NCBI GenBank assembly: GCA_904063045.1
Contig: CAJFCJ010000002.1
Coordinates: 434,001-498,000 of the forward strand
Origin: Dimorphilus gyrociliatus
Lineage: Eukaryota; Animalia; Annelida
DNA length: 64,000 nucleotides
Direction of reading: 5' to 3'
Shown: piece by piece, positions 1 to 64,000 of the stretch
Layout: every line of letters begins with the position of its first letter
How positions within the stretch are numbered: position 1 is the first letter of the stretch
The notes under the pieces: model-generated
Told to the model about the DNA's origin: nothing
What the model saw: only the letters and a program-made list of their open reading frames with translations
The model's database searches: none
Program-made: the position numbers and the translations under genes

Positions 1-1173
1 CATATCGTTACTTGATTCTTACATAAAGAATATGTGGATATTGTGTACACATGTTCAATCTTATCAATTCCATCAATAAGCAAACAGGGTCTTATCTTTA
101 AACATGCTTAGACAATGGAAAGAAGATACACAAAAGACCTGTTTGCACTATGTCGTAAAATGTTTACGACCTATATAGATGCGCGTGTTGGTGTTTGTTT
201 ATACAACAAATTAACGTGGGTTGCTACGGGTTACCTTTGTACTAGGTGTATCATATATACATCTCCTATGAAGTGCTGAAGTGCATGTCGTATATAAATC
301 TCTCTGATATCAACCACTTTGAAATAGAATAATTAATTTACATTCACAACACTTAACAAAGGAAACACTCTTTTCTTTTCAGCATCAGCCTTGCGATTCA
401 TTTCCTTGCGCGCATATAAATAGGTTATTGGTCCATTAGATCTTTGGTTGGTATCTTTCGCCAATGGCGATATCAAGCAGAACACAACAAAATTGACTGC
501 CACCTTCTCTTGGCTTTTAACGCTTATCTTTTATCTGTCCAAGCTGTCATATTATTAATCATTCCTAGTTTTCTTTATCCTCCAGTTGTTAGAATTATAT
601 AGTAAATAACAATAAATAAGTTGTAGAGATAAGCCTCATAAAAACCAATTAAACATAGGTCAAACACCTATGGAAACTGTTTACTGAAGGATTAGGGTAG
701 ATAAGGGGGCTATTGAGGATTTTGCAAGAGTTCTTTATGAATCGAGTATTAAGAACCGAGCTATTATTGGACAATTGGGGTGAAAATTCGGACGGTTGCA
801 CAGGATTTAGCAATACGTTGTCGTAATACCTATATAAAAGACGAATATACGAGTATGGCCCAAAAAATAAAACGTTAAATCCGGTCAATAACAAAAGTAT
901 ATAACGTCGTAATAAAACACAAAAGCACTTAAACGTTGACATCTAAAGTAATTATTTACTTTTCAAGCCAATGACTAACATAATATCGCATTACTGAGTA
1001 AAAGTTTTGCCATCATTGGGCCATTGTTTACTCGTTGACATTCAACCATCAACTCGGAATAATGATTTCGTTTCGCTTAGATTTGCACAAGGAGGTTATT
1101 GTATTGATGGAATGTTTAAAGTCTCATAATTATATTCTCTATGTGTTTTATAGTCTATTGAAGATGTACATCT

Positions 1174-1196
1174 CATGCATGCATGCATGCATGCAT
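1174..1196. repeat. (CATG)n self-complementary tetranucleotide microsatellite
   Basis: catgcatgcatgcatgcatgcat read directly. Confidence 0.9.
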
Positions 1197-3024
1197 ACAC
1201 ACCTATAGGGCATGGTGTCTAACCGCAAGCCATATATTTTCGACACACATAATAATTAGGTGTCAAAGTACTGTCCGTTGAAAACCAGAGATGAGATTTA
1301 TGGGACTAATGTGCAATAAAAAACCACCAATTATTCTGTGCCTTATGATATACTGAATCAAACTGGCAATGCAATTAATAATCAAAGAATCAGCCTCAAG
1401 CCGACTGCTCTCATCAAAGAATACATTGAAGGTCGAAGTAAAAATAAACAATTCTAGCGCCAAAATCAAGATTCAACACGCCACACGCTATCTTTGTTTC
1501 CCGCGCGCGCGAATATGCGCCTTCGCCTAAAATGACCAAAAAGTAATTCTACATCATAATAAGCTATTAAAAAATATTTAACAAATTGTCAACATATTTA
1601 AGAAATCCCCACTGCCCTCCCATCAATTCGCTTGTCTACACCTACCAATCATCCCGCATCTCCGCACGCGCTAAGAGTTAGTCTGCAGTGTAAATACATA
1701 TGCGTGATGGAATTTTTTAAGAACACGCAGAGGTTTCCTCGGAGGGGATTTGTTCGAGATAAACGGAGTGTAGGGTCGTAAATGATATAGGCCCCAAATT
1801 TTACAACTGACATCTAATTTGAAGACTTTCAATTTGCGAGCTACTAAAAAAAATTTATCCACGCCTGGCTCCTAAAATGCAACGAACGAATCCTAATAAA
1901 AGTGTCAGTTATCCTGAAGTTATAGTAGCTTTTAACAAGTTGACAATAAATGAATTTTATACAATTGAATATTAACGAGCGTTTCCATTTAGAAACAGTA
2001 TAATTAAAAGGAGGGTATTAAAGGTAATAAGGCACAAAAAAGTCCTACTGATGTGATAGGTTGTCAGGATAATAAGAATCAAAGTACATTGGAACTCACT
2101 TGGCTCAATTGGCAAGAGCTCAAAGTAAAGAATTGTTTGCTTGTCTCTGGTAAATGTAAAAACTTTAAAGTAGCCAGGTTAAAAGGTCAAAGTCGACAAA
2201 GGGGTTCTAAAATCAAAGAGGGAGCCGGTCGGAGCTCGCGACCGAATCGTATCAATTAATTCAACCGCGCCATTGACCACAAATACACATGTATATGGGG
2301 GTGACTACTGAAGCAATTAACCGAGAATTCTTTTTCAAGTTTGAGCGGTCAGAGGTTAATCCGGTGAGACTAAATATGCATTAAGGTAATTGAGTATTTG
2401 TATAATCGTCACGTATAAACGCGTTCAAAAAGGGTGTGCTGATCAAATGTACCGCAGCCCCCCTGGATTGTTGTATAATTCTTGGTAAACCATTCAACAT
2501 TCTATATATTTAACAATTAGAATGTTATAAGTAGTCCAATGCATGGAAATGAAAATAAATAGATAGGCGTGTGTAAAAACAGCAATATAAATTAATTAAG
2601 GCAATAAGATGTCCATCCTTTAAATATTTTTACAGCTGCGCATTTAGTCGGATTGTTGTTTGTAAAGAAAACATACACGTCACGCACATCAAAAGATATT
2701 GTTACTTTGATAAATACTTTGGTATACTATAAAGCGTGTAGAAAAATGATAGGAATATTTATCTTGATAGGTACGATGAAATGTCAGTCTCGAAAGTCGC
2801 GCTCGATGCGTAAAATCACTTGTTAATAATAAAAAAAACCTATAAGTTTTAAGTCGTCTTAGTAAACATCTTTGTGGGGGATTAAGAAATCGTTTTAACA
2901 AAGAATGTTTAATGCCTTCTACTCAGTTTGTTGCACAACACGTCATTTGAGGCTTGTTGCTTTAGCGATTTAGTGGCGTACTTTGTAAACAAATGAACGC
3001 CAACCGATTGCGTAATTTATTTAC

Positions 3025-3522
3025 CTGCAAGGGTGCCCTTCCAAAGCTGTTTGGGGTGTTCACGTTTCGTCCTTCTTTAATTAACTTAATCACGGTTTCC
3101 AAGTCTCCACAAGCTGCTGCCCAAGAAAGTTCATCAGATGGAAGTTCCGGAGTACCACAGACAGGAGACACATGTTCCAGCCAAGCTCTTTTTTGTGAAA
3201 TAGGTCTGCCACTTGGAGTAGAATTGTGATGAGATATTGGACTTGAACTAGATCGACCTTCCACTGGTGTATAACGCAATTCCCGTCGAGCATGTGCTTG
3301 GCGAAGTTTTGAGGGAGAAAAGCACAACCGTTCATTAGAAACTGGTCTAAAAACAGTATCACTCAACACGGGTACTTCGGCACCTTCGGCAACACGAATT
3401 GGTACATGCTTGACACCCATTTCGGAAGACTGGAGAGGACAGAGAGGAGTAGCTTCGGGAATGCGACGTTGGACCGGATGGAAGGCACCTTCTCTAGGTA
3501 TTCTGAAAGACCGACTAGACAT
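3025..3522 (-). CDS. CDKN2C: INK4/CDKN2-like ankyrin protein, first coding exon (long N-terminal extension plus first ankyrin repeat); downstream exon not identified
   Basis: ATG at 3522. The exon ends SDELSWAAACGDLETVIKLIKEGRNVNTPNSFGRAPLQ followed by donor CAG|GTAAAT at 3025/3024. This matches INK4 exon-1 ends (p18 ...NGFGRTALQ|V, p16 ...NSYGRRPIQ|V) in both sequence and intron position. It lies divergent from FAF1, as in vertebrates. No VMMMG/HDAA exon was found in 1-3024, so the symbol is tentative. Confidence 0.6.
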
Positions 3523-3976
3523 CTTTCACTGTGGCATAACTTTATTGCACGGCGTCCTGGCTTGGAATGATGAGATCGGCCGCATCAGTTTCGCGCCTTT
3601 GCCTGCTGCGACACGTAGCGTTCGATACTGTTCTGTTTACGCGCGGTTGTTAAGGGAGTTAAAACGTCTTAATTTCCTATCAATTACCGTTAAATTATTT
3701 TTAAAATATACTCACGGGGCCTTAACAATTTCCTTCTTACTTAACTTTTGATAACTAGTATCCCAAATGAGCCCTTCTTTTCAACTTGGAAGCGCGAAGG
3801 TGTTCTATTTTTAGAAGGTGATTTCCATTATAGTAATTTTTATTTTATTATTTTAAAATATCAATTTATACTGTTTAAAATATATTATTTTGAAAATTTT
3901 ATGTTGTTTTAAAAATATCATACGAAAATACACGCGAAGAGGAAATAGATGTCGCTAGTAGGGTATTCGTGAAAGA
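3523..3976. promoter_or_regulatory. Probable bidirectional promoter between INK4-like and FAF1, with an E2F-type site
   Basis: 454 bp between divergent ATGs; TTTCGCGC (E2F consensus) at 3589-3596 plus other CGCG cores in an AT-rich background. Confidence 0.5.
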
Positions 3977-6900
3977 ATGGACAATAAAAAAGATGAAATT
4001 CTGACCCATTTTCAGGTATTATTCGCTTTCAAATCACAAAAAATTTCCTACCAAAAGATATATCAATCAAAATAATAATAGTTCGCAATATTTCATGAAA
4101 TAACATGTCTAGAAACACCTTTACCAATGTATATTTTGTTATTGATAAAAATCTTTCGACAGCAAATTATAAACAGTGATGATACTTCTTATTGTCTTGG
4201 ACTTTTGAATCAGCATGATTGGGATATATCGGTACTAAATTTTATTATGATTCATACATATTATTAATAATTTCCTGTGAAACAGTCGGCTGTACAGACA
4301 GCCATAGCTAGTCAAGAATTTGGAGTGGATGACTCTCCAATTGAAACTCAACCGAACCCATCATCAAGAAATCGTAGTTCGAATGTTCATGTATTCAGAG
4401 AACCATCAACATCAAGCCTCCATTTCTCTGGAAGCTCTGTTTCTGATAACAAAGCTCGAGCTTCGCCAAAAAAATGGCCTGCTTCAGGATCAAAAGAACA
4501 CGATAGATTACTTAAGATTGATATTGATTACAGAGGCAAAATGCTGAATTTTAATGTGGAAGATTCAAAGACAATTGGTTAGTTTTATATCGTTTGGTTC
4601 TTAAAAATAGTCTTGAAAAGTTATTTTTTTAAAGGAAAGTTGAAAGAATTGATTTCTCAGAAATTAAACATCCCAAAGTGCAAATTGGTCCTAAAAAATT
4701 GGCCTAAACAACTAGATAGAATAAGAGATGAGGTAAGAAAAGAAATAGTTGATTTGCAAGACTTTTCATTTTGTGAAAACATTTTTCTTTACAGGCTACA
4801 TTTAAATCACTGCAGCTACCAGCCAGCATTAAATTGAATTTAACAACACCCGGAATATTCAATGATCCTCTTAATACACTCCAAAAGTATATTTTCACAA
4901 TGATATCTATATAAGCTTTTACAGTTTAAAACTACTTTATAGCTCAATGAGTGAAAACGAAACATTTAAAAGGCTTGAGTCGCATTTTGAATTGATTGTG
5001 AGGTGTCAAAACAAAGTTCACACTCTGAAATTTCCTGGTTCGAAAACCGTCCACGATGTTTGCATTAAATAATAAGTTTCGTGTTTTATTTTTCTAAACA
5101 CACTATTAACACAGATAAAGCTAAGTTTATACCATGTAACAAACATACCAGTGCGATATCAAAGATGGGAGGGTTGGCCTGCAGATGTAACTGACTCAGT
5201 AAGAATAGTCTGTTATTACAGGATATTTCAAAACATATTTACTGATCAAAAATAGATTACGTTAGCTGGATCATCAATACAGCTACCAAGTCATAATCTC
5301 ATTTTATCGAGCAGTCGTCCACCTGGGTCCTATGCAACAAACTCTACCATTGCTGTAAGAAATCTATTAACTTTTTAATTACTTGTCCTTATTTAGCTAT
5401 TCATTTAGAGCAAATCAAGGAATGTGGTAGAACTGAACAGTAGCGATGAGGTATGCTCTTAAGTGGGATTTTTAATGCATATTTATTTATATAGGTCCCT
5501 GTCCTTATTTTTTAACATAATCCCTAATTAGCAATATATGCTGAACAATATCTAATGGTGATGTTTAATAGGAACCTATGGACGAAGATGACGACGTAGC
5601 GGAAATCTACGACGCAAATGATGATTTGGAGTTTGATGAAACTCCTGCTTCAGGAAGAGCTTTCGGTGCATTACGTAGGTTGACACTTTTTTTAATAGGA
5701 AATGACATTATTTTCCTACTTTTGACATTTAAGTGCCCGCTGTTGCTACTGATCCTGTAGCAGCTACCGAACAATTTGCACAAGAGTTCAGAAATCGATT
5801 TGGTAGTGATGGACCATTGTTTTATAATGGATCCTTGGGCGATGCTTTGAAGGAGGCTTTACTTTGCCGTGCCAGAGATGTAAGAATATATGTTTTATGT
5901 TTTTTTTTCTAATTTTTACATATTTTATCACATTCAGAGAAAGTTGCTAGCAGTTTATTTACATCATGAAAAGTCAATATCTGTAAATGTATTTTGCTCC
6001 GAAATATTATGCTCATCTGCAGTTGTGCCAACATTAAGCAGTTCTTTCGTTACTTGGGGATGGGATTGTACAATTGAAGCAAATAAGAATAAATTCATTC
6101 AGGATGCTTCTCAATTATTTGGAAGCATAGCAGCTAACAAGTTGAAAGACTTTACACCTGATCAATATCCACTATTAGTAATAATTTCCCGTCAAAGATC
6201 AACTAACGATGTTGTTTACATCATCAATGGTAGAATTATAATTTCTTTAAAGAATTGTTTTGACATTTAATAAATATCTAGGTTCATCGATCTTAGATGA
6301 AGTCATTAGTAAATTGCTGGGTGCTCAGGAACTATTTAGACAGACACAAGAGGAAGATATAAGAGAAGAGGACCAAAGAATGGCCCGTGTTTCAATGTTG
6401 GATCAGCAAAACCAGGCTTACGAAGCATCACTTCGAGCTGATCAAGCAAAGGTAAATTAAAACACTTCAAACAATTCTTTTCAGATCTTTGATATTACAG
6501 GCAGAACAAAAGCGAAAAGAAAAAGAGGAGAATGAGCGCAGAGAAGAAGAAGAAAGTAGAAAGCAAAAGGAGTTGGAAAGGCGTTTGAAGGAAGAGAAAC
6601 TGAAGAGAGAGGTAATTTAAACTAGCTATACCGACAGTTTATAAAATAGATATATTCAAATTTTTTAATTTTTTTATTAGAAAATACGACAAAATGTCGC
6701 TGAACAGCTGCCTGCTGAACCAGATGAACATTGTAAGCAGGAACTGTCGAGAATTCGTATTAGAGCTCCAGATAATAAGATACTTAATCGTCGGTTCTTA
6801 GCGTCAAATCCTCTGCAGGTATGTTGTAATTACTTGATGAAATTTCATATAACCTTTTCACTTTTTAGATTCTATTTAATTATCTGACATCAGAGGGTTT

Positions 6901-7093
6901 CCATGTTGCTGACTTTAAAGTATTAACTACGTTTCCAAGGCGAGATGTATGTCTTATTTACTTATAGGAAACTGTATATAATTAACCTATTTTTTAATTA
7001 AAGCTCAAGATAGAAGACCCTACGAAAAGTTTGAAAGATTTAAAACTATGTCCGCAAGAAACCCTCATATTAGAGGCGAAAAGTGACTTTTGA
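3977..7093 (+). CDS. FAF1: FAS-associated factor 1 (UBA-UBL-UBL-UAS-coiled coil-UBX), 17 exons
   Basis: Exons 3977-4015, 4163-4231, 4286-4577, 4635-4732, 4795-4886, 4925-5057, 5115-5198, 5256-5354, 5409-5450, 5572-5674, 5734-5879, 5938-6229, 6282-6451, 6501-6611, 6681-6818, 6869-6946, 7004-7093. Motifs MDNKKDEILTHFQ, TNIPVRYQRWEGWP, ARD|RKLLAVYLHHE and UBX RIRAPD...TTFPRRD...CPQETLILE match FAF1. Confidence 0.93.
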
Positions 7094-7799
7094 GAACTTC
7101 TGCTCGTTTGTTATAACTAGGGTTGTCCTTCAAACAAATGCCAGTTTGCTTCATACGTTAAAAAATACTGTTGTGAAAAAAAAATATTGCATTTCTAAGA
7201 ATAAGTTTATTTTTTACATGCATACCTTGTAAGTCGTAATCCATTGCTCCTTCTGCTTCTTTGCAGTGTCCATAAACCTATAAATCATCTAAATTAGTTT
7301 CGATAAAAATAAAAAAAGACGCATTAAAACACAATCATTTTACATATGCTGAAACAAAGGGCCATTAACTTACTACATGATTGTGTAAACACATTCCTAA
7401 AACACTACACCTCTGTTTACCTTGATCAACTTGTCCTGTCTCTCTCAGTATCCATAATACACATTCTTTGCTGTCTAATCTGTGCTCAACCTCTCAGATA
7501 TGCCACCATCTAGCTTGAACAATCTATTTTTGCTGGCTCTACTCCTCTGTTCAGTCTTAATGAAAGGGTTAATAACAAGAACGAAACTCTTTCTTTTTTG
7601 GGTAATCATTTGCTTTTTAATTCAAAAAAATGCAATAAAAATTTTCAATGAAACAAAACTAAAACATAGAAGGCTATTTGACAGCTATGCTATAAGAAAC
7701 ATGCACTAAACTTTATAACTTAACATTAATTAAAAAGAATCTCATCTGATCATTGTTTTTATACCATTAATATAAATATAAAATATATGTAGCTGTAAA

Positions 7800-7875
7800 T
7801 AAATATATACAGATATAAATTTATATATATACATATGTATATATATATGTATATATACGTATGTATATATATGTA

Positions 7876-7906
<31 letters not shown>
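7800..7906. repeat. Degenerate (TA)n microsatellite
   Basis: Long TA run with a pure tract at about 7878-7906. Confidence 0.9.
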
Positions 7907-7908
<2 letters not shown>

Positions 7909-8017
7909 GTTCGCTTCTGTATTGAACACAACATAGAAATATCGCACACTGTAAGTTATTTTAAGTCAATAACTCGCGAATCAAAAACTAAAAAAAACAT
8001 ACCAAATAAATGTCCAT

Positions 8018-9265
<1,248 letters not shown>

Positions 9266-9466
9266 GATTTGCAAACAAACGGAAATGACCGGTTCCGGTT
9301 CTACAAGCGCATTTTCGTACAAAATATGTTTTTTCTACAGAAAACTATCTTTGTATTTACAGAATTTTTCCTAAATTTACATGAATATTTATTATATTAA
9401 TTACGAAAAAAATTGTATTTCCGGAAGAGCTGAATGGTCAAGGGAGTTACCAATTAAGTTATAAAA
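9266..9466. promoter_or_regulatory. Compact bidirectional promoter between hnRNP A/B and RAB8, with ETS-like CCGGAA cores
   Basis: Divergent ATGs about 200 bp apart; ccggttccggtt near 9289-9300 and tttccggaag near 9418-9427. Confidence 0.5.
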
Positions 9467-10357
9467 ATGTCTAGAAGCTACGACTATTTGTTTAAATTAT
9501 TATTGATAGGAGACTCCGGAGTTGGGAAGACATGTGTCCTTTTCAGATTTTCAGAAGACGCCTTCAATGCGACATTTATCTCAACTATAGGTAAACTTTT
9601 CATAATGTGTTATGAATCATTCCCTTTTTCTTCAACGTTGCTTGTTTTCTCTTAGGAATCGATTTTAAGATACGAACAATCGAAATTGATGCTAAAAAAA
9701 TTAAATTGCAAATATGGTATGTATCATGGATTCGAATTGATTTTTTCTTTCTTTGCACTTGACTGACTAAATATAGACCTTTTGTACTTAAGAATATACA
9801 CTTGTTTGAAATTTAGGGATACTGCTGGCCAAGAAAGATTTAGGACTATTACAACCGCTTACTACAGAGGAGCAATGGTTGGATTTGTCTGAGTACTTTT
9901 ATATTTAATCAACATTACTGACACTATTTTCATAGGGAATCATGTTGGTTTACGACATCACAAATGAAAGATCGTTTCAAAATATAAACAACTGGATAAA
10001 AAATATTGCCGAACATGCATCGGCTGATGTAGAAAAGATGATTCTTGGCAATAAATGCGATATGGAAGATAAACGAAAGGTTTCAAAGGAACGCGGTGAG
10101 AATTTGGCCGTTGAAAATGGAATAAAATTTATGGAAACATCGGCTAAACAAAGCCATAATGTAGAAGAAGCTTTTTTCACGTTAGCAAGAGATATAAAGG
10201 CAAAAATGGATAAAAAATTAGTACGTTTAAATCACTTAAATTCTAATGTCTTGCTGAAGAAATATTTTTCTAGCAACAAGAAAAGACTCCGGACGTTGTA
10301 CAACCAGGAAAAGATCACAAACATAAGAAGAGCAAGTGGTTTTGTAATATATTGTAA
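9467..10357 (+). CDS. RAB8A: Rab8 small GTPase, 5 exons
   Basis: Exons 9467-9590, 9656-9716, 9817-9877, 9936-10220, 10274-10357. Motifs [34 protein letters not shown] and ETSAK; C-terminal CaaX CNIL is typical of Rab8. Confidence 0.95.
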
Positions 10358-10846
10358 CAGATTTAAAAAAAGGGCAATTAACTTTTATATTTAAATATTT
10401 ACAATGCCTCTAATGTACAAAATCTTGATTTCTTTCTCCGCTCGTGTCAGCACTCGGTATGCAATGGAATCTGACTTTTGTGGTTTTATTTTAACAAATT
10501 TCGGAACCGTTTTTTTATGCCATACTTTTGAGATTGTTCGCCTTAACAGCGGTTAGTCATATTTTCTCGTAAAATGTTGAAACTTATATTATGTACTGTA
10601 AGCTTTCCAAGCATTGAATAGCAAAACCGCTTATTAGCCTGATCTGTATTGCTTTAAAGATATCAATAGCGTTCTCTATTTGTAACAAAAAAGATAAAAA
10701 GAGTTTCTTTATTTTGGAAGACCACAGAATACATATTTAGATATATATACCTATATATAACACATCGATATGTATATATATCTAATACATCATCAGTTTA
10801 TCTTAGTGCAGATATACCACAAATTTAAATAATTAAAATTTTATTT

Positions 10847-13800
10847 TTAAGAAGGTGAATCAACATAGGTATGCGATGGTTCGGCTGTTAAATTGTTCGG
10901 AATATGAGAGTCTGCTGATTGTAATTCTAATAGCATCTCTCTTCCATTATCGTGGAAACTCACATTATAATTTTCCAAGCTATCCGTTTGATATATCTGA
11001 AAACCAAATTAATTAATGAACATTCAGCGAAATAAGATGATCTTACATTCGTCCCTTCAAAGCTATCGTCGACCGCTTCGTTAATGGGAGTACCCTGTCT
11101 ACCTCTTCTGCTAAAAATCTATATATGAAAGAAAACTGGTTGAGTTTTTTGTTTAGAAAAAATTTGTATCCCTAATAGTTATTATATATTCAAATTTCCT
11201 AGGTACATCAATTAATTATCCTTAACAGTCTTGTAAAAAAGAACATATTTGACAACCAACGTTCTCTTGCTAATTTTGCTTGACTGTCAACAACGATAAA
11301 AATGAATATTTGGCTTGACGAAATGAAATAATATAAGTGGAAATTTAATACATTGTCCCATTAATACTTAATAGCAAAATTTAAACTTGATTAGATAACC
11401 CTACAATTATCGTTATATTATTATCTTTCTGAATCCGATCATTTTAGAATCATACAATGTGCATGCCTCAGCCAAGTAATATCTCAAATATATTTTGTGT
11501 TCTAATAAGGCTCACCTGGTATATTCTAAAGGGCTTGCAGACCTTTCTATTCCTGATGACTAAATAGATTATTCTAAGAAATTGCTAGGTTTAGTAACTG
11601 AGTGATACTAATTAATCAATAAAACTTACAATAAACCTGCAACTCCAATCGTACCTCCAATGGTCTTATTGAGGAGGTCATTTGTTTGTTTCGGAACTGA
11701 AAAGATAGATAAACTTGTTTTATTGCTCTGAGATATTATAATTCGCTGCCAGAAAGAAACGAACCACTTATATAATATCCATTAATTGTTATTGCTTCAC
11801 TTTGTTCCGAACGGAATTCTTCTTCGTTCAGATATGTTACAGATTCTATTGCTAGATTCAAACTGACGTGTTTGCAATCTTCGGGTATAGCGATACTTGC
11901 CGACCTCTCTGGTACAGGTATGGTCTGATTTCCAGTCATTGTTCCATTCCATGTTAGTCGATATTCTAAAGGAGTAAATATTTCGTGTGATATTTTCAAT
12001 TGCTTATATTATTTCAAACCGCTGATGTTTCCATTTGGAGAGGTTGGCTCATCCCATGAAATCTCAACAAGATTACTTTTGTCTTTTGGCCAATGATACC
12101 TTATTTGTGACGCCATAAGCCGAGAAGCGGCTAAGTGTGTAGATATGATATATTAGATAATTCTAAATATAAGATAAAGCTAAAGGTACCTCTTGTCATG
12201 GTGACTACACTAATCTCTTCGGAATATTCAGATGGAAAAGGAGAACTATTTTCTGCTCTAATACGAAAAAAATATTTTGCGTTTCCTAGTAAATTTGTGA
12301 CAAGTACATCAGTTCGATTGTGATTAAATGTTTGAAGAGTGGCTTGCTCAAATTCTTTCTGCTTGAATTTGAGTATTATTAACACGTTTACATTTAAGAA
12401 GTATACTAACGAAAACGTAGACTGTATATTTCGTTATAATTCCGTTTGGCTGTGTTGGAGGCTTAAAACTAATTTGAACAGAATTTCCTGTAATCTGCCC
12501 TGCTCTTAGATCATACGGTGGAGTTTCAGGCTTTCCTTCTAGCGTTTGCTGCTCAAAAGTGTCAGAAATTTCACCCTCTCCTGCCTCAGATATAGCAGCA
12601 AGACGTATTTCATAAAGGCTGTATGGTTTCAAGTTGACAATACGATATCTGGGTTCAGTATTGTTTACAACTATTGTTTTGCCTGTAATTATCAATCAGA
12701 TTTTCAATGTAAAGCACTGACAGTTGAAAGTAGCTACCAACAAGGTTTAAGATTGTTATCCTGCAGACAATATTGTAATTTGTAGTTAGTTATTTTGGCT
12801 CTACGATATGAATGGCAAAAGCCATCGATCCATTCTACATGAAGAGCATTCGCTTCAGATGAAACTTGCTTTATAAAAACTTTGCTGGGTACTAAATATA
12901 TAATAATTAGTCTTGAACAAACATTAAAAGTACCTAAATGTCGAAATATCTTACTATAATGTCCATATAAGCATATCCAATCTGTCATTTGTGGTACATG
13001 TTTCCTTGTGAAACTCAGAGCAAGAAAATATTTTGTAGATACATCCGGCTTTTTCCATACATATTCAGTTAAAGAAGTGTTTACATTTTGGAAGAAAATA
13101 CCCGACTGAAAGGAATTGGAATATTATATTAAACTAATTAAATTCAGAGTAATAATACCCTGCATTCGGAAGAATTTGTGCAATAAACCAAACGAATATT
13201 TTCAATTTTCTCTATTGCTTCCCAACCTATTTTTATTTCCGTTTCTTCTAGATTTTCCTCACCCCAAACTTTAGGAGTCGATTGTATTAAAGAAGCTAAG
13301 GAGTGTAATTGTTAAAATCAATTTCAAATAAGCAAATTATAAATTTACGATTGTTTAAGCCAGGTAGAAGTCTGTGATGAATAGGAGAGGAGCCAAGTTT
13401 TGTGTGAGCACTTACTTGTATTTTAGTATCGGAGTCCATGTCCATTTCCCATCTTAAATTATTAAAAATTATGAAATTAACTTCTATATATTAGTAATTG
13501 ATTAAAAGAAAAACTAACTGGACATAATTTTTAAATCTTTCTGATGATGTTGACATAGCCAATCCGTTTTCAATATAGGTTACATTATAATGCAGAATAA
13601 TACCATTTCTGTCCCTTTTTGGTATATTTAGGAAAAAACGAATTCTTCTACAAGTCCTAGGCATGTTATCTCTGATGCATCTTTTATATAAAACACCAAC
13701 AATTTCTGGAGGGCTTTTTGGACCTGTGTTGAATATTGTATCTGATAAAGGTAACTAAAAGGAAATGTCCTTTTTTACTAGACTCTAGAGTTTTCACTCT

Positions 13801-15110
13801 TTTAAATATAGAATAGTCGCTCCAGTAACCAACAGGTTCACCCTCATGAAGAAGTTTTGAACGTATCCAAATTTCGTAAGATGTGTAGGGAGTTAAATCG
13901 AATAACTCATATTCTAGTTTAGAACCAACATTTTTCGTCTAGTGAAAAAAAGAACATCGGAAGACTATTCACCTTTCTTTTAATTCAAATGGTAAAAAAA
14001 CTACTTTTTTTTCTGTTTCGCTATCAAATTCGGCAAAATATGTAATTTCATATTTCACTCTTTCTCCTTTAGGATGATTCCATGAAAGTTTCACAGAATT
14101 TTTTGTAATATTAAATGCAGTAGTACTTTTAATCTGTGTAGGCTTCGCTACAAAAGGAATAAATTTACAGTAAATATTAATAATTGATGATTGTTTCGTA
14201 CCCAGAGAAGAATTTATCCAAAAAGTGTATATCCTTTGCACTTTATTGAGAGGTAGAGGATATATCGTTGTAAGTTTCAGAGTAAAATTATTAAAAAGTT
14301 GAGCACCTTCCAAAGGAAAGCTATGATTTGAAATTGAGCTGGATAGATTTTGGCGAAGCCATTTGCCATGACTATTAAGTGATTGAATTTTCAATAGACA
14401 AAGACAAAGCAGCTAGTTATTAAATCCTTACTGATTTTTCCATTCAATAGTGTAATCCGTTTGAAGAATATGTTCACGTGGACAGTTGTTATCCAGGTTA
14501 AAGTTGCACTCTAAAAAGTTCATATCAAAAAAAAAACAGGAATAGTCTGTAAGTGGTGGCGGTTTGCAGTTTACGTCGACCTTAAAAAAAGAAATTTTTA
14601 ATAAAAATTAACTAATCTAAATAGGAAATACGAAAGTGATACATCGTAAGAAAAAACTACTTTACTGTTGTATAACTTGAGATGATATGTTCACTACTGC
14701 ATGAGTATTCTCCTGAATCGTCGTAGAGTGCGTGCTCCTTATAATACGTTATATGGGTAGAATTTGAACTTGTTGGACTCAATCTTGATTGAAAAACGTT
14801 TCAAGGAGGACAGGATGTCAATTATAGCAAATTTTTACCTCTTTTTATTGAAGTCAAAATGTGTAGTTTCAGGCTTATCCTTTATATGTACGCGGCAATG
14901 TAAGATTATGGTTTCATTAACTGACACAAAGAAATGTTTCTTTTCCATACCTACAAAAATTAAGAATATTGAAAAAACAAAAGCATTCAGTCTTATGACC
15001 ATTTAGTACTTACCATATTTCGGATTTTCATCACAGTCAACTTTAAAATGCCAAAGAATTTGTAATATGAGAAACACAAAATTTACTAATTTAAATATAG
15101 GGAATGTCAT
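10847..15110 (-). CDS. Class I cytokine receptor, gp130/LIFR/Domeless-like: signal peptide, Ig, cytokine-receptor homology module, five further FN3 repeats, TM, short tail
   Basis: ATG at 15110 with signal MTFPIFKLVNFVFLILQILWHFKVDC. Ig motif DDSGEYSC; Cys-pair KPPPLTDYSC...LEC; GYWSDYS at 13810-13830; D4-like PKRDRNGIILHYNVTY. TM TIGGTIGVAGLLLIIYLVI is split by intron 11629-11574. Tail exons 11573-11516, 11118-11047, 10996-10847 are in phase. Confidence 0.78.
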
Positions 15111-16464
15111 TATTATTAAATTTTAACACCAAATATTTTTAAGTGCTTTCAAAAGGATAAATTTCTTAGAAAAGAGAGAAATTGTAAATATATCTTTTAG
15201 AAACAAAAAAACACGTTATTTAGAAATTAAATTTATCGGATAATGTAATAAAATTTAATTAATCGAAAAAGATTATTAATTAAACGACACTAGAGAATTA
15301 CTGGCCTTGAATGTATTGTCAATACATTCCTACATTTAATTTTTTTGAACTCATTCATTTTAGATAGAGCTCAATAACAATATTCTTAATTAGTATAAAA
15401 GGCAGTATATCTATAATATCAAGCATTCGACAATAAAAAAGAACAAAGTTCTCTTTTTTTTTTCTATCAGCGTAGCAATCTGGATAATATCTAATAATTT
15501 TTTCCCTTAGTTAAATTAAAAAAGGAACTGTTAATATTGATAAGGAAAATGCGTTAATTAAATATTGAATATTCGCTTTTATAAAGAATTTACGGGGAAG
15601 TAGATTTGAGCAAAGAGAGATAAATCTTGTAAATTTGTTTAGCATCTATCGATAAAATATAGGCGACATGTAAAATTTTTACTCAGTATTAGAAATATCT
15701 ATACAGTCTTTAGTATTTATAAGCCAATATACAGTATTTAGTTATATTGGTATATCTAACTTTTCACATTTTTAATATCATATAGCTGTTATCGAGAGAA
15801 AATCGGTGAGTAGTAAAATTAGGGAAAAACACACAAAAATCTTCCGGAGAAATAAAATAACCGAATGTTGCTTAGAGGAATCTGTCAGCCGTGCACTGAC
15901 GAATGCAGATATAACGCATCTGAGACATGCTAAATCTACTGGCTAGAGGCTTATGATAATACCGAGATTAGGATTCGATGCTTTAAATAATGTATATATA
16001 CTTGATATGTATATACATAGTAAAACTGAGTTTAAGTTTAACGCAATGGAAAGCTTTTGTTTAAAGAGTAAAAAACTCACTACAACATACTAATATATCT
16101 AAGATTTATTCTCATAATATTAGTTTATACTAAATAGGACAGTATATATGTGTTAATGACAGATTTATTCGATTTTCATCTGGAAGTTTACTGTTCATAG
16201 CTGGAGTAACTAGCGAGCCTTTCTCTCATAAAACAATTATCAATCCTTCTCCAACAGTTCTTGACAAATGATAATTATGTCGGTTTGCTAACTGCATACT
16301 AATATAGGCGTAAGCTAGCTATCTTTAGATTACTTTAAACATAGTAAAAATATATTATAAACAAATATAAGGCATCATAAAAAGTTTGTTTCACGAATGA
16401 CGATAAACTTTCATTTTTTCTTTTAAGCCTCAATAGGATTAGCGTATAAAAAAAATTCCTATTC

Positions 16465-16995
16465 TCATAAACAGGGCTGTCGTTGACCTTTATCGCATTC
16501 ATTGCCATCGGCAAAGACTCCAGTCGAAGTTGCTCGTTTTTCTTTCTTCTTCTTCTTAAGATATTTTATGATACCATAAACTGCTAAACCAATACCTATT
16601 AATAAGAGTATAAAAATCCCTCCAACAATACCACTTACTACCAGAGTAGCCTTTCCATGAACGATAGCATTATTATTAGTCTTTGTATTTTTTACTTTTA
16701 ATCCTACAAGTTGATCCACAATCTTAACAATCTCATTCTGAGTTTTTCCTTGTGCAAACCAGCCAACATGAGGACATAAATTGAAGCACAGAGGTGTAGG
16801 ATCTCTACAAACTATTTCACAAGGTAAGCAAGTAGGAATATTCTCTCTGTTGCAATAATCCGTAATTTTGCAAAAAGTGTCATTTCCACAAGCCAGCGGT
16901 GTAATCGGAAGACTAGTTATCACCGAAATTTGAATAGCAGTAATCAAGTAGATGAAAAAGACAAAACAATTACAAACACCTTTGCCAGAAACCAT
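16465..16995 (-). CDS. Single-exon type I TM protein with one 8-Cys domain; Grindelwald/BCMA-TACI-like TNF receptor
   Basis: Signal-like N-terminus; C-x5-C-x5-C-x7-C-x2-C-x3-C-x6-C-x3-C; TM LVVSGIVGGIFILLLIGIGLAVYGII followed by KKKKK; short tail without a death domain. Confidence 0.7.
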   Translation of the reverse strand: MVSGKGVCNCFVFFIYLITAIQISVITSLPITPLACGNDTFCKITDYCNRENIPTCLPCEIVCRDPTPLCFNLCPHVGWFAQGKTQNEIVKIVDQLVGLKVKNTKTNNNAIVHGKATLVVSGIVGGIFILLLIGIGLAVYGIIKYLKKKKKEKRATSTGVFADGNECDKGQRQPCL

Positions 16996-17437
16996 TCTTC
17001 GAGGTTTAATTTTTAATATTCACAAAGAGAATAGTTTAAAGACGGCGCCACTATACATAGTATTGCGTCTTTCAGAGTGTTTCGCCAGGTAAAAATTGAT
17101 TTCAAATGAAAGTAACCGTTAACAATGAAGCTCATAAGGAGTTCAACACATGTTTGAAAACTATAAAACCTCTAAATATTTAATTTTATATAAGTTTTAT
17201 ACCAGAACGTATTGTATATACAAATGTAAATATAAACTATCTAACTATTTTATGAAGTGATTCTATATTGGAAATTAATCATTTGCATAGAATTTTAAAT
17301 GATTAATTTACATACTATAAACATGCCAATTGTTTCCAACTGGGAAGTTAGCTGTCTTAGTACGTTTTGGAAATAGCAGATAATAAAACATTTTGTTAGT
17401 TATTCAATTAAAATACTGTACTAACTAACGAAACCAA

Positions 17438-18486
17438 TTACAAACAACCACAGGTAGTTGCTTGAAAGTTTTTAATAGATATGTTATGACTATATTGTAA
17501 ATTACCATTGGCAGTTAAAACTAAAAATTTTAAGGGTTTGTACGCTGTTCCAACACATCTCACTTTCGGTAAATTTCCTTTTAGTTTGTTCCTAATTGCG
17601 GCATTTCTTGTTGTGTCACATCTAAGCGAGCAAAAATAAAAAGAAATTAAATTATTTAAAGGTAAGCAAATGAGTAAACGAACTGTTCTATAAAATTTCC
17701 ACATTCTCCTTGGCAATATGTAAATTTAACAGTTTGTGGTCGTATCGCATAATCGAATTCAAATATCTCTTTCAAATCAACAATGATGGTTTTTAATCTA
17801 CAATCACATCTTTCCGCTTTCGTTAGTTGGTTAATCGACCTTTTCTTTTTCCGTAATTTATTCGGGGAATAGACGACAACTCTTGGTTTTACTGAAGAAT
17901 TTATTCCATTGAGTTTTCCCCGAATCTTTATCGTGCCATTGCGATTGACTGCTCGAAATTTTAGAGTTAGACTTTTTAATCGATCCGAGTAAATTACGCT
18001 GGGACGAACGACGTCGGACGTGTAGGATGGGATTAGGGCAACGTTTTTTCGATTCCTCACGGACTTTAACGACCAGAGAATTTCGCCGTAAAGGCGAGTA
18101 AAATTTTCTCTTTTTATAGTTAAAGTGAAGTGGCCTTTGTCTCCTATATGGTCTTTAAGTAATTGATTTATATTAATTGCTTTTTCTCTTAGTAAAAAAA
18201 GGGAAATATTATAAAAGGTAAGAGGAAAAGTCGCTCAAATTTATCCCTTAACGTTACTTTTCTAAAGAATCCTACTCACATGCGAATTTTGTAAAGAATC
18301 CATTTTCTAGATGCGGCGAAAATCGAAGGTATTTAGGCTTCTTTCGTAGTCTTAACAGGTCTATATTTAGAGAGCAGAATTTTTATGGACGCTTTATTAA
18401 CCAAAAGGAAACGAATTACCTGTACAGATAGTAGATGAAAGAAGGGAAATCGAGAGTAAGAAATTTATATGATAGCTTAGTAACAT
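17438..18486 (-). CDS. Divergent TGF-beta superfamily ligand precursor (about 293 aa), 4 exons
   Basis: Exons 18486-18420 (signal MLLSYHINFLLSISLLSSTICT), 18360-18280, 18233-17684, 17621-17438; internal boundaries are moderately certain. Furin site RKKKR; cystine-knot pattern CDC...CQGEC...RCV...TTCGCL. Confidence 0.8.
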
Positions 18487-19412
18487 TGTCTTTATTATAC
18501 TGGCACTTTTATCACCGAATGCCTGAATTGAATCCGTAAGACAATACGAATAATTGTTTATACTTAGTCAGCCTTCTTCAATTGTGCGCTTTGCCCTTGT
18601 TTTATGCTTTTTAGTGTTTGTTTATATTGTTATTTTGGTTGACCGAATTTTCTCTTTTTTATTTGTAAACAAACTATTACGCAATACAATTAAGAAGGAA
18701 ATGAATTGCATAAATAAAGAATGATTCTTCGGTATAGCGATTACGATGATAGCGCAGAAGCGAAGTATTTTACTAGATAAAAAGACATATTATTCAAATA
18801 AATCAAAGATATAATATTGTATACTATGTATTTATATTTTATATTTCTTTCCCTTTCGTAAAAACGAGCAGGAATCCTCAAACGTTGATCGAAGTTTATT
18901 GCTATATAGTCAATTCCCGACGCCGATTGCATGATGAACATTTAATGAGCCATTAACTTCGGTCTGCATCGCACTGTATATTCTTTCTGTTTGAGAATTT
19001 AGGAAGGTTAAGGTCACAGCTTAGGAAACCTTTAAGAGGGGGGAGAGGAAAAAGACACTCATTACAACGTGTGAGCGTCTGGTGAATTGGATAAAGCGCA
19101 AATTGCGCTACGACATACTCATTACGCTCTTATTCGTTCGTCTAGAAATCTTGTTTTTTGTTTGATTATTAACAACTCAGTCTGAACGTGAACGATATAA
19201 TAAACTATCAGCACGTTCGTCATTTAGGCCTAGTGTCAGACGAAAGGAGAGGGCAGAGACAGCCACATTTAGAAGGCGGCGTTGGCGTCGAATAGATAAA
19301 AACCGAGAGGACGAGAATGATTGCCGGTAGCTGGTAGACTGTGGACGGCAATAGAAGATTGTCTTTTGTTTTTCTCGCTAATGACTCGACTCATCTTAAA
19401 CTTAAGGAGTAG

Positions 19413-21095
19413 ATGGTGTCTACCCGATCTTTTTTATGCCTGTTGTTTCGTTTATTTTACGATAATAAGAGGATTGTTGGCTTTTGCATTCAAATGACAA
19501 TGATACTCTTCTTTACATTTATTGGAGTTGTATCTGCAAACAAAGAATGTATTACCGTTGAAGAGTGGTCAGATATAAAAGTCAGCTGCCAAACTTCAAA
19601 TTTGTACAAGATCTTCCCCATTTTACCGAAGAACGTGACTACTCTCGACTTATCGTTTAGTGATATACCTGTGCTGGGAAGACTACCAAAACTACCTCAT
19701 TTAAGAACTTTTGAGGCAAGACGTTGTGGAATTAAGAAAATAAGAAAAGACGCTTTTCAAGATACACCTGCCATAGAAACGATTGAGCTGGATCGTAATC
19801 AAATCAAAAAGATTCCAGATTTTCTTCCGGCAACTCTCTCTCGCCTTCGAAAGTTGTCGTTGTCTTACAACCGAATTAGACGTTTGGATAATTCGTTGTC
19901 TATGTTAGAGAATTTAGAGATTCTAGATTTGCAAGGTAACAAAGAATTGAAGAGGACTGATGAGAACGTGTTCGCAAAATTGAAACTGAAAATACTTGCC
20001 ATCGACGCAACTGGCTTATCAACTCTAAAGGGAATAGAGCCTTTAAGGGATCATCTAGATGTTTTGTCCGCCTCGAACATTCATCCATTTTTTTCGATTA
20101 GTCAAAGTTTTCTCGAAGGATTTTATTTGAACGATTTAACGTTGGATAACGACAGTATTAACGACCTGCGGTTTTTACGCCGCGTCAAATCGGCCTACAT
20201 CTATTTGAATCATAATCCTATCGGTTCCCTACGCATCATTTCGAATTTTTCCAGTCTATCTGTTACGCGTGGCTTTTTCTTGAAAAACTGTAGTTTGCGT
20301 TCCGTTAATAACGAGGATCTAAGTCGGCTAACTTCCGTGCAGGAATTAAATCTTTCCGAAAATCTTATCGAATACGTGCAGCTAGAGGCTTTCGTTAATT
20401 TAAAAAATTTAAGGACGCTGGATCTCTCCGGAAATTTGTTGACGAACGTTCCAGTAGCTGTGAAACTATTACTACCGACGGCGAGTATTCTAATAAGTAA
20501 TAACCCGTTACTGTGTGACTGTCAGAGTAATTGGTTGATGGAGACGAATTTAAGGAATAAACTCAAGGCTCAATTGGATTGTGCCGCCGTGAATGGAACG
20601 AGAAATGAACTATTATATAATTCCTTCCAATGTTCGCAACCTTCATTTGCTGTTCCTGCCTTTTATAACTCGTCTGATAGTTGTGCAACTTGTATCGTTG
20701 CAGCAGCACCCAGAGCAGCCATTTACTTTTTGTGCGACGGTATCGTTTACGGTTCAACGTCCAAGTCTATAGAACGTCGTCAACCGTACCTGACCCAAGC
20801 ATCATTTTGCGGAAATTGTTTTGAAATCGAATGCGTAGCGTCAAACTTTCAGGGAACAATTCGGCAGAAACTCTCAACTAATTTAGAGAGTCATAAAAGT
20901 CATATGAGTGATTTTAAGCTTACAATAGTAATTATCGTTTCGTTTATTATGCTTCTACTGATTATTTCAATTGTAACTTATTCTTACCTGAAAAGAAAGT
21001 ATACAGTTAATAAGGGAGTTCTTTGGCTGCGAGTGAAAACTTGGAATGTAAATACCAACGAACCCTTAATCGATAACGATGACGAATACGTATAG
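19413..21095 (+). CDS. Intronless LRR type I membrane protein (LRRs, LRRCT, degenerate Ig-like segment, TM, short tail, no TIR)
   Basis: 560-aa ORF; repeats LxxLxLxxNxI; LRRCT NNPLLCDC; CIVAAAPRAAIYFLC...ECVASNFQG; TM LTIVIIVSFIMLLLIISIVTY. The true start may be MTMILFF. Confidence 0.9.
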   Translation: MVSTRSFLCLLFRLFYDNKRIVGFCIQMTMILFFTFIGVVSANKECITVEEWSDIKVSCQTSNLYKIFPILPKNVTTLDLSFSDIPVLGRLPKLPHLRTFEARRCGIKKIRKDAFQDTPAIETIELDRNQIKKIPDFLPATLSRLRKLSLSYNRIRRLDNSLSMLENLEILDLQGNKELKRTDENVFAKLKLKILAIDATGLSTLKGIEPLRDHLDVLSASNIHPFFSISQSFLEGFYLNDLTLDNDSINDLRFLRRVKSAYIYLNHNPIGSLRIISNFSSLSVTRGFFLKNCSLRSVNNEDLSRLTSVQELNLSENLIEYVQLEAFVNLKNLRTLDLSGNLLTNVPVAVKLLLPTASILISNNPLLCDCQSNWLMETNLRNKLKAQLDCAAVNGTRNELLYNSFQCSQPSFAVPAFYNSSDSCATCIVAAAPRAAIYFLCDGIVYGSTSKSIERRQPYLTQASFCGNCFEIECVASNFQGTIRQKLSTNLESHKSHMSDFKLTIVIIVSFIMLLLIISIVTYSYLKRKYTVNKGVLWLRVKTWNVNTNEPLIDNDDEYV

Positions 21096-23110
21096 ACAAT
21101 AGAAATTTCGGACACTTTTATCACAGAGATTTTCTTGTCTGTGTAATAAAGTTTGTAAGAAAGGAAAACACAAGGTGTCGCCTCTATATAAAGATATATA
21201 TATAAAGTATACATATCATATAGATGACAGCACAGTCGTCACTTCTTAATAAAATACGATATAATAGACTTAAAGATAAATTTGGTTCTTTTATGATTAT
21301 TTGTTTTTAAAAGATGAGATGTGGTCTTATTGGGAATTTTATTAAGTATTCAATAAGAGAGCAAAAAGATACATTCATAGATTTAATATATATGTTTGTA
21401 CGAGTGACAACTAACTTACTAAAAAGGAAGATATCGGGGGGAAAAAAGACAGGAAATAATATTCATTTATAAAATATTAGTCTCTATTAATTATTAATCT
21501 TTTAAGTTAAACGTAGACGAGGCAAATGAAGGTTCTTTAACTACTAGGAGCATCTAAGCTTTTAAGAAAATGGTATCGAAAATTACAGTGTGAGAAATTA
21601 TGAATTATCACGAAATTGTCACCTTATTTAAGGATATTGCAGATTTAAAAATAAAAAAAAGACCTTCTTATGAGAAAAAAACTTTTATACGTTGTTTTAT
21701 ATAGCCTTCCTACTCAAACATCAAGTTAGTTTAAGAAGATGCTTCTATATTTAGTGGCGTTGGAAAATTTAAAAGCTTTATAGTATTAAGCTTAGTAACA
21801 AACCTTAAGATGGATATATAAGGGAACGAAGAACCAATAAATGACGATTGTTTACCTCATTGTACTAATGTGTACGGAGTAAGCTAAGAAGAAGTCAATA
21901 TTCAAGCGTCTAACTATAATTCTATAAAGCTGTTCGAATTCCTACGTGAACTAACATATTTTTTTACCTGCTACTTTATTGTCTTTATTTTATCGTTAAA
22001 TTACCTTATTTTTATTTCAACTAGATGATTGATTGTATTGTATAACTTTAGAACAACAGCTACTCTTTTTATAAGAGAATAAATTGTTAATATGGGTTAA
22101 TTAAAGACTTTTGTCAACTAATAAAAAAAGAGTTATTAATTAAATATAACTACATAAAAATGAAAATGACGTTTTTAATAGTATCAGTTCTGTTCCTATA
22201 CATTTATACAATTTAATGCTGTTCTATTTTTAAAATTGTCAGTATTGCAACTCTATAAACAGCTACGAGAAATGCCTCAAAGACTAAAGCCAAGTCTTGG
22301 GGTAATCTTCATAAATATCATATAACGCATTAACCATTCGACACAATGAAAAACTACTTGTAAAATGAACAGAGGGATGTCTTTACAATATTAAGTTGTT
22401 TTAATTAAGTCTTAATTCTATCAATAGATGAATAACGATTAGGAAGCAATTATTGATCTGGAAAACCGGTCTTAAAAAATGAGTGGGTTAAGTAAGCTCT
22501 ACTTCGGAAGCTGTTTTCATAATAAATTTCCAGTCAAAACAAATATAAGTGTATATAAACACACTTCGTTTAATTTCAATAACGTAAATAATGAATAATT
22601 TATAGTGTAGGGTATTAAAAAGTTGAATTCTACCCTCAAAAAAGTTCTATCTTGGAGCATCAGTACTCAAATATTTATGTACAATAGAAAAGAAGAAAGC
22701 GAGAAATGCAATATATTACGTCTGATGAAGTCCATCAAACTTAGGGTAGTTACTAAGCTACCTCAAAAATCGGCAATATGGCCGCTGGGAAGAAAGTATA
22801 AGAGTGGAAGTAAACTGCATTCGTCATTCCAACGCGGTGCATATTGCCTAAAAAGATTAAGAATAAAGTATTGAAAATAAAAGAGAGATCAAGTTGACTG
22901 GAATATTCTACGTTGAAGAGAAGTAAAACTTATAGTTTACTTGAAAATAAATTTGGAAACAGGAATAATAAATAATAAACAAAAAAAAGAGAAAAAAACA
23001 TATTGAAAGAAAGAAAGAAAGAAAAATGTTTATAGCTTAACTTCTCAATTTTTGATTGGATAGTAAACCGAATTCTTTTTGGATCTATACACGGTTATTA
23101 TTCAGTTACG

Positions 23111-23698
23111 ATGAAGCTCTTCATATTCTTTCATGTCGCTTTAGCTCTTCTCTGCCTAAAATCGGTTCGAGTCCAGGCCGTGCGATTCGATTGGGAGATG
23201 AATAACGGTAAAACATGTTCTGATACAGAAAGCTAATATCTTTTTCCTTCCTTTCATATTTTCTAATCGTATAACGTAGAACATTCCTCTTTCGTACAGA
23301 TATATTAAATATATCATTTTTTTCATTTTATTGGACATTTTCTAGGAATAGATTGATTTCAAACTTTCCTTCCTATCACCTTTAAGCTTATACCGTTGAC
23401 ATTTAGGAATAGTTTCATTTTAATAACTTTTTGTCTTTAACTTTAACAAGTTTATTTATAATTATTTCTTTTCTTAATTGCAGGAGAATTAAACAATCAA
23501 GATAATGGAAAAGATTATTTAAATTTCGCTAAGGAATTTACCCGCAATTTTCTAATTGGATCCCAAATTCAGAACTTCAGAAAAAACAAAGAAGAATTAG
23601 GAAGGATTATACACGGAGAAACAAAAAGAGGAATTAGTTGTATTCGTAATTGTTTGCGCCGAATGAATAATTTGTTTAGATGTCATAGTGTTTGTTAA
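23111..23698 (+). CDS. Secreted neuropeptide/hormone precursor (103 aa), 2 coding exons; predicted mature GISCIRNCLRRMNNLFRCHSVC
   Basis: Exon 23111-23207 encodes MKLFIFFHVALALLCLKSVRVQA-VRFDWEMNN with donor G|GTAAAA. Exon 23484-23698 follows a strong acceptor (ttttcttaattgcag), is in phase, has KR before a terminal 4-Cys peptide, and ends at TAA 23696-23698. Not in the ORF track. Confidence 0.8.
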
Positions 23699-24672
23699 AA
23701 ATTTCGTTAAATTTTTCTTTTTCATTATTATCATTATAATCCCAAAGATGTAAAAAAATAAGTAAAAAACCAAAAAAAAGAGCTTATTGAAGATATTATT
23801 CAAAAATATATGATGATTTGTGTATTTTGTTATTTACTCTTCGCGATATATATATATTCTCATATGTAATATGTTTATAAACGAAGAGAGCAAATGTGTA
23901 GACATAAATCAATTGAAGAGGAGCGTTTTGCAGTTACTTAATAACAAATTAAGTAACAACTGCTTTGAAAATCATTCTTTTCATTTGAAAAATAAGATTC
24001 TATTCAAAATAAATTTAGATTCTTTTCTAGAGTCCTTTCCCTATGAAAATTCAATGCTCTACCGATAGCAGGAAATTACGTTTATTCCTTTTTTGTATTA
24101 GAATAACAACATGTGACCTGAATAAGAAGTTATGTTCGTGTATACAGTATTCAATACAAATATGATAAAAAATAGTAAACCAAAAGGACTTTATTATATA
24201 ATTTAATGTAATATCTAAAGCTTATATGTTATATAAAATAGTTAAAGTGTAGTATTTTATTATAACTAGGCAGAACTTGATAAGAGATATCATTTTTTTG
24301 TGTTGTCATGGCAATTATTTGAATAAAAATCTTAACACAGCTAATTCAATAGGAATGGGTATTTAGACTCTGAAAAGTTGTAAAAATCTAATTTTTCCTG
24401 TAGCTTTCAGCATTTCGTTTGAAGAAATTTCTTGTTTTCTAAGAAAATTTGTCCTCCTTCTGAGTTTCTGCTATAATTTCTATTTGTTAATTTTCTTTTC
24501 ATTTTTTAATGATAAAAGAATATATCTATACACTATAAATGTGTGTATATGTTTACAGTATATCACATATAGACTATCGATATGTTTGATCATGAGAAGG
24601 CCTATTTCATGGGCTAAAAAAAACCTTAGATAATGCTATATTTACACGCAGTCGTTAATAAATGATAAGATA

Positions 24673-24692
24673 AAAGAGAGAGAGAGAGAGAG
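24673..24692. repeat. (AG)n microsatellite
   Basis: agagagagagagagagag read directly. Confidence 0.85.
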
Positions 24693-25051
24693 CGTCGGAT
24701 TATAAAGATGAATTGACTCGATAAGAGGAAGAGAGGAAGTTTGAGAAGAAATGGAGATGAAGCGTAACCTCTAGGAAATAGGGAGAAAAAAAGGGTTTGA
24801 AGGTCAAAAGTAGAATTTTTTAACGAAATATATACTGTATATATAATTAAATGCAGGAAAAAAGTTGACCAAGAAATAAAACTGAAAAATGGAACGTAAA
24901 TAAATAAATGAATCAAAGAAATACACACCAGCTGTATTTAAATTGATTAGCACAACAGTTATGTTCATAATCATTGAAATTATTTTCGTAGACTAGCACA
25001 GAAATAGAGTACATTATTTTTCCTTTGAGTAAAGTTATATTCATTGCCTTA

Positions 25052-25603
25052 ATGGAAGAATTAAGATTTAATGAACCCGATCAAGATCGGATATTAGACA
25101 AGTGAGTAAGAATATTTAAGAAAATAATTATAGATTTTTATTATTCTCTAGTCGATTTGAGAGGAAATTGTAATTAGAAATTTAATTTTAGTTCGAAAAG
25201 TTTGCGCTTTGAGGATACGCTCAAGCATCCAATCTCAATTTTAGTTCTTCTTGGTCTATTATTTCTCCTTATATATCTTATTTATAAGCTGAGCTCGACC
25301 AAAGACTCAGAAGTGAGCAGCCCGTTACAAGGTCAATCGTCTTCAGTATCAAATTCGACCGATTCTGCTGGAATTTCTGTCCAAGAATTAGAGCCTGGCA
25401 TGTATTTGCTCCATGGTCCTAATGCTCAAAAAGCAGTTCAATCAGTAAATATTCAAAGTTATGGTTTGGTATCAGATCCCCAAAGGTTCACAACTTCAAA
25501 CAATTTTACGACTGCAGAACTACAGCAAAGCTTAATAGATACTTCTCCCTGCCAGAGACCTCCACCTTATTATGGTGTTAGTCCCTCAGCACCTTATCAA
25601 TAA
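25052..25603 (+). CDS. Small single-pass membrane protein (about 153 aa) with C-terminal PPxY and PSAP motifs, 2 exons
   Basis: Exon 25052-25101 (MEELRFNEPDQDRILD, donor AA|GTGAGT) and exon 25192-25603; TM PISILVLLGLLFLLIYLIY; ends QRPPPYYGVSPSAPYQ. The frame is also open from an acceptor near 24991, so the N-terminus may be longer. Confidence 0.7.
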
Positions 25604-26418
25604 AATAAATTTGGAATAATCAGACAAACAAATGATGTTTCTATGTATTCCTTTTAAAATATATGAAAAAGCGTTTTTTATTTAAATTTTAGCGAATTGT
25701 GTTAATTTTTACTCATAGAAAATATTTATAAATATTAAATACCTTGGGAGTAATTTAAATTTTCAATAGCATCGTTTATTTATTTATTCACAACAATCTT
25801 ATATTTAAACATATATACACAGTATATATATATATTTATATATAAATAAAAGCTTTTTAAAAATATGTACGCCATATATATACAGTATATATATAATTAT
25901 ATGTTTCATGTACATACTGTATTTAATTATAATTATACAGCTAACATACTTATTTAGCGTATGTATTACTGCCTATAATTTACATTACAAGTCTCATAAT
26001 TTTTTCAACATTTAATACATTGATATACTGTTAGTAAAAATGAAAAAGAATACTTTAATACATATAAAGATTATGCTTATTACTTCAATTATCTCAAAAT
26101 ATAGACTTCAGTATGCCAGAACACGTTGTACAGAAATGTTTATATGTCTATATGTCTTGTTTATCCATTAGGTAAAGCTTTTAATACAATACTATATATC
26201 ATATTTTAAATAAATATTTTCTAATGCAGGTTTTAAAAATTCTGAGAATTTTATAAACATATTTATTCATTAACAGCTTCGTAAATGCTCGTGGAATAAT
26301 GACGTTATTGTACATATCACAGCAGTAAAAGCAGTTTATTTAAAAGCTGCAAATGTTTGTGTTTTTTTGGCAATATGTGTACAGGGAAATCCGCCTTCAA
26401 GATATAAATGCCGGAAAA

Positions 26419-29400
26419 TTAGTTTTTACCGACGTGACCATTTTGCAATAACCGTCCTTTGTGGATGGAATCATTAATATTTATCATATCCGGTGGAGCA
26501 AAATCAGGATTTTCTTCGCTCATTTCACCAATTAACCAAAAAGTATTAATTGCTCCTTTACCCTTCATTTCGACTGGTCCCCTATTCTCGGTAATAAATG
26601 TTCCAGATTTGTCGAGTTCGGATTTAGTCCATGGACTTACATGAATCTTCAGAGCTAAAAGAAAATAAAGCGTTTTCCCTTATTCGAAAAGTGTATATTT
26701 ACATAAATACCTTGGCCATTGCTTTCCATTCGACTGGCTGTATTGACTGTGTCGCCGAACAAGCAGTACCTTGGCATCTTTAATCCAACAACTCCGGCTA
26801 ATACTTCACCTAATCAGAAATTTGATACAATATGCAAAGGACAAAGTATTGTTAATCAAATACCTGTATGTAATCCTATTCGAAGTTTTAATTGATCGTT
26901 GGGCCTATGTGAGATTTTAAAAGCTTTAACAGCATTTAATAAAGCTAACGACATTCGTGCAATTTCTCTGGCATGAAAGTCTGTCTTTTTAGGTAAGCCT
27001 GAGACGACCATATAAGCGTCGCCTATGGTTTCAACCTGTTAATAGATTATTTATTTTTGCAGTGACCGCTTAACGCTTTGTATATTAAATTAGTGAACTT
27101 ACCTTATAGACGTCAAAGTTGTTAATAATCGAATCAAAAGTTGTGTATAAATCATTCAGAAGCGTAACAACTTGCTCCGGCGTACTTTCCGCTGATAATT
27201 TTGTAAATCCACAAATATCCGAAAAATAAATAGTTACTTGGTCAAATCTTTCTGCTTCAACTTTTTCTCCCTTCATTAGTTGCATTGCAACAGATTTAGG
27301 CAGCATCATGTATAAAAGATTTTCTGCTCTTTTTTTCTGTTCAAGATAATCAGCAGTACGTTCTTCCACGAGTGATTCTAAATTTTCTGCATATTGCTCC
27401 ATACGAGACAGTAATTGCTCAAGGATATTGTCACTTCCGCTTTTATTTATCTTCCTCAATGACGTTTTGAGTGTGTGAAAATCGGGCCTATCAAACGGGT
27501 CGTTTGACCAGCATCTCTCTATAATATTTGCTAAATCTTGATAACTCTCTGAATTTTTGTCACTCTCCAGCATGCTATCTATCGAATCTAGAGTAGGGCG
27601 AAAGTAAGGTTTTTTCATTTCTTTCACTTGCTTGTATATATCTTGGGGCTCAAAATTTTCATCTTGTCGCCAAAATACTCCTCTTCTATAAATTATCTCT
27701 TGACATATTATAGCAAAGCTATATACATCGCCCTTTTGAGTTACTTCTTCAGCAGGGTTATTTAATAGCTCTGGAGCGGTCCATAATTTAGCTGAAAAAT
27801 GAAATCGTTATATTCTATATACGTAAATAAAGTGATATAGCATATCCTTACATTTGAAGTATGCAAAATTGTCCTCATCTTCTTGAGATTTCTTCACACG
27901 AAGAGAATGTACACCGAAATCAGTTATTTTCAGTACGAATCTGCTATCTACTACGCAATTCGAACTTTTCAAATTGCCATGAACTTTAATTTCACTACTA
28001 TGAATGCAGGACATTCCCTAAAAGGTAGAGTAATTTCACAAATAATTATCGTGTTTATAAGGGCTCATTATATGACAAAACATACCCTTACGATATCCTG
28101 AATTAAAGAGAATTTAAACATCGCGTCTAATTTGATTTGATCATTTTCTAGAACGTCTTCCAGACTACCTTTTGAACAGTATTCGGATAATATGCATTGA
28201 TTCGGCTCGTCTATACAAAAACCGATGAACCGGGCAACGTGATCATTTTGTAAATCTTTCATCTATTTCAAGTTGACAGAAAAAGAAGAATATTGATTAG
28301 AATAATAATTTAGTAGAAATCATTTACTAATATTATTAAGCATACTTTTTTGAACTCTTGTAGCAGTTCTCTTCGGGGTGGATTAGAAACCGCTTTTCCA
28401 ACCCTCTTAATAGCAACCAAAGTACTCTAAAAAAGAAAAAAAATACGCCATAATTTAGCGTCATCTAGTGGATTTGTTAAATTATTTCAAGATTGGACGC
28501 CAAAAAAAGATACCTTATAATTCCCAACTTTCGTGAAGGTTTGTGGTTTTGTATTCAAAAGCGTATAACTTATCATTGAAGAGGTTTCAGATAATTTGCT
28601 GATGGATTCTGCATGCTAAAAATATCAGAAAAGTAGGAAATAAGAAACTACGACTAAAGCATTTGATTCATCTACAGATAACCACTAATCACTATTGAAT
28701 GGTTCTAAAATACCTTAATATTAGCTGCTTTTCCATGGTCCCTGCCACCAAAGTCAATCTCATCCCAAGGGATTTTCCATAAAGAATCGGGAATAACTTT
28801 ATCTTGGCGATACCTATAACATGTTTGCTTGAAAAAATCTCATTACTAGTCCTAAAAAATTACTGACTTGTAAAAAATGAAAACAGCCACAATTATAACC
28901 AGCGTAAGTAATAACATCACTCCAATAATGACGTACACATACATATCTAACGGTTCTATTTTTAAAAAAAGATTGTTCCATTAATTATACAAGTACATAT
29001 ATATACAGCATATATATATATATATATATATTTATAGAGACTAATTAAATATATGAAGAAGACTAAACGAACTCTTTTTTACGCATTTGGATCCATCGAA
29101 GCCGCATTTAGGAACGTCTGGGGGTGCTTCACTTCCGGAAGGCCAGAGAATTTGCGCTGTCTCCCCATATATTTTTTCATTTCCAAAGTAATGAGCCACT
29201 GTCTTAAAAACTCCGGTTTCGTTCATATCCAGCAGAAGGTAATCAGCATGTTTGTCTCCCTTTTCATCCATACTAACAGTTCGTGTAATACCTAAACGAA
29301 ATACGATTAAAAAGGTTTTCTCTTAGTTTAATATCCGTATCATTTACCCTGGAAAGTACGATTTTTTAAGTTTTTCTGGACTTCTTTATTGTCATTGATA

Positions 29401-32400
29401 TCGTTTTTATTGGCCATGGTTTCATTTAAAGCCAAAGCATACAATGTAATGGAATCGTAGAACGCCGGAATCAAATCCGTGTTCGGCTGGAAAACATAAT
29501 ATTCTATAACACTTGTTTAATTTTATTGGGTAAAATTTAAATAGATATAAAGTATATTTTTTTCTTTATATTTGGAAAAGAACCTCTTTTTGTAGGTCGA
29601 TTGAACTTCCTTTGTTCAGTTCGGTTGCTTTGTCAAGGACCGCTCTTGAGAATTTGGCATTTTTTTCCGGATTGCCTATGGCCACAACTAATAAAGCTTT
29701 AAAGGCTTCTTTGGCTTTTTCATTGTTCGCATCTGTATCGTTAGCATCTCTCCATATTTTTTCCCCGTTTGCTGTACTGATTTTTAAAAACTTTTTGGTT
29801 TAAGGAAACAAGAAAGGAGAGGTTGGGATGAGATTGAAAACAAGGGCGACAGATGTCGCTATAAGGCTTACATTCCGCTCAAGTCGACATAGAGGAAAAC
29901 GTATTCTCCATTTGTCATGCCATATTCGTGCGCCTTCAGCATAAAGAAGCGGAGATCTTGGGCATTAAAGCATACGTTGACAACTGTAAATGTGAGATAA
30001 AAAGAAACTGATATAATAGACTTTTCAAAAACTTCCTTTTCATTATTAAATCACGTGACTGTCTTGTTTAACTAATATGGATGGAATTGTAAATGTTATT
30101 GACCGTCGAGAGTTAATGGTAGCGTAAATATCATTTTTCGCTACTGATTGAAAAGTTTATCGAAATTTAGAATTGTATCATAAAAAAGGCATAAAAACAT
30201 GCAATCATTATTATCCAATTTTTTAAATACTTGACTTATATCTTTATAAGCCATAATACGGACATATCAAGTATATTTCGCCATTATCTTAAATCCGGAT
30301 TTAAAGGAAATCACTCGACCTTTTTATTGTTTGACCCTTTATACTTTTAACCCTGCTTTACGCCTGCTTTATACTTTTTCGTTTTTATTTAACATTGATT
30401 TGTGCGTAAATCTGTCATAGGGAAACGGTATTCCATCTCTCTTCTAAATCTATTGAAACTGTTATACTGCGATCGATAATTAAGAATAATTAGCGGAAAT
30501 TCTATTGGCTATTTATGTCGAAATTACTTTAAAGTTATAATATAAAAAGATTGCAGTTGAAACTACACACGATCTGAGTGCGGAAATATGAGACAAAAAA
30601 AAGGTTGATTAATGAAGGAACGGTTTGAAAATTGAGTGTTTGGGTCTCTCGATAATTGACCCGCCCGTCAATTAACAACGAATGACAAACTAGCGGAGGC
30701 GTCGCTCAGCATACATATTAATCTAGGCAAATAAGACGCCTTTAGTTTGACGATCGTGCACAAAACTCGGCAGTGGCAAATTAAAGAGAGAGCTAGAGAA
30801 TAAAGAAAGAAAACAGAAAGAAAGAAAGAAATGAAAGAAAATAGAGAATAGAGAGAAAAGCCTATTTAAAATCTAGCTGTAAACTTGTAAGATAATAAAA
30901 AGGATTTGAGAAAATGAGGAAGGGATATGTTTTTGCTAGTATTTGCAATAGTGTTAAAATTCTTGACAGTTGCTGTGTTAGCCTTTCTGCGACCACCATA
31001 ATCAATCTCTTCCTATGCATAACAAATAATTACACAATCTCATATCTCGCCGCCCCGTCGTTCTTTTTTAGTTTGACTCGCCGTGTAAACAAAACGTATA
31101 CTTTCCGCGTGAAAGGGCAACATGACGGCTGCATTTCGTGACTAGCACAAATTAATCGCCGCCAAATAAGGAAATTTCTATTGTAGCAAACTTCCCGTGT
31201 TTTAGCTTTTAGAGCGGCACTATAGGAGAGAGAAAAAAGTAGGCGATATAGGTTTACGTATAATCTACGAGAGCTAAAGAGCTTCGTACTGATTTTCTAT
31301 CGATCAGCTTTCGATTTTCGAGTGGACTAGGCCCAGACGACCATTTTTCTCGACACAAAAGTAGGCGTGGCATTAAAGCAATAGCAGAAAAAACTAGTGA
31401 AATAGTAGGGATTGGCAAGGTTGTAGAGGGTTAACAATACCCAAGTGTTTTTTGTTTTTAATTAACAATATAACAGAAGCTACAAATAGTCCCGGAAAGG
31501 GAGGGGTAAAGGGGATGAAAATGAATGACATACGAGAGATGTTTATAAATCCCGGATTAGTTTCCTATCAACTCAACGCCCTGGGCTTTGCACATTTTGC
31601 TAATTATACTCTTATTATAAGCTAGCCGCAAAGGAAGAAAAAGCAACAACGAGCGATGTTTATCGGCATCCCACATACCGAACTTCTCAGGTGGTACCTA
31701 ATCTAATTCGATTCGTCAGAAAACATCTGCTACTAATCAGAGTTTTGCATACTTCCTTATTAGATTTATTTAAGGCGAAATTATTTCTTTATTTTCTATC
31801 TATCTGTCCTCTATGGTTTATCGCCTGTGCTACCTTACCTCACCATCTGCTCGTCCTAGTGCATGGCCGACTGCACTTTTCGACCTATATTTCTCTTTCC
31901 TTTTGACTTGATTGAGTAAGATTATAGCTGACAGAAAATATTCGATAAAATGACGTAACATTCACGATATTTGACGGTTCGAACCATTTCTCGTATATAT
32001 CTGTCGCTGTTCATTATTTATCGCAGGAAATGTTACAGGTGTCATATAGATAATCGTCTTCGTGAAATAGGATATTTTCTTGACGACTTAATGAATGCAT
32101 CATCATAGGCCTACCAGGTCATCCGATACATATCTCCGGAAATGCTGTTTTCTATGTCTTTTTTCCTCTACTTTTGTATTATTTTGTTTTCATCTATTGT
32201 TACCTACAGTTCTAGAGACTTAAGTAAAACGGGCTGCTCTCTTAACAACTACAGATTAGGAAGCTTAAAACGATAAATAAATTAATCTGCAGACATAAAA
32301 AAGTAAATCTCTTTGGAGATGATACATGTTCAGTATATTACCATCATAATACGTAACTTGTAGATATATATATATATTAGTATATATAGAGTAATATACT

Positions 32401-35400
32401 GTAGACTATATATAAATCTGGTATAAGCCTGCGCGTATATATACTATTAAAAGAAGAAATAGATGCATATAAAGAATAACAAATGATGAAGAGAATAGAG
32501 AAAAAAGTAAGCGAACGAGCAACTGAAAGAGAGAGCGAGAGAAAGTAAAGCTAAAGGGAGAGAGATTTGCAGTAGTCTAATGTAAGGCCTATTTTTATCT
32601 TAGGATCTCCCTGCTCTCTCCAACCTACTACCCTTCGCTGGCGATAAACAATTATAGAGTGGCGGTTTTTTGGCATATAGCTATTATCGAGGTGTAGAAT
32701 GGTCTTCTCGTTCCTTTTTAATAAAATACACGTGCGGACGAAAGTGTAAACGCTAGTTTTGTTTACATAAGGCGGTATGCAGTCGAAAGACTAGAGATGA
32801 GAGTACGAGGAAATGTAAAAGTAGAAAGTTTTCCCCTGTAATGACTGACGAGGTGCAGAGTAGACAAACATAAAGTTAAATTTGATATGTTCGGCCTATA
32901 TTTTTATCAAGGTTTTTTTTTTAATTTATATGCTACCCATTTATAGATACGAACTTTTAGAGAGATTTTGCTCTTTACGCGCGTCTGGACTACTAGAGAT
33001 AAAAATGTCGGAGGATGAAGGTTATATACGTAATAAAACAATATAATGTATGTCGATTTCTAGTATTTTTCCTGGGGCGAAGTTTTGGGAAACTAATAGT
33101 TTGGCGTTGACGGCAAACTTTCACAAATCAAAAGTTTTATTAATCTCTATTAAAATTAGTATTTACGTTAGTATTTACACCAGACGGTCAACAGCCTTTT
33201 GACGTTGTAGTTTATACATGAAAACCACGTGATGAGAACCTATATATAGACAATAGACGATAATTAAGTCGTATAGTGTAGCACGCTTCAAAGGGCTTAT
33301 ATTCCCTATCCATCATTTTTTCGTCTTCGAAACTTGGAAGGAACGCTATATAACAGTGTAATGAAAGGAAGACCGACATCAAAAATATCTCAGCTTTTTA
33401 CTTATACGACTCAGCGAAATTAGAAAGATGACTCTTATAAAATAAGCGAACCATTTTTCCCCCTTAGTGCCCCTATTTCTGTTTGTAAATAGACAGCTAA
33501 AGAGTGAAAGCGATTGAGAGAAAAAAAACCTAGGTAGTAGACGTATAGTTAAATAAAGTAGAATAAACTAAAAAAGAGGTATAAAAAGTACAGGAACAAT
33601 TGAACAATGAAGACAAAAAAGAGAGAAAAATAAAAAGTTTTCTATTTCCCTCCTACCTGGTAACTATAATTGCTGAAAAGTGACGTTTTTGATTTTTTAA
33701 ATTTTATAACTGCAGGCTTTCGATTGACAGATGACTAAACATACTAAGTGAAGTTAAAGAAAGAAAATGAAGTGAAAGATTTGAGGAGATTACGACCTTT
33801 AGACGATTGTCAACAAATTTCTATTTAAAAACCATCGCTAAGTTATTGATAAAGTATTTCTAAAGGTCTAGTTAAAAAACTGCTCCTTTTTACTTTCAGT
33901 ATATTGTTATTATCATTACTATTACAAATAGTAATGTTATTAAAATTGTTATTAATATTATTTTATGATTATAAACGTAAGAGTTATATCAAACGTGTTT
34001 GTAGATTCTCATTTTTAACAATTTAATATATTGGTCCACATAATACGTTAAGACAGGTGGGATTTAAATAAACAAACTTATTGACACCAGCTAAATGTTT
34101 AGACGGAGAAAAATTTTATACATTTATACGTTTATACAATTGGTGTATAACGTGTTTACTAGTTGTACATAGTTGAGAATGTCACGTGATGATAAGAGTA
34201 AGTAGTAGGGGAGCTTAGGACTAGTTGTTAGGGAGAATTTCCGAAGGAACGACAGGTGTCGACCCATCTACGGAAATTAATTTCTTAGTGTTCTTTTCAC
34301 TGGTCTTTTTTTTAATATTTATCTAATAAATCTCATGGTCGTTAAGCGCACTTGGTTAATTCGCGTTCTATTAATTCAATACACGATCTTTTATACACGC
34401 TACGCCGGGTCTTTGATAAATTTCTATTCTCGATCAATTAGCAATTCAATCCCCACCCTGAACAGATTTGAGAAAAATTCTCTTTCATATTGTACTATCG
34501 GTCGAAACACAGACCTAGAAACAGATAGTAGTCTTTCATAAGGAGATTTGAGAGAAATAGGAGATTTATGCAAAGTTATATGTAATAATATGATACTATA
34601 ATGTTAACCTCGGGCTGCGTGACATTAGAAAGGTGTTAGTTCCTTAGTTACGAATGCTTTTAGAGCTACTTACGGACATTTACGTTCTAATATTTAGGGT
34701 CAACAACGAATATTACTTACTTCTGGCTTTCTTCCTAATTACTTCGTTAAATATTAGATCCAAATCCCACAGTCTAGAATCCTCACTGTCTAGAATCTTA
34801 TACACATTGAGATGTTCACCTAAACTTCGATTCTTCATCTGTAAATTTTTTCTATGAACTTCATGGATAGCTTCACAAACGAACAGCTGCTGCTTTCCTG
34901 TCTCTGCCTTGGCTTTGCCTCCAATAAAGAGTAAGTATAACATCCTGTTCCAGTTAAACTTTTCCATAATTGTGACAAACCAATTGGCCAAATCTTTGTA
35001 AGTAAAATATGTTGTAAATATATTATATTTAGTCTTATTTCCAAAATTGGAAACTGCTCCTCCAGCTGTGATAACAGGAGTCTTCCAAATTGTGGCATAT
35101 CTACCCACGGCAGCTACGACAAATTCGCATACTGGTCCTATAAGCACTTTTACTCTTTCGGTATAAACTAGATCTACGGCTGCCAATGGCCCAATGGTAT
35201 CATCACATTTTGTGTCTTTCCAAAGTAATTCGAATTCGTATTTATCATGAAAGATATACCATGGATCATTATTGACTGAATCAACTGCTAGCGATATAGC
35301 GGCTCTAACCAAAGGAGAGCTGTGTCGTTGATGATAAATGAAATCTTCTGAACTTTCCGGCAACAGAACACCTATTTTGATTGGTTCCCTTTCATTAGCA

Positions 35401-35444
35401 GCAATCAAATTTATAAGAATATATAGTATTCCGTATGCTAACAT
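26419..35444 (-). CDS. Receptor guanylyl cyclase B (NPR1/NPR2-like), 15 exons
   Basis: Exons 35444-34721, 29983-29872, 29776-29584, 29486-29348, 29291-29073, 28955-28868 (TM), 28813-28714, 28615-28514, 28426-28346, 28262-28086, 28017-27852, 27791-27103, 27035-26864, 26809-26711, 26654-26419; all phases are consistent. Kinase-homology HGNLKSSNC; cyclase [41 protein letters not shown] with the GTP-specifying E and C. Confidence 0.93.
34721..35444 (-). CDS. First coding exon (V35) of rGC-B: signal peptide plus N-terminal ligand-binding region
   Basis: 724 nt (241 codons +1); [25 protein letters not shown]; donor AGA A|GTAAGT, phase 1. Confidence 0.9.
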
Positions 35445-36002
35445 CCTTCCGTGTAACTTTTTTTTCTATTTTACAATACTAAATATCCATCGATCAGGGC
35501 CTGTAGGTGTATAAGAATACACGTATAATACACAGTGAATTTCTTATTGTTGACTTACTCTTAAAAGGCGCTCACAGTAAGGGAAATCGATGAAAAAATT
35601 TTCCGTTCTATGTAGCCGTAGAAATAAAATAAATTCAAAAAATCTTTCTCATGCAGCTGCTACTGTAACAAACTGCGGCCGTATAGGCAGGCGCCTGCTC
35701 GAACTTTAAATGCGTTTGTGTGAAGGAAAGTCAAAGTTTTATGCGCATGCGCTCTGATAAATGAGCAAATATTTAGTTTCGAGCTCTGAAAAGATAATCT
35801 TCAATATAACTTATAAATATATATATTTTTCAATTGTTCAATAGGGTTGGAAAGAAAGGGTATACAATGTCATTTTTTATTACGTTTCTCATAAAAGTGC
35901 GTTTTTTCTGAAGAAACTCTCAGATATCTGGGACATGTAACTCTTTATGATACAAAATATGTATAAACATGAGTAAAAAAACGTAAATTAATATTAACTT
36001 AT

Positions 36003-36052
36003 ATATTCTATATATACAGGATAAATATATATAAAATTTATATATATATATT

Positions 36053-36085
<33 letters not shown>

Positions 36086-36360
36086 GATGTAAATGTAGTT
36101 TTTATCTTTATATACGTAATTGTTTGTAGACATATATATATATATAATATATAGATATATATATATGTACTATACGTCGATTGACAGCTAGATAGGTTTG
36201 TAGACAGAAAAAGATAGAAGCGAGCGAGTAAGCGAGAGAGAGAGAGAGAGAGAGTTGAAATAAAACGAATGAGTGGGAGAAAAAGAGTGAGTGAGAGACA
36301 GAAAGGTAGATAGATAGATATAGAAAGAGACAGAGGCTGAGAATGGGATAGAGATAGCTG
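36003..36360. repeat. (TA)n/(GA)n/(GATA)-rich simple-repeat tract
   Basis: Runs of TA, GA and GAGT read directly between rGC-A 3' end and V35. Confidence 0.85.
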
Positions 36361-38099
36361 ATGAATATGATGTATTCAACAGCGTATAAAGTGCTCCTTA
36401 CCTGGACTTTGACAGGAAGGAAACAAGAATATCGCAGAAGACAGCTGTATCGTCTACTCTCTATATGATGCTAATTATTTGAAAGAAGTCGATAATTAGT
36501 CCACGTATATTCCATTTATCCGTATTCTAAAGTCGCATACATGTTTACCCATCATACATAAAATATATAAGAAGGCCTATAAAAGCGAGTATTTTTTCCC
36601 GTCGTATACGGCATTGGATTTAGTTACTGCATGACGTATCCGAAGAAGGCCTATTCAAAGTGAATTTAATTCCCCTTGTCTACAGGAAACGGGCAAGCTA
36701 ATACGTAATAAATTCAATTTAGCTTAATTACAGCTAGATGTTACATATTTTTTTTTATTTATTTTCCATGTCTTCTTCCTGAAAATAAGCGAAAAGAAAA
36801 AAAAAACAAAGGAAGTTTTTAAGTAGCTGAATAAAATCGATAAGGTTTTGCAATAAAAAAAAATACATTAGCAAATAAACAGAGTATACAACTTACAAGA
36901 TCATAATGTACGTGTATAGAAATATGTCTATTCCCTATATACATACGTAGTATATACTGTCTATACTGTATATACATATATTGTGTATACATGTATTAAT
37001 ATATACTATATTTTCGTGTATATACAGTATGTCTTATATTTGTACCTTCATATGTGAATACACTTCAATATACTGGATATACTATGTATATAAATATATA
37101 CATTATCGTTGAATGTGCGCATTACTATATACAACAGAATAAACCTATAGAAAAAAATTTGTCTTGCAGATGCGTACAAACACTGGCATACACACTATTT
37201 AGAGATATATAAATTTGTATATAAATATATAAGATAATTCAATGCAGCAACTATTTACATTGTTCGATTTCTAAAAGACTGTCAATTATTTCTAAAATTT
37301 CATTTGTATAGACTAATAAACGATACATTCATGGTTAGCTTTTCTCTTTCTTCTTTTCTATTACATATCCCATCAACCCTACTTTTTTCTACTGTCCACG
37401 TATCGTCGACTGTCCTTTCTTAATCGGAAGAAATTTGCATAAGATAATTTCATCTATTGAAGACAAACTGATTTACGAGAGAATATGCATTAATTCAGTC
37501 ATTAAATCGGCTTAGGCCTACAAATGACAATCTTTTGTTAACTGTAAATTGAAATTGAAACGAACGGATGGAAAAGAAATGGAAAAAACGGGTGGTGTCA
37601 TCTATTGAGACTAAATTAAAAGTGGATATTTCCTGGAAGTACAAAGGATGACGTCGGCTTTAAAAGAATGTTTAACTTAATGAATTAACATTCTTGTTTG
37701 AATATTTTAAACCAATCTGCATGTATTCACATTTATCAATTATGACAATTCTCTTGGTATTAGTCGCTTGACCAAATAAAGTACGGTTTTGACCACCATA
37801 TTCTACATAGATAATGCTTTTACAGATGATGCAAGCAATTCTTTTCATCTCTGTCTTTTTGAAATATATAAATTTATACTGTATATATGAAACAAATTCG
37901 TAAGTCTGAACATCTAAAGATAATAATTATCTACAGACAATATGAACAGTGAACCAATAAATTAATCGATTATTTCAAGGGTTTTGTAAATATCACAGCT
38001 CATACCCTTCGAACGTAGGATATTTAGAAAGAATATAACAAAGGATTTTAAGAAAAATGAATGCTGTCTCATTTAAAATAAAAATTGTTCTTTTTTTCT

Positions 38100-41000
38100 T
38101 TACGGTAAGCTATTCTTGTCTGTTAAAATGTGACCGTTTTGTAGAACCCTGGGTAAGTCGGGGTTGGATGAGTCTAATAAGTTGGAGTTTTGAACAGTAG
38201 AATCCAAAGATGAAGACTGGTTGAGACGAATATTAGGAGTTTGAATCCGGTAATCGCATGCATTTCTCGGAGCGAAATCTGGATAATCAGGATGTAATTC
38301 ACCAATTAGCCAGTAAGTGAATATCGCGCCCTTTCCCTGTTTTAACATTTAATGAATTGTTAAATATATTATCGTCCCATACAGTCAGAAAATTAGCTTA
38401 TTATTGAGGAAAAAATTCTGTGCCCGTTTCGATGATCATTCGAAATGCATTGAGGGGAATATTGTATGCAAGGGACAAGTTGTGATTCAATAGATGGCGC
38501 TTTTTTGATTAATATTTTCCATCTTTTCCTGTATTTAACAGCTATATTTATAGCGAAGATGTTTGAGCATTCTTCGCTTTCTGTTTTCAAAGTTTTATCC
38601 TGTTTTTACATGACTACTCTTACAAGGAATTATTAAGGCTTATAAATGTCTTATATTCCCGCTTGAAAGGAAATTGAACGCAAATTAAATATCCTGTAGT
38701 TTCTTTATATTAGAAATATTTGCTTATGATTCCTTATTTAGCTGTCTCAATTCTAAAATATCAATAGACACTATAATTAATTATATAGAGGCGTAAAAAT
38801 TTATGACTATCTTGATTTATAATTGGTAACATCTGCTTTTACCGTTTTTGTTGATTGCAGACTAGTTGAATTGAAAATATTCCCCTATCATATTCTATTA
38901 TTTTACTTTTAAATAATGTTTTGAAAAGGACTATGCGTAAATTTTTTATATAACTCTAGATAATATCTAATACTAGAAACAAACTTTCATGTCAACTGGT
39001 CCTCGATCTTCTGTTTGGAAGGTTTGGAATTTATCTAATTCAGTTTTCGTCCAGGGACTTATATGAATTTTGAGGGCTGAAAAGAGTTTCAGGTGTTAAT
39101 TAGTTTACATAAAAACAGAATATGTTACCTTCTCCATTACTCTCCATCCGACTTGCAGTATTAACTGTATCCCCGAATAGACAATATCTCGGCATCTTTG
39201 ACCCAACGACACCAGCTAAAACTTCTCCAGTGTGTAATCCTATACGAAGTTTTAACTGATCATTTGGCCTGTGGGGAATTCTGAACGCTTTTACGGCGTT
39301 TAACAAAGCCAAAGACATTCTAGCAATCTCTCTAGCATGGAGATCAGTTCGCTTCGGTAAACCAGAAGCAACCATGTAGGCGTCTCCTATTGTTTCCACC
39401 TATTTTATTTAAAAGATATATTTTTTATTTGAAATTTTAAAGTTGTTTTGTAGATTAGATGAAGCTAATACGCACCTTGTATACATCAAAATTATTGATA
39501 ATGGAATCAAAAGTAGTATATAGTTCATTTAACAAAGTAACGACTTGTTCGGGAGTACTTTCAGCTGATAATTTGGTAAAACCGCATATGTCAGAAAAAT
39601 AAATAGTCACTTGGTTGAACTGCTCTGCTTCCACTTTACCATCCTTCATTAACTGTACAGCAACAGATTTTGGAAGCATCATGTATAATAGGTTTTCAGC
39701 TTTCTTCTTCTCTTCCAAATAATCAGCAGTACGTTCTTCGACTAGGGTTTCCAAATTTTCGGCATAGTGCTGCATACGAGAGAGTAACTGTTCCATTAAT
39801 GGTTCGTTGCCCTGCCTATTAGCCAAATAAAGAGTGAAAATATGAATGACAGATGCGTGAAATTGAAGAAGATGATTTGTAGCACTTACTTATTTACTCG
39901 TTTTAAAGTTGCCCTTAAAGTATGAAAATCGGGCCTCTCTAGAGAATCTTCACTCCAGCATCTTTCTATTACATTTGCCAATTCTTGATAGCTTTCAGCC
40001 GTCTCAAGAGCAGTTTCAATTTCCATTAATGTTGGCCTATAAAAAGGCTTTTGCCTATCCTTTACTTTTCTATATATTTCTGGAGGCTCGAAGTCTTCAC
40101 CATACCGCCAAAATGGTCCATTCCGGTAAATTATTTCCTGACAAATAATCGCGAAGCTGTAAACGTCTCCCTTTTGACTACCAGTATCAACCGGATTCCT
40201 TAATAACTCAGGAGCTGTCCACAATTTACCTAAAGGAGATTAAACAGAGTAAGAGAAATTACCCGTTATTAAAATGCTTAATCTCTTACTTTTATAATAA
40301 GCATAAGTGTCTATGCTCTGTTCTTGATTACTCGAACGCCGCGACCTCAAAGAAAATAATCCGAAATCTGTGATTTTCAAAACAAATCTGCTATCCACTA
40401 CACAATTAGAACTTTTTAAGTTTCCATGAGTTTTTATTTCGCTACTGTGCAAGTAAGACATTCCCTATTGAGAAAAAGTATATTTTTATTATAACACAAT
40501 AAGTTGTAATGAGTCTTTATAAACTAACTGCTGTACGAGCAGTTCTGCTTGTTATTCAGAATGAGAGAGATCATTTCTATATTCATAGATATGTACTTAC
40601 TTTTACAATATCTTGCATTAAAGAGAATTTAAACATAGCATCCAATTTGAGTTGTTCGTTTCCTAGAACATCTTCTAAACTTCCCTTAGAGCAATATTCC
40701 GATATTATACATTGATTAGGTTCATCTATACAAAAACCAATGAAGCGGACAATATGATCATTTTGTAAATCCTTCATCTAAATTTTTAGAAAACAAAACA
40801 ATTTTTTATATTACCCTCCATATAATACTTATTTCTGTAGACCAACCCTTTTAAATTCCAAAAGTATACTTTTTGAAGGTGGATTTGCCACAGGTTTAGA
40901 TATCTTTTTTATTGCAACATGAGAATTTTTAAAGTTTCCGACTTTGGTGTACATTTGAGGTCGGCTAAAGTTGTTTAATAAACTAATCATCGACGTATTT

Positions 41001-42344
41001 GTAGATTCGGTTATGGAGTCTCTCTGCTAATGCGAAAAAAAAATCATGTTCTGTTGAAAAAACATTAGCTTGTAAATCATCAAGATAATTACATGTATAT
41101 TAGGAACTCTATAATTATGATCACCGCCACCAAAATCGATATTCTCCCATTGAATTTTCCATAGACTGTCAGGTATTACTCTATCCTTAAAAATTCTGCA
41201 AAAATGCGAAAGTATAAAAGCTCATAATCAAGAGAGTAATATTTTATATCACACCTTCGATATAGGACTACAAAAACAAATCCAAATACGATGAAGATAG
41301 AAACAATAATAATCAGGATAATATAGTAGCTGGGAAAATCTGATGTCGTATAAAGTAAAAGCATTAGAATAGACAGTAAATTTAAATATCATAACATTAC
41401 TTGTTTCTCTGCAGCCTGAGAAACCACACTTTGGAACATCAGGAGGAGGAGCGTCTCTTCCTTCAGGCCAGTGTATTTTATTGGGAGTACTTTCATATTT
41501 TTTACTATTACCATAATAGTTCGCGACAACATGAAATTTTTCACCGTCAGCATTCAAATCGAGTAACGAATAATCGGCATTTCGGTCACCATTAGCGTCA
41601 ATGCTTACAGTACCAGTAATTCCTTTGAAAGTCTTATTCCACATATGACGAGTTATAGTTCCACCGTCGGTTGCATTTTTACCTTCGGCTAAAGTTTCGT
41701 TCAGAGCAAGAGCGTAAAGAATGACAGCATCATGAAAAGCTCCCACAAAACTATTAACTTCCTCATTTTCATCCATTTCTACATCTCCATACATCTCTAC
41801 AGCTTTTTCTCTAACGGCCTTCGAAAAGTTCATATACAGATCACTTTCTGGCTTTTTTAAAGTAACTGTCATGAGGGCATGGTATGCCTTTTTAGCCCTC
41901 GTATCTTTTCCATCACCTCTTACCCAACTCTGTCTACTCTGGTTTTCGCTATGAAAAAAGAAGGAAAACGAAACTTTTAACTATTTGAACAAGATTTGAA
42001 TATAGATATTTCTTAGTGGGTGCTAATTATAAACTATTTGGTAAGCTTGTCTTTTATTTAGTTTATTCTGTTATCTTGCCCTTGGCTAATTTGTACAAAA
42101 CAGCATACGGAAATTGACCAAATAAATTGAGTATCCGTTACATAACAACAAAAAAAATGGTTACTGCTATTTAAAGATTGTTACTTTATATCTATTCCAA
42201 AAGGGAAACTATAATTTTTATGACAATTATACCTGCTAAAGAGGTCAATGTTAAAGAAGACATATTCCCCATTTGTGAAGCCCAACTCGTCGGCTTTAAG
42301 CATGATGTGGCGGACCGAATCAGGATTGGCACAGAGGACAACAA
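38100..42344 (-). CDS. Receptor guanylyl cyclase A constant region (C-terminal ectodomain, TM, kinase-homology, cyclase), 12 exons; no start codon or signal peptide of its own
   Basis: Exons 42344-42233 (phase-1 acceptor tttcAG|[52 protein letters not shown]), 41948-41401, 41339-41255 (TM), 41195-41093, 41026-40847, 40777-40601, 40464-40290, 40229-39890, 39815-39476, 39399-39129, 39076-38985, 38336-38100; all phases are consistent and catalytic motifs are intact. Confidence 0.93.
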
Positions 42345-43231
42345 CTGAAAATTTTAAATGGATTTAGTTATGAAAATAACAATTAAAACAAAGGAGATCG
42401 ATAATTATAATTATGATATGAAATAATAATGAGGTGCACTCTTATATTTGCCCCTGAGGTTCTGTTCACTCAATATAAAAAACATTTCAATTTATCTAAC
42501 AAATATGCCTGATTCTAAGAATAATATACTCCATTGACTATTGAAATATTGAGATAAACGACTATATAGTCGTCCAGAAACGAAAGCAATGACAAAAAAA
42601 TTGTCACTATTTTATTAAAATATGCATATAATATACGTCTTTTTGCTTAATATCGAGGAACTCAACCCAGATATACAAGATTTATTCATAAAATGCCTAC
42701 TATATGAATTAATCTCGTAATTAATATTGTTAGCAATTTAGGGACTGTTCGATTTTTCGAATTATTCGCTCGAAAAGACACAGTATTGAATTAAAATTTC
42801 GATATCCTGCAGCGAATCTTTAATCTCGCCTGATCGACAAATCGGGACAAAAACGGTCCACCAGAGATCGGTTATATAAAGTCGGCTACTAGGTAATAGA
42901 CGCTTTCGATTTTTTTAAGTACAAGCATTATCAGTCATTTTCCCTTGTCTTTACGTTGACAGAGGGTAATTTATCCTTATCAAAGAAATCTTAGGTTCGT
43001 TTACTTAGCCAAAATGGAATAAAAACGTCGGACAAATATTTACGGTAGTAGCGATATAAAAGAAAGCAGCAAGGACTGGCGCAAACTCTCGATTAATACT
43101 GACTGAAATGTTATAGTACTACCAAGTAGGGTTTTGACGTGGATGGCTCAAATTCTATAAATTTATAGTTAGAAATCCAAATATGATTAAATCATTAGTT
43201 GTTTGACCACTTAAATGTAAAACACCCCAAC

Positions 43232-43928
43232 CTCTGGAGTTTGGTCGAACTTTCTCTTGCAGAATAGTACCAAATATGTCATCCAGGACCGTAATGTTCT
43301 CAAACTCATCAAACATCTGGAAGTTTATTTTCATTACTTCTCTATGTTTCCATCCAAAAGAAGATGCTAAATCAGAGCAAGTTGACTGTCCGTTATATTT
43401 TGTTATATAGTTATCATGATACATAAAGGTTACATGCTTGTAATTGAAATTATCTAAAATGGCTTTCAAAAAGTAAGTCGTATCTGAGAATGTTCCCATA
43501 GCCCTTGTTAGAAGGGGAAAGAATGCATCCTTCACTAAAAATGCATCATTCCATCCGCCGAGAGAAATGAGGGGTAACTGCCAACGTTCGCCATTCAGGC
43601 GGGCTACAGTTGATAGGGCAAATTTACAACAAGGTCCAAAAAAAACGTGAACTTTATCAATATTATAAAAATCCATAGCACAAAATATTCCCGTAGTATC
43701 CTTGCATTCTGAGTCTTTAAAAAAAGGTTCAATGGCGAAAACATCCTTATATATTTGATTTACAGTATTCACTGCAATATTTATTGCAGCCGTAACTTTA
43801 ATATAATGAGAACAAGCCTTAATATCTGATTTCTTTGGGTGAATTATTCCGATCTTGATGTTTTGTACTTTCGAATTCACGTCAATAGTCAGGTACATAA
43901 ACAAAAGAAGAGTTTGAGTCCAGAACAT
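43232..43928 (-). CDS. Variable first coding exon V43 of rGC-A
   Basis: 697 nt (232 codons +1); signal MFWTQTLLLFMYLTIDVNS; IKIGIIHP, DSECKD, GPCCKF; donor AGA G|GTTGGG, phase 1. Confidence 0.88.
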
Positions 43929-46772
43929 TTGTAAATTTACATATCAATAGCTGTAGAACTACTTTAAAACTTTCTTTTACTTAAGTAAGTGTATTACAAA
44001 AGTTTTCTTAAGTCAAACATATGTATATAAAAATTTAATATCAAATTTTCGGGAGACTTGACAAACGTTCGAAGCGGCGAATAAACTGCAACTGAAAAAC
44101 TACATACGTAACAAATACTTGGTAGAGATTTTAGGCCTATTCATTAAGTAGAAACGATTTTTCGTAAAGCTTAAAGAAAGTGTAAATAAAGCTAAATATG
44201 AAATGGATAAGCGTTTTGTATTGTGTTGATCAAGTTAACAAATTTTGATTTACTGCTAGGATAATATTCACTGAATGATTAGGTCAAAATACGCTTGTAT
44301 AGGAACTTCTTCGATCTATTAATTAAACTTAAGAAGTTGTCTGTTAATTTTGAGTGTTACACGACCTTTCGATCAAACTGGGCAGATGTTTACACTACTC
44401 TACCAACATATGACCGGCTGTTGTAGAAAATCACCTCGAACTTTATAGCTTAGAAGTTACTCCTAGTTATCAGGCTTACTCGTTAATAACATTAAATATG
44501 TGTTTCCTTACTTAAAGCCTATAATTAAAAGCACCTTCAAAAGAGTTAGGATAAATTTTCTTAACAATAGATGGCGTTTACTTTCCTTTTTATAGAAAGT
44601 TGAAATTAAAAAAAGACTAGTCTGTTTTCTTAGTGTAATAGTACAGTAATATTCTTTGAAAAGGTTTGAAATGGATAAAAATAACCTGTAAAACAAATAA
44701 AAAGACAAAAAAGTACTTATCCATATCAAAAGACAGTTGGTTGATAAGAATCGATTATTATTCGTTTAGTCAAAAAAAAGAAAACAAAAATTAAAGAATT
44801 TTTCAAATCCCTGTTTACAATGTGCTTAATAAAGCAAATAATTTTTAAGTGAACTAGGATATCCGTTAGAGGGCTGTATCGTACTGAAAACGTTTTAAAA
44901 GCGTTCTCCATTGAGCGCCCCCGAGCGGTTTGGATCGGAGTCGATAATATAAATGCGTTTCGTTTCCCTACTAAGAACTTTCGTTACCGAAAGATAGAAT
45001 ACAATACAAATGATTTCCACCAAGAACGCATATATTGATTACGAAGTTTCTAAACGTCAATTACAACTTCAGTTAGTCATTTAGCAAGTGTTTTATAGAG
45101 TTTCTACCAAAGTATTATACGAACATACATATTCTATTTAGGTATTCAGTTTAATACCATATGTACCTGATATAGAATAAATAGGTAGTAATAAAAAGCA
45201 TATTGATGAAAATACGCTGTAAATAGTATGACTTAGTTTTTCCTTTTTATAAAAGTCTTTTTTCTCTGTTCTCATCTTAAAAGCGATTGTCTTAAAAGTT
45301 TTCTTTCGTTTTTTGTTTTTCATTCTCATGAAAAACTTTTAGAGGTAATTCTCAAATTACGAGAGCTTTAACAAACGTGACCATAATTACTGATGGAATT
45401 AACCAAATTAATACGCTGTAACAGTTAAGCCACAGCAAAGATCGAAACCAGACAATTTTTAGAGTTAAAATTAGAACTACTTAAATCTATAGAGTAGTAG
45501 TCGATTTGCAAAAGCCATAAAATGTTCGATAGTAGTAAATAATCAGTTGGTTAGCGTGTCAAATATTAACTAATATCACAATTATGATAAGATATATTTT
45601 CTTTCTATTGTAAGATGCAGAGAGGTAAGAAGGAAGTTACGTCCATCGCAAACGGTTTAAGTTTATGGGAAAAGCTCTTCCAATACATATTTACTAGAAA
45701 AATTTTTTGGTTTTGATTAACTGCTGGGCGCCTAATAATTAATTAAATACGTGCGATTATTTAAATCTTTTACTACAAATATAAGTTTATTTGTGCCTAT
45801 TCCTTTGAATAAAAAATTACAAATTGTATACAAAACAACCTTATTTGCAGGGATTTACAGTTACAAGAGCTTGTTTCTTAGGCCTAATCATTGTATCTTA
45901 AACACGGTTGACTTGAAGTTAGAAAGTAATTAAAGTCGACAGCAAATTGACATGATTACCGGAAAAGTAACGGAACAGGAAATGGACAGGTAGATATCTA
46001 GCAAGTTCTCTTTCAAAATACTTGGAAAAAGAAGTGAGACGTAAACAATAAAAGAAAATATGAAAAAATCTCCGCATTAGGCAAAGTAACTCTTATACAT
46101 ACTGGCAATCGAATAAATTAGACGCCTTTTATTCGTTGACTGACTATGCTTACCATTGGATAGAAATCAATTGAACTAGCTTGGGCGTCATAATTCTAAG
46201 ATAGGATATAGCTCAAGTCGGCTTTTTTATCTCTTTTTTTTATCTCTTACCTTTCAGTAGGAACAAAAATAAGCCAGAGGCTTGTTTAATATAATTTCAT
46301 TACTCTACGCGTACGTGCTCGTCCCTAAATAGGCCTAAAAGAGATGCCACTTTCTCTCGTTTTATCTCAAAATTAGCGTACGAATATTTACTGAAACGTA
46401 AGAGACAATAAGTTGCATCATATTTCTCCCAATAGATTTTCAAAACAAGTTTTATCCATTGATTTAGAAATAATATAAGAATATAATTCTTTGATTGTCA
46501 ATTTACGTTTTAGGGAAATAGACTGACGAAATAATCGGTATTGATTAATGTAATTAATTGTTAAGCATTGATAGCAATTAATTTGTCTTGCCCTTTTTTT
46601 AATTTTTTAAACGATAGTCCTAATACAATAGGGAATGGTGGGAAGAGAAGTAGATCAGAGCTAATACCAGGTATAAGAAAAGATGAAAAAGATGGAATTA
46701 GAAGAAGTAATGGATTACGATTAAATCGAGAGGAGCTAAAATATATTATGCTTGATATAGAAATTTTCATAC

Positions 46773-47520
46773 TTGCATTATTTTTTGCTTTAGTGAGAGT
46801 CTTTTCTATGTCGTTCTGATCAAAGATTAGATAGAGAAATTTCTTTTTCGACTTCTTTACAAAACTATTTGCGAACATGTAACAAAACCTATTAAGTACA
46901 CCCAGATCGGCATCGTTGTCGTATATTAATGCAGCCTTTTTCCATTGCATTTCCTCGAATATTTTAAAAAAGAAACCTGCTAATGACCATGTTGATATTT
47001 CGCTGGAGGATCTGGTGACTAGAGAATAGTCTGATTTCTTCCTTTCTGTGGTCCATTCGAAAGCCATGCCTCCAGCTGTAACTGTTGGTATATTCCAGAC
47101 AGAAGAAAATCGGGAAATTTGCACTAAAGCATAATCAAAAACCGGTCCAAAAAAGACGTTTATTCCATGGTACATATATAATTCCATTCCTGCTCTCATA
47201 GCCAACTTGGCTGAGCAGTTAGAGTCACGATAAAATAATTCAACGTTTTCTTTCTTTAGAATATCCTTCTTGTTAGCGTAATCTAGCGCAAGTTCAATAC
47301 CAGGCGCTATCATTTTAATACTGAATAAATTACGACTATCCCGAGGTAGAATGACAGCCATCTTCACTTTTCCATTATTAGAGCTGCTATTTTGACATAC
47401 ATGATCATATTGTATATTAGAGCCATTAAAAAGTCCTTTCCAATGTTTAAATCGACGGCTTGATTTTGTTAATGTGAAAGAAATAATAAAGAACAATAGT
47501 AGAAGCTTCCCGTGACTCAT
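46773..47520 (-). CDS. Variable first coding exon V47 of rGC-A
   Basis: 748 nt (249 codons +1); signal MSHGKLLLLFFIISFTLTKS; KMAVILP, DSNCS, GPVFDY, VTAGG; donor GCA A|GTATGA, phase 1. Confidence 0.85.
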
Positions 47521-50500
47521 TTTAATTATATTCTTGTAGCAGCACTAGGAGAATTTACGTCATTGACTTTTTATTATCTTCTGATAAATATTGAAGATAA
47601 CTTACACGTTTCTTTGACGAGATAAAAATAAAAACATTCTAGTAAGGATACCGTCCTCTTCGAAAGACGGCAGTAAACTGATAATGCAGTGTGGTTGCGC
47701 TCATGCTTTCAGAGACAGGAATGATAACAGCCTACCTTTGGCGCTATTGTAGCCGTAATACATGTTGAAGTTTGCTAGTTTACATCAAACGTATACAATT
47801 GAGTAAATTAGGTAATTATGAAATAGATACCTATTTTATATATATTTCTTTGTCTTTATAAGTAATTTTTCTCGTTCATGACAAAATAAAGCTATAAATA
47901 TTACAGCGAAAGACTTTTTTATTTACGGATTAATAAATGAATATAAATATACATCAATTTACACAAAAGCGACTATTACTGTAAACATTGAGTTAGATTA
48001 CCAAAGTAACAAATAGAAAAGCTTTTCTGGATGACTTAGTATAAGATATTTTATATTGCTTTAGTTTAGAAATTATGACCTTGGTCACAAATGTTTGCTA
48101 TTAGAATAGCCCTCATACAGAACAAAATGAGAATTAATATTAACAATAGCTAGGCACAAAAAAAGATTATTCTTTCAACAAAATCGACGTAAGAAAATCG
48201 ATTATAATGGATTTAACAAAGATTATTGTACAATGCTTATAATTTTAAAAGAATTAGCACCTCTCCCTCTTTTTTAAATATACAACATTCTCAGGTCGTG
48301 TGCATTTTTAACTAAGCAAAATCATTAGAAACTAAGCAGTTGGTCGCTTAGAGTAAGCATCTTTGTGAAGGGTACTTGTGGTTTATGACAGAATGCTGTA
48401 TTTGGTTCGATTCTATATTTTCAACTGTTTTATGGACAAAACACTAAACTGGAATCAATTTTGTTGTTCGTGTAAATTACTGGAATATTTGTGAAGTCTA
48501 GTCATACTAAAGCATTCTTTTGTTACATGTCTTATGTTTCTCAACCATTTTAGATGTTATATTCAGCATCTCTTTCTACTTTTTCAGCTTCTCTTCGTAA
48601 TCAGAAACTGCATATACTTTAATACTGTTAGTCAGTATTATTCTATTAATAATATTTTTCTTTTGTATACGTTTAACAGACAAATAAAAATACTTTTGTT
48701 GTTTCTAAAATCAAACGAAATGAATAAAGCAAATCACTATTATGGGAAAGCTATATAACTTCCAAGATATAGCTTAATTTGATTCCTTTCAAAGAACGAC
48801 TTTTTAAGATAGACGTTATACGTACTATGACTACTATGTATGTTATGTCTCGCTTACTGTTACTGATCAATCTACAATAAATATGCATATTTTATACTAT
48901 TAATATTATTATTGTTGTTTTCTATTTGTTTGTATATATTAAAATTGTCGGATATAGCCTGTCTCGTGGTTTTCTGAGTGAGTAGTTTTTACCCCCGCAG
49001 TGCCAAAACCAATCTTATTTTATGCTTAACTTAACAAAACAAAAAAGAAAAGACTAATCGTTTTGCACTTGATCAACTTAATGGCAATTCATGTTTGTCA
49101 TGAAGAATGTTTATAACATTATCCCGATATTTATTAAGTGACGTAAATAAAAAGCGTTTAATGCGTTAAAAGTATAACTCTATTTTTATAACTTAATTTG
49201 GAAATACTGTTTACTTTTAATTATTTTTTTTGCAGTATTAGTTTGCGGCATTTAAATGAAAGGAAAATGGAACTCTAACAGAATAATTCCTAGAGCTATT
49301 ACTTTTACGAAAAGAGGAAAAGGGCAAAATGAATTTATAAATAAATCTGTCTTAACGTACACCTGAATAATTTCAAACTACGTGCTCCAAAAGTACACTT
49401 TTAAAGTACTCCGTCCGTTTCAAAGAGGCCTTTTCCATCGATTTTTATCTTTTATAAGTTGCACTATTAGTATATTAACTACAACCTCTTTTCCGGAGAT
49501 GCTACAAGCTATTGAACAAAAAATATATTAAAAAGATTTGTCCTCCAAACCTAATAAAAGTGGATGGTAACAGTATACAATTACAAATGAAATCCTCAGC
49601 TATCCGAATAGCAATCTTATGCAAAAACGAAACGACAACGATTTTTCTATAAAAAAAAAAACAGGAAGAATATGCATTTGGCAACATCTTATCATTCCCG
49701 AATACAAGCGCTAAACTACCTAAAGGTTAAAATCGGGAGGTTGGAGGAAAACGGAAGTTGAGAAAAAAACGGAAGTCGGAATGTAATCGCATGCGGGTCC
49801 TAAGTGTTACGTTCAGCGAGGGATGAAAGACGAAGTGTTGGCTGACGATTATAGGGATAACGATTGTTCCATACATCAAAAAATTTCTGTAAAATATCCA
49901 GTCTTTCTTCTCAAAACTGCACAATAAAAACTTTTGAAAATTATCATGGTGGTGTACTTGTTATAGCTACTTTACAAGGAGGGAATATTAGCTAACTAGC
50001 TAGCTATCTCAAGGAAAGAATCACACCTATTTTAATAATACCATTAGATAATTTGGCGTTGTCTTTTATTCTTTTCAAATGTAATTTATCTTCGCATAAC
50101 TTTCTTTCACGGTGAAAAGTCTCGGGGACAATAAAACTGATTAGGCCAATTACTTAGAATAAGGGCCAAAACGTGCGTAAATCTTGTAAACAAGTTGGGT
50201 CAGGTAGTCATCAAAAACAATAGGACAAAGCGTGTATTCTTTACATTACTCTTTTTGTGAAAAGTAAAGAAATTGGTAAAAATTTAATTAAATGTTTTAC
50301 AAGACATCTCACCTTGTAATACATATAGAATATCCCTTAAAATTAATTCATACGGAAGTTTTTCATCGTTTAACGATGACTTCTGAACAATTAAACTAAC
50401 AATTAGAAAAAGAATCTTTTCTTTTTCAAATTTATTGCATTATGTTAACCTATTTTATAAAACGTGATTTGAATAAAGAAATGTCCTATGATGTTTCTTT

Positions 50501-53500
50501 TATAGAGTTGAAATCTAGTGTATTGATTTATATTCCCATCCTTTTATGTTACTCTTCTATTTTGGAATAGTCATTACAAAAATATTGTAGCCTTTCAATA
50601 CTGTTTGATTTAAGAGATGTGAAGATTTATCTCTCATGGTTTATCGCTATAATATACACTGACTAGTCTTTGTATGTTAAGATGTATAGAAGAGATCTAC
50701 AAACTGCAAACTCTCTAGTTTTTTAAACGGTTTAGAGAGTTTTAGTTTACCTCTTTTCGATTTTGGACTCCATCCCGAAGGGAATTTGTCATTTTTCTTG
50801 TGTCTCTTAGAACAACTAAGTTGTGCCAATAGTGTTTCTAGAGGATAGGCAATTTCGCTTTTGTAGATTTCTCTTCTTTCGTTGGTAAAAGCTACACTTT
50901 CAGATAAATAATGTTTAAAAGATCATGAGAAACATCGTGCTGCTATAATTGTAAGTTTTCATATCCTAATAGTCACACACCTGGAGCAAGAACTAAATCG
51001 TCTGCTGGATCAATAATTACTAATATACCTTTGAAGGTATATATCTCTACTGTTCACATAGTAGGATATCTCAAGTCTGATCGGGAATCTTCAAAGTACA
51101 AATTAAATCTTTTTTTTAGGAAGCATTTCTCTAACTTTATCAATAGCCGGCTTTACAAAGGGTGCTGTCGTTTTGATAAAATATATAATATATCTTCTTG
51201 TTTAGGAACTAAAATGGCAATATTGATGCAATTATTTAGTAATAGTAGATTTCGTTCCGCTCCTCTCTATGCAAAAGTAGTAGCAGAATCAAATTCCCAA
51301 TTATTAATGTAATTTTCAATTGACAATATAAATGACAATTCATTTAACAACACACCTATCAATAACGAGCTTGGGTGAATATGTATAGAAACAAAGTTAA
51401 AAAATAACTTCTGACGTTTTTTTCCTTTTAGAATACGCGATGAGTATAGATTTATTATAATGCTTAATTTAGATTAAGATATTATCTTAAAATCCTTAAA
51501 GAGAAATTTGGTTAGCTATTTATAAAAATACTTGTAATAAGTATTAAAATAAGTTTACGTATGCAAAAATTTATTTACAATTCAACTCAGTGAGTCAACG
51601 ATTATAGCATTCTGTTTAAAGCGAACAATAGAATTTGCGCTAATATAATTAAGATTGAAATATAGAGGGAAGGAAGTGGTTTACATTAATCGATTGTTTT
51701 CGTTCTGCTGAAATATTAACTTTGCTGTCAAACGTTGACAGTTAAACTCGACGATACTTTACTGTAAAGAAACTACGATTTAAAATGTTACAAGGCTCGC
51801 TTGCTCTTTCTGAGTAGACAATATTTTATTCTATTGCTATATGTTTTAATTCACATTGCTCTTGATACTAATAAAAGGAGATGCTAGATGAGTAGTTTTC
51901 TCGACAAGAAGAAGGAGAGAAACTATGTGAAAACAAGGAGAGAACCTTGAAAGTTATTTTTTTTTTAATGAATAATAATTGATGTAGAAGTTAATGCATA
52001 GTTTTGATCTCGGAAGTAAAGCTGGTATTTCTTATCGGATATATATGTTATCTACATTTTATAGAGAATACCTTAATTATTTATCATTGTATAGGACTTC
52101 CTCAGTGAGATAATGTACACAAAAAAGCAAATTATTATCATCAATTATTAAAACGTAAGTTTGATGAAGAACTAAATAAAGAGAGAATAAGTATAAATCT
52201 AGTTGATTCGATACTTGCATAGCTATCAGTAGTCTCATAATAAAGAAAAAAATTTTCTCATATTCGTATAAAGACTCATTTATATTAGAAAAATGTTCTA
52301 CAATGTACGAATTCATCATGCTCTCTATACGTCTATTGAAAGGAGGTCTTATCTGAATTATACTTAGCACAAAAGATGGCGCATCTGGTGCCGAATTATG
52401 ATAATATAGAAATTAACAAAAGAATTTACAACAAAAAATGGTTGCGACATTAAAAGTTATTTTTAGAGATTAACAACAATTTTATCAGATGCCAGATTTA
52501 TTATATTAGGAATTTTAAATAACTTTAATTAAGAAAATAGTTTACTCAGTAATGAAATTTCGTATATTTTGCCTTAGAAAAGATAATAAACGCTGTTGAT
52601 TTAATAGAGCAGAGCCTGTAGTTTTTCAGACGTTAATTAAAAGCGCTTGCTTGCTCTACACCAAACTTAATTGAATTGAAACATTCATTTGTAGTACATA
52701 GTTGGGTTTTTGTTACCTTTATGCGATTTTTAAGCATACTTTAATATCTCAATCTACTAATACACAGTCTCAAGAGGTTTTAAGGACTGAAAGCGATCCT
52801 TTTTTTTGCACCATACTGCGAGAAGGCAATTTCAATGAACATCCATCGCCATCTGCCGGTACACTTGTCGTTTTTAAGAGCTTATAATTCCCATGAGTGA
52901 GCAAAAAACTAGTAAGGTATGGTGACACAACAGCGTAAAAGTGTATCCATTTATATACTTTATATTCGCAATTAAATAGTTTATGTACAACGTAAATGGT
53001 ACGTATAGGTTATTATTAATTCTTCCACGGTGATTTACTCAATTACAAGCCTTCCTGTATAAGTTTCAAATAAGCGTGCTGAGAATATTAGCTTATACAC
53101 CGTATCTAGGACGGAAATTTAGTTGGAATTCTAAATGAGCAATATAATTCTCATTTTATCTATTACTAACTACCACCCACAGTCCAAGAGGGGAATAGAG
53201 AAAAATTGATAGCTATTTATTTTGTATTCAAATAGTATTTACCGGATATGTAAGACTAATAAATCAGTTGTTTATAATGGCTAAAAATACTAATAAAAAC
53301 ACATCTCATTGACAACCTCCGCTTTTTTTTGTGTAAAAAAAAATAATTACATAGAAAAAAGTCAAATTGTCATTTCACAACCTAAGTGTAAAGCTTCACC
53401 TTTAAAAAGCTTCTAGTCGTGCATGTCGCAATTTAACACTGCGGAAACGGAGCCTTGGGTTGTTCATTTTAAAATAGTAGCTATAGATATAATAATAATT

Positions 53501-55749
53501 ATAAAGGACCCATAGACGTTTAAACTGAGTTTCGTTTACCCCTTAACATTTTCCCAGGGACTCACTTTCGCCTTTCCATCTAACCCGCCTTTTTAAACAC
53601 GATCCCTTCAAAAACTAAAGAGCCGTTAGCGGTCTATAAATTACATCTAACAACCCCATTAACTAGCCTTAATCGCCTCTAGTTTTATACAGCAATTGAA
53701 AAGAAAAAAGTTGGACTATAGTGAAAAAATATAATATTTTTTCCCATTAAACATCAATAAGTTAAATAAGTAATGATAATAATACTTCAAAATACTAGTA
53801 AGCTTTATAAATAATCCTATTAAATTCTATCAATGTCGAATTCTATATAAGTCCTTGTTATTTCTTCTAACAAAACTAACCCTTCGAAAATTAGGTGAAG
53901 CTGAAGCGAAAAAAGTGCAGTCAACTGCAATGAAATGGCGTGATACAAAACTCGAATGAAATATGGAGAAAATATTATTGGAAAACTGCAATTACGTCAA
54001 GAAAAAATGTCTTCCAGTCGTTGTGCGTTAAGAACGACACGCCAATATTCGCATGACTGTATTGTTCATAGACACAAAAGAGAGTGAAATGTATATTACA
54101 ATTACAGAGCTTATGGGTTTATATGAGAATATATAATAAAAAAAGCTATGAGGTCGAAAATATGATGATGATCAAAGTGGACGCCGAAGCGTATTGTATG
54201 GAATTTAAGGAGTAAATCTAATCCCTTTATCTAATTTCCTTTTGTACAAGACAAAACAGTTCGTATCTGACTTTACATTATAAAAAAGAAAAGCCTATAC
54301 CTATACCTGAGAGGGTGTAGCTTTACTACCTTAAAGAATTGATTAGTACTGGCTGAACCCGTGCCAGCAACATGTGAATCCGTGTTCTAAGTTTACGACA
54401 GTGAAAAAAATTATTTTATCCCGTATGTTCGTGTCGTATTGAGTTAATAAATTCAAAAAAGAAAAGAAGTTATATTTGCAGTAAGCGTCTAATCGCCTTA
54501 AGTTTTAGAGGTCGATAAATAATAAAACGATGAAACAGTGGGAGGAGCTGTGAAAAGCCCTAATAGGCATCAATAATGTAAATAAAATTCTTAATTACGG
54601 TCGTCACCTATCCTTAACCTTAACAGCTTAAAGTTAACAATGACAGATAATCAAATTTTACCGTAATATCTATTTTCGCGTATCAGTGGCAATAAATCGA
54701 GAACACCTGTAATGACGCTATTAATGAAAGTAAATAAGTCTAGATCAAACAGAAATAAAAGAAATATAAATAGCAAAAATATTTGTAATAAAATCTGATG
54801 AACATGTCTTTGTTTCGTGACAAGTTAAAGAATTAATTACCCTCAAATGGCTCATATCCTATGAATACTAAAACTTTCACAAATGAAGAATTATTCTAGT
54901 GTATTTCTAAACAGTTAAGAAGATAAATGATAACAATCTATTGGATTCCGCTTAATTTAATTATATATATATGTCGGATTAACAGTTGAAAAGCGATTAT
55001 AGAAAAGAAAAAAATATAATTAAGCGTAAACAAACGTCTGACAAAATGTTTGACCGAAAATCGATATACTCGGATTACATTTAAAAAATTGGCATCAGTA
55101 AACTACTTAAAGGAAAGGTAAGTCTTATAAAAAGTCAGACAATATTACTTAAAGCTCATACGTTATAGTTGAGAAAGGGGTAAAATGCGCTGAATTGTGT
55201 CTAGAGGGAGTTTTGTTTTTAAAATTAATATCCTATTTTGCGTGCTAACAAATAATAGAACATATTGTCTGGTATATACAAAAGTGTGTATAAGAGTTGT
55301 TAGATGTAGATTAAATTAAAGCTATATGAAGATTTAATATGCTATACGAATACGAGCATTAGTTGTTGTTTGATGGAAATTCCGTTTATCCATGTTTGAT
55401 GGAGGCTTCATAATCATGGATAATATTTCATAAATCGACAGTAGACCCTCTCAACAGTTAATTATCGATTTGCAAACAAGCGTTTAGTAAACATTGTATA
55501 TCTTCTCGCCTTTTTCCTGCTATTGATTATACTTTTATCTGGATTAACGTTTTTACGTAGCTATCGTAATTTAATGCAGTTGGTTATAGAGTTCGATATA
55601 TCGCTGCTGGCTGGTCGTTATATTAAAAGCGTAACATGAGCAATCATCGATATTAATAATTTAAAAACATATATATTAATAAATAAAAAATATAAATAAA
55701 CTAACTATTCAACGCTTATGATAAATAGCGTATTATATATAAATGTTTA

Positions 55750-55781
55750 TATATATATGCTGTATATATATATATATATAT
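55750..55781. repeat. (TA)n microsatellite (a second tract lies at about 56085-56106)
   Basis: TA runs read directly. Confidence 0.8.
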
Positions 55782-56545
55782 CATACGCGTTGTATACTCT
55801 TATTTATATTTATAAATGAATATTATTCGCGAAAAGCCAATAACTTATCTCGAAAATAGATACATTTAAGGGTGTAAATAATCTTTATGCATGTTACATC
55901 CGCTAGGATATATACAAAAAAAGTATTTGCTCACATATTGAATATTTTGTCTTTGTGTGTTGCATATTGAAATTTTCCAGGTAGAAAAACTTTAAACACA
56001 CGTTAATTCGTTACGTGAACCATATGTTTCAATAGAACACAATTGATATTTTGAGAAAGAATATCATTATTATACTGCTCATGATATATATATATATATA
56101 TATATAGACGTACTAACGTATAACTTATTAGCACATGAAATATAGACAGCGTTTGTATCTATAAGAATATTTCTCGTAGAAAATATATATGTATCAAATA
56201 CTGTATATACAATATATTTATATATATATAACTGTATATTTCTATATATAATGTATATGCATTTAACAGGGTGGAATTTCTAGTACTGTACCTGATTTGT
56301 ACTCGCGTCTCTTTTTTTATATCTATAGCTCGAACTCCATCAATTACTATAGTTACCGAAAGCAAATAGGCCTACAAACCAACGAACAATTTCCTGCGCG
56401 TTAGCAAGAATTTTGGTTCTTTCTCTACAATAATCTTACCCTCCCTTTTCATACAACTCTCTTTCTTTATAAATTGGGCTTAATCTTTTTATAAGAATCG
56501 CCTTCCTTGTATTAACAGTTGTAAAAGAATTAATGATTTCCCTAC

Positions 56546-57287
56546 CTGCGAACTTATTTCCCACTTCTTCCTTCAGCAGTTCCTCCACATACTTATCTGG
56601 CATTGAGTATGTATAAACTGGCCCTGACGAATTCCTAGTTACGAGAAGCTTATAGGTGTCGTATTTTGCTTCGGTGTCACCTAACACTAAACTTTCTGTT
56701 ATCAATCTACAAATTCTTGGATAGGTTGAAGAAAAGGAATCAAACTCCCATATAGCTTTCAGTTTCTTCCATTTGTTTTCTTGTCTTATTTTTTTGAAAA
56801 AATCTACTAAAGACGTTGGAGATGCTGGCCCCGCTCTTGTTATTGGATATGATGCTTTTTTTCCAAAATCTCTTGCTAGTCCTCCAACAGTTATTAATGG
56901 AAATTTCCAGATGCTGAGCTGTCGGGCCAATGGGGCTAATGTGTAATCGCAAATGGGTCCCAAGAATCCTGTGATGGTACCGTTTACATAAAAGTTAATG
57001 GCTTCGTTCATACCATCCGTGTCGGTGCATTTAGAATCTCTGTACTTTATGTCCAATTTATATGGAGTTAGATAGCCATATTCGACAATTTTTTTCTGTG
57101 CAAGAACTGCTGCTGGTTCCAGCTTATTTTTTCCAAAAATTTTATTCTCGAAAGGAATAAGCGTTGCTATCGTTAATTTTTTTTCATCTGTGAATCCTCT
57201 TTTCGAATATTTTTTGCCCGTTTCGTGCCGAATCTTAGTAAATATCGGCTCGATAACGAGGAGCAGGAACAAGGTCGAGATTTTCAT
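56546..57287 (-). CDS. Variable first coding exon V57 of rGC-A
   Basis: 742 nt (247 codons +1) from ATG 57287 (MKISTLFLLLVIEPIFT); LTIATLIP, DSKCTD, GPICDY, ITVGG; donor GCA G|GTAGGG, phase 1. Confidence 0.83.
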
Positions 57288-59019
57288 GCTCAGCGTCCTT
57301 CCATCTGCATCTCGGCCCGCGGTAACTGATTCTTTTACTGAATAACTTTCTCGAGTAATAAATACTCTTGCGGAGTCATAAAATTTTCTGATATAAATAA
57401 AGTTTGAGCGGCGGATAAAATTCAGTGAACGATATCCGAAGTACAATAAAAGTCTGAGAATGAACGGTGACGTTAAGCGCCCCCTAGACTTAGGAGCTAG
57501 CTATGAGTGCATAGATAATTAGTACGTCATCACTCATTATGCACTCCTCTTTTTCCTTCAGTATATGTTATTTAGATATTTACTCTTCAGAACACTTTCT
57601 GGAGATAACTGCTTGTATGCTCTTGTTAAAGTACAAATTTATGATTGTCTGTTAGAAATAAATTCTAAAAATACACATAGATTTCCGACAAAGCGGTAAC
57701 GTCGATAAGCGTTTTGTTTACATGATTACGAATCGTGACTTATTCTATCTATATTTCAACAATTGCCGTAAAATAGTAAAGCAACAGAACTCGAAGCGGA
57801 TTGCGGTTTAATTTTCTTATCGTCAAAAGATTTGACTATATAAAATATTATTAAAAGACTGAGATATGACATAAATTAATAAACGAAATGGAAAAAGAAA
57901 GCGTAATATCAATTTAGAAGTGTTTACGAAAAGATAGAACAGAAGCCTTGAAATGGAATTGATGACTAAATTGTATGGAATTCTTGCATGGTTTCTCGTT
58001 ATTCGTCCCCCTATTCTTATTTCAACCGTAATTCTCGTGGAGCCTTTGGTCAAAAATCAATAGAGGCAATTTATTGTCTTTTAGCTGTTTTATTTCCTAT
58101 AAAAATTGTTAAGTAAACAATAAAGGTTTTTTTCGCAAGTATGAAAGAAGAAGACTATGTACATATTTTGCAATTGAAATTTATTTCTTATTTATTAAAA
58201 TGAAAAGAAAACAAGAGCTGGTATCAATTGCCTGATTAAAATACTGAGCCTCATCTACTTGATTAGAAACAGAAGAACTATGCAAGACACGCTACTGTTC
58301 TAATTTCAATTTAGTATCCAAAATATCGAACTATTGCTGTTGACGTTCGATGAAAAGAACAGTATTTCTTTTACTGCTTGGCATTATTTCGAATAGGCCT
58401 TTAACTAAAAGGCTAACGAAGTTTATTCGAGTTGCAGACAAAGAACCTGTACCCTATTATTCATTCTAAAATGTCAAGTTTTTATTCTTTACCAATTATG
58501 CGTTCGGTCTTATGGCTAGTGGCATATAGCAGGTTTTTTGGTAATAATTGCCTATTCTTTAATCAATCGTTTGAGTATAGATGGCAGCATCGTTTTTTTA
58601 CGCTCTTAATGTTAATCAAAGAAATATAGGTTCATACGTGCAATGTTTTGTAATATTAGAAAATGTAAGTTTGTACATAGATATTATCTTAATATCTCCA
58701 CAGTACGTACTGTATATGTACATATACGGTTTTGAGAAGAAGGTACGAGTAAACAACAGTCTCGTTTCTTATGATCTTTTTCTATCTTTATATTCTATAT
58801 TTTCGCCTCTTCAACCCCCTGCTCTGTTCTTTAACTCAAAAAAAAAGATAAAAAGCGTTCAATTACAAATGCGTCACTTCGGGTCTGCGGTCGTAAGTCA
58901 CGATCAAAGTGACGACCTACAGCTTTTTTGATGCACAAATCGTTGCTGCTTCCGTTTTACGCGTCACCTACCAACCGCGACAATGGCCTATTAGGGATGA
59001 TAAAAAAGAATCTTCCTAC

Positions 59020-59716
59020 CTGCGTAACGTAATCCCAATTTATTCGTTAAGATATCTTCTATATTCTTCAGTATAATATTTTGATATTCAACCTCCGCTT
59101 TTTTAGTAGTTAATTTCTTCTCAATGGCATCTGCGCTCAGCAAACAAAATCTAAAAACTTTGTCTTCAAATGCCTCTCTTTCATACAATATCAACAGTCT
59201 ACTCCAGCCAAATCGATTGACAATAGTTAGAATTGCATCAGCCAGTGAGTTTGCTGTTGCTCCAATCCTAGTCAAACGGCCGTACATATCCTTCTTTTTG
59301 GAAAAATCATAAGCGAAAGCACCTGCTGTTATTACAGGTATTCCCCAATATTTGAGTTCCCTTATGACAGGAGCCGCTACATAATCACAGGCTGGGCCTA
59401 TAACCATGTAAAATTTTTCCTTTTGCAAAAGTAAAAAGAGCTGATGAATTCCCAACGAAACATCGCATTTGGTATCTCTAAGGAGAAGTTCAACTGTCAC
59501 CTCTCCGCCAAGAATGGTATATAGTGAATTGTTGGATTTTGTTGAATCATTTTGTAGAGATTGAAGGGCGACTTCAATACTTGACCGCACCATTTCCATG
59601 GGATATATAACACTGCTGTTCAGTGGTAATAGCACAGCAATGCTAATATTTTGGGAGTTTGCGGTAGCGATGAGAAGGAGTAATAGGAAAGAGATGCTCA
59701 ATACGTTTCTAGCCAT
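59020..59716 (-). CDS. Variable first coding exon V59 of rGC-A
   Basis: 697 nt (232 codons +1); signal MARNVLSISFLLLLLIATANS; ISIAVLLP, DTKCD, GPACDY, ITAGA; donor GCA G|GTAGGA, phase 1. Confidence 0.83.
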
Positions 59717-62700
59717 AATTCATTTCAAAAGCACAAGGTGACAGTACCGTAGCAGTTTATAAAAATATCTATATGAAAAGAAGAATATTTGTATATTATT
59801 GCCTGAGACATTACATATCTATAGAACATTACTTGTTATAATTTAATGTTAATTCCATTAGCCTACAGAGAAATATCAACTTGTATACATAAATATTATT
59901 TTTCTTGACTAGACAACACGTCATTTTTATGCATTTAAAATTATAAAAAATTACATGATATTTTCTCAAAAAGGTCAAATAAAGACATATATAATTAATT
60001 TAATAAACCTATAAAAGAAAAAGTCTTTTATTGTCTTTCACAATAAACAAGTACTTTGTTGCAAAATCTTAAAGGAAATATTTTTTACTTATCTTAAGAA
60101 TTTTGTGTGGTACAAACTACTAATTTCTTAAGATAAAGGGATATATAAAAACAAAATGACTTATTTTGTAAACATAGTCAAGTCCGTAGTCTGCTTGAAG
60201 ACACATTAGGAATATTTAGCCGATCAGGTTTAGTCTATAAATCCGCAGGCGTATATAATTAACGAAAAAGTATAAAATAGCAAAGAACATATACAAATGT
60301 GTCGTTCCAAAAAAAAACATTTCTTTTTGTCCTTTCAAGGAAAGGATGCATATGTTTTCCAAATTAATATTTCTAGATTGAACTATTTCTACAATAGTAT
60401 GTAGTTAATAAAACGAAGAGAGGTGCATTCGCCTTGCTATAAGTAGTTCACTGCAACATTCTCCCTTACAGTAACGAGTTAACCATGAAAGAACCAATTT
60501 TTCATTTAAAATTACAAACATAAAGAGCTGAATGTTGATAATATGTTGCTTGCAGAAAACCAAGCTTTCTGAGCACGTTTTAATAATAAGACTAATGAAT
60601 ACTGGAAATATAATTAGGCTAAGGATTGACAACCGATTAATTAAAAAATACATATATATCCGGTCCTAAACAAAATCAAATCTCCAGTTAAATGTCGTTA
60701 GAGAGTTTAAAACCTTAGAAAACGACCAGTTGTCGATATATTGACATTTATGGGTTTGAACATACAGTATACATCACAAAGCTTTGTAAAACAAACTAAA
60801 TACACAAATATGGGTTAATATTTAAAAGCCGGCTATACCTGGGCAATAGGAGAAGAGTGAAAAGCATGTATTTATATATCAAGTGTTAAATATAAATGTT
60901 TACAGCGACATCTACATCTAAAAAGAAATTGATATACAGCCGCGTAAATTTTGCAGATTAGACAGATACACACACTAACACTCAAAGAAATAATATTTTC
61001 TGCTTTTGAAGCTGTTATAATTGTAGCTTTTCTTCATTTGTACTTATGCTCAAGGATTAGGAGGAATCTTTTGTAACATTTACTATACCTCAACCACTCG
61101 TTCCAATTTGTATACGAGGTTTTTGCTCTCAATTGTTCGTTTATTTAGTACAGTCCACCTAAAGTGTCTATGTTTCCTGTCCGATAAGTGACGCCTCCAG
61201 GCGTTTATTCTTTATCCCGCTGGCTTTTTTTGATAGACTAATCATTCATTGAGAAAAATTAAATCAGTTTTAACTGTATAACACGCAATGAGAATAAATT
61301 TTAAATGGAAGTTCTCTGTTTTGTGTATAAGCGTTGTAGACAGCAAAGGGCGACTCTCTAATTAAGATTCGACATTCGATAAAAGGATGTAACAGTTAAA
61401 GTACGCGTTGAAGTAGTAAATTAGCTTTATTATAACAAGATAAAATTTATAAGATTCGGAAAATACTTCTAATACTAACCATACATCATGAATGACATAT
61501 AATAAAAATATTTATTTATATATAAAATTTCTATAAAGTACAACATGATCTCATTTTAATATACTTGTATAATATTTTCATTATAACTGAAAATGACACG
61601 CTTATGATATTAGACAAATGAAATACGAGATTACGAGATTTTTATATATAGAAAAGAATTTTAGAAAAAATTATTCTTACTAGAAAGGAGAGAATCCTAG
61701 ACGAATAACCATTATATGGTTTGTATATTTTTCTTAAAATGCGAATGTAAGAGATAAAGCAATATTTATACAATAGACCAGAAAAGTAAATGAGATACAT
61801 CAAAGAATATGAGCTCATCTGAACTACTGTTAAGGAAAAAGTACATAAAGGGAAAGAGTAACGAAATACTCGTTTCCTTTACAAATACAAATACAATGGA
61901 AGAGGTTAAACAATAAACATATTGATGAGCATTATTGCTTTTAGAAAAAATATTATCGACAGTATTTTTTGCAAAATCCAAGTATTTTGCAAATCAAATC
62001 ATCATTGTATCTATCACTTTTTTTTTATCCATTTGGTAAAGGTAACCTTAGATGAGCGATAATAATCGTTAATAATAAGGGAAAACTAGAGAAAAAAAGT
62101 AGAAATAATACTATTACAATTGAAAGGCTTCATTGTTTCAAAATGGTCTAACATAGAAAAAACACTGAGCTGCGTAGAACGCTTACCTAAAAATTAACGT
62201 GTTTGCAATATTTAATTTTCCTATTTGCGTATGCTATATGTAGAACTAGCGCACTGTACTATATTCGTTACGTATATATTCCTTAATTGGAGTAAAGTAT
62301 ATTGATAAAAAAAAACTGTATAGAAATATTTGAATAATTGCATTTTTTAGATATTATATATAATTTTTTTGTATTCCCAGTTTACAAATATCCGCTATTA
62401 CGGATAAATAATATTTAAAAGTATGGCATGTAAACTACAAAGTTTATCCCTTTTAAAATACAATAGGTAAGGCTTAAAAATACTTAACGACTTAATATCG
62501 CTGGTAGAACAAGCAAGTTTTGTTCTCACTTTTTTTTATTGATCTTGAAATGACTGTTATTAATGGTTGATATATACTTTTCTATATAAACTCCTTTTCA
62601 GCAAAAAGAGGGGTTGTATTCTGAGAAACAACAGTGTTTAGATTTCGTTTTATACGCTTTTCCTTTTAGATTGTATTCTTGGAAAATTTATCCTAATTAA

Positions 62701-63497
62701 AGTAAGCAAATTAACCAAATACATTTGTTACTCTTCTTTTATTTCTCTTTACTTTCCGGGCTGAATTTTCTTTTTAAAAATTTCTAGAAAGGTAAAATTC
62801 CTGTATTCTTCAAAACTGAAGAGAAATATTATAGGTGAAGAAGGAAGTGTAGGATCAGCGCAAAAAAAGGCTAATCAACGCTAATGTATAAGTACGAAAA
62901 AAAAAAGATTGTTAGTGGTAATACCTAGCTTGTTCCATATTTTTACTGGGCTGCTCTCTTGCACGACGCTTTTATCTTAAAAAAATTCTCTTTTCTTGTT
63001 AAAATTTAATAAATTGAAAATATTTTAAGACATGATTTAATATAGATTGACGGCTGGGAAGCGGATGAGCAAAAATATATTAACCCATGCTCAAACTATA
63101 GTCCATATATAGATTGTTATCATGCCTTATACCTTTCTCCCTGGTCCTTTCACAACAACATACAATTATGGGTTTAAATATACGATATTAGAAATAGACA
63201 CTCAAAAACACGCAGCCTTAAACGTATAAATAGGAAACAAATCTGTTTCCTCAATATTTTTACAGGAAAATTTTGAAGAAAAAATATTTGGAGGATATAA
63301 AACTTATTTGTCGCCCTGTTGTTCACGATGGTTGAGAATTAAGTTGTTATATTTAATAGTTAATGCACCAAATGACACAGTTAATGAATATTTATCATTG
63401 CAAAGTGAAATAGAAGAGTTATAAACATTATAAAAATGCCCCTCTTTCCAACAGTATTTGCTAATAAAATGTACGAATAAAATTATAAGATACTTAC

Positions 63498-63620
63498 TTT
63501 CGAAAAAGCCAAAATAAAGTAATCCCTATTGTTTTATTGAACGAGCAATCCATAAACGCTCAGCCTCATGACGTAAATGAATATGTTCTCTAAACGCCAT
63601 CTATTGGTTGGCGTAACCAA
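63498..63620 (-). promoter_or_regulatory. Candidate promoter and leader exon on the minus strand
   Basis: TGACGT (about 63569-63574) and CCAAT-box (attgg at about 63603) next to a canonical donor CGAAA|GTAAGT at 63498/63497. Its target gene is unresolved; it could be the V59 leader. Confidence 0.3.
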
Positions 63621-64000
63621 GGAAAATTAGCGAAATTTTTAAATCAGCAGTTGCAGTATTAAATAATAGTAAAAATTCAAATTATAATAAATTATTAATA
63701 TCTTTACACTTATTATATTTTCTCAATAATTGTGTTAATTATTAGCGAATTCTGAAGGCAAAATAAAAAGGCCGTGTCTTAGAATTTTTTATTAAAATTT
63801 TGAGGGTGCGTAAAATAACACTTTTAGCCTTTGAGTTTTTTACATTTCACTAGTACGTATGCCTCTAATAGTTTAGATATTTTTAATGAATGTAAAATTA
63901 TTAAGTACAATATCCTTCTCCTTGTTATCTCTTCGGAAATTTTTAAAGTTCAATATTGAAGCATAATAAATATAGAATAAATATATTGGGAGAATTTCGA

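What the first reader, a model, noticed from the sequence alone, without database searches (positions are those of the whole stretch)
38100..59716. Protocadherin-like variable/constant architecture in a receptor guanylyl cyclase: four alternative ligand-binding exons feeding one signalling module
Seen in sequence: four stop-free exons (59716-59020, 57287-56546, 47520-46773, 43928-43232) each encode a signal peptide plus ~230-250 aa of an ANF-receptor-type ectodomain. All lengths are 3n+1, all end at the same homologous position in a GT donor, and none is followed by its own copy of exon 2. The only compatible phase-1 acceptors downstream are 42344 (rGC-A) and 29983 (rGC-B). The four exons are highly divergent from each other yet intact, which argues for selection rather than decay. 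Established knowledge: variable-first-exon/constant-exon arrays exist in clustered protocadherins and UGT1A; NPR-type rGCs bind Cys-ring peptides in the N-terminal two-lobed ectodomain. As I recall, vertebrate NPR1/NPR2 intron 1 lies at this same position, and many ANP-contacting residues fall in exon 1. Inference: one locus makes at least four receptors with different ligand pockets but identical TM, kinase-homology and cyclase output. I know of no described case in rGCs, but could not search.
Basis: partly seen in the sequence, partly recalled or inferred. Interest (0 to 1): 0.93.

Follow-up and report, generated by a model that had tools for sequence, protein, structure and literature searches.

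The report
Alternative first exons in receptor cyclase
A hormone-receptor-type guanylyl cyclase gene of the tiny annelid Dimorphilus gyrociliatus has four interchangeable first exons, each encoding a different outer half of the ligand-binding domain. The layout is real, but the same design already appears in database gene models of the related gene in many other animals, so it is old and widespread rather than unique.

Summary
Five intact signal-peptide plus ANF-receptor first exons lie on the minus strand, all with phase-1 GT donors. Constant exons occur only twice: rGC-A (38100-42344) and rGC-B (26494-29983).

The three orphan exons are not relics.
- A related species keeps the same order and the same donors.
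- dN/dS is 0.05-0.19 for all five exons.
- Conservation stops at the donor.
- A profile of 95 homologues finds no hidden constant exons.

RNA contigs from a sister lineage give direct evidence. One 3.2-kb transcript joins the V57 donor (56546) to the exon 2 acceptor (42344), skipping V47 and V43. V43 and V47 each carry a template-switch adaptor at an initiator-like start site. Splicing of V43, V47 and V59 to exon 2 is inferred, not shown.

The window is Dimorphilus gyrociliatus. Its published model DgyrCDS1026 starts inside exon 2 and has no first exon.

The design is not unique. Database isoforms of the NPR1-like/gcy-28-like gene in molluscs, a nemertean, a flatworm, a crinoid and a hemichordate share an identical ~825-895-aa constant part. 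They differ in ~225-270 N-terminal residues at the same junction. I found no paper describing this. It is a real and interesting new member of a known kind.

The parts
59020..59716 (-). V59: alternative first exon (signal peptide + 232 aa of ANF-receptor ectodomain, G-class ending ..GLRYA), phase-1 GT donor at 59019-59018
   Evidence: Stop-free translation. Pfam ANF_receptor E 5e-23. Ortholog intact in the relative, dN/dS 0.049. Donor GT conserved. No RNA evidence obtained.
56546..57287 (-). V57: alternative first exon (247 aa, G-class ending ..VGNKFA), shown spliced to exon 2
   Evidence: dN/dS 0.19. In a 3191-nt RNA contig of run X8, the sequence after exon 2 matches 56549-56578 with 0 mismatches.
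46773..47546 (-). V47: alternative first exon (CDS 47520-46773, 249 aa) with a 26-nt 5'UTR; mapped 5' end at 47546
   Evidence: dN/dS 0.13. Template-switch oligo sequence is attached at 47546 in run X11, and a contig ends exactly at donor 46774. Initiator-like CTAGTG at the start site.
43232..44093 (-). V43: alternative first exon nearest the constant region (CDS 43928-43232, 232 aa, R-class ending ..RPNSR) with a 165-nt 5'UTR; mapped 5' end at 44093
   Evidence: dN/dS 0.062. Template-switch oligo at 44093 in X11, and the contig ends at the donor. TCAGTT initiator-like motif.
42233..42344 (-). Constant exon 2 (112 nt): the shared phase-1 acceptor for the V exons
   Evidence: Acceptor ttttcag|TTGTTG. 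Intron 41949-42232 is removed in RNA contigs of X8, X10 and X11. In-frame joins with all four V exons.
38100..41948 (-). Constant exons 3-13 of rGC-A: second half of the ectodomain, transmembrane helix, kinase-homology domain, coiled coil, cyclase domain, stop
   Evidence: Exact mapping of DgyrCDS1026 (P0270) onto the window. Pfam domains. The ectodomain half aligns to NPR1 residues 223-426, E 8e-47.
34721..35444 (-). V35: the single first exon of the tandem paralogue rGC-B (R-class ending ..RKKAR)
   Evidence: dN/dS 0.09. Groups with V43 in the tree.
26494..29983 (-). Constant exons of rGC-B
   Evidence: tblastn and HMM.
53501..54500 (.). Conserved non-coding island inside the V57-V47 intron; possible regulatory element (function not tested)
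   Evidence: 91-92% identity to the relative against a ~70-80% background. No ORF. No Rfam hit.

Best explanation
rGC-A (DgyrCDS1026 of Dimorphilus gyrociliatus) is an NPR1/GCY-28-type receptor guanylyl cyclase. Its 5' end is an array of four promoter-plus-first-exon units: V59, V57, V47 and V43. Each unit supplies its own start codon, signal peptide and roughly the first 210 residues of the mature ectodomain, equivalent to NPR1 residues 1 to about 210.

Transcription starts at one unit. That exon's phase-1 donor is spliced to the single acceptor of constant exon 2 (42344). Any V exons further downstream lie in the intron and are removed, because they have no acceptor of their own. The result is up to four receptors with different outer ectodomain halves but the same inner ectodomain half, transmembrane helix, kinase-homology domain and cyclase.

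Shown: the exon array, selection on every V exon, the absence of private constant exons, the V57-to-exon 2 junction, and separate 5' ends for V43 and V47. Inferred: splicing of V43, V47 and V59 to exon 2; that the isoforms differ in ligand or dimer specificity; and cell-specific choice of V exon. The design is inherited: orthologous genes across Spiralia and Ambulacraria carry it.
For: - Five intact ANF-receptor first exons, all with phase-1 GT donors.
- Constant exons occur only twice.
- An independent genomic contig from a relative keeps the order V57-V47-V43-constant-V35, with a separate contig for V59, and all donors are conserved.
- dN/dS is 0.05-0.19, and codon-position identities (0.80-0.86 / 0.90-0.92 / 0.50-0.70) are typical of coding sequence.
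- Read-through tails after the donors differ in length and sequence between species, so conservation ends at the donor.
- RNA: X8 contig record 13 (3191 nt, depth 81.5) runs exon 3 - exon 2 - 77 nt whose consensus equals 56549-56578 exactly.
- X11 contigs carry the reverse complement of a SMART template-switch oligo at 44093 and 47546, on initiator-like motifs.
- The V43 and V47 contigs stop exactly at their donors, and the exon 2 contigs stop at the acceptor. That is what a graph branch between spliced and unspliced forms would produce.
- Orthologues: isoforms of one gene in Mytilus, Mercenaria, Haliotis, Argopecten, Ostrea, Saccostrea, Crassostrea, Mya, Biomphalaria, Lineus, Macrostomum, Antedon and Ptychodera are identical over 823-896 C-terminal residues and differ only in the first 223-270, at the same junction.
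Against: - Only one junction (V57) is seen directly.
- The RNA comes from a sister lineage about 90% identical in exons, not from the sequenced strain.
- Logan contigs break at branch points, so no V43 or V47 junction contig was listed, and some V47 and V43 signal is unspliced read-through (X8 record 19, X11 records 5 and 8).
- V59 has no RNA evidence at all, because it lay outside the one 6-kb stretch that could be laid.
- V47 lacks the second Cys of the conserved ANF-domain disulfide (GPVFDY), in both species.
- No shared promoter motif was found upstream of the V exons.
- The adaptor was identified from my memory of the oligo sequence.
Confidence: 0.8

Rival explanations
1. Only V57 is a working first exon of rGC-A. 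V59, V47 and V43 are transcribed separately and end unspliced, giving short secreted half-domains or nothing useful.
For: Only the V57 junction is seen. X8 record 19 reads through the V47 donor into the intron, and X11 has intronic depth of 4-8 downstream of V43 and V47.
Against: All three exons have dN/dS of 0.05-0.13, as low as the undisputed first exons. Their GT donors and phase are conserved, while the read-through tails are not. Half of a periplasmic-binding-type fold is unlikely to be stable on its own (established knowledge). Contigs break exactly at the V43 and V47 donors, which implies a second continuation there. Orthologues in other phyla have 2-4 such first exons annotated onto one constant part.
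Confidence: 0.12
2. The array mainly serves regulation: different promoters give different cell types or stages, as reported for C. elegans gcy-28.c versus gcy-28.d. On this reading the protein differences between V exons have little consequence for ligand choice.
For: gcy-28.c is broadly expressed and gcy-28.d is restricted to a few neurons including AIA (PMC9249223, PMC3842693). Separate start sites for V43 and V47.
Against: The V exons are only 21-33% identical to one another, yet each is strongly conserved between species. Two V classes recur across phyla. Both points argue that the sequences themselves matter. This reading is compatible with the best explanation rather than exclusive of it.
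Confidence: 0.3
3. Assembly artefact: constant regions between the V exons were collapsed or lost, so the 'orphans' are really first exons of separate full genes.
For: None found.
Against: An independent assembly of a different species (a 67.8-kb Logan contig) has the same spacing and no constant exons between V57, V47 and V43. V59 and V57 are only 1.7 kb apart. The RNA contig joins V57 directly to exon 2.
Confidence: 0.02

Closest known systems
NCBI isoform models of 'atrial natriuretic peptide receptor 1-like / gcy-28-like' genes in molluscs, nemerteans, flatworms, crinoids and hemichordates
   Same: The orthogroup is the same: the constant part is 51-64% identical over the second ectodomain half. 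The design is the same: 2-4 N-terminal variants of 223-270 aa on an identical constant part, with the junction immediately before (V/I)VVLCA. The two V-exon types are the same, ending ..S.x.R or ..(V/I)Gxx(Y/F)(A/S/G).
   Different: Those are automatic gene models, and I found no paper discussing them. In Dimorphilus the array sits in a very compact 17 kb and is absent from the published annotation. A tandem paralogue (rGC-B) kept only an R-class exon.
C. elegans gcy-28 isoforms (gcy-28.c, gcy-28.d)
   Same: The databases name this receptor family 'gcy-28-like'. The isoforms are driven by different promoters with different expression (PMC9249223, PMC3842693).
   Different: I could not verify with these tools whether the worm isoforms differ in a coding first exon at the homologous junction. 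I recall that they do, but the key papers were not held.
Clustered protocadherins and UGT1A (variable first exon / constant exon loci)
   Same: A tandem array of paralogous first exons, each with its own start codon and apparently its own promoter. Each is cis-spliced to one shared set of constant exons, and downstream V exons are removed as intron.
   Different: There are only four V exons. No shared promoter element like the protocadherin CSE was found. The V exon encodes half of one domain rather than a whole ectodomain or substrate-binding domain. Stochastic single-cell choice is untested. The proteins are unrelated.
Vertebrate NPR1 / NPR2 / NPR3
   Same: The closest solved structures: the constant ectodomain half aligns to NPR1 residues 223-426 at E 8e-47, and V57 aligns to NPR1 residues 57-172 at E 3e-9. 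Same domain order.
   Different: Vertebrates obtain receptor diversity from separate genes, each with one first exon (established knowledge). Here a single gene swaps the outer ectodomain half.

Membership tests
Receptor guanylyl cyclase, NPR1 / GCY-28 type | Extracellular ANF-receptor (type I periplasmic-binding-protein-like) domain | tested here: met
   Pfam PF01094 covers the V exons (profile positions ~2-157) and exon 3 (238-352). The best PDB matches are NPR1 and NPR3.
Receptor guanylyl cyclase, NPR1 / GCY-28 type | Single transmembrane helix, kinase-homology domain, C-terminal class III cyclase domain | tested here: met
   Hydrophobic stretch [23 protein letters not shown]. PF07714/PF00069 and PF00211 hits. 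The whole constant part equals DgyrCDS1026.
Receptor guanylyl cyclase, NPR1 / GCY-28 type | Makes cGMP in response to a ligand | not testable with these tools
   Needs expression and a cGMP assay.
Variable-first-exon / constant-exon locus (protocadherin, UGT1A type) | Tandem paralogous first exons, each with a start codon, and no constant exons between them | tested here: met
   The same holds in the relative.
Variable-first-exon / constant-exon locus (protocadherin, UGT1A type) | Each V exon spliced to the same first constant exon | tested here: inconclusive
   V57>exon 2 is shown. V43 and V47 have only indirect support, from contig breaks at the donors. V59 is untested.
Variable-first-exon / constant-exon locus (protocadherin, UGT1A type) | Own promoter for each V exon | tested here: inconclusive
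   Adaptor-tagged 5' ends at 44093 (V43) and 47546 (V47) on initiator-like motifs. No data for V57 or V59.
Variable-first-exon / constant-exon locus (protocadherin, UGT1A type) | Shared conserved promoter element and stochastic cell-specific choice (protocadherin-specific) | tested here: not met
   No 9-mer is shared by 3 or more of the five 400-nt upstream regions. This was a crude test. Cell-level choice cannot be tested here.

The most novel reading that the evidence does not exclude
The alternative first-exon array is an ancient, conserved and so far undescribed property of the NPR1/GCY-28 receptor gene. On this reading at least two V-exon classes (R and G) predate the split of annelids, molluscs and nemerteans. 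One gene has therefore encoded several receptors with distinct outer ectodomains since early spiralian, perhaps early bilaterian, times. Vertebrates replaced this arrangement with separate NPR genes.
Probability: 0.45. Interest if true: 0.78.

Novelty: new member of a known kind. Interest (0 to 1): 0.6.

Why it matters
Ligands of invertebrate NPR-like cyclases are largely unknown. This locus shows that one gene can present several different outer ligand-binding halves on the same signalling core. That multiplies the number of receptors to be matched with peptides, and it means counts of rGC genes underestimate receptor diversity.

The published Dimorphilus model lacks any first exon, so analyses based on it miss the signal peptide and half of the ectodomain. 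The compact 17-kb array, in an animal with a very small genome, would be a convenient system for asking how promoter choice selects a receptor variant.

The comparative pattern also suggests an evolutionary story: the same junction in many phyla, with two recurrent exon classes. In that story exon arrays in invertebrates do the job that gene duplicates do in vertebrates. It appears not to have been written up.

Tried and rejected
- I first guessed a placozoan, from genome size, GC content and marine metatranscriptome hits. That was wrong: P0270 (DgyrCDS1026, Dimorphilus gyrociliatus) maps exactly onto the window.
- A profile search with the five V exons found only genomic read-through ORFs and no spliced transcripts in the allowed length range.
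- The representative search was lost once and re-run. Its best hit was only 65% identical, so it gave no close full-length handle.
- Searches with P0009 and P0270 as long handles found no dinophilid full-length transcripts.
- Scanning metagenome contigs for the first 30 nt of exon 2 found nothing.
- Rfam found nothing in the window.
- No shared 9-mer lies upstream of the V exons.
- An AU test could not reject a single lineage-specific clade of the Dimorphilus V exons (p 0.16 and 0.12). Orthology of the V classes across phyla is therefore favoured (delta lnL 21-24; R class is one side of a branch at SH-aLRT 88) but not proven.
- The papers on gcy-28 gene structure (Tsunozaki 2008, Shinkai 2011) were not held.
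Full report
**What is in the sequence.**

Each begins with Met and a hydrophobic signal peptide. Each matches the first ~150 positions of Pfam ANF_receptor, with E from 1e-13 to 5e-23. Their lengths (697, 742, 748 and 697 nt) are all 3n+1, and each ends at a GT.

A fifth exon of the same kind, V35 (35444-34721, GTAAGT donor, also phase 1), opens the neighbouring gene rGC-B. tblastn with the five exons finds no further copies or fragments in the window. The exons are only 21-33% identical to each other.

**Constant exons occur only twice.**

tblastn with every stop-free piece of the two constant regions found paralogous matches only between 26494-29999 and 38103-42363.

I also built a profile HMM from the constant parts of 95 full-length homologues. 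I ran it without filters against all six-frame pieces of 12 aa or more. The real 37-aa exon 2 copies score 4e-16 and 6e-8. Nothing between 42364 and 64000 reaches even E=10.

V59, V57 and V47 therefore have no private exon 2 or any later exon. All four upstream V exons join in frame to the acceptor at 42344.

**The orphan exons are not relics.**

The protein search returned ORFs from another species, and their contigs could be fetched. One 67.8-kb genomic contig carries V57, V47, V43, the constant exons and V35 in the same order and spacing. A second contig carries V59.

- All five orthologues are intact, and all five GT donors are conserved.
- No constant exons lie between the V exons in the relative either.
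- Nei-Gojobori dN/dS is 0.049 (V59), 0.19 (V57), 0.13 (V47), 0.062 (V43) and 0.090 (V35).
- Identity by codon position is 0.80-0.86, 0.90-0.92 and 0.50-0.70, the signature of coding sequence.
- The tails obtained by reading through each donor differ in length and sequence between the species, so constraint stops exactly at the splice donor.

This rules out decay. The independent assembly also rules out collapse.

**RNA evidence.**

Only one 6-kb stretch could be laid, so I chose 41600-47599. It covers exon 3, exon 2, V43 and V47.

Three runs (X8, X10, X11) hold transcripts of a sister lineage about 90% identical in exons. All three remove the exon 2/exon 3 intron.

- **V57 junction.** In X8 a 3191-nt contig of depth 81.5 runs through exon 3 and exon 2. 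It then continues for 77 letters that do not lie on the stretch. Their 30-nt consensus matches the window once, with no mismatch, at 56549-56578, which is the 3' end of V57. The three bases CTG are shared by the intron and V57, so the junction is exactly donor 56546 to acceptor 42344. This splice skips 14.2 kb that contains V47 and V43.
- **V43 and V47 start sites.** In X11, contigs covering V43 and V47 end upstream in CCCCGGCCGTAATGGCCAC. I recognise this from memory as the reverse complement of a SMART template-switch oligo, which marks cDNA 5' ends. The ends fall at 44093 (165 nt before the V43 ATG) and 47546 (26 nt before the V47 ATG). Both sit on initiator-like motifs, TCAGTT and CTAGTG.
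- **Contig breaks.** The V43 and V47 contigs stop exactly at their donors. The exon 2 contigs of X10 and X11 stop at the acceptor. A separate low-depth contig carries the unspliced intron. This is what an assembly graph does where spliced and unspliced continuations diverge. It is indirect support for use of those donors, not proof of their partner.
- **V59.** It lay outside the stretch and has no RNA evidence.

**Identity of the genome and state of its annotation.**

A search with a long handle returned DgyrCDS1026 of Dimorphilus gyrociliatus. It sits on a contig of 4,604,474 bp, the same length as the contig of the window's own ORFs.

Its 872 residues map exactly onto 42303-38103 in twelve exons. 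The published model starts at an internal Met of exon 2. It therefore lacks a signal peptide and half of the ectodomain, and none of the V exons is attached to it.

**The design is shared with other phyla.**

The same searches listed many 'atrial natriuretic peptide receptor 1-like / gcy-28-like' isoforms from single loci. I compared them directly.

In each species below, isoforms of one gene are identical over the last 823-896 residues. They differ only in the first 223-270 residues, and the break falls immediately before (V/I)VVLCA. That is the same junction as ...A|[10 protein letters not shown] here.

- Bivalves: Mytilus edulis, M. californianus, Mercenaria (four N-termini), Argopecten, Ostrea, Saccostrea, Crassostrea, Mya
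- Gastropods: Haliotis rufescens, Biomphalaria
- Nemertean: Lineus
- Flatworm: Macrostomum
- Crinoid: Antedon (three N-termini)
- Hemichordate: Ptychodera (three N-termini)

**Two classes of V exon.**

The V exons fall into two types by their last residues.

| Class | C-terminal ending | Dimorphilus exons |
|---|---|---|
| R | ..S.x.R | V43, V35 |
| G | ..(V/I)Gxx(Y/F)(A/S/G) | V57, V59 |

In a quick maximum-likelihood tree of 46 V exons, the R class forms one side of a branch (SH-aLRT 88; 0 of 500 label shuffles as clustered). V43 and V35 fall inside it. V57 and V59 fall in a G-class group with molluscan exons (support 93). V47 sits next to the R class.

An AU test does not reject a single Dimorphilus-only clade (p 0.16 and 0.12). 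The great age of the two classes is therefore the favoured reading but not an established one.

**Relation to known receptors.**

| Part of the protein | NPR1 residues matched | E-value |
|---|---|---|
| Constant ectodomain half | 223-426 | 8e-47 |
| V57 | 57-172 | 3e-9 |

The swapped part therefore corresponds to roughly the first 210 residues of the NPR1 ectodomain. Whether this changes ligand choice, dimer pairing or both is inference.

**Literature.**

Searches for receptor guanylyl cyclase together with alternative first exons or promoters found nothing relevant. Nothing was found for this species.

For C. elegans gcy-28, held papers state that the c and d isoforms are driven by different promoters with different expression (PMC9249223; PMC3842693). 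The papers that show the gene structure were not held. A paper on placozoan cGMP signalling read early on (PMC7400543) turned out not to concern this organism.

**Verdict.**

This is a variable-first-exon, constant-exon gene. One junction is proven, two further start sites are mapped, and all V exons are under selection.

It is not a one-off. The same architecture is present, though apparently undiscussed, in gene models of the orthologous receptor across several phyla. I rate it a new member of a known kind with good but not exceptional interest. The comparative angle is the part most worth following up.

Noticed in passing
window 38103-42303 (minus): The published gene model DgyrCDS1026 starts at an internal Met of exon 2 (MLKADELGF...). 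It lacks any first exon, signal peptide and the first half of the ectodomain. The V exons are not part of it.
   Followed up: yes
window 53501-54500; also 35501-36000, 33001-33500, 51647-52000: Non-coding islands are 90-95% identical to the relative, against a 65-80% background. One lies in the V57-V47 intron, one just upstream of V35 and one in rGC-B intron 1. They have no ORF and no Rfam hit, and may be regulatory elements.
   Followed up: partly
window 46773-47520 (V47): V47 has GPVFDY where all other V exons have GPxC(D/E/K)(Y/F). It therefore lacks the second Cys of the conserved ANF-domain disulfide while keeping the first. The relative shows the same change, so it is a fixed feature.
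   Followed up: partly
V exons versus their flanks, window 43000-60000: Third codon positions are only 50-55% identical to the relative in V59 and V43 (70% in V57), whereas the surrounding introns and intergenic DNA align at 65-80%. Either the non-coding DNA of this compact genome is widely constrained, or the alignments flatter it.
   Followed up: no
window 47547-47570 (minus strand, upstream of the V47 start site): A CRE-like TGACGTAA lies about 10-17 nt upstream of the mapped V47 5' end.
   Followed up: no
loci L001-L008 and runs X8, X10, X11: Two different relatives of the sequenced strain are in public data. One is about 73-82% identical in the V exons (genomic Logan contigs) and one about 90% identical (RNA runs filed under three organism labels). 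This fits a complex of cryptic species.
   Followed up: no
proteins P0283-P0285 (Ptychodera) and P0277, P0011, P0278 (Antedon): In the two deuterostomes the alternative first exons are all R-class. In Ptychodera they cluster by species (support 98). First-exon duplication has therefore also happened independently within lineages.
   Followed up: partly
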